Below, one piece after another: positions 1-64,000 of a stretch of 64,000 nt of DNA. The DNA is taken from IMG/VR virus record IMGVR_UViG_3300025011_000035. The stretch is one strand, 5' to 3'. This stretch comes from an uncultured virus (IMG/VR IMGVR_UViG_3300025011_000035). Lineage: Duplodnaviria > Heunggongvirae > Uroviricota > Caudoviricetes. Each line of letters starts with the position of its first letter. Positions within the stretch are counted from its first letter, which is position 1. Below the pieces are notes generated by a model. The model saw only the letters and a program-made list of their open reading frames with translations. It was not told the origin of the DNA and did no database searches. The position numbers were made by a program, and so were the translations under genes.

Positions 1-181
1 CTAATCTCTGCCCCGTTAAAATCAATCGTGATTTGCTTTGCTATTGTACCCAACGACCCTAAAGTGTATCTCTTTCCAGATTTAAACTGTACAGTTCCAC
101 CGATAGGACAAGCGTTAATTGCCCCTAATGTGGCACCTGTATCGGTTAGTCCTAGTATATAATGAGCTTCTACCTTTGTCG
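1..181. repeat. Direct repeat, copy 1 (copy 2 at 43827-44007)
   Basis: Base-by-base comparison: 1-127 identical, mismatches at 128, 131, 134 and 149, identity ends after 181. Confidence 0.97.
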
Positions 182-344
182 TATTTTCGGCCTTATACGA
201 CAGAAGTTCTTCGTTTAAATACGCATCATTATTAACTAATTGTTGATGAATGTTATCAAATAGTAAACCATCCCCAGGTGTATTTCTGTCCATTTTTACA
301 ACTTCAGCTAAGAAGTTTGTATTATCTCCTATAGTGTTAGCCAA
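1..344 (-). CDS. Tail fibre / receptor-binding protein of element A, 5' part (runs off the window start; not in ORF track)
   Basis: Own translation from TTG at 344 after SD AAGGGAG: MANTIGDNTNFLAEVVKMDRNTPGDGLLFDNIHQQLVNNDAYLNEELLSYKAENTTKVEAHYILGLTDTG... From TKVEAH on it is near-identical to the 42248..44077 protein. Confidence 0.85.
   Translation of the reverse strand, partial: MANTIGDNTNFLAEVVKMDRNTPGDGLLFDNIHQQLVNNDAYLNEELLSYKAENTTKVEAHYILGLTDTGATLGAINACPIGGTVQFKSGKRYTLGSLGTIAKQITIDFNGAEI
179..200 (-). other. Putative RBP-cassette recombination site S1 (in frame)
   Basis: Minus strand TCGTATAAGGCCGAAAATACGA; 6-bp inverted ends TCGTAT/ATACGA; homology with element B ends here. Confidence 0.65.
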
Positions 345-358
345 TTAATTCATCTCCC

Positions 359-742
359 TTATTGTTGCATTATTACGTCAATCGTCATGGTAGTCGACCC
401 GTCTGTTGCTTTTATATAAAAAGTAGAAATAGAAGCAAAATCACCATCTTCATCGAAAAGACCTGCCTCTGTAATTTGAGTATTTGCAGGTAAATCAGTT
501 GGACTAATGACTAACTCAAACTGTGCTTGAGTAGCAGTTGGAAATGTTGGCGTACCCACACTACGAGTTAAAACTTGATTGTAAAGTCCTGTTTCCGTTC
601 CTATAGGTGTTTTTGGATTACCGCTAACATCAAGTCCACCTGTACCCACACATATAGTCGTGATCTTCGGTAATGCTTCTGTTCCTGCAACAGCTTTAGC
701 CATTTTTTCTCTGTAAGAATTAGTTGTAATATCATAAGCCAT
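359..742 (-). CDS. Baseplate / tail-fibre attachment protein
   Basis: ICVGTGG...ITEAGLFDEDGD motif typical of P2 gpH-N-terminus-like tail collar proteins; lies between the baseplate wedge gene and the fibre. Confidence 0.7.
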   Translation of the reverse strand: MAYDITTNSYREKMAKAVAGTEALPKITTICVGTGGLDVSGNPKTPIGTETGLYNQVLTRSVGTPTFPTATQAQFELVISPTDLPANTQITEAGLFDEDGDFASISTFYIKATDGSTTMTIDVIMQQ

Positions 743-761
743 TAATTTTCACTCTCCTTTT

Positions 762-1643
762 TTATACTGCTATTCCATCAATCTTGACGCTCACAGACCT
801 TAATCCACTTAGATTTTGGTTTGCATTTAATAACCATGCTCCATTTAATACCGAACTTCCTGAATAAATATTTGCTGTTTTTGTTGATCTAATTTTTAAT
901 AATTTTGATTCTAAATGTGATATTATCGCCTTTGAATTTATCCCCAATATATACTTGATTGGTTGTTTAATTTGTGAACCATTCAATATCCATATTCCAT
1001 CAAGTTTACGACCGCCATCAAGAATTATTTGTTGTCCTGATAAATACAAAAGACCAATCTCTCGTTTCAGGTTGATTGATCTTTTACTTTTTGATTCCCC
1101 AGTTCGCATAATTGAGGTTTTATAATTTAAGAATGTATAACGTTTAAATTTCTGTCCAAGAACAACAGTGTAAAGGACTGGATCAAATCTTATATGTGCT
1201 GGTTTAGCTTTAAGAAATGCTTCCATAAAACTTTCAAAATCAATTATATTTATTGCTTTATTACGAGTGCTAAATTTATATTCTTCAGCATAAGGTATAA
1301 ATTCAGTTCCTTTTTGAAAATCAAATATATTACCTAATCTAATTACAGCACTTTTATTAAAAGTCCCTATTCCCATTAATTGTGCTTTTATTCTATTTCT
1401 TCTTGATATTGTTGAATAATCAAATATTGTAGAATATTTTTTTGGTTTTAATCCTAATTCTTTTTCCCAACGATCTAAAGTAAAGTCTATACTATCTATA
1501 AAAAATTGATTTTGAATATTTCTTAATTCAATGTCTACTTCTTCAAATTCTGGATATTCACAGTCTATAATAGTTTGCATCTCTAATGCATCATCAAAAT
1601 ATTTAGGTAAATATGATTTCATTTCATCTTGCTTTTCTGACAT
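762..1643 (-). CDS. XkdU/YmfQ-like (DUF2313) baseplate wedge protein
   Basis: YLPKYF...QFFIDS...LDRWEKELGL...RRNRIKAQL...KPAHI motifs; follows baseplate J. Confidence 0.8.
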   Translation of the reverse strand: MSEKQDEMKSYLPKYFDDALEMQTIIDCEYPEFEEVDIELRNIQNQFFIDSIDFTLDRWEKELGLKPKKYSTIFDYSTISRRNRIKAQLMGIGTFNKSAVIRLGNIFDFQKGTEFIPYAEEYKFSTRNKAINIIDFESFMEAFLKAKPAHIRFDPVLYTVVLGQKFKRYTFLNYKTSIMRTGESKSKRSINLKREIGLLYLSGQQIILDGGRKLDGIWILNGSQIKQPIKYILGINSKAIISHLESKLLKIRSTKTANIYSGSSVLNGAWLLNANQNLSGLRSVSVKIDGIAV

Positions 1644-1659
1644 ATATTTACACCAATCC

Positions 1660-2730
1660 TTATACAGATAAAGTTAAGGAAAGTAAATTTGGTATTTCCT
1701 CATCTTGTAAAACAATATCAGAGATACCCTCATTAACAGATATAGAAACTATACTCCCAATCTCAGGTAATTCCGATAAAATACTTGCTAATTTAAAATA
1801 ACCAATACTACTTTCTAAATAATTTATATCTTTTGTAAAATGATCATTAATTGCTATTTCTGCTGCTAAAGTTGCTTGTTCTAAAGTGAATCCACTTGCT
1901 AAAGTAATTTGAGAAGAAATAATTATATCTTTATAATTTGCTGTCGATACCGTGCATATTGCTCCTATTGGTGCTTGACCTTCTCCTAGTCCAGAAATAT
2001 CAGGATCTAAATATTCTTGAAATTCTTCTATTAAAGTAGAAGTTGCAATTTCGTTATTGGCGTTTAAAATTGATACTTTTACTGTGTTTATACCATCCCA
2101 CAAACTAAATACTTTCACTCTTCCGATACCACCATAAGATATAGCCCATTCAACGTATTGTGCTTTGTTTGCATTGTTTGGATTATTTCTTACTTTATTA
2201 TAATATCTAAAACGTAAATCATAGTCACTCTCTTCATTTTCTGCATAAATTAATATTTCTGTCAAACTGGATGTTTCTAATCCATAGATATAATTAATAG
2301 GAATTAAACTACCAGTAGAAATATTACCTAAAACACCTAATGTTTCACATCTAAGTTTAAATACTCCATCAGATATTTTTTCAACAACTACAAAATTAAT
2401 ATTATTATTAACAACACTAAATCTGTCTCCAATGTTTACATTTAATGGTATTCCTTCACTTCCAGCAAATACTCCTTTTTGAATAGCATAACTCGCAGGA
2501 TTTCTAGTTAAATTATGTTCCAAGCATTTTTTTTCCAAATAATCACTAGATGCTGTATCTGCAAATGCATTATTTAAAACTATATTTAAATCTATATATA
2601 CTTGAGCTAACTCTATTGCTGAAGGTGACAATGCATCATAAACGATACTTCCTTGCCTTTTATCAACGCTATTAGGTACTCTATCAAGCATATCTGACAA
2701 TATGGATTCGTAGGTTTTTTCTTCAAACAT
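1660..2730 (-). CDS. xkdT: Baseplate J/gp47 family protein
   Basis: MFEEKTYESILSDMLDRVP...DKRQGSIVYDALSP...EESDYDLRFRY...APIGAICTV; PBSX-like synteny. Confidence 0.9.
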   Translation of the reverse strand: MFEEKTYESILSDMLDRVPNSVDKRQGSIVYDALSPSAIELAQVYIDLNIVLNNAFADTASSDYLEKKCLEHNLTRNPASYAIQKGVFAGSEGIPLNVNIGDRFSVVNNNINFVVVEKISDGVFKLRCETLGVLGNISTGSLIPINYIYGLETSSLTEILIYAENEESDYDLRFRYYNKVRNNPNNANKAQYVEWAISYGGIGRVKVFSLWDGINTVKVSILNANNEIATSTLIEEFQEYLDPDISGLGEGQAPIGAICTVSTANYKDIIISSQITLASGFTLEQATLAAEIAINDHFTKDINYLESSIGYFKLASILSELPEIGSIVSISVNEGISDIVLQDEEIPNLLSLTLSV

Positions 2731-3133
2731 TAATAGTCACCCCCTCTATATCAATATTTCCTTCAGTTGTATTTGCAGTAAACGATATAAAAATAGAATC
2801 ACTTTCTTCTTTAATAATAAAGTCTGACAATGATAATACCCTATCGTCTTGTTTTAAAGCTTCTAAAAATATTCTTTCTAATTCAGCAGAAATAAAAAGA
2901 ATATCTTTACCAATTAAACTTTCTAATTCAATACCAAAATTCCAATCATAAATTAAGTATTCATATCTTTCTGTTTCAATAATTTTATATATTGCTTGCT
3001 TCATAGCTTGTTTGCCATCAATGTTTCCAATTATTCTTTTATTTACAGTATCATAATAATATGTATAGGTTGGTTGACTGACTATTTCAACATCTTCGCC
3101 TATATTTATTATACTACTTGGTATTAGTGCCAT
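2723..3133 (-). CDS. xkdS: XkdS-like (DUF2634) baseplate protein
   Basis: AMKQAIYKIIETERYEYLIYDWNFGIELESLIG motif; synteny. Confidence 0.85.
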   Translation of the reverse strand: MALIPSSIINIGEDVEIVSQPTYTYYYDTVNKRIIGNIDGKQAMKQAIYKIIETERYEYLIYDWNFGIELESLIGKDILFISAELERIFLEALKQDDRVLSLSDFIIKEESDSIFISFTANTTEGNIDIEGVTINV

Positions 3134-3135
3134 AA

Positions 3136-3489
3136 TTAAACCACCAACTTTGATAAAACAATAAATTTTTGTCCATTTTCAACTCTTAACATAATTACTT
3201 TATCGCCAACTATTAAACCCTCTACAATTACAAATTCACTTAAATCAGGAGATTCTGCATTTGTCGTTCCTTCAGAATATCCATGAGTATGAGAAATATT
3301 TATTTTTTTCTCTATTACAGAAGATGTTAAAATAATGATACTAGAAGTTAATTCTAGTTTTTGGTCAACTTTAATCTTTAATGGTTCAATACTTGTAACT
3401 TCACCATAAACATAATCTGTTAATTTCATACTATTGGTTATATTTAATACTATTTGCTGTATTTCTGGTAAAAACACATAATCCACCAC
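3136..3489 (-). CDS. XkdR-like (DUF2577) spike protein
   Basis: YGEVTSIEPLKIKVDQKL...GLIVGDKVIMLRVENGQKFIVL; synteny. Confidence 0.8.
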   Translation of the reverse strand: MVDYVFLPEIQQIVLNITNSMKLTDYVYGEVTSIEPLKIKVDQKLELTSSIIILTSSVIEKKINISHTHGYSEGTTNAESPDLSEFVIVEGLIVGDKVIMLRVENGQKFIVLSKLVV

Positions 3490-3493
3490 CTCT

Positions 3494-4465
3494 TTAAATT
3501 ATTCTTAATTCAAGGCTCATAATATGATCATCATTAGAAAATGTATGAGTTGCTTTTTCAATAAGCATATATTGATTTAGTTTTACATCATCTAAATCTA
3601 AATTGTTTATAAAAATACTAAAACCTGCTCTGGCACGAATATCACCAAGAACAGGAATGCTTAATTTTTTATAAACTCTATTATACAAATTTAAAGATTG
3701 TGTTGCTCTTTCAGTAATTTGTGCTTCATTTAGATTATCATCAACAACTTCATAATATTGTAATGTACCCCATTTTTCTATATTACTACTATCTTTTACA
3801 ATGTAAACTTCAAGTTTTCCAGTTTCTTTATTGCTTTTTACAAGTTTTACTTGATTGGCTGTATCATCATCAATTGAGGTTGAATAATCAAAATTAGTTA
3901 GATTTGTTTCGCCATCAATAATTAAATCTGTTTTTAAATTCTCAACGTTTCTTAATTGAAGTTTTCCAAAATCATCATATAAAACATATAATTTTTTAGT
4001 TGACAATAATGTTAAATCATTAGCTTTATAAATCATATCTAATAATGTCTTATCTTGTTCAACCATAGAAGGGATCACATAGCCAGTATCTTCAATTGTT
4101 CCTATTGATAATTTCCAATCATTTGCTATTTTAGTTAATACTTCATTAGCTTTTTTATTTTCAAAGAATTCTGTTTCTTTGTTTTTTAAATATCTCATTT
4201 GGTCATATGCAACTACTTTAATTATTTTATCCTTATTTCTACCTCTTGAAAAAACATAACCATAAAATATATTGTTTTTATTATATTTGAATCTAACAAC
4301 TGAACCTTCATAAAATTTAACAATGCCATCATTTATTATTTTAAATTCTAATTTACTTGCTCCACCCATTCTCTCTGTATTCCAAGTGATTTGTCCTTCA
4401 GCCAAATTAGAAACATCATATACATTACCATTAGTATTATCCTGTATCAGTAATTCAATGCTCAT
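3494..4465 (-). CDS. xkdQ: XkdQ/YqbQ-like baseplate hub protein
   Basis: ITWNTERMGGASKLEF...AYDQMRYLKNK...NIEKWGTLQYYE; synteny. Confidence 0.85.
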   Translation of the reverse strand: MSIELLIQDNTNGNVYDVSNLAEGQITWNTERMGGASKLEFKIINDGIVKFYEGSVVRFKYNKNNIFYGYVFSRGRNKDKIIKVVAYDQMRYLKNKETEFFENKKANEVLTKIANDWKLSIGTIEDTGYVIPSMVEQDKTLLDMIYKANDLTLLSTKKLYVLYDDFGKLQLRNVENLKTDLIIDGETNLTNFDYSTSIDDDTANQVKLVKSNKETGKLEVYIVKDSSNIEKWGTLQYYEVVDDNLNEAQITERATQSLNLYNRVYKKLSIPVLGDIRARAGFSIFINNLDLDDVKLNQYMLIEKATHTFSNDDHIMSLELRII

Positions 4466-4478
4466 TTTATTTATCCTC

Positions 4479-5162
4479 TCATTCTAAATCAGGTAAAATT
4501 ATTTTTTGTCCAACATAAATAAGATTAGGATTAGAAATATTATTCAATTCTGCTAATTCTGTATATCTTGAACCATCATTAAGGAATTTTTTTGCAATTG
4601 CCCATAATGTATCACCAGATTTAACAATATATTCTTTAGGTGGGGTTCTTGTTGTTGGTCTTTCAGGCTGTATAGTTACAACCTGAGTTTGTATGCTTGA
4701 AATAGAAGATTTTTGAACTGTTAATTTTTTAGACCCATATTCTCTATATTCTTTTAAATTTATAGAATAATCCCATTGACCGAGTGTTCCTGCTGTTTCT
4801 GTTTCGGTAAAATCTTCAATTGTAACTAACATATTTGTTTTTACGTTATTGCCTTTTCTAGTTATAATAAATCTAACTGGTTTTTTACTTTCTCTGTATT
4901 CTCTAAATTTATCCAAATAAAACGAAGGATATTCAAATTTATTTTTTGTTACTACCCAAGGATAATCTGGACTTTCTGGAAGTATACTTTTAAAACTTAA
5001 ATCTCTTAAAGGAACATCTCTAATAACATTGATTTCACCAATATTTACTAACTCATATGTTTTATTACTACTTTTTGTTTTTATACTAAATTCAGGTGGG
5101 TTTACTGGAAGACGTATAGTAACACCTTCCATATCAAAAAATATTCCATAATCCTCAGTCAT
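4479..5162 (-). CDS. xkdP: XkdP-like LysM-domain tail protein
   Basis: RLPVNPPE N-terminus; C-terminal Lys[17 protein letters not shown]...[11 protein letters not shown]. Confidence 0.9.
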
Positions 5163-7630
5163 TAACTATACGCCCCCTCTGCTGACAAAGAAATTTGTTC
5201 AGCTAAAATTTCTTTAATTCTAGTTGCAATTCCATCTACATCTGCTGTTTCTCTTACATCTCCAAATGATACATTAATATTTGGTGCAAGCATTGATATT
5301 TTATTTATTGCATCTCTTTCAGCAACATCACGCAGTAATTTTATATCTTCAGCATTAATTTTTACGTCACCTTTAATACTTCCGATCTGTGAATTACCTT
5401 TACCATCGCCAAAAAGATTTTCTTGACTATTTAGTAAAGAATTCATTTTATCGCCAATCATGCCCGAAATATCTTGTAAACCATTTACAGCAAATTGTCC
5501 TGCTTTCACTCCAATTTCTTGCCCTTTGTCAAATGCAGTTCCATAGTCAACCTGATTAAATCTCATTAATTTAACTACGTCTTTTTCACTTTTAAGACTA
5601 TCTCTACCAGAATTTAATTTATCAAGAATACCTGTCATTCCACTAGTTATATTTGTACTCATTCCAGGTATCATATTGATTACATTTTCAATACCTTTTG
5701 CTATATTTGTCAAAAAGCTTAAAACATTTATAGACATATCATAGAATAATTTTTGAATAGCATACACGGGATCTATAAATACATTAGCAAAGAATTCTGC
5801 CACTGATAAAACAGTATTGGCAAATCCTGCAAACAAATTAAATAAAAATCCAAATAGTACACCAAATATTCCACCAACAATACCAATTACTTGTACTGTA
5901 GTATCTCCGAAATTTAGCATTGCATATAGTAATAGTCCTATGGCTGCTCCAATTAAGAGTATAGGCCAATTTAAAATTAACCATGCTGCTGCTTGTGCTA
6001 TGATAGGTTCAAGCATTAACCATAATTTAAGTGTAAGCATTGGTATTTGAGTCATTCCCCATAGGATAAAAGCTGCACTAATTGCATAAAGAATAGGTTG
6101 AATTGTTCCCCAATTATTTTGGAAAAACAAACCAATGGATATAATTGCATTTAATAATATATTAATACCTGCTATTAAAGCTGTGAGCGCATTTCCGATA
6201 TTATTAACAAGTTGAGATCCACCTTCAGAGTTTAATAAATTTGTAATTGTTTGCTGAATAGGAATTAAACTCATCATCATTTTATTTTTAATTAGATTTC
6301 CAATATCTCCAAATGTCATAGGTATTTTAGCAAACATTTTATTTGTTTCATCTGCTGTATTAAATAAAGCATTTTTAATAATCTGTGCTGTTATTTTTCC
6401 TTCTGATCCAAGCTTTTTCAATTCTCCTTGTGTTGCTCCCATTTCTTTTGCAATAGCCTGTGCAAGCATTGGGGCATTTTCATTGATTGATCTAAATTCA
6501 TCACCCTGAAGTTTACCTGCTGCCATGGCCTGATTTAATTGGTATGTGGCTGCTGTTTGTTCTTGGAGGGATGCACCAGATATTTTAAATTGCTTATTCA
6601 TTTGTTGTGCAAACAAAATAGATTCATCATTTGTTGGGAAAGCGTCTTTCGCCAACATATTAAGTTTAGCAACAGTAGCACTCATCAGGGAATATTCCCC
6701 TCTAGATTCTTGTGCTGCTTGATATATTTTTTGCTGTAATTCAGCTTGTGTCTGACTTCCATCGTTAATAAGATTTAACCTTGCTGCAATATTACTCATA
6801 TTGTCTAAAGTTTCAATACCTTGCTTTACAGCAAAAATACCGACTAAACCACCGATAACTCCTTTTAAACTAGAAAATATTCCACTAGACCTTTGTGCTT
6901 CATTATTCAATTGTCTTTGACTATTTACATTATTATTTATACCAGTATTTGTCTCATTAACAATCATAGTAGACCTTCGAGCTTCACTATTTAACTGTCT
7001 TTGACTATTTGTGGTATTATTTACACCATTATTCAATTGACTTTGACTAACAATATTATTGTTTATACTATTATTAGTTTGATTAATACTTTGGGTTGTT
7101 CTTTGAAATTCTCTACTTGCACTTGTAACTTCACTATTAAAACGTCTTTGATTATTAGTTGTGTCATTTATCCTATTACTTAACTGACTTTGATTGTTTG
7201 AAATATTGTTTATGCCACTATTAGTTTGATTAATGCTTTGTGCGGTTCTTTGAACTTCATTATTAAATTGCCTTTGATTGTTTGCAGAATTAACTAAACC
7301 TCCATTTGTTTGTCTAACATTTTGTGCCATCATTTGAACTTCTCTATTTGAATTTTGAACTTCGCTATTAAATTCTCTTTGTCTATTAGTATTATTATTT
7401 ATATCACCATTTGTTTGTCTAATACTTTGTGTCATATTTTGAATTGCTCTATTTGCGCTTGTGATTTCTCCTCTTGCTTGTGCAATGGTCTGGCTCATTT
7501 GCATATCCCTTGAAGTTGCTGAATTGAGTTGCTCCATAACATTCAAAGTCATATGCATAGCTCTAACAATACCCTGTAGAGGTCTTGAAATTTGATCATT
7601 AATTCTTAAAGTAGATGCATAAGTAGACAT
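5162..7630 (-). CDS. Tape measure protein (element A)
   Basis: Tape-measure domain [26 protein letters not shown]-rich N-terminal repeats (QRxFNxEV), hydrophobic central segment; position. Confidence 0.92.
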
Positions 7631-7658
7631 TTTTTTACACCTCCCCTAAACAAAATAA

Positions 7659-7689
7659 AAAACCACTTACTTTTTTAGTAAGAGGTTTT
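7659..7689 (-). terminator. Intrinsic terminator after the moron
   Basis: AAAACCACTTAC-N7-GTAAGAGGTTTT hairpin with a T-run on the minus strand. Confidence 0.6.
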
Positions 7690-7714
7690 ATCTAACTTAT
7701 TCTTATCTACTTAA

Positions 7715-8152
7715 TTAATATTGTGCCTTAATTCTCATAATATGGTTATATAAATTATCAATTTGTTTAGGATGTTTTGATGTAAATACTATTTCAACAT
7801 CATTGTATTTTCTACTCTTATCTTTTAAATCAATTTCCTTAAATTTGAATGAAATATATCTATTTTCAATATTTTGCTTCTTTTTAAAGGCGAATGCAAA
7901 AATACCTACTAATAATAATCTTGTAGCCGTAACTCTTTCAGAAAATTGTTTTTCATTTTCAATTGTAACATCTATTTCGGATAAATTTGTTTCAATTAAA
8001 GGTTTCTTATTAAAAACACCAAATTTAATTTCTTTATCATAAATTTTAACAAGTAATTCTAAATCATTCTTCCATTCTGGAAATCCACCAACATAATTTA
8101 AAAAACACATTGCATCTGGTTTGTTTTTAAATAACAAGTTAATTAATCCCAT
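7715..8152 (-). CDS. Moron-type protein with a short hydrophobic segment
   Basis: Inserted between tail chaperone and TMP with its own promoter and terminator; ERVTATRLLLVGIFAFAFKKK segment. Confidence 0.7.
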   Translation of the reverse strand: MGLINLLFKNKPDAMCFLNYVGGFPEWKNDLELLVKIYDKEIKFGVFNKKPLIETNLSEIDVTIENEKQFSERVTATRLLLVGIFAFAFKKKQNIENRYISFKFKEIDLKDKSRKYNDVEIVFTSKHPKQIDNLYNHIMRIKAQY

Positions 8153-8167
8153 ATTGGCACCTCATTT

Positions 8168-8217
8168 CAATATTTGATAATTATTATACTATAAAATACA
8201 ATAATTATCAAATATTG
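8168..8217 (-). promoter_or_regulatory. Sigma-A promoter of the moron, embedded in an 18-bp inverted repeat
   Basis: Minus strand TTGATA (8211-8206)-17 bp-TATAAT (8188-8183); arms CAATATTTGATAATTATT / AATAATTATCAAATATTG. Confidence 0.7.
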
Positions 8218-8236
8218 TTTATTTTGTTTTTCTTGT

Positions 8237-8398
8237 TTATTTATTCTTTTTTTCATCTTCTATTCTAAGATCAATACTTGCAATAGTTAATGCTCTTTCC
8301 CTATCATCCATTTCAGCAAAATCTTTAATTCTTATTTTTAATTTTTGAAGAGCAAAGTGAGCATACATAGCTTCTCCACCCTCCTTTATTAGTTTTTT
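8237..8398 (-). CDS. Tail assembly chaperone extension (T part) reached by -1 frameshift; not in ORF track
   Basis: Slippery A AAA AAC at 8398-8392 just before the stop. The -1 frame reads KKLIKEGGEAMYAHFALQKLKIRIKDFAEMDDRERALTIASIDLRIEDEKKNK (internal ATG at 8368). Confidence 0.75.
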   Translation of the reverse strand, partial: KKLIKEGGEAMYAHFALQKLKIRIKDFAEMDDRERALTIASIDLRIEDEKKNK

Positions 8399-8799
8399 GC
8401 TTCTTCTACTAACTCTTCCATTCCTGTATCAAATCCACACAAAACTAATATCTTTTCTGAAAGTCTTGCAATTTCGCCAGCTTTTAATTTTTTATTTAAA
8501 TAAAGTTCTGGACTTACACCACAACCTGCTTTCTTAATACTTTCCGCATCTTTGAAATTAGGATTTACTGTTCCTTTTATGACAATTTGTTCATTAAATT
8601 TTGCACTGTCAAAATCTGCACCTTTTTTAGATATTTTTGTACATTCTTTTTGAATGATTTTATATTCATCCATTGGAATATTTTTAATTGTGAACTTTAA
8701 AAGATTACCTTCTTTATCTTTAAATCTCTCTGATACTGTTACTTCTTCTATTAATTCATCAATTGAATTCTCATCTAAAAAATCTTGTAATGCTGACAT
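8389..8799 (-). CDS. xkdN: XkdN-like tail assembly chaperone
   Basis: VSERFKDKEG...VNPNFKDAE...AGEIARL...LVEEAKN; follows the tube gene. Confidence 0.85.
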   Translation of the reverse strand: MSALQDFLDENSIDELIEEVTVSERFKDKEGNLLKFTIKNIPMDEYKIIQKECTKISKKGADFDSAKFNEQIVIKGTVNPNFKDAESIKKAGCGVSPELYLNKKLKAGEIARLSEKILVLCGFDTGMEELVEEAKN

Positions 8800-8878
8800 T
8801 TGTAAAAACCCCTTTTAATTTTATTTTGTTTATTTGGGTATGTAGTTTTACCACATACCCAAACCAATTTTTATTATT

Positions 8879-9334
8879 TTATAGTTTAGTAAAGCTATTT
8901 AGAATTTCAAAATCATCAAATGTGAATGAAATTTCTTCATCCATTGCTGTAGCTTCAATATCAAGTTTTGCAATTATAACACTATCAATATTGCAATTCT
9001 TTAATACCACTGTCTGCTTTCCTGTAGCTGAAGCAAGATCTTCGTTCGTAACTTGAATATCGAAATATACGTCTTTCCCTGTTTTATTATAGTCTGCCAT
9101 TAACTTCCTAAAAATAGTAGTTACATAGTAAATGGTCAGAGTTCCAGTGCCTTTCCAACCTTTTGCTTTAGAGCCTGTTCCCCTCCTACCTAAAACTAAT
9201 ATTTCTTCTTTGTTTTTATCAACTTTTGCTTCAACTTTTTTTACATAAGCTAGATTTTCTATACTTCCATTAATATTTGCAAATGCAGTACCTTCTCCAC
9301 CATTAACTACATCTTTTACGTTTTTAAAAGCCAT
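8879..9334 (-). CDS. xkdM: Tail tube protein
   Basis: KGWKGTGTLTIYYVT...DIQVTNED...FTFDDFE, XkdM signature. Confidence 0.92.
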   Translation of the reverse strand: MAFKNVKDVVNGGEGTAFANINGSIENLAYVKKVEAKVDKNKEEILVLGRRGTGSKAKGWKGTGTLTIYYVTTIFRKLMADYNKTGKDVYFDIQVTNEDLASATGKQTVVLKNCNIDSVIIAKLDIEATAMDEEISFTFDDFEILNSFTKL

Positions 9335-9351
9335 TTCTTAACTCTCCTTTC

Positions 9352-10677
9352 TTAACCTACATTAACTGTGACATAGACCTTCTCTATTGCGTCTACAGGT
9401 TGAGCAAAAATTCCCATCAAAACCGCATCAGAATCTTCTCCCTCAGCAATAACGATATCTGTTTCAGCATCAAAATTCTTAACAGCATTTATACCTTGCA
9501 AAGTATTCATATAGGTGATGATTTCATTTTTCAATAAATTTCTACCATCAGCATTATTATCAACTTTTCCAATGTAAAAATTTTCATAGATTTTCTTTGC
9601 GTCTACTGCAATTGAATCTAATACACGAATTGGACGATTCTTTCTAAATGTTTTGCTTTTATCGACAGTAAATGAGACAAAAGTATTGATATCTTGCTCA
9701 ACAATTACGTCACCACTAGCATTTTTAGTAAATACAAATTCACCAGCATTTAAAGCAGTTATTATTTGGCTATTTGTATAAATTGGATTTATTGGTATAT
9801 CCCCACTATATTTAGTATAAGTAAGAGATTGATTAACTGCTGCTCCTGCTGTTGCTCCTGCTACCCAAGCAACCATTGAAGCACTATTTTTAACGGAAAT
9901 AATTCCTTCGTAATCTGAACTTGCAGAATTATATAAAACTGCTTGTATTTTTCGTCCTTCAGTGTCTCTTAAACGAGCAACAAAAGCTTCGTACAAGGCT
10001 TTAATATCAGAATCATCACCAATATATCCAACTGTATTAAAATCTTTAACTTCAATCGCAGTAGTAAAATTAGTATGATTAGAACTCGAAACAGTGCCAT
10101 TAGTACCTGAAATTAATGCTGTTCCTGCAGTTACAGCTAAAACACCAGTTCCAGAAAATACAACCCAATCATTTGCTACTAATGCTGCAATTGTTGCTAC
10201 AACTTGTCTATCCATTTCAACACTATCTAGGTATGTAATTACATCGAATTTTGTTTCATCATCAATATTCTCTTGAACAGCCACGGAAATATCATTGCCA
10301 CGCAAACCTGTATATTTTGCAGTACAAACTAAATTACCAAGTGTTTTTGTTGCCTTAACTCCTGTATTGAGTCTATAAACATAAACTTTTGCAGAATTTC
10401 TTAAAGCTTCTCTAACATAGAATAATTGATTTGTTGGTGTTTCTGCTGTAGCATAACCATATAAATCACCGTCAAATAAATCATATCCATATTTTTTAAA
10501 GAAATCTGAACCACCATCCAATTCAACTACTGTTGCTTCTTCTCCCCAATTCATAATAAGAGGTAATGCACAAATTCCTCGATCACTTACTGCCCCTAAA
10601 GTATCTGGAACAGCCTTAAAATTAACATATATTCCAGGTCTTACCTTATTCTGAGTTACCCAAGTTCCTCCAGCCAT
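9352..10677 (-). CDS. xkdK: Tail sheath protein
   Basis: MAGGTWVTQNKVRPGIYVNF...KNRPIRVLDSI...YIGKVDNNADGRNLLK. Confidence 0.95.
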   Translation of the reverse strand: MAGGTWVTQNKVRPGIYVNFKAVPDTLGAVSDRGICALPLIMNWGEEATVVELDGGSDFFKKYGYDLFDGDLYGYATAETPTNQLFYVREALRNSAKVYVYRLNTGVKATKTLGNLVCTAKYTGLRGNDISVAVQENIDDETKFDVITYLDSVEMDRQVVATIAALVANDWVVFSGTGVLAVTAGTALISGTNGTVSSSNHTNFTTAIEVKDFNTVGYIGDDSDIKALYEAFVARLRDTEGRKIQAVLYNSASSDYEGIISVKNSASMVAWVAGATAGAAVNQSLTYTKYSGDIPINPIYTNSQIITALNAGEFVFTKNASGDVIVEQDINTFVSFTVDKSKTFRKNRPIRVLDSIAVDAKKIYENFYIGKVDNNADGRNLLKNEIITYMNTLQGINAVKNFDAETDIVIAEGEDSDAVLMGIFAQPVDAIEKVYVTVNVG

Positions 10678-10680
10678 GTT

Positions 10681-10839
10681 TTATACCTGCCTTTCTAAAA
10701 ATAATTTAATAACCTTTTTTGCTTCATCAACACTATAAAAACAATCTTCTTTTAAAATTGCTACTAATACGTCTTTATTGTAATCTTTGAATTTTTTACT
10801 TTTTATAATTTGATCTTTAGTATATTTTCCTACATTCAT
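10681..10839 (-). CDS. Small conserved-type tail gene upstream of the sheath (52 aa; not in ORF track)
   Basis: Own translation MNVGKYTKDQIIKSKKFKDYNKDVLVAILKEDCFYSVDEAKKVIKLFLERQV; ATGA overlap with the upstream gene; fills the gap exactly. Confidence 0.75.
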   Translation of the reverse strand: MNVGKYTKDQIIKSKKFKDYNKDVLVAILKEDCFYSVDEAKKVIKLFLERQV

Positions 10840-11279
10840 AAGACATCCACCTTTATATGAGTATTAATAGTATAATCTCCCATTTTAACACTAGTAGCTG
10901 GAATTATTTTAGTTGAAGCACTTACATCAACAAAAAAGTGTAAGACATTATCTTGAATATCATGTCTTTTGTCTAATCCCCTTAAATAACCACCTGACAA
11001 ATCAGTAAATAATTCCAATTGTTCATATAGATTTTCAGCCATTGCATGATATTGTTCATTAAGATTTGCAGTATTTTCGTCAAGAAAGAAATGAATGTCA
11101 AACATATATTTAAATTTAAATTTATTTTTCATTTCTTTGGTTGTGTCTTGCTCAATTATTTTAACAAAAAAACAAGGTTCAACCATACCTTGCTTCATTA
11201 ATTCGTCATAAATTTCATAACTTGGATACAATGTTTTCAATGTTTTAATAATTGAATCTTTTAAATTTGTAATTATCAT
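10836..11279 (-). CDS. Tail terminator protein
   Basis: IYDELMKQGMVEPCFFV...FDIHFF...DNVLHFFV; position. Confidence 0.75.
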   Translation of the reverse strand: MIITNLKDSIIKTLKTLYPSYEIYDELMKQGMVEPCFFVKIIEQDTTKEMKNKFKFKYMFDIHFFLDENTANLNEQYHAMAENLYEQLELFTDLSGGYLRGLDKRHDIQDNVLHFFVDVSASTKIIPATSVKMGDYTINTHIKVDVL

Positions 11280-11740
11280 GATATTTCACCTAATAATCTT
11301 TTGAATCTTTTATCCCATTCTGTAGGAACAATATCTTGAATCTCCTTTAGTGAAATTGTTGCCATAAATTTTCCTTCTACCCAACTAGTTTTAGCCCCCA
11401 TCATTACACCAGTATCAGAATTAGGGTTATAAATAAATCTATTTCCCTGCCATTTACCAGGTACAAAATGTTTCTTAACTCTATGACCAAATTCAACATA
11501 AGAAGAATATTCAAGTGGATTAAATAAAATTATATCTATATTTGAACCATTTTTTACAATACTTGACAATGACCATTGTTTTCTCAAATCACCAGTTATT
11601 ACGGGAGTTCGTTTTTTTGTTCTTGAAAGTGCTCTTAATGCCATTTCATAACAAAAATTTTCTATTTCAACATCAATTGTTTCTGATATTTTTTCTAATC
11701 TTTCTGTTAATTCTCTAAATTCTCTAAAATCAAATGGCAT
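11276..11740 (-). CDS. HK97 gp10-family neck protein
   Basis: RTPVITGDLRKQW...NPLEYSSYVEFGHR...WVEGKFM. Confidence 0.85.
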   Translation of the reverse strand: MPFDFREFRELTERLEKISETIDVEIENFCYEMALRALSRTKKRTPVITGDLRKQWSLSSIVKNGSNIDIILFNPLEYSSYVEFGHRVKKHFVPGKWQGNRFIYNPNSDTGVMMGAKTSWVEGKFMATISLKEIQDIVPTEWDKRFKRLLGEIS

Positions 11741-11752
11741 AATATCAACTCC

Positions 11753-12136
11753 TTATGCCCTATCCAGTCTATACAATAGCATCTCTTGGTGTGTTAAATA
11801 TGGAAACGGTTCTCCTGCTTCGTAAGTTTTAATTACTTTACCATTCCTAGTAACTTCTATTCTATCACCAGTTTTAATATCAATATCAGGAGAACAGAAT
11901 AGTTTAATTTCATAAGAAATATTATTTTCTGTTTGTGTTTGGCTTTGAATTGGACTGTTTAATTCCTTTTGACTAATTCTACATTTCATGTTAGCAATAG
12001 TTGGATTTGAACTAACTCCTGTTCTAGTTGCTCCTGCTGTAGTAGTTGTCTTACTGTATCTAAAAACATTTGCTGTATCTGTATATAATTTTTCATACTG
12101 TTTTTTAAGGTAATCAATGGTATTGGAATTCAACAT
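11753..12136 (-). CDS. Head closure / stopper protein
   Basis: CRIS...IKLFCSPDIDIKTGDRIEVT...YLTHQE; position. Confidence 0.75.
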   Translation of the reverse strand: MLNSNTIDYLKKQYEKLYTDTANVFRYSKTTTTAGATRTGVSSNPTIANMKCRISQKELNSPIQSQTQTENNISYEIKLFCSPDIDIKTGDRIEVTRNGKVIKTYEAGEPFPYLTHQEMLLYRLDRA

Positions 12137-12463
12137 TTAGACCACCTCAACATACATGAAGTTTTCCAATTCAGACATATTTTCTTCCAAATATCCAATG
12201 ATATTTTTAGGATTACTTTTTACTTTTATATTGGTATCACCCATATTAATAGATTCCAAACCATCCATAATATCGTCTTTCATCTTCTTAACTATGATAT
12301 CAACTACCAAATCAGCTAATTGAGTAGGAAAAGAAGATAAACCACAAATATTAACTATCCTTCTCTCTAATGCAGAAATATAATAGTTAATTATTGCGTC
12401 TTGATTTGTATCTGTGATACCAAGCAGTAATTTAACCGTTGTTAATATTTCTGCATTAGTCAT
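12137..12463 (-). CDS. Head-tail connector protein
   Basis: VKLLLGITDTNQDAII...SINMGDTNI; position. Confidence 0.8.
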   Translation of the reverse strand: MTNAEILTTVKLLLGITDTNQDAIINYYISALERRIVNICGLSSFPTQLADLVVDIIVKKMKDDIMDGLESINMGDTNIKVKSNPKNIIGYLEENMSELENFMYVEVV

Positions 12464-12475
12464 TTTTACACCATC

Positions 12476-12769
12476 CTATTTGTAAATAATCCATGCATTA
12501 CCTGCTCCACCAAATGTTAATTTAATAGAAGTATTGCATTGAATAGGAGAATTTGAAAAATCAATACCTGTATTGTTAATAACTGCCCATTTTGCAGTAG
12601 TATTATCTTTTAAGGTTACATCATAAGATCCATTAACTAAAATCCTTGCTACTTTACCTGCAATAGATTTAACTGTTTCGGTTGTTGCTCCACTTGCTGT
12701 CACTAATAATGAAGTCCAACCTTTATCTAAATTATTTTCTAAAATCTGAGTTGTCCTTGCTTGACTCAT
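12476..12769 (-). CDS. Small beta-rich virion protein, function unknown
   Basis: ORF with SD inside the head module. Confidence 0.55.
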   Translation of the reverse strand: MSQARTTQILENNLDKGWTSLLVTASGATTETVKSIAGKVARILVNGSYDVTLKDNTTAKWAVINNTGIDFSNSPIQCNTSIKLTFGGAGNAWIIYK

Positions 12770-12877
12770 TTAATTCACCAACTTTCTCTATAGACACAAG
12801 ATTATAAAAAAGGTTTACTTTAGTATACTTATATACTTTTGGTAAACCTTTTTAAATTACATGTCTATTTATATTAT

Positions 12878-13588
12878 TTAAACGGCATCTGCTACTGTGT
12901 AAACCACTTGTAGCATCATCGCAGGAGGATTTGCTGTTGCACCATTAGTCACATTTAAGACTAATTTTTCACCTGCTGATAATACTTTATATGTTGCATC
13001 AACAGTTCCCAAAGAATTAACCGTTCCAACAGAAGGGAATGCTGGCGAAGAATCCCAAGCTGTAGCAACAATTGAATTAGTTCCATCCGTTAATCCAACA
13101 AGACAATTATTAGAATCATCAATACCTGCTGAAGTTCCCAATGGAATAATTGATGCACTCACTAAAGTTACATCAATACCTGCAGGAGCAAAGAATATTA
13201 CTCTATCAGAAATATCAACTCCTGCACCCAAATCTTCAATTTGATAAGTAAAAATATGAGTTTTTGCAGTTGTAGCAACTTTTGCTAAAGTTACATTAGC
13301 ATTTTTAATCTTAGCTGTTTCAATTGCATCATTTGCAACTTTAGCTACATTAATAAAACCATCAGCCATTTTTGCTCTACCTGCTACATCTGCTGTCAAT
13401 GCTCCGTCTGCAATCTTAGCTGTTGCAATAGCACCGTCTGCTACAGTACCAACGGTAACTTCTTTGCTATTTACTCCGTCATGATCATGACCTGCTGTGA
13501 GACTAAAAATTGATTGAAAGAGTCTTTTTATTACTGGATTTCTAATTGAATTAAAATCATATGCCATTTTTATCACTTTCCTTTTCAT
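12878..13588 (-). CDS. Putative head fibre / decoration protein
   Basis: GHDHDG motif and repeated ADGAIATAKI-type decapeptides; directly after the capsid gene (start probably the later ATG, MAYDFN). Confidence 0.6.
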   Translation of the reverse strand: MKRKVIKMAYDFNSIRNPVIKRLFQSIFSLTAGHDHDGVNSKEVTVGTVADGAIATAKIADGALTADVAGRAKMADGFINVAKVANDAIETAKIKNANVTLAKVATTAKTHIFTYQIEDLGAGVDISDRVIFFAPAGIDVTLVSASIIPLGTSAGIDDSNNCLVGLTDGTNSIVATAWDSSPAFPSVGTVNSLGTVDATYKVLSAGEKLVLNVTNGATANPPAMMLQVVYTVADAV

Positions 13589-13640
13589 AGTAGTTAATGG
13601 TATACATTATGTATACCATTACATTAGTTCCTATGGTTAA

Positions 13641-14579
13641 TTAAGAAGTAGCTAGATTCGTAATAGTTCCATGCATGAAGGATGGCCCATGAGCTAATCC
13701 CATTTGACCAAAAATCTGCCCTTCTTCTGCTGCTCCAACTTTAGAAAGTTCTTCATAGAATAAATTTCCTTTTTCTGGAACAGGTTGAAAAACTGGTGCG
13801 ATCATAGACATATCAAATACACCTAATGTTGCTGCTGGCATAAATCTATCGAGTTGAATACCAATTGGCCCAAAATCAGTTTCTATTTTCTGAATGTCCA
13901 ATCCACCTACGTTTACTGATTGAGGAGCATAACCATAAATATTAGAAATTTTCTGCTTTTGGAATCCACCACAGAAAAGAACCATATTCCTAAAATTTGC
14001 TCCATTGGTATACATTTCGAGTAAAAGTGCATCTAACAACTCTTTAGATAAACTTCCAGCAGAAGCATCAACAGTGTTAACAGTACAAAGTTCAATCATT
14101 CCACGAGTTTTGTTTGCCACTCCTGCACTCGTCGCAATCTGATAAGCTCCATTCAAAAACGTAAATTCTGCATCCCTTGCAATCTTTTCTAATGCTCTTG
14201 CAATTTGAAAATCTTTTTCAGAAGGTGCATTATTTAAAGCCCCTGCTGTATTAATTCCACTCAATCTATCTGCATTACTCATTTTTACATATGAAATAGA
14301 TACTTTCTCTTGAAAAATCTGTGTTACATTTTTAGATTGTGCTCGTACATATGAAATAGCTGTTGGAGCTGTCAGACTTGCAGTCTCCGTAATTGCCGGT
14401 TGAGCTGCTGTTTCATGACTATATTGGGAATCTGTAGGGAATTCAAAATTATTGGTCATCATTCCACCAGTGAGTCCACCAATCATTGAGAGAAAAGGTG
14501 TATTAATTGCATCTGAAGTAAATAATTCCCCATTATAATTCGGGAGGTTCCAAACTGTACCTGCTGCTACATTGCTCAT
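13641..14579 (-). CDS. Major capsid protein (DUF5309/SU10-like)
   Basis: TPFLSMIG...NVTQIFQEKVSIS...IETDFGPI...EELSKVG; follows the scaffold gene. Confidence 0.85.
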   Translation of the reverse strand: MSNVAAGTVWNLPNYNGELFTSDAINTPFLSMIGGLTGGMMTNNFEFPTDSQYSHETAAQPAITETASLTAPTAISYVRAQSKNVTQIFQEKVSISYVKMSNADRLSGINTAGALNNAPSEKDFQIARALEKIARDAEFTFLNGAYQIATSAGVANKTRGMIELCTVNTVDASAGSLSKELLDALLLEMYTNGANFRNMVLFCGGFQKQKISNIYGYAPQSVNVGGLDIQKIETDFGPIGIQLDRFMPAATLGVFDMSMIAPVFQPVPEKGNLFYEELSKVGAAEEGQIFGQMGLAHGPSFMHGTITNLATS

Positions 14580-14617
14580 ATTAAATCAATCTCCGTTCTA
14601 TTTTTTATTATTTTTTA

Positions 14618-15310
14618 TTATTTTTTATTTCTTAATGCTACGATCTTATTTTTAAGTGAAATAGCTAAAGGCATATTACTTGCCTTCATTGCTGCCTGAT
14701 ATTCTACCTCTAAACCATCAATTTCAGAGTTACTTTGATTTCCACCCTTTGGAGGAGTATGTGAACGATCTCCAATTCTTGCTTCTACTTGTTTTTGAAC
14801 AAATTCATTAAATACAGATTCAAAATTAGCAATATTACTATTTGTAGTTTCTAAATCAGAACCTAATAGATAATCTGCAAACCTTGCATCTAATTGTTTT
14901 TCTGCAAGTGTTTTAGTTACAGAACCGTGAAGTTCCTTTTTAGCGTATTCTGCTTCTTTTTTAGCAATATCTGCTTTAAGAGTTTCAACTTCAATTTCCA
15001 ATGGTGTTTTTGATGGATTTCTTTTCATTACTTCTTCATTAATTAATTTTTGTAATTGATTAGTTTTCCATGTCTCTAAATGCTTATTTGCATGTTGATC
15101 CTTTGTACTATCCAACCAACTTTTTGCATCTTTATCTTCAGTTAAGAATTTTTGCACACCTTCAACGGTAACTTTATTAAACCCCTGTAGATATGTTTTC
15201 AATTCCTCATTTGAGTCTTTATTAGTATCAATAAATGTTTTAATATCGTTAAATTCCATGTTCTTTCTTCTCCTTTTTTTGCCCTCTTGACGTTTACCCC
15301 AAGAACGCAA
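14618..15310 (-). CDS. Capsid scaffold protein (DUF4355-like)
   Basis: Coiled-coil, LETWKTNQLQKLINEEV...NPSKTP; between minor and major capsid; true start probably 15259 (MEFND). Confidence 0.8.
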   Translation of the reverse strand: MRSWGKRQEGKKRRRKNMEFNDIKTFIDTNKDSNEELKTYLQGFNKVTVEGVQKFLTEDKDAKSWLDSTKDQHANKHLETWKTNQLQKLINEEVMKRNPSKTPLEIEVETLKADIAKKEAEYAKKELHGSVTKTLAEKQLDARFADYLLGSDLETTNSNIANFESVFNEFVQKQVEARIGDRSHTPPKGGNQSNSEIDGLEVEYQAAMKASNMPLAISLKNKIVALRNKK

Positions 15311-15325
15311 TGTTTTGTTAATTTA

Positions 15326-16369
15326 TTATTTTACATATTTTTCTTTCCATGTCTTATAGTCCATACCACCATCAACATAATATGTTTTTCCTTCTGAATC
15401 CCTTGCAATTCTTTCAGGCGTAACTTCATCAGGAAAGAATGGAATAGTTGTTGATCTACAATTAGGTAGCATAGGAGGAAAGTTAGTTCCAACTTGTCTA
15501 TCCTTTAATTTGAATCTCAATCCATCCATTTTTTGACATATATGACTAGTGTAACTATCGAGGGTACTTAAATATTCATATTGATCTACTATTCCACTAG
15601 CAACTAAACCTTCAGCAAAACTTTCATTAGAAATATGATTACTTTCAGTCCTTACTAATCGAATTGCTGAATTATATGAGATATCTAACCTTTTATACAA
15701 TAGTTTAGCTGTATTCTGTCCACTTCTACCTATAGCAAATGATTGTGACATTTCAGTATCTAAAGTTCTTAATAATTTAGACTTATCCTTATAGATCCTA
15801 TCTGAATAATTTTCTTCCAACCATTTACTTTTAACTGCTTTTTCAATAACTGGAACATTAAGCATATCAAAAGATAAACCGATATTAATACCAGTTTGAA
15901 CAGTCCAAATACTTTTATAATAACTATCTTCATAAATATTTTTAAGTAATAATCCAGTATTTAAATCATGTTTATAACTAAGCATTTCAACTTCATGTTG
16001 AATATTTAATTTTAATGATTCAATTCTTCTTACTCTTGCGCGAATACTCATGCTTTCAAGTTTTTTAATGTATGCAGGATCATTAGAATATAATCGTGCT
16101 TCATTAATATACTCATCTAAACTATCTTTAAATTTAGTTATTTCAGATTTACTTAGAAGTTTTTGTGCTTCATTATAACTTATACTATTATTAATTGCAT
16201 ATTTTTGATAAAATACAGATAATTGTTTATCGAAATTATCTTTTGCTTTATTATAAACACTTAACAATGATAAAATATATTCTTCTGCTTTTTTTTCTTG
16301 AGTGATTAAATTAGTTTCTGTTCTTTTTATCCAATATTCTTTACTTGGAAGTGAGGTAATGCTTGTCAT
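15326..16369 (-). CDS. Minor capsid protein, MuF / SPP1 gp7 family
   Basis: RLVRTE...LSTLDSYTSHICQKMDG...FPPMLPNCRST. Confidence 0.9.
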   Translation of the reverse strand: MTSITSLPSKEYWIKRTETNLITQEKKAEEYILSLLSVYNKAKDNFDKQLSVFYQKYAINNSISYNEAQKLLSKSEITKFKDSLDEYINEARLYSNDPAYIKKLESMSIRARVRRIESLKLNIQHEVEMLSYKHDLNTGLLLKNIYEDSYYKSIWTVQTGINIGLSFDMLNVPVIEKAVKSKWLEENYSDRIYKDKSKLLRTLDTEMSQSFAIGRSGQNTAKLLYKRLDISYNSAIRLVRTESNHISNESFAEGLVASGIVDQYEYLSTLDSYTSHICQKMDGLRFKLKDRQVGTNFPPMLPNCRSTTIPFFPDEVTPERIARDSEGKTYYVDGGMDYKTWKEKYVK

Positions 16370-17718
16370 TACTGACCACCACTATTTTTACTATCAAACC
16401 CAAATCCAGAATTAGGAGTAGGGTTTAATTCCATTTCTTGTTCAGCAAGCCATTTTTTATGTTCTAATTCTGGATTATCCACATTACCAAACATAGAAAG
16501 TATTGAAGTTCTAGAATAAACACTTAATAGATTAGGAATAGCATTGGCTAAAGTAGTAATTTCTTTCGGTATATTTAATGTGAATTTTACTTTAAGTAAA
16601 CGATAATCAAATTTTACATTTGCAAAAGTAAAATAATAATCAAGAAATAATTTTAATCGTCTCTTCAAAACAAATTCTAATGCTGAACTCATTAAAGACA
16701 CTTTATTCTCAAGGGCATGTAAACGCTGGCGAAGGGCATCTCCTGAAGTATTACTAGTAGGAGTTTTCACTTCATCTATCATTGATGCTGCACCAAATAC
16801 ATCTTCTTTAAGAGTAGATAAATGTCTATCGACAAATTCTCCTATTTCTTTTGTTACATATTTCATGTCTGCTTTATCGTTTTTAGTATTAACCCAACCA
16901 TTATTAATAACTTCTTGATGAAATTCTTCAGTTGTTCCATTCTCATCTTTTTTAATATTTAGACCTCTAGAAAACATAGTTGCATTACGATTATCATTTA
17001 TTTCATTCTGTACATTACTAAGTGAAGTATTATATGCATCTTGTTCAGTCTTATAATCCTCTAAATTAGCTATAGCATAATCATCAAGTCTTAACTTTTG
17101 CATGGGAACTCTATTAAAATTATGATTCTTTCTTGATAATTCTCTACCTAAACTTAAATTATCTACAGAATAAGTAATAATTTCTTTATCAGTATAAACT
17201 TCCAAATATTTTTTGACTGTATTAGATACAGTCCCTATACTATCAATTGCATCTGCATAAAAATGTAAACCTAATAATACATTCCTATCTGCTGTGCCAT
17301 CCTCTAAAACAAAACCATTTAATGGATTTAGTGCGATACAACCAAATTCTTTATCTGGATTAATATATGATAATTCATAACTTTCACCAAAAATTAAACA
17401 ATATCGTAAAAGTTCTTGATTATGTAATGTTTCCCAAGTAGAAAAATTTAAGTCAATAATATCTGTAGTTGTTTTATTTCCGTCTTTAGGGATATAATTT
17501 ACAGGATTGCTTAAAAGATAAGAGACATATTTATTAATAAATTCTTTATTAAAGTTTTTAACTAATATATCATTACTTCGAGCATCTATCCTTTTATAAT
17601 CACTATAAATATCATGTAAACCAATATAATAATTATGATAAATTCTCTTTGAAATAATATTTAAATTTAATTGTTCAAAACATTTTTTAATTAATTGTAG
17701 TTCTTCTGTTGCTTCCAA
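16369..17718 (-). CDS. Portal protein, SPP1 gp6-like
   Basis: IFGESYELSY...NTSGDALRQRL...FTLNIP; follows TerL. Confidence 0.88.
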   Translation of the reverse strand: MEATEELQLIKKCFEQLNLNIISKRIYHNYYIGLHDIYSDYKRIDARSNDILVKNFNKEFINKYVSYLLSNPVNYIPKDGNKTTTDIIDLNFSTWETLHNQELLRYCLIFGESYELSYINPDKEFGCIALNPLNGFVLEDGTADRNVLLGLHFYADAIDSIGTVSNTVKKYLEVYTDKEIITYSVDNLSLGRELSRKNHNFNRVPMQKLRLDDYAIANLEDYKTEQDAYNTSLSNVQNEINDNRNATMFSRGLNIKKDENGTTEEFHQEVINNGWVNTKNDKADMKYVTKEIGEFVDRHLSTLKEDVFGAASMIDEVKTPTSNTSGDALRQRLHALENKVSLMSSALEFVLKRRLKLFLDYYFTFANVKFDYRLLKVKFTLNIPKEITTLANAIPNLLSVYSRTSILSMFGNVDNPELEHKKWLAEQEMELNPTPNSGFGFDSKNSGGQ

Positions 17719-17726
17719 ATTCTCAC

Positions 17727-19484
17727 CTACTTTCTATATAATCTACTAATATTTAATACTTGTGCAGGTTCATAGACTTCAATTTCTTCAACAATACGAA
17801 TTGCTTCAGCACATACATCTGGAAAATCATCGAATGCAGAAAATTTTACCCCACAAAAATCTTTTAATTGTTGAATTGCTTCCTGATCATCCTCATTAAA
17901 AATCACTTGACCTAAATTAACTTTTCCAACTAAATAAGTGTTAATTTTATCATCTTTATTTTTGTTTTGAGTAAATGATATAATTTCAATGTCTCTATAA
18001 GCAAGAATAGGATCTGCATCAATTAACTTTTGAATTTCTATAGAATCTGCTCCACCAAACGTATTTTTTTCTATAGCTAGACAATTTACTGGATATTCTT
18101 TTAAAAGTTTAATGGTATGTTCAATATAATCTTCATATTCCCTGTTTTGAGTGAATTTAAAGATTTCTCCTTTGCGAATGTATTTTAAATTTGTGTCTGA
18201 GACAGAACATACAGCAAACCCAAAGAAGTCCTTTTTATTACCTTTTACCTTTGTTCTAGTCCCTGCTGGATCGACAACTAAAACCGTTTTGAGAAAATTG
18301 TGAGTTTCAATTTCAAGAGCACTTTCAGTTCTAATTGTTTTGAATTTCTTTTCTCCTAAACCAGTTACATCGTTTTGACATTCTTGAAAGAAAGTTGATT
18401 TATCAGATAGATATTCTTTAGCAAAATCAAAACATTTCCAATAATCCCAAAGCAAAGGAAATTGCATTGAATCGAAGTTTTGCAAATAGAATTCAGTTGC
18501 AGTATCGAGTGAATTTGGATCTTTTTTATTAACTAATAGAGTGTGGAATTCTTTCCATAATCCATTACTGAATAATTCATCAATTTTATCTTTTGTCATT
18601 AATACAGCTTTTTCAATTCTGGATTTCCATATAGGATCATCAATTAATCTAGAATAAAAACATTCTGCATGTTGGACTGTTCCTAAACATATAATTGTTT
18701 GGTTATCTTTCTGCATAGCTTTTTTAGCATCTGCATTAAATGTTCTAAATTTATTTTCTCTTTGCTCATGTGTTTTTGTTTGCTCTGAAGTTTGATAATC
18801 ATCACAAATTAAAAGTTCAATTCTTCGTGAAGTTAATTCATTTTGTTTACCACGAATTGCACCAGAAGCAGAAATTGATTCTATAGCACATTTATTTGTC
18901 AATTGGATCTTTTCACTATTGACTTTATATTTTGTAGTATCAATTAGTTGACCGAATGATTTAATTATGAACTGGTTATCCTTTATATGAGTTTTTATTG
19001 ATGCAAGAAATTGTTCTGCTGTTAATGCTACTGCTGATGCTAAAACCGTGTAATTTTTGAAGGAATTTATTGAACACCAAATAACTAATGGAATAGAAAT
19101 TGTTGAAGTTTTACCATATCCTCTAGGACAAGCATAAACTCTTTCTGGATATTTTTTTATAAGTATAGAATCTTCCAATTCTTGCCATATTTCATAATGT
19201 GATGGAGATAATTTATATTTGTCTGAACCATTTACTAATAAATCTTGAAGATAATATAAATTAAAGAATATGAATGATTTTTTTTGTAAGTTGTGAGCTA
19301 GACCTGACTTTCCCCATAGATTTGAGGAATTTTTTATTAATTCTGATGCTTTTAATTTTGCTGCATTTTTAGGATAATTTAAATCCTTTATTAATTGTAG
19401 TGTTAGGTATTTGTGGAGAATTTGGAGGTTGTATTGATCGTTTTGGGTTTGATTGTTGTCTTGAGTATCTATTTGGTTGTTCAT
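17727..19484 (-). CDS. terL: Terminase large subunit
   Basis: Walker A PRGYGKT, Walker B LLICDD, LGT coupling motif, nuclease VDPA...DDFPD. Confidence 0.93.
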   Translation of the reverse strand: MNNQIDTQDNNQTQNDQYNLQILHKYLTLQLIKDLNYPKNAAKLKASELIKNSSNLWGKSGLAHNLQKKSFIFFNLYYLQDLLVNGSDKYKLSPSHYEIWQELEDSILIKKYPERVYACPRGYGKTSTISIPLVIWCSINSFKNYTVLASAVALTAEQFLASIKTHIKDNQFIIKSFGQLIDTTKYKVNSEKIQLTNKCAIESISASGAIRGKQNELTSRRIELLICDDYQTSEQTKTHEQRENKFRTFNADAKKAMQKDNQTIICLGTVQHAECFYSRLIDDPIWKSRIEKAVLMTKDKIDELFSNGLWKEFHTLLVNKKDPNSLDTATEFYLQNFDSMQFPLLWDYWKCFDFAKEYLSDKSTFFQECQNDVTGLGEKKFKTIRTESALEIETHNFLKTVLVVDPAGTRTKVKGNKKDFFGFAVCSVSDTNLKYIRKGEIFKFTQNREYEDYIEHTIKLLKEYPVNCLAIEKNTFGGADSIEIQKLIDADPILAYRDIEIISFTQNKNKDDKINTYLVGKVNLGQVIFNEDDQEAIQQLKDFCGVKFSAFDDFPDVCAEAIRIVEEIEVYEPAQVLNISRLYRK

Positions 19485-19656
19485 TTCATCACCTTTTTTA
19501 TTTTTGGATTCAAATGCTAGAAAAAAATTGTGAAAATTATTGTAGGTAACTACCCATGGATTTGAGGAATTCCCAAAAGAAGGGCATGGGTATCATATTA
19601 TATTATAATACTATCAATAATACTAATGATTAATAACATATTGGGCCTATATCATT

Positions 19657-19684
19657 GAGTCCGATAACTAACATTATGTAAAGC
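19657..19684 (+). other. dif-like Xer recombination site
   Basis: GAGTCCGATAA-CTAACA-TTATGTAAAGC: 11-6-11 layout; right arm matches the B. subtilis dif arm TTATGTAAACT at 9 of 11. Confidence 0.7.
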
Positions 19685-19887
19685 ACACAATTCAATGAAT
19701 GTTACACAATCCTATTATGTAACATTCACTATAAACGCTACAACCCTACTCTCCCAACGGTTGTAGGGATTTAACATATATCTTACCTATCAAATCAAGA
19801 TTTTAATTGATGCAATGTCTACTGCACACGCACACTGTACATTCATAGTACACATATGATAGACAATTGTACGCTCTACGTGTACAT

Positions 19888-20319
19888 TTATTCTTTACTA
19901 TCTTCATCCCATTTGTCTATACCTTCAAACAATTCTGCATTACTATCTTCAGTGTATTCCTTCTCAGTCACCTCTAGTTTGTTAGCAATCTTACCAATAT
20001 TCCTATTTAATATCTCTTTTGCTGTCTCCATGCGTACATTATCATTCTTAGAATCGCTTAGTAGCTCTGCTAATACGTCAATTGCTGTATCCTGAAGCTT
20101 TTCAAACCGTTTTGTAGCCGATCTTTTTAAAAATTCTGAAATATCCTGTTTACGTTTTTCCCATTCTGCAATAAATGCCTTCTGTTTTTTCCATCTCCAT
20201 ATTTGAGTTCTCTTATATCCAACTTCCTTCTCAATTTCATCGGTTTTATAACCATCTATAAGCATTTGGATACATTTTAACTGAGCAGGAGATAGACTAT
20301 CTTCTTCGCCTCTTATCAT
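19888..20319 (-). CDS. terS: Terminase small subunit, HTH type
   Basis: N-terminal HTH (EIEKEVGYKRTQIWRWKKQKAFIAE), VRMETAKEILNR; upstream of terL. Confidence 0.75.
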   Translation of the reverse strand: MIRGEEDSLSPAQLKCIQMLIDGYKTDEIEKEVGYKRTQIWRWKKQKAFIAEWEKRKQDISEFLKRSATKRFEKLQDTAIDVLAELLSDSKNDNVRMETAKEILNRNIGKIANKLEVTEKEYTEDSNAELFEGIDKWDEDSKE

Positions 20320-20378
20320 ATAATTTCACCCCATTTTCACTTTTGATATGCAACATAAAAAGGGTGAACAATCACCCT

Positions 20379-20684
20379 TTACTTCCTATCACTTTCATTC
20401 ATAAACATTAAGCACATCTTAAAATAATTATCATCTATTGTACTATCAATAATATTAATAATCTTAAATATTTCTTTATCATTATATTTTTCAGCTCTAA
20501 AATTCCTAATAATTCTAATTGTCTTTAAGAAGTTCGTTCTTTCTAATCCTCTTGACAGATACATATCTGATAAAAATTTATGATATTTTATATCTTCTTC
20601 ACAATCATTAAAATTATTAATCAATCCATAATATTTAATTAATATATTACTAATTGATTTTTGGAGAACTTCTTCTAAAAACAT
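20379..20684 (-). CDS. Hypothetical protein
   Basis: ORF with SD GGAG in operon orientation. Confidence 0.55.
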   Translation of the reverse strand: MFLEEVLQKSISNILIKYYGLINNFNDCEEDIKYHKFLSDMYLSRGLERTNFLKTIRIIRNFRAEKYNDKEIFKIINIIDSTIDDNYFKMCLMFMNESDRK

Positions 20685-20796
20685 TTAATACACACTCCAT
20701 TCGTTTTTTTACTTTAATTTATTTACAATAATACTCAATTGACCACTAATATTTAACAAAACAAATAATATACAACCAGCAATAAAATATAACATA

Positions 20797-21246
20797 TTAA
20801 ATTACTCCTTTTCCACTCAAAGCAATTTGTTCTGCAAGTAACTCTTTAATTCTATCAGCAATATTAACAACATCAAAATTTTCACTTACATTAATATTTG
20901 CAATAATGGTAGTAATTTTATTTAATATTTCTTTTTGTGCTATTTTTCTTAAAATTTTAATATCTTCATCATTTATTTTCACACCACCAACATTAATATT
21001 TACTGGCTTAACAATACCTTTTAAAAATTCTCTATCATCTTCTGATAAAACCAATTCATATTCTTCATCAATTAAATCTTCTTCATCTTTAATTACGTCA
21101 TCTACACATTCATTTAAAAAACATTTATCTTCATCAGTTAATTCTTTAAATTCCTTCAACGAAATACCAAAATATCTATTAAACAAAACAAACAATTTTA
21201 CATCAGCAACTTTTATAACCATCATCATTTTATCACTCACTTTCAT
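20797..21246 (-). CDS. Chimeric protein: tail-chaperone-T-like N-terminus plus tape-measure C-terminus-like domain
   Basis: C-terminal ~60 aa align with the C-terminus of the 5162..7630 TMP; the N-terminal part aligns more weakly with the 8237-8368 peptide. Confidence 0.7.
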   Translation of the reverse strand: MKVSDKMMMVIKVADVKLFVLFNRYFGISLKEFKELTDEDKCFLNECVDDVIKDEEDLIDEEYELVLSEDDREFLKGIVKPVNINVGGVKINDEDIKILRKIAQKEILNKITTIIANINVSENFDVVNIADRIKELLAEQIALSGKGVI

Positions 21247-21251
21247 TTGTT

Positions 21252-21707
21252 TTAATTATAATTAATAAACCCAGTAACAATATCATAACCTTTTTCTATT
21301 GCATCATAATAATTTACATCTTCATCAATGACATATCTGCATTTTTTAACATTATTTGTTTTATTTGATTTGAAACCTTGAAATTCAAGTTGTTTAACAT
21401 TATGTTCTGCAATTTCACCTGAACACAATACTCCAAATCCATACTTTTTAGCAAATTTAATTAATGCTGTAGTCTTACCAATACCCCTAAGATTAGTAAC
21501 ACCAATCAATGATTTTGTAATTGCTCCCTCAACTAATTTATCTTCAAGAACCTTATCCATAATATTTTTTAAATTATCATCTACTAAACTAATTGTTTTC
21601 ATTTCTTTAACTTCACTTTCATTTGATTTTATGGCCTTATTAATCATACCAAATAAATCCATAGCAATTTTATATCCTTCATTACAATCATATTGTTTAT
21701 TATTCAT
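21252..21707 (-). CDS. Hypothetical protein with a Walker-A-like motif
   Basis: RGIGKTT and YVIDE in only 151 aa. Confidence 0.55.
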   Translation of the reverse strand: MNNKQYDCNEGYKIAMDLFGMINKAIKSNESEVKEMKTISLVDDNLKNIMDKVLEDKLVEGAITKSLIGVTNLRGIGKTTALIKFAKKYGFGVLCSGEIAEHNVKQLEFQGFKSNKTNNVKKCRYVIDEDVNYYDAIEKGYDIVTGFINYN

Positions 21708-21730
21708 TAATCAATCTCCTTTAGATTTAT

Positions 21731-22072
21731 TTACACCAAATTAATCAAATCATCAATATCATCCATAGTTAAACTTTGATAAATATCTCCAAACAACTCA
21801 TAACCCATATCAGTTTGTATAATTGGATCTTCTTCTGAAATAAGTTCTATAACTTTTTCACTTATTATTTGATTTGTTGGCACTAATCCTAATGCTAAAT
21901 ATCTTTTATTAAATTCATTTATAGCATCATTCTTTTTGTTGAGAAGCTTGTAAAAATGTAAACATTTCTTTAAGAATTCAGGAGTAATTACATTTTTCTT
22001 ACTATCATCTAAAAATTGTTTAGATTTATCTTTTTGAATGATGATTATTCGATTTGAATGCATATGTATCAC
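21731..22072 (-). CDS. Hypothetical protein
   Basis: ORF overlapping the upstream stop by 4 bp. Confidence 0.55.
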   Translation of the reverse strand: MIHMHSNRIIIIQKDKSKQFLDDSKKNVITPEFLKKCLHFYKLLNKKNDAINEFNKRYLALGLVPTNQIISEKVIELISEEDPIIQTDMGYELFGDIYQSLTMDDIDDLINLV

Positions 22073-22521
22073 ACCTTTGATTTATTCTTCTTCCTATTCC
22101 TTCGAGCAATAATAAGATCCTCATAAAGTATCCATCCCCCATCAATTTTGCTGTACGACCAACATTCTAAAATCAATTCAGAGTATAATTTATTAAACAT
22201 CTTATATTTTAATTTAAAATCGCTTGTCATTTGACCCTTTGCATCAATTATTTTCTGTGACATATCAGAATAAACAACTAAGAAATCTGAAACATATTCT
22301 ATTTTATTATATTTTTTACCATTCTTAATAAACGCTTCTTGTAAAAGGAATTTTGGCTGTAGTTTTATTGAAACAACATTACCTACAGCCTTTTCTTCTA
22401 ATAAGTATTTATAGTAATTACATTCAAGTTCTGAACTAAATAAAATACCTTCAAATGTTCTCTTTAATTTTCCTTCTGGACTTTGTGATACATTAAACTT
22501 ACTTTTTTCTTTTTTAATCAT
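22069..22521 (-). CDS. DUF1064-like PD-(D/E)xK nuclease
   Basis: GILFSSELECNYY...LQPKFLLQ...YVSDF...IDAKG. Confidence 0.8.
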   Translation of the reverse strand: MIKKEKSKFNVSQSPEGKLKRTFEGILFSSELECNYYKYLLEEKAVGNVVSIKLQPKFLLQEAFIKNGKKYNKIEYVSDFLVVYSDMSQKIIDAKGQMTSDFKLKYKMFNKLYSELILECWSYSKIDGGWILYEDLIIARRNRKKNKSKV

Positions 22522-23190
22522 TTATGATATAATACCTTCAAGTAATATATTTTCTTCAGAGGTTGAAATTGTTTCAGCAGTTTCAATCTCATTTTTTTGT
22601 TCTAATTTGAGTTCATATGTAAAAACATAATCTTCAGGAACAATTACATCTTTCCAACGCTTTTTTGTTTTAATTCTTGAAACGTACTCTGGATTACAAT
22701 CAAATATTTTACAAATTTCTTTATTCTTAATTCCTTTTTCTAATAGATATTTTATAGCAATTACAATATCTATATTTCCTTCTTGGTAATTTGGATTCTT
22801 TTCTCCACTAAATAATTCCCTAAATTGTTCTTTATGTCTTTTTGAATTTAAACCAGTTCTAAAAGTCTTTTTTAAGTTTTTAATATTATTAGTATTTTTA
22901 ATTGTATCCTTATATAAATCTTTCCAATAACTTTCTCTTTTTAATAAATCATGAACAGAACATTCTTCTAAAACAACTAATTTCCATGCACTTTCATCAT
23001 TTATTTCATTCCAAAATGCTTGCATTTTTTTAGTATGTTTTCCATGTCGCATTTTGCTCTTATGGTTGTGTTGTCTGCTATTTTTTATGTCGTGTGCATG
23101 ACCTACATATCGTATAATTCCATAAACTTCCCAACCATAAATACCTACAACTTTTACTTTTGCCATTTTAACATCATCCTCTTTCTTCAT
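22522..23190 (-). CDS. GIY-YIG-family endonuclease-like protein with a C-terminal HTH
   Basis: GIY...YVG...R..H...E motifs, SGEKNPNY NUMOD-like segment, EICKIFDCNPEYVSRIK HTH. Confidence 0.7.
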   Translation of the reverse strand: MKKEDDVKMAKVKVVGIYGWEVYGIIRYVGHAHDIKNSRQHNHKSKMRHGKHTKKMQAFWNEINDESAWKLVVLEECSVHDLLKRESYWKDLYKDTIKNTNNIKNLKKTFRTGLNSKRHKEQFRELFSGEKNPNYQEGNIDIVIAIKYLLEKGIKNKEICKIFDCNPEYVSRIKTKKRWKDVIVPEDYVFTYELKLEQKNEIETAETISTSEENILLEGIIS

Positions 23191-23262
23191 TTGATTATTA
23201 TTTATTTGATTTACAATTTGTAGGCCAATAACAAAGTGAATCGATGCTATCGACCTAAAATC

Positions 23263-23315
23263 TATTCAGTTTTCAAAGAACATATAAAAAGAATCCCCAA
23301 TAAACTGAGGACTCC
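23263..23315 (-). promoter_or_regulatory. Hairpin/terminator followed by an rrn-type boxA
   Basis: Minus strand GGAGTCCTCA-GTTTAT-TGGGGATTC-TTTTT-ATA-TGTTCTTTGAAAACTGAATA. Confidence 0.55.
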
Positions 23316-23345
23316 TATTATCAATATATTTATTTTTATATTTGT

Positions 23346-23552
23346 TTATAGTTGTATATCTTTTTCAAATCTAACTTTAATTTCTCCATCATCTTTCCAC
23401 ACTTTTGTGCATTTTTCAGTAGAAAGAAAATTAATAAATTCAAAAATATCATAAAATGTAGCATGGATTCTCAAACCATCACCAATTAATAAAGCACAAG
23501 ATCCTAAAAATGCAATAGAATATGTTCCTTGGATTACATAATTACTTTTCAT
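23346..23552 (-). CDS. Hypothetical protein
   Basis: ORF with strong SD AAAGGAG. Confidence 0.55.
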   Translation of the reverse strand: MKSNYVIQGTYSIAFLGSCALLIGDGLRIHATFYDIFEFINFLSTEKCTKVWKDDGEIKVRFEKDIQL

Positions 23553-23944
23553 TTTGCAACTCCTTTTTTAATTAGATTTTCGTTTATAATATCGACCATT
23601 CTCATCATATTTACATAAAATTCCAATTGTTGATTTTCAATTCTATTTAGAGTTGCCATTATTGACTCAAAAGTTTCATCCATTTGCTTCACTCCTTTTT
23701 AATTTGTATACATTTATAAAGGTTAATAACACAATGTATACATGTTTACCATGTATACATGTAAACAAATGTTTACATTAAAATTAATTCAAATTATAAA
23801 TGATTGCATAACTAATAATAAATACTAATGTTGCCATTGGATAATCTTCCATAAGTCCACCAACAATTTGTATTCCAATTAATATATTCTTTAATGGATG
23901 TTTCATAAATTCAATTAATTTCATTTGTTTTACTCCTTTTTCAC

Positions 23945-24157
23945 TTAGATTTTATTTTTTAATTCCTTATACTCTTCTATACATTTTAACAATGCAGGTG
24001 AATTAGTGAAATAAAATACGTTTCTGCGTGGAAATTTATAATCTGGCAAAATCTTATGGAGGATGAATTTTCTCTGCATACAATATCCAGCCATAGACAT
24101 CGACCTCATGACATAATAACGGAAACTATATTTATCTTTTACTGTAATTTCTTCCAT
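23945..24157 (-). CDS. DUF5659-like small protein
   Basis: SMSMAGYCMQRKF...RNVFYFTNSPALLKCIEEY pattern. Confidence 0.6.
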   Translation of the reverse strand: MEEITVKDKYSFRYYVMRSMSMAGYCMQRKFILHKILPDYKFPRRNVFYFTNSPALLKCIEEYKELKNKI

Positions 24158-24493
24158 TTAAGTAAACCCCTTTTCGTTTTAATATTTTTATGTTATAATG
24201 AAGGGTTGATATAAATTTAATTAAAAAACCAACCTCTACAACCCTACTCCCATGCACGTTTCAAAACACCTATTTTTAAAATTTGCTCTATATTCAATCA
24301 GAATTATCATACCTATACAATCACACACTAATCAAAATCTAAAGGCTTAGAAGGCCGTTTAAATCGCTTATATTAAAAGATTAGAGAGTATCACAAATTT
24401 TAAATTGCAATACTCTCTGAGTGAGAAAGGAGGATAAATAATGAATGGAATAAACTTATTAAAAGGACAGTATGTTTAAAATACCCACCTTAT

Positions 24494-24715
24494 TTAACTA
24501 CTATATATTATGTCTTTAATGATTTTTAATTTTTCAGGAACTAACAATCTTTTTGATGCGATAAACAAGGATATACTACATCCACTTAATCCTGTTTTAC
24601 GACAGAAGAAGGACTGTTTACAGCCTTTTGACTCAATATAATCAATCAAATCTAGCCTAATTTTTTCAACTTTTGGATCAAAAACAATTATTTCATTTGC
24701 CATTTTAATTTTCAC
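24494..24715 (-). CDS. XRE/Cro-like HTH protein
   Basis: KGCKQSFFCRKTGLSGCSISLF. Confidence 0.65.
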   Translation of the reverse strand: MKIKMANEIIVFDPKVEKIRLDLIDYIESKGCKQSFFCRKTGLSGCSISLFIASKRLLVPEKLKIIKDIIYSS

Positions 24716-24763
24716 CTTTCTTTGATTTAATTTATTTAGGAAAAGAACTTTACTAAAAACATA

Positions 24764-24853
24764 TAAAGTATTATCGGATGGGCGGTGTATCCATCATCTC
24801 AGGTACTCTTTCGAGTGTGTCGGGAACCATTTCCGAGCCTCGATAATACTTTA
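24764..24853 (-). ncRNA. Candidate multi-stem structured RNA
   Basis: Perfect 13-bp closing stem enclosing three hairpins, one with a GAAA tetraloop on the minus strand; GC-rich island in AT-rich intergenic DNA. Confidence 0.55.
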
Positions 24854-24990
24854 AAATTTATTTATTTCATTATATATCTAATATTGTTACAAGTAAATTA
24901 TGATACAAAAATTTTATTTATTTCTCTTCATATTGCAATTGCATAAATAAACCAAGAAACCATTGTTGTGATTGTGTTTTAAGGCATTTG

Positions 24991-27846
24991 TTACGAAATT
25001 TCTAAATTCGGACTTTTCTTTTTCTTTTTTCTTAAACTATCTTTTTGTTGTTTACTTTTTTCTGCACAAGTTTCACACATCTTTTGTCTATTACTTTCTT
25101 TTTTAGTTCTATCGCCACAAACTGAACAATTAATATACATTTTGTTTTCAATATTACTTTTAAGATTTTCAAGAATTATATCTCCAAAACAATTAAACAG
25201 AAAACTTTTCCTTTCATTTGTAGTTTTTTTGTATTTATAAATATGTCTAATTACAATATCAACAACTTCTGCAATACTCAATTTAGGATCAACCTCTAAT
25301 AACTCCTTTTTGATTCTTGCATAAATAGCATTTGCAATTTCTTCTTTTGGTAATTTTGATCTATAAAACCATTTACTTTTGAGTTTATTTAATTCATTGT
25401 ATTTTTTAGTTATTTCAGCATTAATAATCTTTTTCTCTTTGTCATTCAATAACATTTCACTTTTAAAATTATCAATTCCTTCAAAATTATAATCAGGAAT
25501 TTCTATTTTTTCAATCTTTTTACAAATTCTATTGACTGTACTTTTATTTATTGTTGCAAGTTTTTCAGATTCTTTATCTTTTGCAAATTTGAAGAAATAA
25601 GGTAATTTAATTTTATCAACTTTTTTAATTCGTTCATTTATTTCTGATGGAATTTCTGGAAAAATAAGGGACTTTGCCGCATCTATACTGTAATTATTGA
25701 GTGAACAAAGTATTTTACAAACTTGTTCATCCCTTTGGCGTTCATCTACATTCCATAATTTAGTTAGTTTATTACTATATGTACCAATATTCCCAAATTT
25801 GAATGCTGATTTTAATGATTTCCATATGTTAAAATTATTTATTAATTTTGCATCAGCAGTTCCCATTCTATAATATAATGGCAAAACTCCTTTCATATTA
25901 CGTTCGGCAATTTCGATAATCTTTTTATGAACGATTACTATGGATTTGTCTCCATCGTTGTCGAATTGTAAGGTTTTGGAAATTAAATCATGACAAGATG
26001 TATATACCGCATCAGTAGTAAACCAAAAAGATTTTATTTTATCTATTGCATTATTTCTAATAGCGTGTTCACGGAACAAATGAGGACTTCTATCTACCAA
26101 TAATTTACTTGCACCATTATACAACTTACAAAAAACTTCTCCATCATCCAATAAGCCTTTTGGATCTTTAATTCCACTTATACTAAATTGCATCCATGCA
26201 AAAATATCTGGAATTAAAAATAGATTTGTTGCAGGAATTTTTATTTTTCCAAACTTAGCATCTTTTCTTTTTGCATTGATTGTATCTGCTAATTTTTCTT
26301 TTATATGATAATCTCTTAAAAGTGGTGAATAAATTTCCAATGCTTGCTGTAAATAATTTTTATTTGGATTTGAATTTGTTGCTCCTAACACTTCTAACAT
26401 TGTATCTTTATCTGTATATGCTTTCGTTAATAATTCTTTAGTTGGTTTAATTAACTCATCAATTTCATCATCTGAAATATTTGTTAACGTCTGTTCCATT
26501 TGGTAATTAAAATTGGCATCTTTAAATTTATCAGTTTCTTCATTGCATTTACTAGCATGACAACCATATTTAATAAAATTATCTTTGTAAGTATCCCATC
26601 CATATTTAATAGTACCATCTTCATTTAAAGTATTTGGGTAATACTTCCACATTTTAAACTGACTACGACTGAAAATATATAATATTCCATCATGAAGTAA
26701 ATCCCATTCCTTACCATAAATATCTACTATTTTAAAATTTTTATTGTTAAATTTTCTTGCATAAGAAATAAAATTGCAAGGCGTACATAAACCCTTAAAC
26801 CAAGGCATTCTAAACATAAAATTTTTGTCTGATTCTGAAGATAAAATCATACCACATCCATCTGAATGAACTATAGGAATTGGCATATAGCTTGGAGTGA
26901 CTTCAAAAGTTTTATTATCAATATAATCAACTTCTCCATAAACATTCGTAGAGAAATCTTCAATAACAATAGCTCTATTAATATCGAAACTTTCCCATCT
27001 ATCTGTAGCAGAAAAAATTAATGCCAAATAACTTAAAAATTTATTAACATTACATCCCTTTAACTCAGATTCATTGATTTGTTTTATACTCAATCCACAC
27101 ATTAATGTATTTGAAAATCTCTCATATTCACGTTCACGAATAAAAATTACTTTCTTTTCTCTGATTTGGCCCGCACTTGCAGTAAATGGAATAAATTTAT
27201 CTCCCCAAAAGGTAAAACCATTTTTAATTAAATTATCCATTATAGAATAATGATGAACTTTTACAATAAATATATCTACTGTAGTTTCATTAGTTTCAAT
27301 ATTTAAATCTCTACTAAAAGATGATTCAAATGAACTTATTTGATTATAAGGTTTTAAAAATTTAGAATCTAATACTCTAGGAATAATTTTCTTTTCTTTA
27401 ATCTCTTTAATTTTTCCACTATATTTTTTAATATTTTTTATTTTTTTATGTTTCTTCAAATATTCCTTTAAAGATAATTTAATTTCCAATCTTTTTTCTA
27501 AAGTTTTTTTATCTTCATTATAACATTGATATAGTTCATCTTCTTTTAAAAGTTTTTTGAATTCATTAGAACCAAGTATGCTTTTATTGTTTTTCATCAT
27601 TGCTTTAATATATTTTCTTATAAATGTATTTTCTTCTTTTTGAGAAATAAAATCATTTAAATCTTCAAATTTATAAATTTTATTACCTAACAAATTATAT
27701 AATTTAAACTCTTTTAATAAATACATTTGACTGTTTATATAAGATAATATTTCATTAATCTCATTTTCTTTTTTTGTGTAAAACGCTTTTTCATTCAAAG
27801 AATATAATTGAATTTGATTAATCATTATTAATACACGCTCCTTCAA
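24991..27846 (-). CDS. yonO: YonO-like single-subunit two-barrel RNA polymerase (related to RNAi RdRPs)
   Basis: SDGCG, FRMPWFKG, RSPHL and catalytic QFDNDGD (DxDGD) motifs in the expected order; C-terminal CxxC-CxxC. Confidence 0.88.
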   Translation of the reverse strand: MKERVLIMINQIQLYSLNEKAFYTKKENEINEILSYINSQMYLLKEFKLYNLLGNKIYKFEDLNDFISQKEENTFIRKYIKAMMKNNKSILGSNEFKKLLKEDELYQCYNEDKKTLEKRLEIKLSLKEYLKKHKKIKNIKKYSGKIKEIKEKKIIPRVLDSKFLKPYNQISSFESSFSRDLNIETNETTVDIFIVKVHHYSIMDNLIKNGFTFWGDKFIPFTASAGQIREKKVIFIREREYERFSNTLMCGLSIKQINESELKGCNVNKFLSYLALIFSATDRWESFDINRAIVIEDFSTNVYGEVDYIDNKTFEVTPSYMPIPIVHSDGCGMILSSESDKNFMFRMPWFKGLCTPCNFISYARKFNNKNFKIVDIYGKEWDLLHDGILYIFSRSQFKMWKYYPNTLNEDGTIKYGWDTYKDNFIKYGCHASKCNEETDKFKDANFNYQMEQTLTNISDDEIDELIKPTKELLTKAYTDKDTMLEVLGATNSNPNKNYLQQALEIYSPLLRDYHIKEKLADTINAKRKDAKFGKIKIPATNLFLIPDIFAWMQFSISGIKDPKGLLDDGEVFCKLYNGASKLLVDRSPHLFREHAIRNNAIDKIKSFWFTTDAVYTSCHDLISKTLQFDNDGDKSIVIVHKKIIEIAERNMKGVLPLYYRMGTADAKLINNFNIWKSLKSAFKFGNIGTYSNKLTKLWNVDERQRDEQVCKILCSLNNYSIDAAKSLIFPEIPSEINERIKKVDKIKLPYFFKFAKDKESEKLATINKSTVNRICKKIEKIEIPDYNFEGIDNFKSEMLLNDKEKKIINAEITKKYNELNKLKSKWFYRSKLPKEEIANAIYARIKKELLEVDPKLSIAEVVDIVIRHIYKYKKTTNERKSFLFNCFGDIILENLKSNIENKMYINCSVCGDRTKKESNRQKMCETCAEKSKQQKDSLRKKKKKSPNLEIS

Positions 27847-27863
27847 ATTTGTTTTTATTTGTT

Positions 27864-29024
27864 TTAGAAGTTAAAATCATTAATACTGGCAACTCTTTTT
27901 TGAGTAATTATTTTTCTAATTTCATCATCATGATCTCTACGATCATTGTAATCTTGTTCTTGCATATATATTCTAACTTCTTCAGGTATTTGTTCTTCAT
28001 TCTTTCTGCACCAAGCATCATCACTTTCACGCTCTGCATCAGTTCTATCATCATCCCCATATGGATTTTCATCCTCTTCATAAACTTTTGGAAATGGTAA
28101 TGGTTTTTTATTTTGAAGTCCTATTCCTTTAGTAAATCCTTCAACAATTGGTTCTGTTTCCTTATATTCCAATGCTTCTTTTTCTTTTAATAATTCTCTC
28201 AATTCATCCAAAGTAAAATCATTAGGATTCTTTTCAATATTGTTTATCTTTTGTTGAACACTCCTTCTTTCATTAGATTGAGTTTTATCAGTATATATTA
28301 ACCCTTTACCACTAATTTCTGTTTCCAACTGTCTATTAAAGTTTGCTTCATCATCCCAATGTCCTATGTATGTAGTACAATAATGTTTATCCTCGGTCAA
28401 ATAACTATTATTATATCTAATCAAATGCAAATCATCTTGCAATATCTTATTATATCTCTGAATTGTTTTTGAATTATTTACTAATCCCTTAACTTTTGTT
28501 TGTGATAAATAACCAAAACATGCTTGATTATTTGAAACTCTACAGCAAGCAATATAATATCTAATCAAACTAAATTTACCTATATTTGTTGATTGAACAT
28601 AATCAAATATTTTATCTAAATGTTTATCAAATACTTTAAAATAATAATTTTCCAATGGTTTAATTAATTTTACAAAGAATAAAGTGTCTTTACTTAAATC
28701 ATCAGTGGAAATTAATTCATAATGCAAATCATATAATTCAAGGATATATTCTTTTTCAACTAAACCTGTAATTGCTTCTCTTATAGTATCAACTATTTTT
28801 CTATTTCTTGAAGCATCCACAAACATTAATTTTGCTAGAATATCAATCGAACTAATTCCAATGGATTTATATTGCTGATAATTTCTATACAATAAAGTTA
28901 ATATAGTTAACTCTTCATTACTAATACTTAAATCATCATAAATTGGATTAGGTAATTTTACATAATAATCTTCAGGAGTTGCCATATCATTTTCTATTTC
29001 TTCTACTTCTGAATTATTGCTCAT
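27864..29024 (-). CDS. Putative replication initiator / wHTH DNA-binding protein
   Basis: YVKLPN...LSISNEEL N-terminus typical of wHTH initiators; adjacent to an iteron-like array. Confidence 0.45.
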   Translation of the reverse strand: MSNNSEVEEIENDMATPEDYYVKLPNPIYDDLSISNEELTILTLLYRNYQQYKSIGISSIDILAKLMFVDASRNRKIVDTIREAITGLVEKEYILELYDLHYELISTDDLSKDTLFFVKLIKPLENYYFKVFDKHLDKIFDYVQSTNIGKFSLIRYYIACCRVSNNQACFGYLSQTKVKGLVNNSKTIQRYNKILQDDLHLIRYNNSYLTEDKHYCTTYIGHWDDEANFNRQLETEISGKGLIYTDKTQSNERRSVQQKINNIEKNPNDFTLDELRELLKEKEALEYKETEPIVEGFTKGIGLQNKKPLPFPKVYEEDENPYGDDDRTDAERESDDAWCRKNEEQIPEEVRIYMQEQDYNDRRDHDDEIRKIITQKRVASINDFNF

Positions 29025-29119
29025 TTATTATCATCCCTACTTTCATTTGTTTTTGTTTGAATTAAAAAAGAAAATTAATTTTAGAGAAAACAAATTGGTT
29101 TTGCGTTTAGCAAACCTAT

Positions 29120-29358
29120 CTATCTCTTATTATATTTCTCTCTTATTTATTCTTTAACTCTTATTTATTAATTAACTCTTATTACACCTACTTTAGGGTA
29201 CACTTTTTACAACAAAAGTTTGACAGAGCATATACAAATTTACTTCAAAAGTTATGTAGAGCATATACAAATTTACGTCAAAAGTCTAATAATTGAATTT
29301 TTGTTGTAATTTTGTATATGCATTGATTTTACTTTTGTTGTAATTTTGTATATGCATT
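29120..29358. repeat. Iteron-like array plus AT-rich CTCTTATT repeats (candidate origin)
   Basis: GCATATACAAAwTTACnnCAAAA forward at 29228 and 29261, inverted at 29299-29321 and 29333-29355, partial copy near 29205; four CTCTTATT copies at 29120-29183. Confidence 0.75.
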
Positions 29359-29571
29359 AAACTATTTGATAATATCATTATAAGTAATTCTACTTAGTCC
29401 TCTAGTTTTTTAGTTACTTCATTAAACTCTTTAATATCATCTTGAGACATATTGGATAATTTATTTGTTTTTCTAATAACTAATCGTTTATTCTTTTTAA
29501 TAATATTTACTCCTTTCGCAACAAATTACGAAATAATTTATTCCTTCAAACTATTCTTTATGTAATATTGA

Positions 29572-30408
29572 TTAAATTAATTTATTTCTTAATTCTACTG
29601 TTTCTTTATCCAAACTTCCTGCCAAACGAACAATAAAATTAAGTTCATGTTTTTCTTCGTTTTTATATTTCCAAAATAAATCATAAATCTTTTGTTGTTC
29701 GTTATTCATTTCTTTATATGCTCCTGCATCATATATTTTGCAAAGTGCCCAAAATACAGCAGATTCATCACCACAATCATAATTTTTCATTGAAAGTGAA
29801 TAATGCAATATCTCATGTCTAATAGTTGATTGGATTTCTTCAATGTTTCTATTGTAACAATGATAGATATCTACAACATTCTGATTTCCTTGTTGTAAAA
29901 ATTGTCCTCCCAATTGATCTTCTTTTAAAATATCTTTAAAATTAATCGCAAACATATGAAATCTTATTGGCAATATTGAACTATTTAGATTTATAAAACA
30001 ATCCTTGCATATTTTTTTGAAGAATTCATTCGCATATTCATTTAATTCCTTTATTTTTTCATAATATTCTAAATCTTCTTTTGCTTCTTGTCCTATCAAA
30101 TTATCATCAAAATATTTTAATTCCCTATACATTGCTTTTTGAGTTGTAATATTTGTACCATTATTGATATTATTTTTGCTACCTTTGAATCTATAATGAT
30201 GCTCAGAGCCATCGTATGAATCTATGACTAATAAATCAACTTTCTCTCTTGAATTATGTATACATTTTTGACATATACCATCACAATATTCTTCTTCTAT
30301 TTTTGGATTTTTACAAACATTAACTACTTTATCTCTAACTATTTTAAAATCTTCCTCATGTCTTGAAATAAATTCTAAATTTTTGATGAATGTCTCTTTA
30401 ATATTCAT
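29572..30408 (-). CDS. Zn-metallopeptidase-like protein (HExxH)
   Basis: TIRHEILHY motif; N-terminal Cys cluster. Confidence 0.6.
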   Translation of the reverse strand: MNIKETFIKNLEFISRHEEDFKIVRDKVVNVCKNPKIEEEYCDGICQKCIHNSREKVDLLVIDSYDGSEHHYRFKGSKNNINNGTNITTQKAMYRELKYFDDNLIGQEAKEDLEYYEKIKELNEYANEFFKKICKDCFINLNSSILPIRFHMFAINFKDILKEDQLGGQFLQQGNQNVVDIYHCYNRNIEEIQSTIRHEILHYSLSMKNYDCGDESAVFWALCKIYDAGAYKEMNNEQQKIYDLFWKYKNEEKHELNFIVRLAGSLDKETVELRNKLI

Positions 30409-30429
30409 TTGTTTCTGCTCCTTTTAATT

Positions 30430-30888
30430 TTATTTTGTAAATGCAAATAATATTTTCTTTGCTTCTTTCTCATTATAAGAATTATCTATGTAACTATTGT
30501 ATTTAATAATACCTATTTCACCAATTACTTTATATTTTGCAATTTCATCTGGATTTGATGGTCTATGAAATTTAAATCCACTGAAATCAAAATAAGTCAA
30601 ATAATTTGTTGTTGGAATTGGAGTTTTCCCAATGAAATAATTTATATTTTGTCTATGTAATCCCAAAACAGTCAGTTTATTTTCTGAAATTAATTTATTG
30701 ATTACTTTATCTTTTAGATCATATAGTTTTCTGACCTGAATTGATATATTATTTAATGCTCCATGCTTTCCTTTGTGATAATTTACATCCCTTGTGTCTC
30801 TAAGTTTTTTAGCTATTCTGTTGATAGAACGCAACGCTTTTACTATTTCACCATCTGACATATCATTGGACACTGTTAGCGCATTCAT
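30430..30888 (-). CDS. YkyB-like protein
   Basis: ALRSINRIAK...LYDLKDKVINKLISE...GLH...GFKFHRP. Confidence 0.65.
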   Translation of the reverse strand: MNALTVSNDMSDGEIVKALRSINRIAKKLRDTRDVNYHKGKHGALNNISIQVRKLYDLKDKVINKLISENKLTVLGLHRQNINYFIGKTPIPTTNYLTYFDFSGFKFHRPSNPDEIAKYKVIGEIGIIKYNSYIDNSYNEKEAKKILFAFTK

Positions 30889-30973
30889 GACAATTACCTT
30901 CTTTCGTTTTTATTTTAGTGTGTAGTATAGGACAAGGGATTTAATTTCCCTTGTCCTAATTGAAAATATTTAC

Positions 30974-31303
30974 TTAGCATCCAAAAGGAGTTTTAATATA
31001 TGCTTCTACTTCTGGATTCTTTTGACAAATTGCAACTACTAGTTCAAAAAAATCCTTTTCCCTAATATATTTATTCTTCAATTTTTTAGCAATCTTATCT
31101 TCTTTAGTTCTTCCTTTTGGATCGTGACAAGATTCCAAGGTTGCATGAAAATGACCATATGTGATACCTTGGATTCTTTGTTCACTGTCTATGATCTTTC
31201 TGATTTGCTCCTTATTGTCAATTGCCCCTAATTCATCAAAATAACTGATTAAGAATTTAATATCTTCTACTGTGAAATTAGATAGAATTTTTAATACTTG
31301 CAT
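30974..31303 (-). CDS. Hypothetical protein
   Basis: ORF with SD GAAGGA; hairpin AGGACAAGGGA/TCCCTTGTCCT downstream. Confidence 0.6.
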   Translation of the reverse strand: MQVLKILSNFTVEDIKFLISYFDELGAIDNKEQIRKIIDSEQRIQGITYGHFHATLESCHDPKGRTKEDKIAKKLKNKYIREKDFFELVVAICQKNPEVEAYIKTPFGC

Positions 31304-31353
31304 TTATTTATCCTTCTTTCGATTAATTTTATTTTAGTTTTTGTTTTGTGATT

Positions 31354-31725
31354 TTAGTAATTAATTGTTTGCATAATTTTAATAAAAGCGTCTTCTACAT
31401 CTAATTCAGGCATCATTGCAATATTTCTAAAAGTTTTAGATTTTATTTCTTTTGTATAAAAAGTTTCGTCACTGTCTACTAATAAATCTAATAAAACCCA
31501 ATCCTTCAAATAATCGCCAACAATTGCATCTTTAATTTGTTTTTTTACAATATCACATTCTATCAATTTTGCAATCGTGAGCAATATTAAAATGACCTCT
31601 GAATCTTCAGCTTTTAACATTCCATAATTATTGTGGAAACCGTATTTTGAATAATCCTTCTTAACTACTGATTCTGCTACTGCTTTTCTTTGCTCATATT
31701 TTCTCATATCAAATTTATCAAACAT
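31354..31725 (-). CDS. Hypothetical protein
   Basis: ORF with SD GAAGGA. Confidence 0.6.
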   Translation of the reverse strand: MFDKFDMRKYEQRKAVAESVVKKDYSKYGFHNNYGMLKAEDSEVILILLTIAKLIECDIVKKQIKDAIVGDYLKDWVLLDLLVDSDETFYTKEIKSKTFRNIAMMPELDVEDAFIKIMQTINY

Positions 31726-31757
31726 TTATATTTTCCTTCTTTCAAAAAATTTATTTT

Positions 31758-32096
31758 CTATTTAACCATTCCAATTTTAATAATAGATTCTTGACCATTT
31801 TTTATTGGTATGATTATGTTCTTCCACATATCTAGAGGAAACAATTGAAGAAAAGTAGAAGATTCTTTTTTATTTTTGTTTACATTAAAGAAATTAATCC
31901 AAAATCTTTTTGATTTTTCAAGAATATTTCTTCCAGAAATCTTTTCTACTTCTGACTTTTCAAAACTCCAACACTCAATATCTTTTTTATTCAAGTTTTT
32001 AAAGTAGATATTTATTAGTTGATTGGTCTTGTCTTCAATAACCTCAGTATTGTTTAAAATCTTTCCGATATATTCAAATTTAACTTCGTTTGTCAT
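31758..32096 (-). CDS. Hypothetical protein
   Basis: ORF with SD GAGGAG; first gene after tandem promoters. Confidence 0.6.
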   Translation of the reverse strand: MTNEVKFEYIGKILNNTEVIEDKTNQLINIYFKNLNKKDIECWSFEKSEVEKISGRNILEKSKRFWINFFNVNKNKKESSTFLQLFPLDMWKNIIIPIKNGQESIIKIGMVK

Positions 32097-32187
32097 AATA
32101 TAATCTCCTCATCTTTCATTTGATTTATTTATTTTTGCATTTGTAGGCCCAACTAAAAACTTCCAATCGCATCACCCCTCTCACTAA

Positions 32188-32286
32188 GTATAACATATAA
32201 AAATAATAAAGTAAAGTAAATTACATAAAAAATAATATAGGAAAACCTCTCCCCATTAGTATACTACTTTACGATTATCATGTCAA
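32188..32286 (-). promoter_or_regulatory. Tandem sigma-A promoters for the early operon leading to the yonO-like gene
   Basis: TTGACA (32286-32281)-17-TATACT (32263-32258), and a downstream TTTACT-17-TATACT with extended TG. Confidence 0.7.
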
Positions 32287-32333
32287 CATTTATTTTAATA
32301 TTTATTTTCAAATATATAAAATTAAAAATAGTT

Positions 32334-32377
32334 GAATTGATAGAGAAGAATCATAATTGGTTCTTCTCTATCAATTC
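32334..32377 (-). terminator. Intrinsic terminator-like hairpin
   Basis: GAATTGATAGAGAAGAA / TTCTTCTCTATCAATTC perfect arms. Confidence 0.7.
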
Positions 32378-32382
32378 CCATT

Positions 32383-32622
32383 TTATGACAATGATTTAGT
32401 TAACTCATTTTTGAATTGATATTCTTGTAGAATAAATTCAGGATAATCTTCCTCAAATACTGGATAACCCTCTGGATTCTCTTGATAATAATTTGGATTT
32501 AATCTGAGGTTTTCAGCTTCTTCATTATAAAATTCATCGTACTGCCAATTAATATAAGCTTCATAATAATTTCCATTTCTATCATAGATAGGAAACTGAT
32601 ATACTTTTGCTAATTTTTTCAT
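32383..32622 (-). CDS. Acidic hypothetical protein
   Basis: ORF abutting the upstream gene; E/Y/N rich. Confidence 0.55.
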   Translation of the reverse strand: MKKLAKVYQFPIYDRNGNYYEAYINWQYDEFYNEEAENLRLNPNYYQENPEGYPVFEEDYPEFILQEYQFKNELTKSLS

Positions 32623-33249
32623 TTATGCCACCAACTTTTCAACAATAATCATGTTGTCAGTTGATATATCATCTTTAATCAATTCATCCATATTCACATA
32701 TTCCATAGTAAAAGATTCACTTAGTCCAATTTTTTTGATTTTTGAATATAATTTACTCATAGCCTTTTTTGCACTATCTTGATCAACATATCCACGACAT
32801 TCTTGAGAAAAATCTTTATAGGTAATATATAATGCAGTCTTTTTATCCCACATTTTTACACTGTTTGCATGAGCAAAATTACCATCTTGATTTTTAATAA
32901 CCCAAATCCACCTTTGATTATCATCAAAATCAATTTCTTCATGGACAAATGGGCAAGTCTTAATAATACCAATTTTACTTTCAACTAAAGATATTTCCTT
33001 CATATCAATCTCTTGAATATGGAAAGTTTTTGGCAGTTTGAACCTTGAGTTGGCTGAATTCAGTTTGTCTAGTTGGACTTGAGCGTCACTAAAATCTGAA
33101 TATGAATAAAATCCATTAACCAAAGTTTTTGAGTAGGAATAGATAACTTTTTTTGTTTCAGGATAATATCCAATTGAATTTACACCAATATAATTATCAT
33201 CTTGATCCTTTAATACAAATACAAATACATTTTCATTTGTTTTAGTCAT
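32623..33249 (-). CDS. Hypothetical protein built from two internal repeats
   Basis: VFVLKDQDDNYIGVNS...AQVQLDKL...FHIQEIDM versus IWVIKNQDGNFAHANS...AKKAMSKL...FTMEYVNM. Confidence 0.65.
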   Translation of the reverse strand: MTKTNENVFVFVLKDQDDNYIGVNSIGYYPETKKVIYSYSKTLVNGFYSYSDFSDAQVQLDKLNSANSRFKLPKTFHIQEIDMKEISLVESKIGIIKTCPFVHEEIDFDDNQRWIWVIKNQDGNFAHANSVKMWDKKTALYITYKDFSQECRGYVDQDSAKKAMSKLYSKIKKIGLSESFTMEYVNMDELIKDDISTDNMIIVEKLVA

Positions 33250-33316
33250 GTCAATATACCCTCTTTCTTTGCTTTGTTAATTTTTTAGGTTTTTGGCAAA
33301 AAAGACAATAGGATGC

Positions 33317-33490
33317 TTGACATGGTATATTTGCTATGTTACAATCAACTTACAGAGGTTGATTAAAGCAAATTCCCACATCTTGAACAGCTTACCTGAA
33401 TCGCCAAATTCAGTGAGGCCGTAAATAAAATTGAATAACCAACAAACACAAAGACGGTTCGCCAAAACTGTCTTATTTGTGTTTTAGTCG
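33317..33490 (+). ncRNA. Candidate antisense RNA with two TCGCCAAA-loop hairpins (promoter included)
   Basis: TTGACA (33317)-17-TACAAT (33340) with extended TG; hairpin loops at 33401-33408 and 33459-33466; faces a minus-strand promoter. Confidence 0.65.
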
Positions 33491-33535
33491 GTAAATTAAA
33501 CCCTCCTCTCAAAATCTGTTTTTATACCTATATAC

Positions 33536-33625
33536 ATTGTAATTCTTTCCAACCTAAAAGTCAATAACTTTTTAATAACTTTCCAATAAAAAACATTTGA
33601 CTTTTAATTTTTATTTGCATATAAT
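33536..33625. promoter_or_regulatory. Back-to-back divergent sigma-A promoters
   Basis: Minus: TTGACT (33564-33559)-17-TACAAT (33541-33536). Plus: TTGACT (33597)-17-TATAAT (33620). AAAAGTCAA/TTGACTTTT inverted repeat. Confidence 0.75.
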
Positions 33626-33658
33626 AATCTCATAAATATTTTTTGGGGAGGAAAAGCA

Positions 33659-33820
33659 ATGGCCCTAAGAAAAGGTAAAACAGGGATAACTGTAATTTTG
33701 AAAAATGACACAATAAAAAAATTAGAAAGTATTGCTCTATCAGAATTAATGAGTCGAAGTGCAATTGTAGCAAAAATTATTGAAGAGAATATTCATAAAT
33801 ACATAGTTTGCACAAAATGA
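33659..33820 (+). CDS. Ribbon-helix-helix (CopG-like) regulator, 53 aa; not in ORF track
   Basis: Own translation MALRKGKTGITVILKNDTIKKLESIALSELMSRSAIVAKIIEENIHKYIVCTK; SD GGGGAGG; terminator hairpin at about 33820-33857. Confidence 0.8.
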   Translation: MALRKGKTGITVILKNDTIKKLESIALSELMSRSAIVAKIIEENIHKYIVCTK

Positions 33821-33952
33821 AAAACACCTTTCCAAAATAGGAGGGTGTTTTTTTTTTATTTTCTTTTATTTACAATATATGGCAAACATATGAACATACA
33901 TTCCCCTCATATTATCAAATATGGAACTAAAGACGAATGAAGGGTTAGGTGA

Positions 33953-35293
33953 ATGGTTATGACTTCAAAATCAACTAATGCAGATATTATTGGATTTACA
34001 TCACATTTTATTGTCATGACAGGAAGATTTTTAATCAGAAATCTATGGTCTAACAAAATTAGAGATGATGCAAAAAGAATCATGCTTATATGGAAAAGAA
34101 CAAATATGTGTGTGGAAACTTTGGAACGAGGAAAGGAGCATACAACCAAGGAATATCCAAAACTAACATGTAAAATTAAGCAAGGCCACAATATGTTATA
34201 TAAGTACAGGATTCCAACAGGATTAAGTTTTGAAAAACTTAGTCAAAGTGTTCGGGTTATTGAATTTGATTTGAAGTCTGAAATATTGGTAAAAATTTTA
34301 GAAAATGAGAAAAAAGCACATTTTAGTTTAAAAGTGCTTAGTGGAAAATTATTGGATCTAATTAAGTACAGCAATGAAGCAGAAATTGCTCCTGAAGGTA
34401 AAAATCTAAAGAAAGGACTCTGGATTCCTATTGGATGGTCAAGGCGTGGACTTGAGCAATTAGATTTAGCTTCATCTAATTCGCCTCATTTGATGATCGG
34501 AGGAAGTACAGGTTCCGGCAAGAGCATTCTTGGTCGATTAATTATGGTTTGTCTTCATTTGAGATATTCAAGAGATGAATGCAGATTGTGGCTGTGCGAC
34601 CTCAAACATGGCAATGGTACTTCAATGATTGGTGAAAATCCTTTACTTGTCGATAGAACTATATCAAAACCAGAAGATATTTTTAATTTATTATCTGATG
34701 CTTCAATTGAAATAGGTAAAAGGTATACTTTGTTCCGAAAATATAAATGTGATGATTTAGAAGCTTTTAATGAAACTTTTCCTGATAAAAGACTTCCAAG
34801 AATTGTAATTTATATAGATGAAATGTCTAAAATTGAGGGAAAAGAGTTTAGGGAAACTAGAGAACTTATGACAAAAGTTACAGGTGAATCTAGAGGGGCT
34901 GGAATACATTTTATAATTTCACTTTTTCGTCCAATTGCTTCAACTGTTTCAGGTACTATGAAGAACAATTTTAGTGCTGTGGTTGCTTTTAGGTGTAATC
35001 CTACTAGTGCTAGAGTATTACTTGGCGAAGACAAAGAGGACTATGAAAGTGCTATGTCCATCGATAAAGATGTAGAGGGTAGAGCATTATTCAAATTCAA
35101 AGATGAAGTCTTGATACAAGTTCCTTTCATCGACAATAAGATGGTCAAGGATATCATGAAGGACTATCAGAAAGCACCAGACCCCACCTATACCCCCATA
35201 GGCAATGAGATAGTTAAGGAAGATGTACACATAGTCCTTTCAACCAAAAAATCAAATACACTTTATATAGTGGGTAAAAATGAAGAAAAGTAG
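33953..35293 (+). CDS. FtsK/SpoIIIE-domain ATPase
   Basis: SPHLMIGGSTGSGKS Walker A, LCDLK, IVIYIDE Walker B, RGAGIH, GRALF. Confidence 0.9.
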   Translation: MVMTSKSTNADIIGFTSHFIVMTGRFLIRNLWSNKIRDDAKRIMLIWKRTNMCVETLERGKEHTTKEYPKLTCKIKQGHNMLYKYRIPTGLSFEKLSQSVRVIEFDLKSEILVKILENEKKAHFSLKVLSGKLLDLIKYSNEAEIAPEGKNLKKGLWIPIGWSRRGLEQLDLASSNSPHLMIGGSTGSGKSILGRLIMVCLHLRYSRDECRLWLCDLKHGNGTSMIGENPLLVDRTISKPEDIFNLLSDASIEIGKRYTLFRKYKCDDLEAFNETFPDKRLPRIVIYIDEMSKIEGKEFRETRELMTKVTGESRGAGIHFIISLFRPIASTVSGTMKNNFSAVVAFRCNPTSARVLLGEDKEDYESAMSIDKDVEGRALFKFKDEVLIQVPFIDNKMVKDIMKDYQKAPDPTYTPIGNEIVKEDVHIVLSTKKSNTLYIVGKNEEK

Positions 35294-35405
35294 GGTAGGT
35301 TGCGGAAGATAAAACAGGATAAAACCCTATGAAATAGGCATGGGACAATCAATGGTATGAGTCAAAGGAATGGTTAATTAAATGGTTGATTGAATGGAGT
35401 GATCA

Positions 35406-36047
35406 TTGAATATGAATATGGTACAATATGGAATGGCTAGAGATGAAAAGATTGTGAGACTAGTTTCCCAAGGAAAGGCATTCAACAGAAATCAGATTGA
35501 AAAACTTTTCTTTAATCAAAAAGATTCTACTAGAAAATGTCAATTGAGATTAAAGAAAATAACTGAATCAGGAAAATTAAACAAAATTATTAGAAGCCCT
35601 CATGAACCTGCGATATACTATTATGGTAAAAAACCTTTAAATATTGATCATGTTTTGCTTGTGAATGAAGTCTATACTTCTATTATGTCCCAAAAAAAGA
35701 GTTTTTATAAAATTAATTTTTATTGGGAATATCCTATCATGGATAAACTTAGAGCTGATGCTATGATAGATATTTATGATTTAATGTCAAAACGTAGGCA
35801 TGTAATTTTTCTAGAGGTAGAGAGATATGCAGATCATCGATTTGTGAAGAACAAAAATTATGAAACTGTAGCCCAAATGGGATGGAGTAATGAAGAATGG
35901 GCAATTAAAGAAAAGGACAGGATATTATTCCCTGCAATCTTAATTGTTACTGAAACAAAAATTACAATTAAAAGTGAACTAGATTTCTTTGTTGTTCCTA
36001 TTAGTTCAATTAAAAGTGATATTTATTCAATTATTATGAGGAGATGA
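35406..36047 (+). CDS. Replication-relaxation family-like protein
   Basis: wHTH N-terminus (RDEKI...QIEKLFF...CQLRLKKI), IDHVLLVNEVY, LRADA, FLEVE; follows FtsK as in Bacillus phages. Confidence 0.7.
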   Translation: MNMNMVQYGMARDEKIVRLVSQGKAFNRNQIEKLFFNQKDSTRKCQLRLKKITESGKLNKIIRSPHEPAIYYYGKKPLNIDHVLLVNEVYTSIMSQKKSFYKINFYWEYPIMDKLRADAMIDIYDLMSKRRHVIFLEVERYADHRFVKNKNYETVAQMGWSNEEWAIKEKDRILFPAILIVTETKITIKSELDFFVVPISSIKSDIYSIIMRR

Positions 36048-36271
36048 TAATATTGAGTAAGTTAAGTAAAGTTACAACCAAAGTTACTTATAGTTTACTA
36101 AATATGGCAATGAAACCTTTGTATGAGCAAATGAAAAAGGAGAGGAAGGAAGAGGTTAGAAGATGGAATAAGTCGTTGAATATTGCTTCACAGGATGCAA
36201 ATGCGGAAAGGAGGACATTTTCTGTAGTTCAAATGGAGGATTCTATAATACATTTAAAAGGATTATGGTAA
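36044..36271 (+). CDS. Hypothetical protein
   Basis: ORF coupled to the upstream gene; GGTGGTGG/CCACCACC hairpin downstream. Confidence 0.5.
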   Translation: MIILSKLSKVTTKVTYSLLNMAMKPLYEQMKKERKEEVRRWNKSLNIASQDANAERRTFSVVQMEDSIIHLKGLW

Positions 36272-36382
36272 ATATTTTTGGTGGTGGTAACTTCTGCCAC
36301 CACCACATTTGCATATTTCAACACAATTATGGTATAATAAGGACAAGTCAACAACATCTCAACATAGGAAGAAGGTCAATGA

Positions 36383-36862
36383 ATGAAATTAACTTGGAAA
36401 GAAGTTGTTACAAAATCAAATGTAAATGTTCCTGCTACAGCAACTTTCTATAGAGATAAATTTATTGACTTTTTTAACTATAAGCATGAAGGTAGAAATA
36501 GACGTTATGATGAAAGTTGTGTAGAAATTTTAAACCATATCTACAAAATGTATTCTGAAGGTAAAATTTATGAACATATATTAGAATCATTAGAAGATAA
36601 GTATGGAGTTCAAATTTCTAACATAGTTACTCAAGAGGATAATACCAATCCTACAACAATTCAATATGATCCATCAGAAGATATTAAGGAGTTATTAGAA
36701 GAGGTATCTAGTCTGAAAAATATGGTTAAAAAATTGACTATTGAAGCAGAAAATCGTGATGAAATACTTATGAAGAACATCAGAATGATACAGAGTCAAC
36801 AACAACTTAATAATCGACCATGGTGGGCGAAAATATTTAAGAAAAAGGAGAATGAACTATGA
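36383..36862 (+). CDS. MerR-like HTH plus coiled-coil protein (pSK1 Par / DUF3967-like)
   Basis: HTH with GRNRRYDE wing, coiled coil, C-terminal amphipathic PWWAKIF. Confidence 0.6.
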   Translation: MKLTWKEVVTKSNVNVPATATFYRDKFIDFFNYKHEGRNRRYDESCVEILNHIYKMYSEGKIYEHILESLEDKYGVQISNIVTQEDNTNPTTIQYDPSEDIKELLEEVSSLKNMVKKLTIEAENRDEILMKNIRMIQSQQQLNNRPWWAKIFKKKENEL

Positions 36863-37044
36863 TTATTAATGAAGATGATATTACTATTAAGAGGATTTAT
36901 TCAACTCATTGTCAAGTTTGTGGTAAGGCCCATGAGAATATTCAACTAGTATATTATGTTAGGGATGATAATAATTTAGTATGCAAGAGATGTGCTGATG
37001 AATCTGGATTACACATTGAAACAAGAATATTTTTCAATGGATAG
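36859..37044 (+). CDS. Small Zn-finger protein
   Basis: CQVC...CKRC. Confidence 0.6.
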   Translation: MIINEDDITIKRIYSTHCQVCGKAHENIQLVYYVRDDNNLVCKRCADESGLHIETRIFFNG

Positions 37045-37047
37045 TTA

Positions 37048-37102
37048 AAAAATATATAAGCCCTACAGATTTTAAATTAATCTGTAGGGCTTATATATTT
37101 TT
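37048..37102. terminator. Bidirectional terminator with 24-bp perfect arms
   Basis: AAAAATATATAAGCCCTACAGATT-N7-AATCTGTAGGGCTTATATATTTTT. Confidence 0.8.
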
Positions 37103-37141
37103 GTGTCGATATATCGTATAATGTATGAAGAATTACATAGT

Positions 37142-37248
37142 AAAAACCCTTGTAAGTGTTTGTCGGCAAAACTACCACTTACAAGGGCCACCCCTAGAAG
37201 AGAGAATTTACTTGATTTCATTTTATCAAAAAATTATCTCTCTGTCTA
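37142..37248 (-). ncRNA. Candidate countertranscript RNA (~70 nt; promoter included) upstream of a rep-like gene
   Basis: Minus TAGACA (37248-37243)-17-TAAAAT (37225-37220) with TG; hairpin CCCTTGTAAGTG...CACTTACAAGGG followed by TTTTT; loop contains TTTGCCGA. Confidence 0.55.
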
Positions 37249-37289
37249 GTGTTTTTTGCTATGCAAACATTGGAAAGAGGGTTTTTATT

Positions 37290-37832
37290 ATGCAAAAAAT
37301 TCAACAGCAAGTCTTCGATTTTCTAAAAGATATGGGTCGTGGTACAATATTGGCTGTAGCAAGCGATTTAATGCCCTTCTCGAACGACTCATTTGATAAT
37401 GCAAGGTTTATGTCTCAGCTTCTATTTTTAGCAGAAGGTAGAGAAGATGAGTTCATACCAATTACATTTAATGATTGGAAAGATGCAAAATTATCACGCT
37501 ATGCTGTAGAAAAAGCTCGTCACTTCTTCTATAGTATGGGCGTACTAGAATATAAGGTTAAAAAATTTAACGGAAATCCTACGGCCCATTATAAAATTGA
37601 TTTCAAATTATTCATGGAAAAATTAAAATCATTCTTTAAAAAGGTTGGAACAGTGATTTTCTCTAGTTATGCTGAAAGTCTCAAAAGGAAAAGAGAACAA
37701 GAACAGACAGAAATGAGGACAACACCTAAACCTCTATTAAACAAAGTATTAGAGAGTAAAAATATAGGACAAGTTGCAAAAAGGGAATCAAGACAGGAGA
37801 GAAAGGACAAATACGAAAAGTTTTACTTGTGA
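37290..37832 (+). CDS. Replication-initiator-like wHTH protein (ORF track start 37125; ATG 37290 preferred)
   Basis: SD AGAGGG before MQKIQQ; KVKKFNGNPTAHYKID wing resembles phage replisome-organiser N-termini. Confidence 0.55.
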   Translation: MQKIQQQVFDFLKDMGRGTILAVASDLMPFSNDSFDNARFMSQLLFLAEGREDEFIPITFNDWKDAKLSRYAVEKARHFFYSMGVLEYKVKKFNGNPTAHYKIDFKLFMEKLKSFFKKVGTVIFSSYAESLKRKREQEQTEMRTTPKPLLNKVLESKNIGQVAKRESRQERKDKYEKFYL

Positions 37833-37918
37833 TATTTACCAATCTCAATTAATTAAATAGTTCACATTAAAAATTTGAGTTACTGAAAAGTGATACTCTA
37901 GCTTTGCTTATAATAATT

Positions 37919-39043
37919 CTAAAAAATTGATCTAAGTTTAATATGAACTGAAATACTATTTTCCGGAATATTTCTATCCGTAGCAAACAAATCAATGTAG
38001 TAGGTGTAAGAATTACATTTTATTGTAGATTGCGTATCTGATAGAACCGCAAAGGTATAGGCGGTTGGTGCAGTAGTCCCTGGAACCACAGACCAATCAA
38101 ACAGACCTGCAATTTCCACCCCATTATTAAATTTATGAGCAGTATATTTATTGGTCTGTCCTGACTTCACCTCAGTTATCGGTGGATAACTTGCAGTTAA
38201 CGTATAAGTGAAATTATCTAATACAGGCACTTCATCAACAGTCAGAGAAATAGAATCGTTAATAGATGCATCGTGTTCTAAAGCTACTGAAATGATACAA
38301 CTCCCAACGTTCACTGGAATTACATATCCAAGGGCATCAATTGTGGCTATGGTTTCATCACTTGAATAATAGACCATAGGTAATGGCTCAGTAAGTTGAA
38401 CGTCATGATTTTTTTGAATCACATTAATTTGAATTGGAGTTTCCGTATTAGTTGTCAAACTCACACCGTTCAATATTTCTATAGAATATAATGGAAATAT
38501 TTGTTCTTCAACAGTAAATTCCAATTTAATAGAAAGTAGTCCTGGCTTACTAATATCATCAATATTTGTCACTGAATAATTCAGATTTCCTATACGATAT
38601 ATGTCATTTATTTTTATATTGCTATTAATAATATCATTAGCAACCAATATATAGATTTGATTATCTAATGTTGAAATATAAGTAGAAGAATCAATATTTA
38701 AAGTGACCTTATCCGTCACAATGCAAGGAATATCATACAAAATTTGACTAACATTAGTTATGATATGATTATTACATTTTCTTATTCTGGCCTTATATAC
38801 ACTTACATCTTTATCATTATTGTTAATCTGAATTTCGCTTATAACTAACCAAGTATGTGATTGATATTGGATTACACTACCTGTTTCAAAAGAAATAGTA
38901 GATGTTAAAAAAATATCATTGTAATAGAGTATTTTTTTAGTAACTTCTGCAAATAGACCTCTTTGTAAAATACCGTTTAGTAAAAAATCTTCTCCTTTTT
39001 CGTATAAAAGAAAATCTATCATATTATTAACTAGTAATTTCAA
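37919..39043 (-). CDS. Putative virion protein with Ig-like domains
   Basis: YYSSDETIATIDALGYVIPVNVGSCII Big_2-like motif; beta-rich N-terminus. Confidence 0.65.
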   Translation of the reverse strand: MKLLVNNMIDFLLYEKGEDFLLNGILQRGLFAEVTKKILYYNDIFLTSTISFETGSVIQYQSHTWLVISEIQINNNDKDVSVYKARIRKCNNHIITNVSQILYDIPCIVTDKVTLNIDSSTYISTLDNQIYILVANDIINSNIKINDIYRIGNLNYSVTNIDDISKPGLLSIKLEFTVEEQIFPLYSIEILNGVSLTTNTETPIQINVIQKNHDVQLTEPLPMVYYSSDETIATIDALGYVIPVNVGSCIISVALEHDASINDSISLTVDEVPVLDNFTYTLTASYPPITEVKSGQTNKYTAHKFNNGVEIAGLFDWSVVPGTTAPTAYTFAVLSDTQSTIKCNSYTYYIDLFATDRNIPENSISVHIKLRSIF

Positions 39044-39049
39044 TTTAGA

Positions 39050-39331
39050 TCACCTCTGGATGTCTAAGAGATAAATCCATACCTCTTGATAATCAGAATA
39101 TTCTATTATATTTAATATCTTAAATATTTTACTTTCTATCTCAACATAAGATTCAATATTGAGTAATGGCTCTATATAATCTGTGAAAAACCTTTTATTT
39201 ATGTTGAATTTATACTCACCAATTAAAATTGTTTCGCTATAGCTCTGAACATCTGCGACAATAGTTTTTTGCCAAGAGTTTTCTGGATTATTCCCTAAAA
39301 TATAAACTGTATAATCATCAAACATATCCAC
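39050..39331 (-). CDS. Hypothetical protein, head-closure-like
   Basis: ADVQSYS...KRFF...YVEIESKIFKILNIIEY pattern; SD AGAGGAG. Confidence 0.5.
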   Translation of the reverse strand: MDMFDDYTVYILGNNPENSWQKTIVADVQSYSETILIGEYKFNINKRFFTDYIEPLLNIESYVEIESKIFKILNIIEYSDYQEVWIYLLDIQR

Positions 39332-39358
39332 GCTCCTCTACGTTGAAAATATTATTTT

Positions 39359-39652
39359 TTATTCTGTTTCCGTTTTTATTTTAATTGTTGCATCATGTAC
39401 GCCATTAGCTGTCAAGGAAATTACTACTGCTGATATCAAATATAAGACAATATCAAATACCTTAAAAGTAGATCCTTGAATATTAATTAATATTTGAAGA
39501 ATAAAAGAAACTAAAATACTTATTATTCTTGTTGGTATATTAACCAACTTAGGTAATTCTTTAATTACTTGAACGATCATAAAAACAATTCCTACAAACA
39601 TTCCGTAATTAGAAAGCATTGACCAAGTTATAAATTGATTTAACTCATTCAT
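39359..39652 (-). CDS. Holin-like membrane protein
   Basis: Three hydrophobic helices, QVIKELP...IPTR...ANGVHD; in the lysis cassette. Confidence 0.7.
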   Translation of the reverse strand: MNELNQFITWSMLSNYGMFVGIVFMIVQVIKELPKLVNIPTRIISILVSFILQILINIQGSTFKVFDIVLYLISAVVISLTANGVHDATIKIKTETE

Positions 39653-39668
39653 TTTAAATAACTCCTTA

Positions 39669-40034
39669 TTAACCTTTTATCCCCTTGTAAGTAAAATAAG
39701 CTGAAGCTATAACTCCAATAACTGCTAATATTTTGATAGCAATATCTTTTTTATTGTTTGAAGAAGTTTTAATTATTTCTGTATTATTATTTGAACTATT
39801 TTGTAATAGTGTGCTTAAAGTTCCCATCATCGAATTACTAGATTGTAGATAATTATTTTTAAAGTCTGTGACAACTTCTTTTACACCAGTCATTTCAGTT
39901 TTAATTGAATTTAACTGCTCCTTAATAGAGGCATTATCAATTTGTAAATTTACTATAGATTTACCATGGTCGTCTAAAATCTCTTTTATTTCAGGCTCTA
40001 TTGCCACAATTGACACCTCTTTCAAATTTGACAT
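39669..40034 (-). CDS. XhlA-like coiled-coil lysis protein with a C-terminal TM helix
   Basis: Coiled coil plus IAIKILAVIGVIASAYF; between endolysin and holin. Confidence 0.6.
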   Translation of the reverse strand: MSNLKEVSIVAIEPEIKEILDDHGKSIVNLQIDNASIKEQLNSIKTEMTGVKEVVTDFKNNYLQSSNSMMGTLSTLLQNSSNNNTEIIKTSSNNKKDIAIKILAVIGVIASAYFTYKGIKG

Positions 40035-40135
40035 CCTCCCTTAAATTATGTATAATGTTGTTACTAAGTCAATCTTGTCAGTTAAGAATGGCTTAGAGAG
40101 AGTAAGCAGAGGAATGTGCATACTCTCTATTTTTA
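40028..40135 (+). ncRNA. Candidate sRNA antisense to the lysis operon (promoter included)
   Basis: Consensus TTGACA (40028)-17-TATAAT (40051); two hairpins, the last AGAGAGTA...TACTCTCT followed by ATTTTT. Confidence 0.65.
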
Positions 40136-40148
40136 TGTTTAAATATAA

Positions 40149-40841
40149 TTAAGCAAGTTCTAATCTCTTAGTTGCATATCCCATAACAATGATCTGTTTT
40201 GCTAATGCATCTGCTTTTGAATTAAGAACACGAACAGATAAATATACATCCTTATCTACCACTTCTTGAATTTTAGATTGTGTTTTAGGACTCTTAAAAT
40301 TTATTCCATAGAATCTACAATGAGCTTTTGCAATTGCTTCACCTTCAGCATATTGTTCTTCATAAGTATCTATAATCTTATAATCAGAACTATCAATAAA
40401 TGCAAATTCAGAAATAATTGCAGGAGGGTTAGTATTACGAATAAATCCATAATAATCGTGAATGCCATCAGAACTTAATTTTGTTAAATCTCCTGAACCA
40501 TGTCTATTTTGACCTAGTTTATCAAACTCTTCTTGCATTATTTTTGCAAATTCTGTTCCTTTTCCATAAAAAACAGAATGAATTGTCTCACTTCCATCTC
40601 CACCTCCTGCATTATGGTGTATACTGTGACAGAGATTTGCATTTTTAATTAGATTTACCTGTCTAATCACTTCGTTAAGGTCTGACCCACTAATAATTGG
40701 GGGAACAGTTATTCCATTAAACTCCATTAATTCTTTAGCAATTTTAGCGACAATCATATTTATATCTCGCTCTATTAGTCCATTTGCTACAGCACCACTA
40801 TCTGAATCTCCATGACCTGCATTTAGAATACTAATTGGCAT
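40149..40841 (-). CDS. Endolysin, N-acetylmuramoyl-L-alanine amidase (Amidase_3)
   Basis: LNAGHG, E, SIHHNAGGG, AIISEFAFID zinc-amidase motifs. Confidence 0.92.
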   Translation of the reverse strand: MPISILNAGHGDSDSGAVANGLIERDINMIVAKIAKELMEFNGITVPPIISGSDLNEVIRQVNLIKNANLCHSIHHNAGGGDGSETIHSVFYGKGTEFAKIMQEEFDKLGQNRHGSGDLTKLSSDGIHDYYGFIRNTNPPAIISEFAFIDSSDYKIIDTYEEQYAEGEAIAKAHCRFYGINFKSPKTQSKIQEVVDKDVYLSVRVLNSKADALAKQIIVMGYATKRLELA

Positions 40842-40867
40842 AATATCAACTCCTAATTATAAGGTGA

Positions 40868-41848
40868 TTATTGAACCAAATATTGTTTATGTGATTGTTT
40901 TGTCTTTTCTTCTGTCATTCGAGCGTAAATCAAAGTTGTAGAAGGATCTTCATGCCCTAAAAGTTCTTGCACGGCCACTAATGAAGCTCCATTGTTGATA
41001 AGCAATGTGGCGAATGTGTGTCTCAATATGTGAGGATGTACATTTTTCTTAACTTCTGATCGTCCTGCTATAACCTTAATTTCTCTTTCAATTCCTCTAC
41101 ATGATAATCTTCCATTTGGTTTTCTTTCTGAAACGAATAAAGCAGGATCACTATCTAATCTTTGTAGTAAATATTTTTTTAAATGATATAGTGCTTTAAA
41201 ACTAAAATAAACATGTCTTTCTTTATTTCCTTTTCCAATTACAGTTGTAGACATAGCCTGAAGATCAATATCTTCCCTATTCATTTTTTGCACTTCTGAC
41301 AATCTACATCCTGTAGCATACAAAACTTCGATCAATGCTCTTTCTCTCGAACTTACGCAAGCTTCCCTAATCATTTCCAACTCATCAATTGTTAATGCTT
41401 TTGGTAATCGTTTCTCTTTTTTAGGTGTTTTTATTTTATAAGCATTGTCTTTATCAATTATCTCTTCGTTTCTCAACCAACTAAAAAAACTTTTAAGTAT
41501 TGAAATTTTCTTAGACATTGAACTAGTTTTAAGTTTATTGAATTTTCCTAAATACATCCTAATGTCATTTGTTGTAATATTTTCTACTAATTTATCTATG
41601 TGTTTACCAAATAACTTCAATTCAATTTCATATCCTGATAATGTGAGTTCGCTTAATCCTTCAAGTCTTTTTCCTGAAATAAAGATATTTATTTTTTGAT
41701 TAATATCTGACTCTCCATTTGTAAAATCATTTGGTTTTACAATATATGATTTTAGGATATCTTTAAACTTTTCCCTTATTATGGATTTGTCTACCTCTTC
41801 ACAAACTTCTCCAATACCATTTACCAACTCTTCTAATAAATCATCCAT
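40868..41848 (-). CDS. Tyrosine recombinase (XerD-like, with N-terminal SAM-like domain)
   Basis: TGCRLSE (R), GKGNKER (K), HPHILRH (HxxR), LGHE (H), TTLIYA (Y): catalytic set intact. Confidence 0.95.
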   Translation of the reverse strand: MDDLLEELVNGIGEVCEEVDKSIIREKFKDILKSYIVKPNDFTNGESDINQKINIFISGKRLEGLSELTLSGYEIELKLFGKHIDKLVENITTNDIRMYLGKFNKLKTSSMSKKISILKSFFSWLRNEEIIDKDNAYKIKTPKKEKRLPKALTIDELEMIREACVSSRERALIEVLYATGCRLSEVQKMNREDIDLQAMSTTVIGKGNKERHVYFSFKALYHLKKYLLQRLDSDPALFVSERKPNGRLSCRGIEREIKVIAGRSEVKKNVHPHILRHTFATLLINNGASLVAVQELLGHEDPSTTLIYARMTEEKTKQSHKQYLVQ

Positions 41849-41889
41849 TCTTATCCTCTCCCTCTCTTTTCTGATACTATTATAGTCTC

Positions 41890-41954
41890 AGTATAGCATG
41901 GAACTAAATTAGTTTCAATAGACCATTGAAACTTTTTTAGTATCATTGTATAAT
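41890..41954. promoter_or_regulatory. Divergent promoters sharing a palindromic operator
   Basis: AGTTTCAAT-AGACC-ATTGAAACT (41911-41933) supplies both TTGAAA -35 boxes; -10 TATACT (minus, 41895-41890) and TATAAT (plus, 41949-41954), both 17-bp spaced. Confidence 0.75.
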
Positions 41955-41974
41955 TAGTTTGAGGGGGAGTTTAT

Positions 41975-42175
41975 ATGAACTTACATAGTAATTTAAAAGG
42001 GTTGTTGGAAGAAAGAAATTTAAGTATTCGTCAGGTAGCCCGTGATATTGATTACCGTTTTTCTACAATACGACAAATGCATAATGACGATATGAAACAC
42101 TATCCAAAATCTCTACTTGTTAAGCTTTGTGAATACCTAAATGTTGGGATAGATGATTTATTAAAGTTAAAATGA
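41975..42175 (+). CDS. Cro/C1-type HTH regulator
   Basis: LKGLLEERNLSIRQVARDI...LVKLCEYLNVGIDDLL. Confidence 0.85.
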   Translation: MNLHSNLKGLLEERNLSIRQVARDIDYRFSTIRQMHNDDMKHYPKSLLVKLCEYLNVGIDDLLKLK

Positions 42176-42180
42176 TAAAC

Positions 42181-42210
42181 AAAAACCGCCATAATAATTG
42201 GCGGTTTTTT
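42181..42210. terminator. Bidirectional terminator
   Basis: AAAAACCGCCA-TAATAAT-TGGCGGTTTTTT between convergent genes. Confidence 0.8.
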
Positions 42211-42215
42211 ATTCA

Positions 42216-42237
42216 TCATCTAATGAACAGTTAATGT
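42216..42237 (-). other. Putative RBP-cassette downstream site S5 (degenerate)
   Basis: Minus ACATTAACTGTTCATTAGATGA, 10 bp after the RBP stop; last 10 bases match S4 at 8 of 10. Confidence 0.4.
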
Positions 42238-42247
42238 CTGTTACGTC

Positions 42248-44077
42248 TTAGAGTCCCAATCCTAAGTGATACCGAATTGTTTTAGCTGTTGCTAAATTGT
42301 TCTGTACTTGGATATAACCACTCTCTACATAAATATTAATCGTACTCGAATTATCTTTAACATCACTGAATTGAATATTTGGATTACTTAGCATAGTAAC
42401 GAACTTACCTCCATTTGCTGTCGATGCACTAACCACAAATATTGCCATAGTCCCGTCAGACACATTTGCAACATTTAATAACCCATATTTCCCTTGAGGT
42501 ACATTCGATTGCTGTATACCAGCACTCGAAACGGAATACGATTTCTTATAGCTAGGTGTCCCTAAACTTAGAAATTCTGGCAATAATAAAGATACAGAAG
42601 CATTAGTACAATTACTTGCTAAATTAGCGTCCAGAGTAAGTGCCTTGGTCGTTACATCAATAGCGACAACCTTATAATTACCAGTAACACCGTTTACGAC
42701 AATGATACATTCTGCTGTTAATTGTATAGGTATATTATTTAAAATTATGGTATTTTCTCCGATTACCCCCGTTCCAGTTACGGATGAAATTGTATTCTGA
42801 GTCCCTCTTACAATACACTGTAGTCCTATATCCTTTAATCCAGTGTTAGCGTTTTTATTATAGATGGTGTCTCCAACTTCATAATTTCCTGCAGGTATTG
42901 CATCAACATCTTGTTTATACGACCTAATTTTAGATCCTCTTACGTTTATAATATCCGAATTAACAGTGTACCCGTCAACATACTTTAACCCATGAATGGA
43001 ATGCGGTATAGTATAGATAGTATCGTGTAATTCCGATCTATTTGAATACCCCGTCTTACCGTTTTGGGCTGAAAAACAGGCATTATTTATTCCTATATAG
43101 TAAGAATTTGAAAATCCAGCAACATCTGGATAGATCCCTCCTGTTTGCCAAAAATTATCCTCGCATTTCAAATTTACAGCATCACCCACAATGATTTTTT
43201 TATCAGTTGTGTTCCCAAAATGTCTGCAATTTTTAAAGGTTACTACCGCAGCCGTATATTTTGACCTATCGCTATTATAAAGATACACATCAAAGTTTTG
43301 ATTAGCCTCGAAATATACGCCGATGGCTAGTAAGGCAAACAGAGTTCCAGTACCTAACCATTTCATACCACCACCAACGCAACTTTCGATTACACACTTA
43401 CCCTCGAATGATATAGCTCCACCCTCAATAGCAATACCGATCCCACTAAAAATAGTTATGTCTAAATCTCGGATAACATTATTGTAGGAGTAATTACCGT
43501 CATAAGCAGCCCCACTGTATTGATTAAAGTAAAGACCATAAGGAGCAACACAATCATAGACTGTAATTCTATCCCCCATTGTTCCATAACCACTAACATT
43601 CCTAATAAGGCTATGGTTTGCAGTAACATGATAGAATTTACAATCTTCCACCAATGTATTTATAGCATCCTTTACGGTAATATTTCCAATCTTAATTATT
43701 GTATCGAAATTAGAAGACCCAACAAGGGATACAAATTTCGCATTAATTATCTTTGGTGGTTTAAATTCTGCCCTATCACTTGAATTTGCAGGTTGATAGA
43801 CAATAAAATCTCCTGTTCCATCAAGACTAATCTCTGCCCCGTTAAAATCAATCGTGATTTGCTTTGCTATTGTACCCAACGACCCTAAAGTGTATCTCTT
43901 TCCAGATTTAAACTGTACAGTTCCACCGATAGGACAAGCGTTAATTGCCCCTAGTGCGGTACCTGTATCGGTTAATCCTAGTATATAATGAGCTTCTACC
44001 TTTGTCGGATTATCTGCCAACTCCGACGTATGAACATCAACTAATTCCTGTAAGATTTTAATTTTTGGTTTTCCCAT
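42248..44077 (-). CDS. Receptor-binding protein / tailspike with a pectin-lyase-like beta-helix; body shared by both phages
   Basis: AINA...GGTVQF...ITIDFNGAEI beta-helix cap, YFEAN; only ~24 aa of element-B-specific N-terminus. Confidence 0.8.
   Translation of the reverse strand: MGKPKIKILQELVDVHTSELADNPTKVEAHYILGLTDTGTALGAINACPIGGTVQFKSGKRYTLGSLGTIAKQITIDFNGAEISLDGTGDFIVYQPANSSDRAEFKPPKIINAKFVSLVGSSNFDTIIKIGNITVKDAINTLVEDCKFYHVTANHSLIRNVSGYGTMGDRITVYDCVAPYGLYFNQYSGAAYDGNYSYNNVIRDLDITIFSGIGIAIEGGAISFEGKCVIESCVGGGMKWLGTGTLFALLAIGVYFEANQNFDVYLYNSDRSKYTAAVVTFKNCRHFGNTTDKKIIVGDAVNLKCEDNFWQTGGIYPDVAGFSNSYYIGINNACFSAQNGKTGYSNRSELHDTIYTIPHSIHGLKYVDGYTVNSDIINVRGSKIRSYKQDVDAIPAGNYEVGDTIYNKNANTGLKDIGLQCIVRGTQNTISSVTGTGVIGENTIILNNIPIQLTAECIIVVNGVTGNYKVVAIDVTTKALTLDANLASNCTNASVSLLLPEFLSLGTPSYKKSYSVSSAGIQQSNVPQGKYGLLNVANVSDGTMAIFVVSASTANGGKFVTMLSNPNIQFSDVKDNSSTINIYVESGYIQVQNNLATAKTIRYHLGLGL
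43827..44007. repeat. Direct repeat, copy 2 (of 1-181)
   Basis: 177 of 181 identical. Confidence 0.97.
44005..44026 (-). other. Putative RBP-cassette site S2 (in frame)
   Basis: Minus TCGGAGTTGGCAGATAATCCGA; inverted ends TCGGA/TCCGA. Confidence 0.65.
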
Positions 44078-44096
44078 TGATTAACCTCCTTTTATT

Positions 44097-44118
44097 TCGT
44101 ATAATGCGTCAACTACGC
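44097..44118 (-). other. Putative RBP-cassette downstream site S4 (non-coding)
   Basis: Minus GCGTAGTTGACGCATTATACGA, starting 1 bp after the stop of the 932-aa RBP; same length and conserved positions as S1-S3. Confidence 0.6.
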
Positions 44119-44119
44119 A

Positions 44120-46918
44120 TTAAGTTAATGCACAAACAGTACCCGTCTTTATGGTTGCCCCATCCGAATATAAGGCAACAACCTTTAAATTATTAGTTGC
44201 TTGATCAATCCAAAATGCCGCTTGACTTGCTCCCATATCCGCTAAGACTGAGGCTGCTTTTGCATCAAAGATAAATTTTTGATCCCAAGTCAACCGCAAC
44301 CCATCATGTGGGACTCCATTCGCCATAACCTGCATTACAAAACCGCTTTTTTCACCCCCTCCCGCTAGGCTGCTTCCTTTTATTTTTAGTGCCGCTATTT
44401 CCGTCTTTACTAATGCACCATTTCTCTTGTAAAAACTAATACGATCATTTGTGGCATCCCAATTGTCATACGGAAGAGTTTCGAGCTTTAAACCACCCCT
44501 CACCCTAATATCACCCACATTACTAAAGTGATCAGTATTATAGGGGGTGTCACATAATGTTATATCGTTGCTATTCACATTATTGAGTATCATGTCTATA
44601 CAATAAATACCATAACGCGGCCGTTGCGTATGGCCCATCGTTTGACCAATTATAGTATTATTTTTTACGCTATTGCCAGTCTTTCCATCGTTGACATGAA
44701 TTCCATCATAAGTGCTACCGGTATACATATCACAATCAATAATGGTATTATTTTTGACTTGGTTATACAAACCATTAATGAGTATTCCATGCCCAAAGAT
44801 ATTACCTAGTGTATTATTATTGATTGCCACCCTTGATGAATTACAAACAATACCATGCCCTCCGACATTCGGTTTATCAGATAAATCAGACCACCAACGA
44901 CCGATAATAGTATTGTTACAAACAGAGGCTTCGCCAGTTCCAGATGTTGTACCATAAGCTAAAATCTCAATTACTGTATTTGCAGTATGTTGCATATAGT
45001 TGTCATTTATTTTTCCTGAGTTTAGAGAACCATAATAGAATTTCCTTGAATCGTCCATATGGTTATCAGATATATCGATGCCTATGGATTCTAGAGAGTT
45101 ATTAAGTATTGCACAAGAGTCAGTGACCCCGGCGCCAAACCCACCGTTTGAGTGAAATCTGTTATCGTGGATTTCGTGACCTCGACATTCTGCCCAAGTG
45201 CCATCCAACACATTGTTAATGACGATACTAAAGGCACAACTCGAGAAGGTATTATTTCTCATTTTCATATTTCGGCCATAATAATCAATAGCCTTGTTAA
45301 ACTTCATAAAGAAATTACCTTCAATCCATGAATCTAAATCAGCTATAGCACTAGGGCGTTTTAAACGAATAGCTGTTTGTGTTGAACTTTCGCCATAATT
45401 TTTACCGTCAGAACTAGTAAAATACAGATACTTAGATCTAAACTCACTACCTTGAACGTCTATAAATATTGAATTGGGCTTAGTAAATATCAACTTAGCG
45501 TTATAGTGCCCATTTGCTTCTGCAACGAATGAAATATTATCCTTTGTCACCGTGACCGTATCTGCAAAAGCATAAAAACGCAAATCGCCCGTTGTTGGGA
45601 ATTTAACAATAGTTCCAGGTGGAGAATTAGTTAACAGTTGATTCAAGATTGTTGCACAATCATAGACAACACCTACTAATGTATATGATCCATCAGGATT
45701 AAAACTATATGATGTTAATTGTGGTCTTGTATATGGGGCAGGTAATTTATCAAAGTTTATTACATATTCGTTCGTAGTTTCAGCCTTATACGTCTCAAAC
45801 CGTTCTTTAATGTTACCGCTAACGTTGGATAATTCAACGTCAGTGACGCCACCGGCTTGTATTTGCGATCCAGCAATCGCTCCAGAGGTAGAGTCGACGA
45901 TGGCTTTATGTACTCTAAAAACAACAATATCGTCGAGATCAAGCGTCCAACCTAACAAATCAACACCTAAACCGTTTTCATTCTCAGCATACTCCATATC
46001 CTTGGTTAAAAACTCGCCATTATAAATAACATCAAAATAGTCGGAATCAGGATTATATGACGGTAAATTAATAGGTACAAACGACTCATTCCCGACACCA
46101 ATATATGTCGATGTCATTATGGCATCCCTACCAAGACTTAATGTGCTAGCTACATTATCTACGGCGGTTTGTATTACTTCAAATCGTTCTTCGCGCAAGT
46201 CTTCAGATACGTCCCTCAATCCTTCTGCTGTATTAAACACAGATGATCTTGATGCTTCGCTGGCGTTGAAGGTCGTAGTTCTATCGTTCTGACTGGTCGA
46301 GAAAGTGTTGGCTCTGGCGGCTTCATTGACGGCGAAAGTCGTTTCCCGTCCGTCCTCAGCCGTTATTCTGGAAGCTTCGCTAATCTCTCTCAATTCTTCT
46401 GCGGTGTTAAACACCAAGGATCTAGAAGCTTCGCTGGCGTTGAAGGTCGTAGTTCTATCGTTCTGACTTGTTGTGAAAGTGGTCTGCCACTCTGCCAACG
46501 CACTAACAATACTGGATATATACTTGATGCTTAACAAGCCGATACTAGCATCTACATAAAAGACAAATGTTGTGGAGGATAAAACGTTAACCCCATCGGT
46601 AAAAACTATTTCTGCTTCAACTTTACCATCTATAGCCAGCGTGGCGGCTTTTAATACACATTCAAACTTACCGGTTAATGCGTCCAAAATAGTTACACCT
46701 GTTGTGCTATCTTGGGATACGACCGCATTATCCGAACGTAAAAAATTGAATTGTACAGTTTGACCCGTTATGTTTACAGGCAATCCTTCATCGACTATAG
46801 TTATCTCCAAAACAGACGTACCCGCATTACCTTGTTTAAACAAAGTGTTATTAGTAAGCATTTTACTTTTTAAATCGATTGTAAGTTTGTATCTATTTTC
46901 CAAAATGACACCTCCCAT
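44120..46918 (-). CDS. BppU-type baseplate upper protein fused to a beta-helix receptor-binding domain
   Basis: N-terminal FKQGNAGTSVLEITI...GKVEAEIVF (BppU/DUF2479-like), coiled-coil repeats, NNTI parallel beta-helix repeats. Confidence 0.8.
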   Translation of the reverse strand: MGGVILENRYKLTIDLKSKMLTNNTLFKQGNAGTSVLEITIVDEGLPVNITGQTVQFNFLRSDNAVVSQDSTTGVTILDALTGKFECVLKAATLAIDGKVEAEIVFTDGVNVLSSTTFVFYVDASIGLLSIKYISSIVSALAEWQTTFTTSQNDRTTTFNASEASRSLVFNTAEELREISEASRITAEDGRETTFAVNEAARANTFSTSQNDRTTTFNASEASRSSVFNTAEGLRDVSEDLREERFEVIQTAVDNVASTLSLGRDAIMTSTYIGVGNESFVPINLPSYNPDSDYFDVIYNGEFLTKDMEYAENENGLGVDLLGWTLDLDDIVVFRVHKAIVDSTSGAIAGSQIQAGGVTDVELSNVSGNIKERFETYKAETTNEYVINFDKLPAPYTRPQLTSYSFNPDGSYTLVGVVYDCATILNQLLTNSPPGTIVKFPTTGDLRFYAFADTVTVTKDNISFVAEANGHYNAKLIFTKPNSIFIDVQGSEFRSKYLYFTSSDGKNYGESSTQTAIRLKRPSAIADLDSWIEGNFFMKFNKAIDYYGRNMKMRNNTFSSCAFSIVINNVLDGTWAECRGHEIHDNRFHSNGGFGAGVTDSCAILNNSLESIGIDISDNHMDDSRKFYYGSLNSGKINDNYMQHTANTVIEILAYGTTSGTGEASVCNNTIIGRWWSDLSDKPNVGGHGIVCNSSRVAINNNTLGNIFGHGILINGLYNQVKNNTIIDCDMYTGSTYDGIHVNDGKTGNSVKNNTIIGQTMGHTQRPRYGIYCIDMILNNVNSNDITLCDTPYNTDHFSNVGDIRVRGGLKLETLPYDNWDATNDRISFYKRNGALVKTEIAALKIKGSSLAGGGEKSGFVMQVMANGVPHDGLRLTWDQKFIFDAKAASVLADMGASQAAFWIDQATNNLKVVALYSDGATIKTGTVCALT
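45772..45793 (-). other. Putative RBP-cassette site S3 (in frame)
   Basis: Minus ACGTATAAGGCTGAAACTACGA, 19 of 22 identical to S1 of the other phage, at the shaft/head junction (YKAETT versus YKAENT). Confidence 0.65.
46254..46468. repeat. 41-bp intragenic direct repeat (46254-46294 and 46428-46468)
   Basis: Encodes SQNDRTTTFNASEA twice, 174 bp apart. Confidence 0.85.
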
Positions 46919-46931
46919 TTTTTAATAAAAA

Positions 46932-47486
46932 CTACCACGCAAATTCTTTGACTTGCGTGGTAGTTTGTGCAGCCATGATTTGGTTTCTCATTTCATAATA
47001 ACGAGCCATTTTTGTATCGATATGCAATTTTGACTCGGCATAAAGAATAATAAACTGCTCTCTCGTGTGGAGTATAACCCCGGCATCCTTAGTGGTCCAA
47101 TTCAAAGACAATACGGCTGGGTTTAAGAGTAAAGAGTTCATTTCTCGATTGAAGTTTGTCTGCCATTCTTCATTGAACTTGTAAGAATGCTCAACGCCCG
47201 TACAGGCAGAAGTAAACCCGTTAAGAATATCGAGGTTGCAAGCGATATTAATTTCTTCAATTTTAGATTGTTGAACATGCGGAAGATTAACCGAATCTGG
47301 AATTGGCGTATAGATCGGATCTCCATCCACAAACGTGTAATTGGGATAATTTTCTATGATATGTTTATCGACGACGTCGTCGAGATATAAGCCGGTCAAT
47401 TTTCCACGCTTAACTAGACCCGCTATTGGATAAGGGGCCTCACAGGAATAGATAAACTTTCCATATTCATCGTAAAACAAATACAT
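46932..47486 (-). CDS. DUF4376-like tail fibre assembly protein
   Basis: KIEEINIACNLDILNGFTS...WTTKDAG...QIMAAQTTTQVKEFAW. Confidence 0.7.
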   Translation of the reverse strand: MYLFYDEYGKFIYSCEAPYPIAGLVKRGKLTGLYLDDVVDKHIIENYPNYTFVDGDPIYTPIPDSVNLPHVQQSKIEEINIACNLDILNGFTSACTGVEHSYKFNEEWQTNFNREMNSLLLNPAVLSLNWTTKDAGVILHTREQFIILYAESKLHIDTKMARYYEMRNQIMAAQTTTQVKEFAW

Positions 47487-47498
47487 TCCTACGTCCCC

Positions 47499-50400
47499 CT
47501 ACCAAGGCTTAATCACTAAGTCAACTCTACTGATATAGCAAGTCCCTATAGTAGCTTTAACCGCCACATATATGTCCTGCCCTGGAAATATAACGAAGTC
47601 TATAACCGTTCTTTGCTTTATGAACTCTGTCGATTGAGTTGTCATATGTGGTAGAGATTGGTCATAAGGTTCCATGTAGACATATGGTAGACCGTTAGAA
47701 CCAAATATGTCGATCTCGCCCTTTCCACCACTTGAAACTTTCCAAGTTACTTCAAGGGCCATCCAACCCAATTCCGATTCAGCACTCATAGTGTGCAGAA
47801 GAGACGCTGTAGTAAGAGCTGAGAATAACGTCATAGTAGATTGACCCATGGTTAACGCTTTATACTCGTCAGACGCCGTCGATACATATGATTTATGGTC
47901 TGGATAATATAAAGCAGTGTAAACTTCTTTAACCACCGAACCGTCTTCTCCTGGAACTCCATCTGTTCCCTGGAATATTTTCCAAGAGTAATGAATATAG
48001 TTCGAACTCTGAGAAGAACTAAAGTCCGTATAGGTGCCGATGTATTTACCACTTGTATAGTTGAATCCAGTGCCAGAAGTGTCTTCGGCATACGCTATGT
48101 GTAGATACGTCGTCTGACCGTCATCACCTTTAATTAAGCTCCAAGCATAGTCGGATGGAGTCGAACTCTCAGTAATGACCAACTTATTAACCGCAATACC
48201 TACATATCTTTTTCCGGTAGGATTATCACTCATATTAGTACCAGCAGAATCGTCCGCATATTTAATCCAAGTATACCCACTTACTCCAGGTATTCCTTGA
48301 TCGCCGACGACTTTAACCCATGTATATTTTGTATAGTCGTCCGAATCATCTAATATGTTGTCTACGTACGTCCCCATGTATATACCAGAGGCCTCACCAT
48401 TATTGACTGTGAAAGGTGTTCCACTACTACTATCCGAATATTTAATGTGAAAGTACGAAGCTTTAGTGTCGGCATAGGTTTTTGATGCTGATACAATAAG
48501 TTGCCATAGTATCCCACGCTGGGCATAGTAAGTTATAAATTTTGTATCGAATTCGACCCTAGAAACAAGGGAGGTCGATGTGGTACTCAAAATTGGAAGC
48601 GTGTTACCAACCAGAACTGTGACATTTAAATAATCGTTTAAAGCGTTATACGCAGACGTATATGTACCAGCGTTTACGCCATATAGTCCAGCTTGGTTAA
48701 TCAGACTTTGATAATCCAAGACTATGGCGTCCCATATAGGTTTTAAGGTCTTTACTTTTTCGTTCTTAGTTATTTTATTATCGTCCGCCATCTCATCCAA
48801 ATCAAACATGGCTTCCTCGGCCGCTATTTGGGCATTTTCAGCAGCGAGTTGGGCTTTCGCCGCAAGTAGAGAACTACCCATAGCTATACCCTGAGGAACC
48901 CCATCCGTTATTTTTGTAAATATGTCGGCATACGAATCCGTTGTAGTACTACCATGAAGTACCTCCAAAGCACATCCTTGGAATAATCCAGGTATACCGA
49001 TAAATGCGTACGGATATTCACCAATCCCTGTATCTACTCCAGATCCGCCGCATCTCACAACTGCGTCTAACAATGTAGGATTCCATCCAATTGAATCGTT
49101 AGAAGTAAGCACTACGATAACAGTATCATCCCACGAATTCAGATTTGTGGCTAACGCGTTTCTTGTCGTGTCATCCAAAAATGTGTCGTACAATTGAGCA
49201 AAAACGACATCTAAAGTTTCCCGACTAAGAACCGTTAACATTAACCCTCTACCGGATATACTACAGGCTTCGATTTTCTTTTTGTTGAGCTTTAAATAAC
49301 GCTGTCCACTCTTCGCGCCAGTTCCTCTAATAGATAATTCTCCATCTATTGTAAATTCTGGGGTTTTGATGGTGATGGCGTTTTCCAAAGTCAATTTTGT
49401 ACTCATTACCAATGCAAATTTATCAAGCAAAGCCTTTTTATCTATTGTCTTCATTTTTTTAGGATAACTATCTAACGATAAATCGACCCACTTGTTTAAT
49501 TCCACTTGTAATCCTGTTGTACCCGTTAGTGAATCACGATATTTAGTCACCAGTTCAGGCGTAACCGCCATATCCTCAGCAATAGCAATTACATGATCAC
49601 TTTCCACGAGTATGTTATCAAAAGAGGCCTTAAGTGAAACTGATTCTGAATAATCAATAAACCCGTTTTTAGCGAACATTGTTATATCCGTTTGCATGCT
49701 TATTATGGCGATACCTAACTCGAAGGCTTGTTCGTCCGTATAAGTTAATAGGTTGTCAATTTTTATACGGGTCATAACATCATTCAAAGCGGTTTTGGTT
49801 GTTTCAACGCGTTTAAGTTTACTATTTAGGGTTTTACCCTTATATACAGAAATGGTGATAGGATAATTTGGTTGGCCTATCCAATCGTTCATCGCCGATA
49901 ACGCGTCTGTCATGGAACTTTTGAAAGTGCTTTCCGTCGTCGTTAGACTGGTTAAATCAGCACTAGGATCATCGAGTAATAATTTCAATCCATCAGCAAT
50001 CGTAATTATATCGTTCGACTCTGTTTCGACGGCTACGAATAACGTATTTAAAGTAACCGATTCTGGTTGCTGAATCTCTCCATTTTCAATATAGATATTG
50101 GCCTGAGTTTGAAACGCGCTTAACGCGGTATTTAACTCGGCTACTTGGTTCTCCACATATCTCTTTCCGTCATCTTGTCGATTTTTACTGATTGCATCAT
50201 TGAGTAGCGACTTGGTATTTTGGACGTTCTTGAACAGCGTACTAATCGCGACCATATCCCCTGCTAGGACCGGTATCGGATATTTAATCTGGTCAATCCA
50301 CTTGCTTCTCAATTCCGTGTCGAGAGCCGTCAACGCGCTTGAATAAGCCTCTTTTTCTGTGATAATTTCTAGAGTTCCAGCGATACGAATGATATCTTCC

Positions 50401-51641
50401 GACTCAGCTGTAAGTTGCTCCAAATCAAGTTTCAACGCTCTAGCCTCGGTTAATGTAATCCAGCCATCAGATGAGAATTTATCTACATCAGTAATCAATT
50501 CGGACAATTCGGTATCTAACTCCTGAATTTGAAGGTCCAGATAATTTGATGCTTTAATCAGATCCTGTTTTACAACTTGTATAACATCGGCTACGCTTTT
50601 GGCTATATTAGATTTAAAATTTCCTAATTCAATCTTTTCAATTCGATTCGTCAAGCAGTTCTTTACTGTTTTTATGACTTTTGCGTTGAGATTAATGTTC
50701 ATTCTTGAATGTTTTATGGTGACTAGATCTCCGAGTTCGACGGTTTCTAATATCGCATAATTCTTGTATTCCTCGGTCTTAGATAACTCAACCAAGTCTA
50801 TCTTGTAATTGAACGTTGGTATATCGATCTTAGAATCGATCAAAAAGTTGGTTGCTGCGAGTCTCAATTGTGCAATCGCCATCTCTTCAGTAATCAACAG
50901 ACTTTCGTCAACGCCAATGTCGCTAAAATCCAGAGTTTTAATAACTGGATTTGGATAGTTGTCAATATATGGACTGTCGACGTACTTCTCAGGTAGTAGC
51001 AGTTCATTATTACCAATTGGCATCAGGCGCGTACAAAGGCCCTCTGTGGTGAGTGTTTCTTCTATACCTTCTATATTCTTCCCATAAGCGATTAGGACGC
51101 CTCTATCAAGCCCTCTGGCCTCTAAGAGCTTAACTGAGTAGTTATCCATAACGAGTTCTCCACCCCATGTGGCTATAATCCCTTCAGAACCTAGAATTGC
51201 CTCAACCGGATTCATACGAGTAATCGTTTTAGTGTTGACTCCAGCAACATCGCTAGTGGCCTCAAAATTATGAGTATACTGAGTTGCGCCTAAGACTGAA
51301 GTAAGTGCTGATGCGCCGGACGCTTCGGTCAAAGTTAAACTTTCAATTAAATTTCCAAGTAGATCGTAGAAAATATGACGAGCATTAACTTTAACATCAG
51401 TCAACGTCTTTACTTTGCGATAAATCCTAAATAATTGACTATCAGCTTTTATGATGTTATCCTCTAATAGATATTTCCACTTACCTCGCGCATCTAATGG
51501 ATGGGTTAATTCAAGTTCGTACATACCATTTAAACCTTCGGTTAATGGTGCAGAAATAGTTTCAGACAATACAACCAAACCGTTATTATTAAAGTCTGCG
51601 CATTTACTACCATACACGTTAATCATTATTTCCACCGCCAA
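47499..51641 (-). CDS. Tal / prophage tail endopeptidase-type spike with helical repeats, an ILEI-like domain and HIxY(A/S)D repeats
   Basis: EGLNGMYELELTHP...YGKNIEG...TRLMPIG...VELGDLV N-terminus; later domains by motif. Confidence 0.85.
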   Translation of the reverse strand: MAVEIMINVYGSKCADFNNNGLVVLSETISAPLTEGLNGMYELELTHPLDARGKWKYLLEDNIIKADSQLFRIYRKVKTLTDVKVNARHIFYDLLGNLIESLTLTEASGASALTSVLGATQYTHNFEATSDVAGVNTKTITRMNPVEAILGSEGIIATWGGELVMDNYSVKLLEARGLDRGVLIAYGKNIEGIEETLTTEGLCTRLMPIGNNELLLPEKYVDSPYIDNYPNPVIKTLDFSDIGVDESLLITEEMAIAQLRLAATNFLIDSKIDIPTFNYKIDLVELSKTEEYKNYAILETVELGDLVTIKHSRMNINLNAKVIKTVKNCLTNRIEKIELGNFKSNIAKSVADVIQVVKQDLIKASNYLDLQIQELDTELSELITDVDKFSSDGWITLTEARALKLDLEQLTAESEDIIRIAGTLEIITEKEAYSSALTALDTELRSKWIDQIKYPIPVLAGDMVAISTLFKNVQNTKSLLNDAISKNRQDDGKRYVENQVAELNTALSAFQTQANIYIENGEIQQPESVTLNTLFVAVETESNDIITIADGLKLLLDDPSADLTSLTTTESTFKSSMTDALSAMNDWIGQPNYPITISVYKGKTLNSKLKRVETTKTALNDVMTRIKIDNLLTYTDEQAFELGIAIISMQTDITMFAKNGFIDYSESVSLKASFDNILVESDHVIAIAEDMAVTPELVTKYRDSLTGTTGLQVELNKWVDLSLDSYPKKMKTIDKKALLDKFALVMSTKLTLENAITIKTPEFTIDGELSIRGTGAKSGQRYLKLNKKKIEACSISGRGLMLTVLSRETLDVVFAQLYDTFLDDTTRNALATNLNSWDDTVIVVLTSNDSIGWNPTLLDAVVRCGGSGVDTGIGEYPYAFIGIPGLFQGCALEVLHGSTTTDSYADIFTKITDGVPQGIAMGSSLLAAKAQLAAENAQIAAEEAMFDLDEMADDNKITKNEKVKTLKPIWDAIVLDYQSLINQAGLYGVNAGTYTSAYNALNDYLNVTVLVGNTLPILSTTSTSLVSRVEFDTKFITYYAQRGILWQLIVSASKTYADTKASYFHIKYSDSSSGTPFTVNNGEASGIYMGTYVDNILDDSDDYTKYTWVKVVGDQGIPGVSGYTWIKYADDSAGTNMSDNPTGKRYVGIAVNKLVITESSTPSDYAWSLIKGDDGQTTYLHIAYAEDTSGTGFNYTSGKYIGTYTDFSSSQSSNYIHYSWKIFQGTDGVPGEDGSVVKEVYTALYYPDHKSYVSTASDEYKALTMGQSTMTLFSALTTASLLHTMSAESELGWMALEVTWKVSSGGKGEIDIFGSNGLPYVYMEPYDQSLPHMTTQSTEFIKQRTVIDFVIFPGQDIYVAVKATIGTCYISRVDLVIKPW

Positions 51642-52330
51642 TTAGGTATAATTTCAATTTTACTAACTGACCCAATCCAACTAATAGTATTTGTATCGAC
51701 AGTAAGTTTAGGAAAGTCTCCACTCATATCAGAATTTTTAAGAACATTATCCTTAAAACAATCCATTATATCACTGTCAATAGTTACATATTCTGAGACG
51801 TTCGTGAGAGTTATCAAAATGCCATTCACCATAAGATAAATAGTTCCGTCACCGTAAACTTTGATAACGGGATCACTCTCATGCGTCCCACGTCCATAGA
51901 TAGTTCCGTCACCATACATAGTCTCTTGAGGTATGAGAGTGATCTTTGAATTATCAAGCATTTTTGCAAACGGTTGACAATCAAAGACCACTACAAATTT
52001 ATACCATTGACGTATTATACGACTGAATGGTATTTGATTCATTATACTAGCTTGATATTTACGATCTGGTTGGTTTGAGAAAATAACTTCTCCAGATCTG
52101 TCTAACCAAGCTAGAACTCTATCCACCAATGCGATATCTAACAACGTACATTCGCAGGATTTGATCACGCTACCGTAAGTCCCAAAATCCTCGGTTAGGA
52201 AACCATTTCTGCCAGGTATAAATACCTTATTTATATCTCGATTAACCTTAATGATTGGGGGTAACTCGGTTACCAAGATCCCCATATCTTTACTAGAAAT
52301 GTCTTTGTATATAAAATACGGTTCGCCCAT
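51626..52330 (-). CDS. Distal tail protein (Dit)
   Basis: IPGRNGFL...FSNQPDRKY...FDCQPF...GDFPKL...PNWRW; follows TMP. Confidence 0.85.
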   Translation of the reverse strand: MGEPYFIYKDISSKDMGILVTELPPIIKVNRDINKVFIPGRNGFLTEDFGTYGSVIKSCECTLLDIALVDRVLAWLDRSGEVIFSNQPDRKYQASIMNQIPFSRIIRQWYKFVVVFDCQPFAKMLDNSKITLIPQETMYGDGTIYGRGTHESDPVIKVYGDGTIYLMVNGILITLTNVSEYVTIDSDIMDCFKDNVLKNSDMSGDFPKLTVDTNTISWIGSVSKIEIIPNWRWK

Positions 52331-55300
52331 TAGTTACCACCCCTTCCCATTATTATTTGTTGTCTGTAGAATTCTAACTCCTCAGCGAGGGCTTGAACGT
52401 CCTGTGTTCGGTTATTTATAAAATTAGTTACGGTTACGGCTAGACCGCCACCTTGATTTGAACTGGGTGTGCCATTTGGTGTCTGTTTAGCGATGGTGGA
52501 ACTTAGACCAACCCTTCGATTCGCGTCCATACTGGAAATAGACGCGGTCTTACTTCTAATATCATCCACATTGATGGCTTGTGATCTGTTAAAGACTGAG
52601 TTTAGACCTTTATTGATATTTGTAAGGTCTATTACCGGACGAATTGTTGGCGTAATATCCATATTTCTACTAACGATGTCGACAATATTAGATACAGCGC
52701 TTCTTAAAGATTCCTTTGCGGTTACGGCAACATTTGAAACTTCGTTAACGACAACTCCAGTGAATTGTCTTAATCCACCAGCGAAACCTTCCATAGCGTA
52801 TCGTCCGACTTTAGCGAATTCTTTTGATGGAGATTGTATACCGAGTGTATCATTGGCCGCATTTAATGCTTGTTTAGCTGCATCTGCGGTGGCCTTAGCC
52901 AATAATACAGCCTGACGTTTAACTCCTTGTGTTATACCGTCTATAATGTTTACACCAACGCTTACCCAATCGGGTTGTTTAAATATGTTTTGCGTATCAG
53001 TAACGATCTTTTTGAAGTCGTTGTTGGTTTGGGTATTCAAATCTTTGACTTTTGTCTCCCATTTTGAATTGAACTCGGTTAGTTGTGTTTCGGTATTAGT
53101 CGTTATGGCGGCAAGTTGAGTCTGGTATACGTCTTTAAGCTCAACCAATTGAGTATCGGTTTGAGTATTCAACTGTGTGATTTTCTTGTCGGACTGTTCT
53201 CTCATATCACCAAGTTCTCTTACGGCTTCACCTTTTGATTGCTTATGCTTGTCTTTCCATAAAGCCACGTACTTATCCAATTCAGGTTTTAGTAACGAGT
53301 TTAGGGCTTTGACTTTTTCAAGCGCGGTTGGACCCATCTCCTCGAGTTCTTTAATTAAGCCGTCACTAATACCCTTCTTGGATAATGACTTTATGTTTTT
53401 CTGCCATTCGTCAAAAGCCGCGACTTGCGTTTCTAAGTTTGTAACTAGTTCTTCGCCAGTTACAGCTTCTGATTCGCTAAGTTCGTCGAATAGTCCGTAC
53501 GTCTTATACAAGGAATCGGCACGAGATTTAACGGCCTGTCTATACTCATCATTTACAGAGCGTGTGTCTTGTTTTAGCTTTTCATTAATACCTTTCGTTT
53601 TAGCGTAGTAATCATCTTCCAATGTTTTTTGCTTTTCGAGTATTTCCTTTTTAAGACGATATACCTCTCGATCGACTTTCTCTCGTTCCTCTGTTCCAGC
53701 AGCATATTTACTTTGTATGTTTTGCCAAGCAGAGAGTTCTTCCATCAAACTAAGTTGATTGTAATATTTCCGATCGTCAATTAACTTGATCGATTTGTCA
53801 AATTCTTCTTTACTTATTTGTTGTCTCGTCTTGGATGCTTCGCGATTAGTTTTATCACTCTTAGTGATCTCTTTGTTACTCGCATCCGAAACTTTCGTAG
53901 CCATAGTCTTTGATTCTTCGACCGCTTTTGGCGTGTCTTGTTTTATTCCGTTTTTTAAACCAGCAACAATGTTCGCTCCATAATCTTGGAACACTTTACT
54001 TGGTGAGGCGATACCTAAGGCGTTTGCCGCCGATTCGTTTACCGCCTTTCCTAAATCACCAGCCGTCCTACTGGCTTCCGATTGGGTGCTCTTTAATCCG
54101 TCAATTAATTGTTCACCAGAACGTAGTCCCATCTCAGTAAATACTTTTGACGGAGACTTTATACCTAAGAATCTTTCAGCGCTGTCTACGGCTTCGCCAA
54201 CTATTCCGGTTATAGCTTTAGATAGTGATCCAGCCATATTAACAACGCCTTTGACTAGACCTTTAACAATGTTACCGCCAACGTCTATGATTTTAGGAAG
54301 TAAATCAATAACCGCGTCAACAATGGCAGTTATAAGATTACCGACCGCATCATATAATTGTTGATGGTTATTTCTAATGGCGTCGGCTAATCCGTTGATA
54401 AATGCAATAATGACTTTGAATGCTGCGTCTACGATGGCTGGGAGTTTGGACACTACTCCTGCAATGAACTGTAAGATTACGTCAATACCGGCCTCTACTA
54501 CGTCCCTAATGCGTTCAGTTACGCCCTTAAGGATTCCCAATATCAGTTTCATTCCAGAATCAATCATTTTTGGAACTGCTGCTACGAGTGTATCTAGTAT
54601 TGATAATGTAAGAGTTGCAATTGTGGTTATGATTTGTGGGCCAACTTCCACAATTATTTGATGCATAGCCATCATTACGTCTTGCATAGCTTTTGCTATT
54701 GTAGGTGCGCCTTCACCAATAATCCTAGCAAAATCGATAATGCCTTTGGCTAGCGTTTGAAATATGAATGGTATTAGACCAACGATGCTGCTAACCACTG
54801 CGACTAATGCGACGGCTCCGGCGGTGCCAGATACGGCTAAGGCCGCGAGTCCAGCTGAGAAAGCTAATAATCCAACACCTACCGCCAAACAGCCAACCCC
54901 TAATATTGCTATGGCTCCGGCCAGTGATAATATTGCGGGAGTTAGTGGTGCTAAAAGTAAACCGGCTAATCCGATAACTCCAAATGCGCCAGCCAAAGCA
55001 AGTAGACTTGTTCCGATCGCGGGCAATGACATGGAACCAAGAGTCTGTAATACTTGCGCTAAAATTAGAAGCGCCCCAACAAGGATAAACAAGGCCGTTG
55101 CATCAAGTATTTTATTTTTCATTAGAGCAAAAGTAGCTATGATGATTCCTAGAGATCCGGCCATAGCTAATAAACCTTTTAATATTTCTTCCCATGACAT
55201 TTTACCAAGCGTGGATAAAGCTTTCGCTAATATGGTTATCGTTGTGGCAATATCGAGCATGGCTAATGATTGGAATAATATATTCTTCGGTAACGCTTTA

Positions 55301-58110
55301 AATGTTAAAACTATGATCCCTAAAGCCCCAGCTAACGTTGTTAACCCTCTTGCGATTTCGTCCCATGACAGTTTTCCCATATTGCCAATCGCTTTTGCGA
55401 ATATAATCATAGCTGCGCCAAGAATGGTTAACGATAACGCTGTGGAAATTACATTTTTAACGTTACCCGTGAGATTTACAAATATGCCAACTTCGGCCAA
55501 CACAACGCCGACACCAAGCAGTCCTTTGATCAGAGCTACAGTATCTATTTCGCTGAACTTTTTGACGGCAACACCTAACACGTTTATAGCTATAGCCAGA
55601 ACCACAATACCAACACTTTTGATCACGCCCATGCCACTTAGATCCGCGACTTTCATAAATAACGCTAGTTCAGCCATCAATACACCAACGCCGATTAGAC
55701 CATTGGTTAACCCAGCTTTATCGACAGTGCTTAAACTCTTTACCGATGAAACAAGAACTCGTATTGCTGTGCCGAAAATGATAAAGCCAATTGATGCTCT
55801 TATTAGACTTCCAGATATACCACTTAGAACTTTTGATGACACTAACAATATACCGGTTAAAGCCGCAACAGCAGTGAGGCCTTGTTGCATGCCTTCTTTG
55901 TCTATTTTGGATAAGACGGTCATTGCGTGAGCGAGAATAAGAATTGCTACAGATAAACCAAGCATCGCGGTCGTAATTCTAGCCATTACCATGAACCCTA
56001 AACCGCCAGAGACCTTCTCGAATAAAGCCATTGCTCCAAAAAGTTGTAGAAACATCGTGGTCATAGCAGCTAGTGAGGATGCAAGTTTATTAGAATCGAT
56101 CGAGGCTATAGCTACAAGTGCCACCGCTAATATACCAATGGCAATGGCTATTTTCAATAGGATCGCGGCTTTTAATGACGATTGATATGCTTCGAGACTA
56201 CCTCTAACATCACCGAGAATTCCGGTGATGTTTCCGAGGAAATCTCCTGTGTCATCAGCTATCGATGTTATCGATTTCACGAATCTACGTAATCCCAGTA
56301 AGATGGCTGCGAATACACCACCGTTTATCATATTGGCTATCGAATTGAAGTCTGAGTTATCAATGGCGCTGGCGATACCACTACCTAGTTTCGAGAACGC
56401 CCCGCCGATAATGTCTGCTATTTTATAGAATGTTGGAGCTACAGCTTTTAGTCCGGCCAATATACCAGCGAATACAGCATCTACCATTTCCCCAAGCTTT
56501 TCAAATGGTTTAAATTTGGTAGTAACATGATCGGAGAAAGAATCAAGACCGGTTGTGTCAACATCACCAAGCGATGTAAATGCCTTAGTTATAGTATTTA
56601 TCGCGGATTTAATTCCGTCAGCAATAGGTTTAATAAGATCTCCTATTTTTTGAATAACCACATTAAACGAATCCGAAGATTTTATTGCCTTATCAATCGA
56701 CGTTAGAAACTCTCCGATACTACCTGTCACGGCAAGAAAGCCGCCACCTACCGGAATCAAATACTGAATAACTGAACTAAGGCCGCCAGCGATCGCGAAC
56801 AACGCCTGCTTACCAATATCGAGTATAGCAAACAAACCCTTAAAAGTACTCTTTATGTTAGCGGCTGTTTCTTCTCCTATTTTGAAGTTCCTCGACAAAT
56901 CTCTTATTGATTCGGAAATCTTAACGAGTCTTTCACCAGTCATCGGCGGAAAAATGTCACTGAAGGCTTGACCTATTGGATCTAAAACCTCTTTAATTCC
57001 TTTGAAGGAGTTGAATAGCGCCTCTATGATAGCGTATCGTCCGTCGTTAGCCTTCCAGAAAATAAGCATCTCGTTTCTAGCCTCGGCAGATGCTCCAGCG
57101 ATAGCTCCAAACCCGTCATTGATCGCCGTAAAGAAACCAGCAGCTTCTTCTCTGTCACCTATGACGTGCTCCCATGTTTGAGCCCATCCAGATTGTACGG
57201 ACTCTTTCATTGTGCTAAGTAGTTGAGTTAAAGTTTTAACTTGTGTGGCCGCTTTAATTAAAGACTCGTCCGCAGCAAACTTAGCAAGTGTCTTGGTTAA
57301 TACTTCGGTCGTCATCCAACCAGATTCCAACGACTCTCTGAATGATATAGCCATGTTTCGACCATGACCAAGTTCCTTTGCGGTCTTCTCCAAAGCTTTC
57401 TGGAAAAGTTCTCCGCCCATACCAGCATTAACTACAGAGTTCCAGTCCATAAGTTTAACTGCGCCGGACGCTATAGCCTGGGAGAGCTGATACATAGCTG
57501 TGGATGCTTGTAATGCGCTTGATCCGGAACCAGCAGCAAGGTTAGCTATGCCTTTGATCGAGGTCGTTGATGTTTTAAGGTCGACGCCAGCAGCTGTAAA
57601 TGTTCCTATATTTCTTGTCATTTCAGCAAAATTGTAAATGGTTTTATCGGCATATATATTCAACTCGTTGAGTGCTTTGTTTACGTCATCAAGGGTTGTG
57701 CCTTTACTTGCGGTGTTAGTTAAGACCGTTGTGATGGCGTTCATTTTAGTTTCGTATTCTTCTAAACCAGTCTTTATCGGGTTGATAGTAAGTGACGCTA
57801 ATAATTGTTTACCACTATAGATGGCTGAATTAGTAATGTTTTGGAGAGCAGTAACCCCGACAATGCCCAGCGTCGAGAACCTATTGGATAAATTATTAAC
57901 GCCTTCAGCTATACCAGCTAGAGAAAACGATTTTCCAGCTCTATCTAAATTCGATAAACTTCTAGTTGCGCCATCTAGATTTAGACCGGCCTTCAAGTTA
58001 TTAAGCGATGCCACACTCGAACGAATCCCATTTTCAAACTGTTGATTATAGAGTCGTAATTCAACAACTCGTTCATCGACACTATGCATTATCCAATTAC
58101 CTCCTCCCAC
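52330..58110 (-). CDS. Tape measure protein (element B)
   Basis: ELNIYADKTIYNF...YQLSQAIASG tape-measure domain, long hydrophobic repeats, three GIxSPSKxF motifs; start probably at MHSVDERV. Confidence 0.92.
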   Translation of the reverse strand: MGGGNWIMHSVDERVVELRLYNQQFENGIRSSVASLNNLKAGLNLDGATRSLSNLDRAGKSFSLAGIAEGVNNLSNRFSTLGIVGVTALQNITNSAIYSGKQLLASLTINPIKTGLEEYETKMNAITTVLTNTASKGTTLDDVNKALNELNIYADKTIYNFAEMTRNIGTFTAAGVDLKTSTTSIKGIANLAAGSGSSALQASTAMYQLSQAIASGAVKLMDWNSVVNAGMGGELFQKALEKTAKELGHGRNMAISFRESLESGWMTTEVLTKTLAKFAADESLIKAATQVKTLTQLLSTMKESVQSGWAQTWEHVIGDREEAAGFFTAINDGFGAIAGASAEARNEMLIFWKANDGRYAIIEALFNSFKGIKEVLDPIGQAFSDIFPPMTGERLVKISESIRDLSRNFKIGEETAANIKSTFKGLFAILDIGKQALFAIAGGLSSVIQYLIPVGGGFLAVTGSIGEFLTSIDKAIKSSDSFNVVIQKIGDLIKPIADGIKSAINTITKAFTSLGDVDTTGLDSFSDHVTTKFKPFEKLGEMVDAVFAGILAGLKAVAPTFYKIADIIGGAFSKLGSGIASAIDNSDFNSIANMINGGVFAAILLGLRRFVKSITSIADDTGDFLGNITGILGDVRGSLEAYQSSLKAAILLKIAIAIGILAVALVAIASIDSNKLASSLAAMTTMFLQLFGAMALFEKVSGGLGFMVMARITTAMLGLSVAILILAHAMTVLSKIDKEGMQQGLTAVAALTGILLVSSKVLSGISGSLIRASIGFIIFGTAIRVLVSSVKSLSTVDKAGLTNGLIGVGVLMAELALFMKVADLSGMGVIKSVGIVVLAIAINVLGVAVKKFSEIDTVALIKGLLGVGVVLAEVGIFVNLTGNVKNVISTALSLTILGAAMIIFAKAIGNMGKLSWDEIARGLTTLAGALGIIVLTFKALPKNILFQSLAMLDIATTITILAKALSTLGKMSWEEILKGLLAMAGSLGIIIATFALMKNKILDATALFILVGALLILAQVLQTLGSMSLPAIGTSLLALAGAFGVIGLAGLLLAPLTPAILSLAGAIAILGVGCLAVGVGLLAFSAGLAALAVSGTAGAVALVAVVSSIVGLIPFIFQTLAKGIIDFARIIGEGAPTIAKAMQDVMMAMHQIIVEVGPQIITTIATLTLSILDTLVAAVPKMIDSGMKLILGILKGVTERIRDVVEAGIDVILQFIAGVVSKLPAIVDAAFKVIIAFINGLADAIRNNHQQLYDAVGNLITAIVDAVIDLLPKIIDVGGNIVKGLVKGVVNMAGSLSKAITGIVGEAVDSAERFLGIKSPSKVFTEMGLRSGEQLIDGLKSTQSEASRTAGDLGKAVNESAANALGIASPSKVFQDYGANIVAGLKNGIKQDTPKAVEESKTMATKVSDASNKEITKSDKTNREASKTRQQISKEEFDKSIKLIDDRKYYNQLSLMEELSAWQNIQSKYAAGTEEREKVDREVYRLKKEILEKQKTLEDDYYAKTKGINEKLKQDTRSVNDEYRQAVKSRADSLYKTYGLFDELSESEAVTGEELVTNLETQVAAFDEWQKNIKSLSKKGISDGLIKELEEMGPTALEKVKALNSLLKPELDKYVALWKDKHKQSKGEAVRELGDMREQSDKKITQLNTQTDTQLVELKDVYQTQLAAITTNTETQLTEFNSKWETKVKDLNTQTNNDFKKIVTDTQNIFKQPDWVSVGVNIIDGITQGVKRQAVLLAKATADAAKQALNAANDTLGIQSPSKEFAKVGRYAMEGFAGGLRQFTGVVVNEVSNVAVTAKESLRSAVSNIVDIVSRNMDITPTIRPVIDLTNINKGLNSVFNRSQAINVDDIRSKTASISSMDANRRVGLSSTIAKQTPNGTPSSNQGGGLAVTVTNFINNRTQDVQALAEELEFYRQQIIMGRGGN

Positions 58111-58463
58111 ATCGTGTTTGCCATTTTATCAAATATATGCCGTAATGCTGGGTTTATATAATCCCTACCTTGGACATAACCGCCATTTCGTGTTGCGTGA
58201 CCGTATTGAATTATGATCGCTATCGGTACACCGTTAACTACGTTTGAATTAGTCCACATGATTGATAAAGAAGTTCCTTCTCGATGAACTTCATATTTCC
58301 ACGAAAGTGCCGTTAGTCCAGAATCTAACGGTGTATTTAAAGCAAGGGCTCGCACGCCTTCTTGCCCGTATCTTTCTAAAATTGCCGCGTAGTTAATTTT
58401 TGGAGCTCGCGTAAGCATCCGTTCTAATCGTCTGAAACTTCCACGATGATGTATTTTTATCAT
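58089..58463 (-). CDS. HK97 gp10-like neck protein
   Basis: TPLDSGLTALSW...IQYGHATRNGGYVQGRDYINPA. Confidence 0.75.
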   Translation of the reverse strand: MIKIHHRGSFRRLERMLTRAPKINYAAILERYGQEGVRALALNTPLDSGLTALSWKYEVHREGTSLSIMWTNSNVVNGVPIAIIIQYGHATRNGGYVQGRDYINPALRHIFDKMANTMWEEVIG

Positions 58464-58984
58464 CCCTTTGTACCTAGCGATTCTCTACGGGACGCGTTTA
58501 ACGCCGCGTTTCGACTCATGAGTTCCTTCTTACTACGCTTCTTTGGAGATTGGTTCTTAACACCACATACGTTTATGAGTGTTAATAATCTATTAAGATG
58601 CCATTTTTGGCACTCAAAAGGGATATTCATCGATATCATCCAATAATAAATTATCTCAGCAGTTATGATTTCTCGGTTGGTTGTTTTATTTTCGTTGTGG
58701 AAAGTTGTAGCCGTCATTGCGGCTTCTATGTAATCTCTTACTTGTTTAATGTTGTCGTTGGATATGAGATTAAAGATATCATGATCGACATTTTTAGTTA
58801 TTGTCATACATCTTATGTAATCAATAGTTTCCTCTTTTGATAAAAACGGTTTAAGCCACTTTGACTCCCATTTTGAAATGGAGACCAGCGAATGCTCCAG
58901 GCATAATGTTTGTTCTTTAGATGTGAAGAACTTATCGTTTACTTCGTCGTATTGTTCAGTAGCCAATATTGTAATGTTGAGCAT
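58460..58984 (-). CDS. Tail assembly-associated protein
   Basis: LEHSLVSISKWESKW...WHLNRLLTLI; position after the chaperone. Confidence 0.55.
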   Translation of the reverse strand: MLNITILATEQYDEVNDKFFTSKEQTLCLEHSLVSISKWESKWLKPFLSKEETIDYIRCMTITKNVDHDIFNLISNDNIKQVRDYIEAAMTATTFHNENKTTNREIITAEIIYYWMISMNIPFECQKWHLNRLLTLINVCGVKNQSPKKRSKKELMSRNAALNASRRESLGTKG

Positions 58985-59007
58985 ACGTCTGGCCTCCCCT
59001 ATTAACT

Positions 59008-59403
59008 TTACTTAATCGAAATGGGACTTGACGGCACAATACCGTTTACGAAAGCGGATGCGGCTTCTGGATTTGTAGCCAGTTCTAGGAATAATTCGCT
59101 ATAGGCTTCAGTCTGTGAAAACGCGTCTCTTAGTTCCTGGTTCTTAACAAATCGTTTACCATCCGGAGACTTCTCACCGTAAGATTTTAGGATTAAATCT
59201 TTAAACACCTCAATGATTCGTTTTGTGTCTTGAGACGCTACAATTTTTTCAAGCATAGCAGCGAGACCACCGGTCGTAGACATCTCCATCTCGATGACCT
59301 CGGCTTTTGTGAGATTGAAATAGAACTCTTCGGTTCTTTTGTTACCATCGAAATCGACATAAGGAATGGTTTTTTTCATCATTTGGTTTTTAACTCCCTT
59401 CAA
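59008..59403 (-). CDS. Tail assembly chaperone
   Basis: YVDFDG...FYFNLTKAE...YGEKSPDGKRF; between MTP and TMP. Confidence 0.7.
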   Translation of the reverse strand: MKGVKNQMMKKTIPYVDFDGNKRTEEFYFNLTKAEVIEMEMSTTGGLAAMLEKIVASQDTKRIIEVFKDLILKSYGEKSPDGKRFVKNQELRDAFSQTEAYSELFLELATNPEAASAFVNGIVPSSPISIK

Positions 59404-59460
59404 ATTTTAAGTAGCGTTTAGACTGTGTTATTAGCACAGGGCCGATTAAGAGGGCGATGT

Positions 59461-59724
59461 TTATTTTACAAGAACATTTTTCCATTTCTTGTAGGCGTCG
59501 AGATAACCCTCGCACTTGTCACCGTTCCAAGTAAACTCGTAATACATACCATCAGAGACAGTTGTGCTGAGCATGGCTTTGTTGTTCTGGAGAGTTTTAC
59601 ATTGCCACACAATGAAGACGTTATCTTGTACAATTTTCCCGTTCTTATCCGTCGAGTCTACCTGCGAGTTAAAGTAATCAACCACTGCTCCAACGGCTTT
59701 TGCTCTAAAATCTTGTTCTTGCAT
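59461..59724 (-). CDS. DUF6275-like protein
   Basis: VFIVWQCKTLQNNKAMLST...YYEFTWNGDK...YLDAYKKW. Confidence 0.7.
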   Translation of the reverse strand: MQEQDFRAKAVGAVVDYFNSQVDSTDKNGKIVQDNVFIVWQCKTLQNNKAMLSTTVSDGMYYEFTWNGDKCEGYLDAYKKWKNVLVK

Positions 59725-59725
59725 T

Positions 59726-59944
59726 TTAATTAACTATGGTTATATCTATATAGTATTCCTTGTCTACTTTGAGTGATTTGGCGACTTCGGCGTTAACCGA
59801 GTAAAGAGTAATCTGACCGGCTGGAATATGAGTAAAGAATTTATCGTTTTCAGAACCTTCTTCCGTCACAGCTTGTAAAGTGATATCGGAACTTCCTCGC
59901 ACTATTAGATTTTTGACGCATTTGAATTTAGCTCGGGCTATCAT
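59726..59944 (-). CDS. Conserved small phage protein
   Basis: RAKFKC...SENDKFF..P.G.I...EYYIDI; SD AAGGGTG. Confidence 0.6.
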   Translation of the reverse strand: MIARAKFKCVKNLIVRGSSDITLQAVTEEGSENDKFFTHIPAGQITLYSVNAEVAKSLKVDKEYYIDITIVN

Positions 59945-60018
59945 ACAATCACCCTTTCAAATTACGAAAACGGAGCTCTCATATTTCAGAGAACCCCGCC
60001 TACAAATTGGTTTATCTA

Positions 60019-60675
60019 TTAACCAGCGGCGAACATGGTCGCAATTTCGTCAGGTAGAGGTAATTCTGCTGGGGTTGCAGTGTCTCCAAATAACAATTTC
60101 TCGAGTGCGACAAGTTTTACAGCATCTACTTTCGTTGAGTCAATTGTTAAGGACGCTGTCGGTCTCTTTCCAGTGACAGCGACCGGCGTGGTGGTAATTT
60201 CCCACGAGAAGGTTATTGCTTCTGGAGAATCATTGATCGTTGAATATGCCTTTTCTGTAGGGGCAGCAAGACAACCATAAATCAGATGTAATTTATAACC
60301 ATGATCGGCCCCTTCGGTGTCATTTCCAAGCGTGGTCTTATATGCTAAACCGAAAGTTTTGCGATCTTGCTGGCCGATTGAAACCCCGACAGCTAAATCA
60401 GCAGAACCATCGCACTCAGCGAATTCATCGGGATATGTGTACGCTTCGATCGTTGCACCGAACTCCTCAGCGGATAAGAGATTTAAATATTTGATATCGT
60501 CGGCGTAAATCGGTGTTGGTTCCGCACCAGATGGACTTTCGGTTACGGCGGTTAAACCATTCCAAGCAACGCCTAAAGGATATGCGCCAGTATTGTCCAT
60601 AACATAGAGAACTCCATTTTTTACACCGGTTTCATATAGACGTTCTCCAGAAGCATCCCAAATAAGTTTAGCCAT
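60019..60675 (-). CDS. Major tail protein (siphovirus)
   Basis: AWNGLTAVTESPSG...IYADDIKY...HLIYG...FSWEITTTP; terminator-like hairpin at about 59971-59998. Confidence 0.85.
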   Translation of the reverse strand: MAKLIWDASGERLYETGVKNGVLYVMDNTGAYPLGVAWNGLTAVTESPSGAEPTPIYADDIKYLNLLSAEEFGATIEAYTYPDEFAECDGSADLAVGVSIGQQDRKTFGLAYKTTLGNDTEGADHGYKLHLIYGCLAAPTEKAYSTINDSPEAITFSWEITTTPVAVTGKRPTASLTIDSTKVDAVKLVALEKLLFGDTATPAELPLPDEIATMFAAG

Positions 60676-60687
60676 TTCTTTTCCCCC

Positions 60688-60993
60688 TTAATAATAAAGA
60701 TTGTATACGTCATGATTAAGATTATCGGACGTATAGTGCCTATCAAAAACGCACATAGGCAAGGACTTGATTTTGTCTGGAAGTAAGCTATCAGGATTTT
60801 TATCAACCACCGTTACGGTATACCCGACTTGATGGTTATACGGTTTGTCGTTTGCAAATTTAGTTTTATTTAGACTACGTGAGTAAATGATACAAGGATA
60901 ACTCAACTTGACGGTCTCAGGTGGTTGAAAATAGACATTGGACGAGCCGATTAGAGTCTCAAGGAGTGTTTGAAGTTGGACCCTGCTCGCCAT
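60688..60993 (-). CDS. Tail terminator / completion protein
   Basis: NVYFQPP...YPCIIY...DNLNHDVY. Confidence 0.7.
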   Translation of the reverse strand: MASRVQLQTLLETLIGSSNVYFQPPETVKLSYPCIIYSRSLNKTKFANDKPYNHQVGYTVTVVDKNPDSLLPDKIKSLPMCVFDRHYTSDNLNHDVYNLYY

Positions 60994-61300
60994 TATAAAC
61001 GCCTCCTATATTTAATATTAGACGAGGTCTCTGAACATCAATTTTAGTAATCTTCCAAGAGGCTCCCATCCATTTGATGTATCGCATGGTGTGGAAATTC
61101 TGATAAGCAAAGGGATCGGCTACAATACTGATCTCGTTATTTATAGTCAGATCATCATTCAGATTCTCCCCTGCCTGCCAGCGTCTTGATAGCTTTACAA
61201 CGTCACCTGAGTAGTTTCGCTCTGTTATAACCTCCTCCCACACACCAGGCGCCGTTTCACTAGTTTCCGCATAGCCGATTGCTCCATAGAATTTTGCCAT
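60959..61300 (-). CDS. Head-tail joining protein (ORF track start 61354; ATG 61300 preferred)
   Basis: SD AGGAG before MAKFYGAIGY; ISIVADPFA...WKITKIDVQRPRLIL. Confidence 0.7.
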   Translation of the reverse strand: MAKFYGAIGYAETSETAPGVWEEVITERNYSGDVVKLSRRWQAGENLNDDLTINNEISIVADPFAYQNFHTMRYIKWMGASWKITKIDVQRPRLILNIGGVYNGEQGPTSNTP

Positions 61301-61378
61301 TTTGAATCTCCTTCTATAAGAAGCGTGATAAGTCTTATACGCATGATGCCACACATAAAAGACTTATCAACTTATTAT

Positions 61379-63061
61379 TTAACCAGCGGTGACTTCCAAG
61401 AACTCGAGCGCAATTGCGGCGTAAGGCTTAATTAGCGCCCCAGAACAACGTGTTTCAATAAGATACTTCTGGGCGTTGTAGTCAATGTCAAAGTCGTCGA
61501 ACATGTTGACAGCTCCACCCTTATCGGCACCGACGTTGTAGTCCGACAGGTTGACGACAATCGCGGCAAGAGTGTAGACTTTACCATCTGTCGCTGTTCG
61601 GGATAAACTTTCCATTACTGGAACGGTGATGATTTCTTTAACCCGTAAAGCCGTGGCTAATTTGTCCACCGAATCGTAAATAATACGACCGGTCGTATCT
61701 TCCATTAGCAAGCAGTCGGTAAGAATGTCCTCGGTAGCATATAGAGTCGGCGAACCAGAACCTTTATAGTTCTTTCTGGACTTAACGGCCGCACGAATGA
61801 ATGCCTTTGCCTTTTGGTCAGCAGTAGCGTTAGCGACATGCTCAACTGGAGTTTTGATGGTGTACAAATCGGCGTCTGTCCAAATGGGTCGGATGTTTCC
61901 TTCGTTGACTTTGTCGTCGGAAGAAGAAAGACGACCGTCCCCAACAAGAAGTGCGCGAGCGATTTCTTCGTCCAGCATAACTCTCATTTCAGATTTTAGC
62001 CACGCCACCACATCGAAGTCGGTAATATCAACAACATCGTCGCGATCGAGTTTCTGTTTCTTGTAAATGGTTGTCGGGGTAGTGCTTCGCTTAAGTAAGG
62101 AGAATACTTCTTCCACCTTTAGTTTACCTTTGATGTAACCTTTGGCTCGAGCATCGGCCTCAGTGATATCTGCATAGATAGATTTAATGCGAGAGAATGG
62201 GGTATTGTGCACGTTAGTCATTACTTTCTGCACCCAGCCCATCTCTCTTTGGATGAACTGTGGGGTATTGGTAACGTTTTTCGCATCTGGGAATAGGTAA
62301 TCGATATTGTGTGCTAGAGTTGCATCTTTCAAGCTGCCATATCGTTTAGCATCTGCGATAATAGCCTCCATATCGGAATGGCTAAGGACGTCCTTCTCTT
62401 TGTCTTTGTCGAATACGTTTTGTTTCATATCATCGTCTCCTTCGTCATCTTGATTATTGTTTCCGTCGAGAGCTTGACCGATCATCGCGTACACCACTGT
62501 TTTCTGTTTTTCAGAAAGAGTGTTAAACACGTCGGCAACAGTTTCATCATCTTCCGGTGGGTCGGTTTTTGGCGCTTCTTTTTTGGGTTCTTCTTTTGGC
62601 GGATCGGCATGAAATAATTCCACTTTTTCGCTAGTATAAATCACGGCTTCTTCGTCAGATTCTTCGCCGTGAATCATAACCGAATCAATGAATGCTCCGG
62701 GGTTTGCGCCAGAGAGCACCAAACTTAACTCGCGAATCGCCCCATGAACAACGTTATCGCCCTTCTGTCTTAGTTGGTTTGCGTATATTGACAGAGCTGA
62801 AACATCGCCATGTTTAACTAATAGTTTTGCGTTCTTTCCGGCTTCTGTTTCGTTAAAAACACAATAAGCGTAGACCCCCTCTTTTCGATTCTCCAATAAT
62901 GCGTGACCAAGCACGTTCATCGGACCATCGTGCTGGTGATTCCACACCATAGGGACCGTTTGGCCGTCGTTATGTTTAAACGCGTCTTGTAGAATTGTTC
63001 GACCGTCGGAGCATTTAAGGTTGTTCCGAGTCGCCCATCCACTAAAATCATACTTTTCCAA
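61379..63061 (-). CDS. Fused prohead protease - major capsid protein
   Basis: N-terminal HK97-type protease (FSGWAT, VWNHQH, ALSI, ELSLV...GANPGA), acidic linker, HK97-fold capsid C-terminus. Confidence 0.88.
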   Translation of the reverse strand: MEKYDFSGWATRNNLKCSDGRTILQDAFKHNDGQTVPMVWNHQHDGPMNVLGHALLENRKEGVYAYCVFNETEAGKNAKLLVKHGDVSALSIYANQLRQKGDNVVHGAIRELSLVLSGANPGAFIDSVMIHGEESDEEAVIYTSEKVELFHADPPKEEPKKEAPKTDPPEDDETVADVFNTLSEKQKTVVYAMIGQALDGNNNQDDEGDDDMKQNVFDKDKEKDVLSHSDMEAIIADAKRYGSLKDATLAHNIDYLFPDAKNVTNTPQFIQREMGWVQKVMTNVHNTPFSRIKSIYADITEADARAKGYIKGKLKVEEVFSLLKRSTTPTTIYKKQKLDRDDVVDITDFDVVAWLKSEMRVMLDEEIARALLVGDGRLSSSDDKVNEGNIRPIWTDADLYTIKTPVEHVANATADQKAKAFIRAAVKSRKNYKGSGSPTLYATEDILTDCLLMEDTTGRIIYDSVDKLATALRVKEIITVPVMESLSRTATDGKVYTLAAIVVNLSDYNVGADKGGAVNMFDDFDIDYNAQKYLIETRCSGALIKPYAAIALEFLEVTAG

Positions 63062-63087
63062 TTTTAATTTCTCCTTCCATTTTGAGG

Positions 63088-64000
63088 TTATACAAGGGTA
63101 ATATCTTCAGCCGGTTTACTTATGTTCTTGTTTTTAAGTTCGTCGGCCTTTGGATCATCGGAGGGTTTCATACCGATAATTTGTCTAAATTCATTCGACG
63201 ATAAGATCTCGTTTCGAGTGAACTTATCGGCAATCTCTGCCAAGTCGTTAACCGGTACAAGTTTGAATGGATCTTTAAACACTAAGATTGACTGAAACTG
63301 GGATCTTGCGGTTTTGGTCAAGAATTTTCGTTTCATTTCGTCAACTATGGCGGAGACAATTGGTTCGATGGTTCGATTGTAATAATTAAGCATCGTCTTC
63401 TCGTCAGCCGTACCATCTAATATGCTCTGAGTGATTCCTAATTGGCTATACAGCATACTCATTAGAAATTCAATCTGACCCATTAGATTGTTCTCTACTG
63501 ACCGATTCAACTGTGTGATGCGCTCTGTTCCATCAGTATAAGCTATACCATACTTAGACCCAGCCAACTGATTCTCTATATCGGCGCGTCGAAGTTCGGC
63601 TTGTTCTCGCCTAGCTGTCGTCTTGATGACGTACGGCAATTGAATTATTAAATCTAGTTTTCCAGAACCGCTTTGAATGTCTATTGCGTCTAACAAATTC
63701 AACTTCGAGATCAAGCGTTTTAAAGTTGAATTTGGCTCATTCATAATAGCATATAAAGGATTCTCAATAATCGCCACAGTATTTTTAGGTAATGGAATAT
63801 CCTCTTTTAAGCCGGTTTTCTCGTTATAAACTTGGACGCGTATGGAGTTCGGATACCACTGTAGAATCTTGCCAGTTCGAACCGAGTTAATATCGTACGA
63901 ACCCGTAATTGTCGGGTTAAACGTCGTATCTGTCGGGACAATGGCGATGCATCCTTCATCCAAAATAGACATAACGGCGTCTTGAATAAATGCGCGTCCT
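63088..64000 (-). CDS. Portal protein (5' end beyond the window)
   Basis: SQLGITQSILDGTADE...TIEPIV...NEILSSNEFRQIIGM; frame stays open to the window edge. Confidence 0.85.
   Translation of the reverse strand, partial: GRAFIQDAVMSILDEGCIAIVPTDTTFNPTITGSYDINSVRTGKILQWYPNSIRVQVYNEKTGLKEDIPLPKNTVAIIENPLYAIMNEPNSTLKRLISKLNLLDAIDIQSGSGKLDLIIQLPYVIKTTARREQAELRRADIENQLAGSKYGIAYTDGTERITQLNRSVENNLMGQIEFLMSMLYSQLGITQSILDGTADEKTMLNYYNRTIEPIVSAIVDEMKRKFLTKTARSQFQSILVFKDPFKLVPVNDLAEIADKFTRNEILSSNEFRQIIGMKPSDDPKADELKNKNISKPAEDITLV

Follow-up and report, generated by a model that had tools for sequence, protein, structure and literature searches.

Why should a prophage carry, away from its tail genes and just upstream of its small terminase subunit gene, a small gene whose product ends like the tape measure protein (TMP) of that same prophage? 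We addressed this question in a 64,000-nucleotide stretch of DNA from an uncultured virus (IMG/VR record IMGVR_UViG_3300025011_000035; Caudoviricetes), which as a whole is referred to here as the window. A preliminary description had taken the gene, hereafter the mini gene, for a free-standing imitation of the tape measure in which a segment resembling the chaperone T domain is fused to a TMP C-terminus, and had proposed that its product is a decoy in tail assembly or, alternatively, a deletion relic.

The mini gene and the prophage around it

The first ~38 kb of the window are a low-GC (25–33%) prophage whose late genes lie on the minus strand. Its gene set includes terS, terL, portal and head genes, a sheath (PF04984 and related) and a tube (PF09393), and further tail genes encode an XkdN-like chaperone, the TMP, LysM/Dit-like, YQBQ-like and DUF2577 proteins, a sheath initiator and Baseplate_J (Table 1). 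Positions 38000–64000 hold a second prophage-like region, of 38–44% GC, which abuts the first, so that two unlike phages adjoin. This second region carries an integrase (40868..41848) and a siphophage tail module with a 1380-aa Tal-like protein (47499..51641), Dit (51626..52330), a 1926-aa TMP (52330..58110) and a major tail protein (60019..60675), then a protease/capsid-like gene and a portal. Comparison of the 1926-aa siphophage TMP with the mini protein revealed no likeness (best E 0.072).

Table 1 Coordinates of the features discussed, numbered from the first letter of the window
Feature	Position	Strand	Basis or remark
Mini gene	20797..21246	minus	149 codons as listed; protein acidic, pI 4.6
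N-terminal part, family-specific, residues 9–86	20989..21222	minus	helix prediction, alignment
TMP-like tail, residues 87–149	20800..20988	minus	homologous to last 66 residues of window TMP
~30-codon segment, counterpart of penultimate TMP helix	20896..20985 (approximate)	minus	alignment
12-nt direct repeat AAATATTAATGT, first copy	20990..21001	minus	read from sequence
12-nt direct repeat AAATATTAATGT, second copy	20888..20899	minus	read from sequence
28-codon hydrophobic ORF	20709..20795	minus	kept in L003
Terminator-like hairpin, between early-operon end and terS	20359..20380	minus	pattern match only
terS, small terminase subunit, first gene of late module	19888..20319	minus	family matches
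XkdN-like tail assembly chaperone	8389..8799	minus	PF08890
Chaperone −1 frame 'T' extension	8240..8428	minus	heptamer A-AAA-AAC at 8392..8398
Tape measure protein (TMP), XkdO-type, 822 aa	5162..7630	minus	PF20155 TMP_3, phrog_1068
TMP C-terminal 69 residues, segment copied in mini gene	5165..5371	minus	BLASTP, alignment
LysM/Dit-like 'tube tail' protein	4479..5162	minus	family match
YQBQ-like hub protein	3494..4465	minus	family match
DUF2577 protein, 117 aa	3136..3489	minus	gene order: occupies the place of the diffocin spike

The mini gene ORF is real. It forms the 3' end of a run of small early genes just upstream of terS, other members of which are a homing-endonuclease-like gene, a DUF1064 resolvase-like gene, a 113-aa ORF and a P-loop-like 151-aa ORF. 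Its location agrees with the preliminary description: terS is downstream, and the XkdN-like chaperone gene is ~12.4 kb away. The mini gene is ~13.2 kb away from the TMP gene (13.6 kb from start to start), and its position and its size of 149 codons are unlike those of the true TMP gene. After it come, in order, the 28-codon ORF, a 101-codon ORF, the terminator-like hairpin and terS. The 28-codon ORF is strongly hydrophobic (gravy 1.55), has its ATG one base past the TAA of the mini gene and may encode a translationally coupled membrane peptide. Further upstream in the early run, the homing-endonuclease-like ORF (22522–23190, minus) sits beside the DUF1064 gene (PADLOC HEase 4.1e-9; phrog_59 HNH).

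Translation probably starts at Met7–Met9, giving a protein of 141–143 aa, because relatives begin there and a GTGAG-type ribosome-binding site precedes it. With a start and a ribosome-binding site of its own, the mini gene is an independent ORF, not a −1 frameshift product. Its product is small, soluble and acidic, without membrane helices and without a TMP_3 domain, which a Pfam search did not match. The N-terminal part has three predicted helices, a conserved Cys-x4-Cys, an acidic linker (pI 4.05) and V-N-I-N-V at its end, and by itself makes up an 83-aa protein, P0008. The AAATATTAATGT repeat encodes the N-I-N-V motif, and its two copies flank the ~30-codon segment, which is present in the long form of the gene (window, L001 and P0003) and absent in the short forms (P0005–7 and L003). 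An AlphaFold2 model of the mini protein made from a 6-row alignment reached a mean pLDDT of 41, too low to be of use.

The two parts of the mini protein

Two independent comparisons show that the last ~62 residues of the mini protein are truly homologous to the end of the prophage's own TMP, and the C-terminal half of the preliminary description is upheld. BLASTP aligns mini residues 87–147 with TMP residues 754–819 at 37 of 66 identical positions (56%), with one 5-residue gap and an E of 9e-18, and residues 88–148, the only part of the mini protein to do so, match the 706-position phrog_1068 TMP profile, at positions 638–704 (E 1.2e-6); the DNA of the two 3' ends is ~65% identical. The conserved C-terminal segment, by analogy the docking segment, is present with its terminal motif changed: S-A-[EK]-G-x-Y is found in 7/7 complete TMP ends, a count that leaves out H1, whose match stops before the end, and S-[GV]-K-G-[VA]-I takes its place in the mini family. 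The T-L-T-P and G-D-V turns are altered in the tails of the family and the helices are retained. We also considered residues 57–86 as a diverged duplicate of the penultimate TMP helix and rejected the idea, as BLASTP returned no alignment and identity in the alignment was 10–21%.

The TMP end is a conserved module, judging by its recurrence in other phages. A tblastn search with the last 79 TMP residues hit 22 phage records, Brevibacillus, Clostridium tetani, Geobacillus and Psychrobacillus phages among them, at one place each (20 annotated TMP 3' ends and 2 unannotated), and therefore a second free-standing copy occurs in 0/22 of the phages with this TMP end. Annotation of L013 (OP209178.1 9994–13815) divides the TMP into two CDS and leaves the conserved TMP end unannotated in a third stretch, suggesting a TMP gene that is split or frameshifted, or else errors in the sequencing.

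Analogy with better characterized tails suggests that what the mini gene has copied is the ruler's docking module. Diffocin, the closest solved machine that has the gene order of the window, has its genes ordered TMP, tube tail, hub-hydrolase and spike. Inside its hub, the last 23 residues (795–817) of the TMP, CD1366, are reported to intertwine as a bundle with the N-terminal helices of the trimeric spike (CD1369), TMP ends building trimeric helix bundles (PMC11329794). The TMP end of phiCD508 likewise is reported to touch the needle tip (PMC11948020), and a three-helix bundle of the P2 TMP to lie toward the spike (bioRxiv 10.64898/2026.09.14.750843). In TP901-1, deletion of the last 30 TMP residues gives heads without tails, ~60 C-terminal residues being required by this account (PMC5099701). 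The statement in the preliminary description that the TMP C-terminus docks in the baseplate fits what is reported for diffocin and TP901-1. We draw the analogy because the window shares the diffocin gene order (TMP, LysM/Dit-like, YQBQ-like, DUF2577) with matching families; a search of solved chains gave no sequence match for the TMP end, spike or hub, and the link to diffocin is one of gene order and Pfam families only. Compared with solved structures, the whole TMP matched other TMPs in the central domain only. By position the DUF2577 protein is the presumed docking partner of the TMP end; its AlphaFold2 model, from the single sequence, has a pLDDT of 33, likewise too low to be of use.

The N-terminal part falls into no family of Pfam, PHROGs, NCBIfam or PADLOC, and in the ESM Atlas it has no feature match and structural rows at TM ≤ 0.5 only; a solved-structure sequence search with the mini protein returned nothing meaningful. 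The preliminary description had called this part chaperone-T-like. The T peptide to which it was compared is real: its −1 frame overlaps the end of the XkdN-like gene, it matches phrog_33439 at 1.6e-10, and 45 phage records conserve it behind their XkdN-like genes. The A-AAA-AAC sequence, a slippery heptamer of the textbook −1 type, immediately precedes the XkdN-like stop codon, and S-K-K-L-I, invariant in the T peptides of nine phages, is encoded across it. A 145-codon ORF (7715–8152, minus) separates the chaperone/T frame from the TMP gene, an unusual site for an extra gene; it has only a weak phrog_26783 match (6.1e-5) and nothing in Pfam, NCBIfam or PADLOC.

The mini N-terminus and the T domain (of the lambda gpGT type; in this phage, the −1 frame product of XkdN) are both short, helical and acidic, and BLASTP and hhalign place them in one register over 30–56 residues. 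The 9/33 identities claimed for them were found as counted, a level reached by 197 of 2000 shuffles, and the best ungapped 33-mer BLOSUM62 score of 43 was reached by 1 of 2000. Compared as a single pair, the mini protein and the T peptide align by BLASTP at 14/56 identities (E 5e-4), and hhalign of a 3-row N-domain alignment against a 9-row T alignment recovers the BLASTP register over 30 columns (probability 7.4%, P 0.0047), which for one pre-chosen pair corresponds to a P of ~0.005. With the whole window as the search space, 836 six-frame segments, the signal fades to an E of ~1: the T profile finds the mini ORF at E 0.86 as its second-best non-self match, and the N-domain profile finds the T segment at E 1.8 as its fifth-best; both rank high and neither is significant. 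phrog_33439 did not match P0001 at E ≤ 0.01, nor P0007 or P0008 at E ≤ 1, and no N-domain member matched the PHROG families of the T peptide. The mini protein has neither S-K-K-L-I nor E-R-A...A-S-I, both conserved in the nine T peptides. We treat the T-likeness of the N-domain as unproven and think it unlikely to be real.

Relatives, free tape measure ends and selection

The mini family is very rare. A word-indexed search with the mini protein yielded 5 proteins among 48 candidates, and an exhaustive HMMER scan of 1.84 billion representatives returned 4 matches at E ≤ 0.001: a short form (P0005); the tail-less 83-aa P0008, which is the N-domain alone; a 703-aa TMP matched through its end (P0010); and a valine/proline-rich repeat protein (P0009), which we judged spurious and rejected as a family member. 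The mini protein had no match in 50,697 phage records or in species genomes, and the nearest virus record (G001) is without the mini gene. L001, a viral contig, does not differ from the window. A further candidate relative, L004, proved to be an unrelated high-GC locus matched via a short acidic motif.

The short forms P0005–7, of 111–113 aa, are without the ~30 codons for the penultimate TMP-like helix and retain the last ~37 TMP-like residues, which are 62% identical to the window TMP (E 4e-10). Because the long form is without five residues found in both the TMP and the short forms, neither form simply derives from the other. As the preliminary description had it, the gene is diverged yet open: the ORF is intact in five sequence clusters at 60–98% identity, the 90-nt and 6-nt indels both keep frame, and relatives retain the stop together with the overlapping start codon of the small ORF that follows. 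The tails of the short forms differ from each other at only 1–2 of 32 positions. In L003, a 44.7-kb metagenome contig, a short form lies directly between a DUF1064-like gene and terS, and the small hydrophobic ORF is kept.

Free TMP ends are not confined to this family. Short proteins were searched for with the TMP end as query, which gave 2 among 21 candidates, a 43-aa fragment identical to the TMP end and P0012, an 82-aa protein unrelated to the mini family which has a 12-residue leader, then the TMP end from residue 13, and no N-domain; P0012 is 72% identical to the window TMP over 46 residues. The TMP end has therefore been set free in at least two architectures. A scan of viral sequences returned solely the window phage's own TMP end (L002). 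When the last part of the free-standing ends was compared across 7 TMPs, all three free-standing types were closest to the window TMP (62–70% identity), as against 43–55% to P0010 and at most 41% to the five other phage TMPs and H1.

Selection was estimated as dN/dS by the Nei-Gojobori method between the window and L003. The whole mini gene has a dN/dS of 0.44, compared with 0.28 for terS, 0.11 for terL and 0.10 for portal. Divided into its parts, the N-domain gives 0.30 (7 synonymous and 10 non-synonymous changes) and the TMP-like tail 0.73 (5 synonymous and 14 non-synonymous changes in 33 codons). Taken as one unit, the gene is under constraint, with moderate selection on the N-domain, and the value for the 33-codon tail is not distinguishable from neutral. 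The preliminary description had looked to orthologues and dN/dS for support: orthologues exist but are few, and constraint is found on the N-domain, the tail value being compatible with constraint as well as with neutrality.

Possible roles and comparison with known systems

Our preferred reading, held tentatively and as possible rather than probable, is that the mini protein mimics the docking end of the TMP and acts on the tail initiator. It would be an accessory protein, small, soluble and acidic, of a temperate Xkd/PBSX-type myophage, in which a helical N-terminal part private to the family is followed by a diverged copy of the TMP docking end from its own phage lineage, a fusion most likely made by recombination at or near the short N-I-N-V-coding repeat. 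The tail would form TMP-like terminal helices that may occupy, or compete for, the socket of the TMP C-terminus on the putative spike (DUF2577) inside the YQBQ-like hub, the spike-hub complex being the presumed initiator from which the tube grows. The mini protein could thereby block or time tail initiation, perhaps of related co-resident or incoming phages or tailocins, perhaps of the phage's own tails before the late genes are on. We infer binding, an effect on tails and, from the diffocin and TP901-1 analogies, docking on the spike.

Several lines of evidence argue for such mimicry. The homology of the tail is strong and concerns specifically the extreme end of the TMP, and the last ~37 residues, common to all tailed members, contain the counterpart of the diffocin bundle; the equivalent region in TP901-1 is reported to be essential for tail formation (PMC5099701). 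Of the TMPs compared, that of the window is the nearest to each of the three free-standing types, P0012 shows that the TMP end was freed at least twice, the ORF is intact in five clusters with its indels in frame, and the gene occupies the typical Tai site upstream of the packaging module. The case is weakened by the tail dN/dS of 0.73, by the loss of TMP motifs and by P0008, which has the N-domain without the tail. It is weakened further because the gene, in contrast to phi80 tai, runs in the direction of the lytic genes, because diffocin is linked by gene order and Pfam families, and because none of the 22 sequenced phages with this TMP end carries a second copy. A broader claim, that stand-alone TMP ends are a recurrent and so far undescribed accessory class which mimics the docking end to jam or time tail initiation or rides as cargo, seems to us somewhat doubtful.

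The better conservation of the N-domain than of the tail (dN/dS 0.30 vs 0.73) would be expected if the TMP end had been captured merely as a ready-made trimer-forming coiled coil, with the function residing in the acidic N-terminal part (host takeover or anti-defence, for example) and unrelated to tails. We regard both the borrowed helix and the tail-independent function as rather doubtful. TMP ends are reported to form trimeric helix bundles (PMC11329794), the N-domain stands without the tail in P0008, the TMP-specific turns and terminal motifs are lost and the helices kept, and the protein is acidic (pI 4.6; linker pI 4.05) and encoded among early accessory genes, all of which would suit an oligomerization helix. 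Such a helix leaves unexplained, however, why the three free-standing types stay closest to their own TMP and why P0012 is almost entirely TMP end, and the N-domain received no function assignment from Pfam, PHROGs, NCBIfam, PADLOC, the ESM Atlas or solved structures.

Alternatively, a small early ORF may have run into a copied TMP 3' end, leaving a tail that is translated, roleless and decaying. Such a mosaic relic would account for the rarity of the family (4 matches in 1.84 billion, one spurious, and none in the 50,697 phage records or species genomes), for the tail dN/dS of 0.73 and the loss of TMP-invariant motifs, for the length polymorphism between the 12-nt direct repeats and for the tail-less relative P0008. 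We nevertheless think it unlikely, since frames are open in five clusters at 60–98% identity with both indels in frame, neither the stop nor the overlapping start of the small ORF after it has been lost, the short-form tails differ at only 1–2 of 32 positions, and P0012 is a second independent free-standing end. The deletion relic offered as an alternative in the preliminary description loses ground to the intact ORFs, the in-frame indels and the N-domain dN/dS of 0.30, and the tail value is still compatible with it. Least probable, and in both its parts quite improbable, is a tail-loaded cargo, in which the TMP-like end would be an address tag docking the mini protein at the spike in the tube lumen for ejection into the host ahead of the DNA, like TMP-related CIS effectors: the protein is small, soluble and acidic, a TMP-homologous CIS effector that binds baseplate proteins (Tme) is known (PMC11126660) and the copied segment is the spike-contacting one in diffocin, but the three spike helices of diffocin are already paired with three TMP ends by the same account (PMC11329794) and the mini gene lies outside the late operon.

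If the mimicking end does dock on the spike or hub, a prophage would be controlling or sabotaging tail assembly by mimicry, a mechanism that differs from those of the described Tai and Tab inhibitors. A minimal peptide of ~37–62 residues would then define the TMP-spike interface of PBSX/diffocin-type machines and would be useful for tailocin engineering and cargo loading. Were it no more than a recombination scar, the gene would be an ordinary case of phage mosaicism. A narrow literature search, which leaves absence unproven, found no paper on a free-standing TMP-end mimic.

Among known systems, the docking ends of TMPs are the source of the likeness, and the mini protein differs from them in being free-standing, 141–149 aa long and encoded in the early region. 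Prophage genes that block tail assembly, Tai and Tab, are reported to lie mostly upstream of the packaging module (PMC11364771); the mini gene is likewise a prophage accessory gene in the Tai hotspot, two small ORFs upstream of terS, and its proposed effect would also be interference at the tail-tip or initiator stage. PADLOC-DB 2.0.0 (2023) and the other libraries searched, which possibly do not include Tai models, gave no relation to a Tai family or to defence, and an anti-Tai partner was not recognized here. The phi80 tai gene is divergently transcribed and made in the lysogen according to the same source, whereas the mini gene is co-oriented with the lytic genes, and Tai proteins are not, in the part of that source on which we draw, described as copies of a tail protein (PMC11364771). 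The other precedent is Tme of the Streptomyces davawensis CIS, an effector and remote TMP homologue that binds baseplate proteins (PMC11126660). Tme is the largest ORF of its cluster, occupies the TMP position and carries a nuclease, whereas the mini protein is tiny, without an enzyme domain and encoded elsewhere; like the mini protein, it is a non-ruler protein with TMP-derived sequence, and its reported contacts are with the spike and tube-initiator proteins (PMC11126660).

Follow-up and report, generated by a model that had tools for sequence, protein, structure and literature searches.

A conserved site at tail-fibre stop codons and a phage Xer-like recombinase: a putative module-exchange point in Firmicutes phages

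Introduction

Receptor-binding protein (RBP) change in phages is thought to arise mostly by chance recombination, and the programmed systems known so far invert or mutate DNA. The locus described here lies in a 64,000-nt stretch of DNA from an uncultured member of the Caudoviricetes (IMG/VR record IMGVR_UViG_3300025011_000035; hereafter the window) and raises the question of whether a tyrosine recombinase encoded beside RBP genes could exchange RBP modules at short sites that border them. An earlier note on this DNA had proposed an integron-like system, in which promoterless, start-less RBP heads are inserted in frame between five 22-bp palindromic sites (S1–S5).

Results

Organization of the locus

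The window carries the gene sets of an XkdK/XkdM-type myovirus (1–33 kb) and a TMP-Dit-Tal siphovirus (38–64 kb), so the two unrelated phages described in the earlier note are indeed present. FtsK/SpoIIIE-like, Replic_Relax and DnaD-like genes adjoin the siphovirus. We use the name T site for a conserved non-coding site of ~28–30 bp with the core GACGCATTAT that begins at a stop codon. The relevant features are as follows.

3..344, minus strand: myovirus RBP gene, 5′ part only, encoding a 55-aa adaptor followed by head B and cut by the window start
179..200, minus strand: S1 neck motif S-Y-K-A-E-N-T, coding and in frame, at the adaptor/head junction of the myovirus RBP
40149..40841, minus strand: Amidase_3 endolysin (PF01520, 1.2e-18), marking where the lysis module begins beyond the recombinase gene
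40868..41848, minus strand: XerA/C/D-like ‘armless’ tyrosine recombinase, 326 aa (PF00589, 2.9e-36)
41975..42175, plus strand: Cro/C1-type helix-turn-helix (HTH) regulator (PF13443, 1.2e-10), divergent from the recombinase gene
42181..42209, minus strand: intrinsic terminator common to the RBP operon and the convergent HTH gene
42216..42250, minus strand: decayed T site containing S5 (stop codon, left arm GACGTAACA, GAC, then an altered core)
42248..44077, minus strand: RBP2, a 24-codon adaptor followed by head B; the gene has an ATG and a ribosome-binding site (RBS) of its own
44005..44026, minus strand: S2 neck motif S-E-L-A-D-N-P, coding and in frame, 5′ breakpoint of head B
44097..44126, minus strand: T site containing S4, non-coding, with the RBP1 stop codon in its left arm and the core given above
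44120..46918, minus strand: RBP1, with a BppU_N domain (PF10651, 9.1e-21), a repeat-bearing shaft, then head A
45772..45793, minus strand: S3 neck motif T-Y-K-A-E-T-T, coding and in frame, 5′ breakpoint of head A

The complete myovirus RBP gene is visible in a relative (L002) and encodes 640 aa. Positions 1–201 of the window duplicate 43827–44027 with 95% identity; the only long direct repeats in the window are the head duplication and repeats in the TMP gene and the shaft. Judged by eye, head A of RBP1 has beta-helix-like repeats. The right arm of the T site at 44097..44126 extends into the RBP2 RBS, and the right half of the decayed site, TGTTCATTAGAT, is the same as in the single site of locus L012. 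The terminator at 42181..42209 is the sole terminator-like site within 40500–47000, and the arrangement of HTH gene and recombinase gene recurs in L096 (77% identity).

Identity of the recombinase

The enzyme encoded at 40868..41848 scores 230.2 bits against NF040815 (cut-off 220) and 220–221 bits against the XerC and XerD models, under their cut-offs of 330–335, and it matches the XerD structure 1a0p at 1.2e-33. Its C-terminal catalytic region is conserved in alignment A1, including HxxR, LLGH and IY, which we take to be the catalytic residues of a tyrosine recombinase. Judged by its sequence, the protein is a member of the XerC/D/A family with a conserved catalytic region. The proposed membership of the integron integrases did not hold, as the scores were 100.9 for TIGR02249 (cut-off 265) and 67.8 for NF011946 (cut-off 435), with both matches split in two stretches; the IntI4 structure 2a3v was matched only at 4e-17, again in two stretches.

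Two further classes of system were considered and rejected: an invertible tail-fibre switch or shufflon such as Rin, R64 Rci or Gin/Cin/Min, given that the window has no inverted repeats of at least 40 nt and that the sites lie on one strand in each locus, and a diversity-generating retroelement (DGR), as a Pfam scan of the 65 window ORFs returned no reverse-transcriptase family.

The five 22-bp motifs

All five 22-mers lie on the minus strand with the letters and coordinates reported for them. S1, S2 and S3 occupy one reading frame, each beginning at codon position 1, while S4 begins 1 nt past the RBP1 stop codon (44122–44120) and S5 begins 10 nt past that of RBP2 (42250–42248). The letters said to be shared by S1–S4 are present beyond chance: the consensus (CG at 2–3, A5, G9, C11, A14, T18 and CGA at 20–22) matches just these four places on both strands of the 64 kb and has 0.00 matches in shuffles, a test that is not independent, as the consensus was taken from those same four sites. 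Among 127,958 22-mers, just 5 further ones, S4 included, match at least 10 of the 13 positions invariant in S1–S3. S2 and S4 are identical at 15/22 letters, and just 5 22-mers of the window come that near to S2. S5 matches 5/13 invariant positions as previously aligned and fails in that register.

Neither the 22-bp palindrome nor its covarying ends were supported. Folding energies of the 5-bp inverted repeats at the ends are −0.9 to −2.6 kcal/mol (z −0.9 to −1.7), and 36 family sites display no covarying column pair and no dyad axis above 0.44 complementarity. S4 does possess a genuine hairpin; it is offset (TAATGCGT/ACGCATTA, z −4.1), and relatives do not keep it. attC-like hairpins were likewise rejected, as S1–S5 fold no better than shuffles except for this offset hairpin and the 36 sites lack a conserved dyad. 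What stands of the claim for S4 is that it is conserved non-coding sequence, but it is part of a ~30-bp site and not a 22-bp palindrome.

A site family linked to the recombinase clade

We read the T site as a left arm that includes the preceding gene's stop codon, then GACGCA at the centre, then a right arm starting TTATG. The conserved core is GAC(G)CATTAT, with a dyad symmetry of 0.40 about that centre. The right arm starts as in the candidate dif of the bacterial family itself, and the dif sequences quoted in the relevant part of a published study likewise have a right arm starting TTATG (PMC3025954). The central region, in contrast, is TAGATA in the host dif candidate.

With a site matrix derived from non-coding sites and recomputed each time without the locus under test, we found a hit of at least 16 bits in 17 of 23 de-duplicated loci encoding a recombinase of this clade (59–82% identical to that of the window, with the exception of L015 at 41%), and two further recombinase loci scored 15.1–15.7 bits. 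No hit of at least 16 bits was returned from 2.53 Mb of control sequence comprising 76 loci with unrelated Xer genes. The expectation that the recombinase clade and a conserved non-coding site after RBP or tail-fibre stops travel together is therefore borne out (17/23 loci versus 0 in controls). Wherever a recombinase locus has a T site, it is on the tail-gene strand. The site at 44097..44126 scores 35.6 bits (28.3 bits against a matrix lacking every W-type site) and is the sole hit of at least 12 bits on its strand of the window. The reverse search returned 30 exact matches to GTWGACGCATTATGCG in IMG/VR, 8 of which have family context; the recombinase is in the locus for 6 of these 8, and the other 2 lie at contig ends. 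The core occurs once or twice in 4/5 phage records of 52–83 kb and is lacking in the fifth, the W-type record G003; the reversed control gave 0 occurrences. T sites thus form a specific family linked to the recombinase clade in viral contigs.

This linkage has limits. Among 69 genomes of the bacterial family, 5 encode the recombinase, and AKTWGACNCATTATG gave 20 hits against 7 in the reversed control. No clade recombinase is encoded in nine T-site loci, taken with ~9 kb on each side as far as the contig reaches, and several of them are not phage DNA; orphan gene-plus-site units are present in chromosomes. The occurrence of T sites without the recombinase in related genomes indicates that the site is not exclusive to it. 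One locus has two T sites within a 2.8-kb island whose ends are not at the sites. A terminator usually follows the T site, so a 3′-end or regulatory element would also fit.

Against the same matrix, S1 and S3 score −7.3 and −10.6, which removes them from the site family in which they had been placed; the background frequency for S1 is 1e-3. S2 is the junction motif nearest to the T site (4.6 bits, background frequency 2.5e-5). Background frequencies of the coding junctions under the non-coding matrix run from 2e-3 to below 4e-7 and support the proposal that coding junctions and non-coding site are related at the DNA level. S1–S3 are coding neck motifs, outside the site family by matrix yet with a DNA-level likeness to the site.

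Modules between direct-repeat sites

When 32 sites, each with 500 nt of flank to left and right, were compared all against all by BLAST, nearly every in-register alignment started at −18 to +5 or ended at −11 to +21 relative to the T-site core, indicating that left and right flanks assort independently. The T site marks mosaic boundaries to its left and to its right. In 9/19 loci having sites, direct repeats of two or three high-scoring sites lie on the tail-gene strand (L092, L095, L098, L100, L102, L107, L110, L113 and L014), and L167 also has two direct sites; the third sites of L110 and L114 are coding junction motifs. The module between the pair is RBP2 in L004, L011 and L167, a 691-aa ORF in L095, a 411-aa SPRY-domain ORF in L092 and a promoter-plus-RHH unit in L110, L113, L014 and L107. 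L012, where only one site is present, followed by the same right flank, represents the ‘empty’ form. The T site recurs after RBP2 in L004 and L167. It had been foreseen that sites would flank single modules in direct repeat next to the recombinase, and this is what we observed, including around RBP2 in the window.

The stretch common to S4 and the second site ends variably among relatives, at about +10 to +28. In the four W-type copies of S4, counted by eye from printed sequences, the left arms (−9 to −1) differ about one-third of the time and the sequence is near-constant from GAC on, so the arms go with the heads. A direct-repeat pair of active sites is expected to delete the intervening DNA. 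The contigs of four runs contained no circle or deletion form, and the single ‘skip’ joint in them belonged to a relative with another head.

Breakpoints of the RBP heads

Head breakpoints cluster at the junction motifs and at the T site in 4/4 relatives, as had been predicted. The RBP1 shaft is 86–87% identical to those of L004, L011 and L167 up to 45773, 45767 and 45772, respectively, beyond which the heads are unrelated; homology to these 3/3 relatives therefore stops no more than 5 nt from the 3′ end of S3. At S2, homology to relatives stops at 44003, 44009 and 44005. Residues 1–25 of RBP2 are 92% identical to RBP2 of L004, which bears a different head, and head B of RBP2 (44018–42236) is 99.6% identical to the myovirus RBP of L002.

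The identity between siphovirus and myovirus heads stops at 42236; the last shared letters, ...CAGAC, fall in the decayed site's central region. S5 is a decayed T-site copy, and the 3′ joint of the transferred head falls inside this site. Three different continuations (depths 20.6, 116 and 11.1) leave the head contig (depth 130) of run X1 at 42236. The 5′ joint lies ~8 nt right of the expected Xer-type crossover position and right of two mismatches in the presumed right arm; hence, it is not a clean central-region crossover. For the 5′ boundaries (S1–S3), exchange via short homology or selection is more likely than exchange via the recombinase.

The proposed cassettes are not start-less, as RBP2 has its own AAAGGAGG RBS and an ATG 51 nt upstream of S2. 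We found no silent start-less heads downstream of any site and no additional head ORFs downstream. Synonymous positions vary among relatives (GCT/GCC in S3, GCA/GCT in S2). In nine tail-fibre genes of relatives, the L-A-x-H-Q-A-D-Y-A junction forms a 27-nt island between unrelated flanks, with uniform codons (CAT 9/9, GAT 9/9, TAT 7/7, second Ala GCG 7/7).

Discussion

Our tentatively preferred explanation, which we hold with somewhat less than even confidence, is that S4 and the decayed S5 represent a putative Xer-type site that serves as a module-exchange point, with the XerA/C/D-like recombinase as its probable user. In temperate phages of Desulfosporosinus-type Firmicutes, the recombinase at the far end of the tail-fibre cluster would act on the T site, placed where the tail module meets the lysis module. 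By a crossover in the central region, an upstream gene of any kind would become joined to a downstream segment of any kind, the gene keeping its left arm and the segment its right arm, and a circular or foreign segment with one T site, if taken up there, would leave two direct-repeat sites around the module. The captured module in the window and four relatives would be RBP2 in its entirety, RBS and 24-codon adaptor included. Cutting at the T site, the recombinase may thus make or exchange modules and thereby alter host range. What survives of the earlier model is a recombinase-linked site at module borders; its palindrome, its integron affiliation and its start-less RBP2 do not.

The chief rival, which we consider unlikely, is ordinary modular mosaicism: homologous or illegitimate recombination would exchange heads at linkers that are short and conserved, and selection would then act, with S1–S3 conserved solely for the trimeric neck motif that they encode, the T site acting as a conserved 3′-end or operator element beside a terminator and the recombinase having an unrelated role. 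That S1–S3 are in frame with varying synonymous positions, that S1 and S3 fail the site matrix and that the 5′ joint falls at no fixed base (44003, 44005, 44009, 44018) all agree with this, as do T sites without the recombinase, in non-phage contexts and usually directly before a terminator or promoter. Many sites, moreover, adjoin an RHH or HTH gene and contain, on a by-eye reading, a 6-1-6 palindrome (RCGCAT-N-ATGCGY) typical of a dimeric regulator; this palindrome, however, is lost in the W-type and in classes with the right arm TTATGTCT or TTATGTTC. Mosaicism also sits poorly with a site kept at 20–40 bits beside recombinases diverged to ~60% identity and absent from 2.5 Mb of controls, with unrelated heads that all stop at a similar distance from the core and have a conforming but variable left arm, and with one head joining three contexts at a single base. 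Alternatively, the recombinase and one T site might only resolve multimers, either of a replicating genome or of a prophage kept as a plasmid-type circle, in the manner of Xer/dif or Cre/loxP, with extra sites and boundaries as by-products of a hot spot and not a host-range device. An Xer-type enzyme without an arm-binding domain, a single strong site beside the gene in most loci, ~80 nt of conserved and possibly accessory sequence upstream of recombinase-proximal sites and a second, different integrase in complete relatives are consistent with resolution, and FtsK/SpoIIIE-like, Replic_Relax and DnaD-like genes are the set tied to Xer-bearing plasmid prophages in the passages concerned (PMC7685451). 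We nevertheless regard it as quite improbable, as nearly half of the site-bearing loci have two or three high-scoring direct sites, the site is not placed arbitrarily but always at the stop codon of the last tail gene, it is similar to the coding junction motif and orphan gene-plus-site units exist in chromosomes.

Very doubtful, in our estimation, is the original integron-like model, in which promoterless, start-less heads are inserted in frame by recombination between a coding upstream class (S1–S3) and a downstream class (S4/S5). In its favour, 18/18 coding junctions fall in the top 0.24% of background and 10/18 in the top 0.0025% (non-coding matrix, register of the earlier note), the 27-nt island has uniform codons in nine tail-fibre genes, breakpoints coincide with S3 and S2 in 4/4 relatives, and same-orientation arrays have a site at every 3′ end and the recombinase at one of their ends. 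The exact junction DNA motif, however, occurs in this phage group alone, and the likeness of the junctions could therefore reflect shared descent. The enzyme falls far short of the TIGR02249 cut-off, the sites are not hairpins, silent start-less heads were not found downstream of any site, RBP2 is equipped with an RBS and ATG of its own, junctions and T site differ in their presumed central regions (GGCNGA and GACGCA, respectively) and the S1/S2 joint is off the presumed centre. We are similarly sceptical of a wider version, a phage ‘protein-fusion cassette’ system, in which an Xer-like recombinase would act on in-frame neck junctions as well as related post-stop T sites. Entire heads, each bringing a stop codon and left arm of its own, would then pass in frame, by exchange or capture, from one phage to an unrelated one, here between a siphovirus and a myovirus of a single genome, as programmed host-range switching.

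A literature search brought up the Rin shufflon and comments about Bacillus-phage Xer genes but no description of a site such as the T site. In the sections describing it, the Rin shufflon of Bifidobacterium prophages inverts silent Rv segments at 11-bp rix sites (Mavrich et al. 2018, PMC6109161). As there, a XerD-like recombinase without an arm-binding domain, distinct from the phage integrase, lies at the end of the RBP locus, and short repeated sites bound variable C-terminal parts of RBPs in TP901-1/BppU-type baseplates. Our sites, in contrast, are ~30 bp long, follow stop codons and are all direct, silent inverted heads are lacking, and the predicted outcome is exchange, insertion or deletion and not inversion. 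For Izhevsk and Bacillus cereus-group phages, the passages on the Xer gene in the tail cluster propose a role in dimer resolution of a plasmid prophage (PMC7685451); the gene there is likewise among tail and lysis genes with Replic_Relax-type genes near, and those passages, unlike our analysis, describe no site.

Among integrons, the likeness extends to a recombinase adjoining the end of an array of same-orientation modules, each ending in a site, here starting at the stop codon, and to gene-plus-site units that also occur alone in chromosomes. It does not extend to the enzyme, which is under the integron-integrase cut-offs, or to folded hairpin sites; in addition, the recombinase gene is convergent or co-directional with the array and not divergent, and modules may carry a promoter or RBS. 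The pdif sites of plasmids alternate in orientation, whereas those described here are all direct, have the central region GACGCA in place of the TAGATA of the host dif candidate, bound tail-fibre and RBP genes as cargo and are served, we propose, by a dedicated phage-encoded recombinase instead of host XerCD alone. Phage tail fibres and tailspikes show mosaicism at conserved linkers, e.g. in P22-like tailspikes and T-even His boxes, and share with our loci the sharp breaks at a conserved neck motif between shaft and unrelated heads; we know of no associated recombinase and no conserved non-coding post-stop site in such systems. The Xer/dif system and the pdif modules of Acinetobacter plasmids resemble the T-site loci in having small accessory modules bounded by Xer-type sites (PMC6449649, PMC7399989), putative ones in our case, a recombinase of the XerC/D/A family and, as in dif, a right arm starting TTATG.

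If the preferred explanation is correct, an Xer-type recombinase with a fixed site at the tail-fibre stop codon would constitute a third route to RBP change. The T site bounds exchangeable modules, is common to unrelated phages in one host and resembles the in-frame neck junction. Such a route would account for the very sharp head boundaries in many Firmicutes phages and would provide a defined sequence to seek at the borders of RBP modules. Were the fusion-cassette reading true, it would amount to site-specific switching between direct repeats, distinct from invertase shufflons, DGRs and classical integrons. Even if the recombinase only resolves dimers, the site is newly defined and specifically marks a hot spot of recombination in this group of phages.

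Gene content of the window

The window holds two phage-like regions, and the genes relevant here all lie on the minus strand.

Features of the window
1 to ~33 kb, minus: XkdK/XkdM-type myovirus, with sheath, tube, XkdN chaperone, TMP, LysM, YqbQ, Baseplate_J and Gp48-like genes
start at 344, continuing past the window start, minus: myovirus receptor-binding protein (RBP) gene
33953-37832, plus: FtsK/SpoIIIE-like, Replic_Relax, MerR-like and DnaD/replication-O-like genes, a block between the myovirus and the siphovirus
38-64 kb, minus: siphovirus
52330-58110, minus: TMP of the siphovirus, followed in order by Dit
47499-51641, minus: Tal of the siphovirus, after Dit and before the DUF4376 fibre protein
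between Tal and RBP1: DUF4376 fibre protein of the siphovirus
44120-46918, minus: RBP1, with a BppU_N domain, shaft and head A
42248-44077, minus: RBP2, after RBP1, ending in head B
41975-42175, strand opposite to the RBP genes: Cro/C1-type HTH gene, between RBP2 and the recombinase
40868-41848, minus: tyrosine recombinase of 326 aa, between the HTH gene and the endolysin
next after the recombinase: Amidase_3 endolysin of the siphovirus

The block at 33953-37832 may serve to maintain a plasmid prophage, or it may represent a small element of the integrative conjugative type. In the early region of the myovirus, a 951-aa ORF (24991-27846, minus) matches the RdRP family PF05183 in two stretches (8.1e-15) and may encode a single-subunit phage RNA polymerase such as SPbeta-like phages have. 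In-frame tandem repeats (five copies of ~102 nt, 6892-7455) occur in the myovirus tape measure gene, and a 96-nt repeat with 88 % identity in the RBP1 shaft (46212-46481). The intergenic region between the HTH gene and the recombinase (41850-41975) contains the palindrome AGTTTCAAT-N6-ATTGAAACT, flanked by divergent promoter-like hexamers; it is probably the operator at which the HTH protein regulates the recombinase gene. No promoter was called upstream of RBP2 in a scan that performed no better than on shuffled sequence. The sequencing runs containing the stretch are labelled as groundwater and sediment metagenomes.

Boundaries of the RBP heads

A search of the GenBank phage collection with the RBP region returned no match by megablast, blastn or tblastn. 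Closest to the window is a different kind of record, G001, a fragment of identical sequence broken at the head repeat. IMG/VR and JGI contigs supplied four siphovirus relatives (L004 = L005, L011 and L167) as well as a copy in a myovirus (L002). All siphovirus relatives share one plan: shaft, in-frame neck motif, head A, stop codon and a non-coding site of the S4 type; then a ribosome-binding site, ATG, 24 codons, neck motif, head B and stop codon; and finally a second such site, a terminator and the opposite-strand recombinase, the gene being deleted in L167. In that relative, ~100 nt of the 3′ end of the recombinase gene persist (3975-4068) and both sites are intact; a site-bounded loss was ruled out in favour of a plain deletion.

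Homology between the relatives and the window stops at 45773, 45767 and 45772, restarts at 44123, 44122 and 44117 and ends again at 44003, 44009 and 44005, S3 and S2, the 22-mers at the neck junctions of RBP1 and RBP2, lying at 45772-45793 and 44005-44026. Compared by BLASTP, the heads are unrelated to each other, except that head B of the window equals the myovirus head; neither head of L167 had a DNA match in the window, L004, L011 or L002. The heads in the window may be beta-helical, a label derived from repeat patterns judged by eye and a pectate-lyase-like Pfam match in RBP2 of L004 only; a PDB sequence search with RBP1 and RBP2 gave no usable match.

Head B itself, from 44018 to 42236, has 99.6 % identity between two phages that are otherwise unrelated; their copies part after a common ...TAAGACGTAACAGAC, the window continuing with ATTAACTGTTCATTAG... 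and L002 with TAATTATACGAAATATG... No head B context other than L002 was found in IMG/VR. For the sequencing runs, the evidence consists of Logan contigs only. In run X1, three other contigs (depths 20.6, 116 and 11.1) share 42236-42265 with a head-B contig (42236-44007, depth 130) and then diverge, indicating three right-hand contexts for one head B, all joined at a single base inside the site. At its 5′ end, head B occurs in two contexts in the contigs, of the S2 type and of the S1 type. A joint in run X5 that skips 1665 was ruled out as a deletion form, as it belongs to a relative with a different head.

A conserved non-coding site at the tail/lysis junction

A fuzzy motif search around recombinase homologues from IMG/VR (33 loci, 26 of them at 59-82 % identity) and from genomes revealed a recurring non-coding motif with the consensus tTA(A/G)tgtCGCAGT(A/T)GACGCATTATGCGC, which we call the T site. 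Leaving out duplicate or near-identical loci (L093, L097, L101, L108, L111, L112 and L115), a 30-column matrix, built with each locus omitted in turn, scored at least 16 bits in 17/23 loci, with two more just below (L098, 15.7; L104, 15.1) and no match in L096, L117, L013 or L015. Control DNA around unrelated Xer genes (2.53 Mb) gave no match of at least 16 bits, one of at least 14 and four of at least 12. The reverse search in IMG/VR gave 30 exact occurrences of the core, of which 8 stand in the family context; the recombinase is nearby in six of these, and the other two are cut by contig ends. Five phage records were also searched, and there the core is confined to T-site places. Literature searches found no description of the site or of this arrangement, and an Rfam search returned no fitting family, just two sub-threshold matches at the terminator.

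In most copies the ORF before the site, whichever it is, has its stop codon 12-16 nt 5′ of GAC; the 9 nt from stop to GAC follow a loose pattern, nnCGYAGTW, that varies between heads, and the sequence from GAC onwards tracks the downstream context. When 32 sites with 500 nt on either side were compared by BLAST, alignments began or finished at the site, and left and right flanks assorted independently. Several loci carry two or three T sites in direct repeat around one module: RBP2, a pair of ORFs of 72 and 691 aa, an ORF with a SPRY domain, or a promoter-plus-RHH module, which has a conserved ~80-nt stretch ahead of the recombinase-proximal site. In L110 (755-1699), L113 (1327-2094) and L014 (11510-12244), this last module combines a strong promoter of the extended -10 type with a conserved RHH gene and a second, variable ORF, and an inverted partial site copy (TGTCGCATAAT) lies ~75 nt before the proximal site; L012, with a single site and the same right flank, looks like the unoccupied form. 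No locus has a site beyond the far side of the recombinase gene, ruling out that the gene itself lies within a site-flanked element.

At two loci the recombinase has further neighbours. In L114 (8918-12169, G006), the interval separating the Xer-like recombinase from the T sites holds three tyrosine-recombinase genes in a row (419, 323 and 346 aa), which have the look of a recombinase-trio mobile element that inserted there. In L013, a locus from a MAG, the neighbour of a 61 %-identical recombinase homologue is a 748-aa protein of the TOTE conflict system (3246-5492; AEP-TOTE, helicase and PLD domains), which suggests defence cargo beside the recombinase.

The 22-mers and the competing explanations

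The earlier note had proposed that 22-bp palindromic sites, S1 to S5, bracket every RBP head and permit integron-like, in-frame capture of head cassettes. All five 22-mers occur exactly where it placed them: the first letter of S1, S2 and S3 is the first base of a codon, their translations being SYKAENT, SELADNP and TYKAETT, and S4 and S5 start 1 and 10 nt past their RBP stop codons. The consensus of S1-S4 matches these four alone in the window (0.00 expected), albeit having been derived from them. S4 does resemble the coding junctions, being one of five extra 22-mers in 127,958 to agree with at least 10 of the 13 letters that S1-S3 have in common, and it shares 15/22 letters with S2; S5, matching 5/13, falls outside the proposed alignment. 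The palindromes did not hold up: fold energies lie within about 2 SD of shuffles (z 0.0 to -2.2), and the true hairpin of S4 is offset from the claimed one and not kept in L004 or L011. By the site matrix, S4 alone scores in the window (28.3 bits with all sites of the window and its siphovirus relatives excluded), which leaves out S1-S3 and S5. The ungapped score of S5 is -14; it aligns with the L012 and L096 sites, sharing the left arm, GAC and the right half TGTTCATTAG, and is a decayed T-site copy.

Although S1-S3 are not members by matrix, they are related to the T site. We scored 18 junctions in the register of the earlier note (S1-S3 with five counterparts from relatives, nine of the H-(Q/L/K)-A-D type, mostly HQADYA, from other tail fibres, and S4 as the control), and all fell in the top 0.24 % of background scores, 10/18 in the top 0.0025 %. 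The HQADYA junction is moreover a 27-nt island with unrelated flanks and uniform codon choice; together these results indicate that coding neck junction and non-coding site are related at the DNA level. Such likeness between sequences is no proof that the junctions are substrates of the recombinase. S2 and S3 vary at synonymous positions in the siphovirus relatives, two mismatches in the presumed right arm lie to the left of the S1/S2 joint, and the presumed central region of the junction differs from that of the T site; we regard in-frame integron-like capture as the least probable of the readings. A system serving purely for dimer resolution is also unlikely, if somewhat less so. The recombinase passes the XerA-type NCBIfam model (230.2 bits, cut-off 220), stays below the cut-offs of the XerC, XerD and integron-integrase models, has XerD and XerA as its best solved relatives, retains the motifs of the catalytic region and has no arm-binding domain; its closest relatives in named genomes are from Desulfosporosinus (61-65 % identity). 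The right arm of the T site starts with TTATG, like the family's own candidate dif, ATAA-TAGATA-TTATGTAAAGT, and like the dif sequences quoted in PMC3025954. This candidate lies near mid-chromosome in 4/5 genomes (L226-L230: G015, G030, G034, G035 and G063), the fifth genome carrying a one-region variant. It has a different left arm and central region (GACGCA in the T site), which rules out a host dif mimic. The T site is also unlikely to be the attP of the phage's integrase, as lysis genes extend past the recombinase and a second, different integrase is encoded in complete relatives.

Ordinary mosaicism at linkers, with the T site as a regulatory or 3′-end element, is a rather improbable explanation but a more serious one. 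In the Desulfosporosinus family, the recombinase clade occurs in just 5/69 genomes; a core pattern gave 20 matches in the same 69 genomes versus 7 for a reversed control, and 12 of the 20 score at least 22 bits, a score to which the pattern itself contributes much. Nine loci are without the recombinase within ~9 kb on each side, where the contig allows. Two of these lie at prophage ends, with the site following the fibre gene and preceding the endolysin; others are not phage DNA, lying beside Big_5 and TIR-domain genes or, in L212 of G040, as two sites (35.9 and 38.2 bits) flanking an LRR/Big_3 surface-protein gene. The LRR gene belongs to a 2.8-kb island (4146-6946) that adjoins a tRNA gene and is absent from four related genomes; since the island ends at the tRNA gene and not at the T sites, a site-bounded element was ruled out. 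Such recombinase-free and non-phage copies, and the terminator that usually follows the core, mean that the T site could have a role independent of the recombinase, or that these copies could be orphan footprints.

The reading that we tentatively prefer, giving it nearly an even chance, is that of an Xer-type site and a phage-encoded recombinase that together act, at the tail/lysis junction, as a set position for crossover and uptake. The closest described system is the Rin shufflon (PMC6109161), which inverts, whereas the proposed T-site system would exchange. At this junction the T site would offer the recombinase one constant place for crossover and uptake, RBP2 would be a module flanked by T sites, and the decayed S5 would now lock RBP2 in place.
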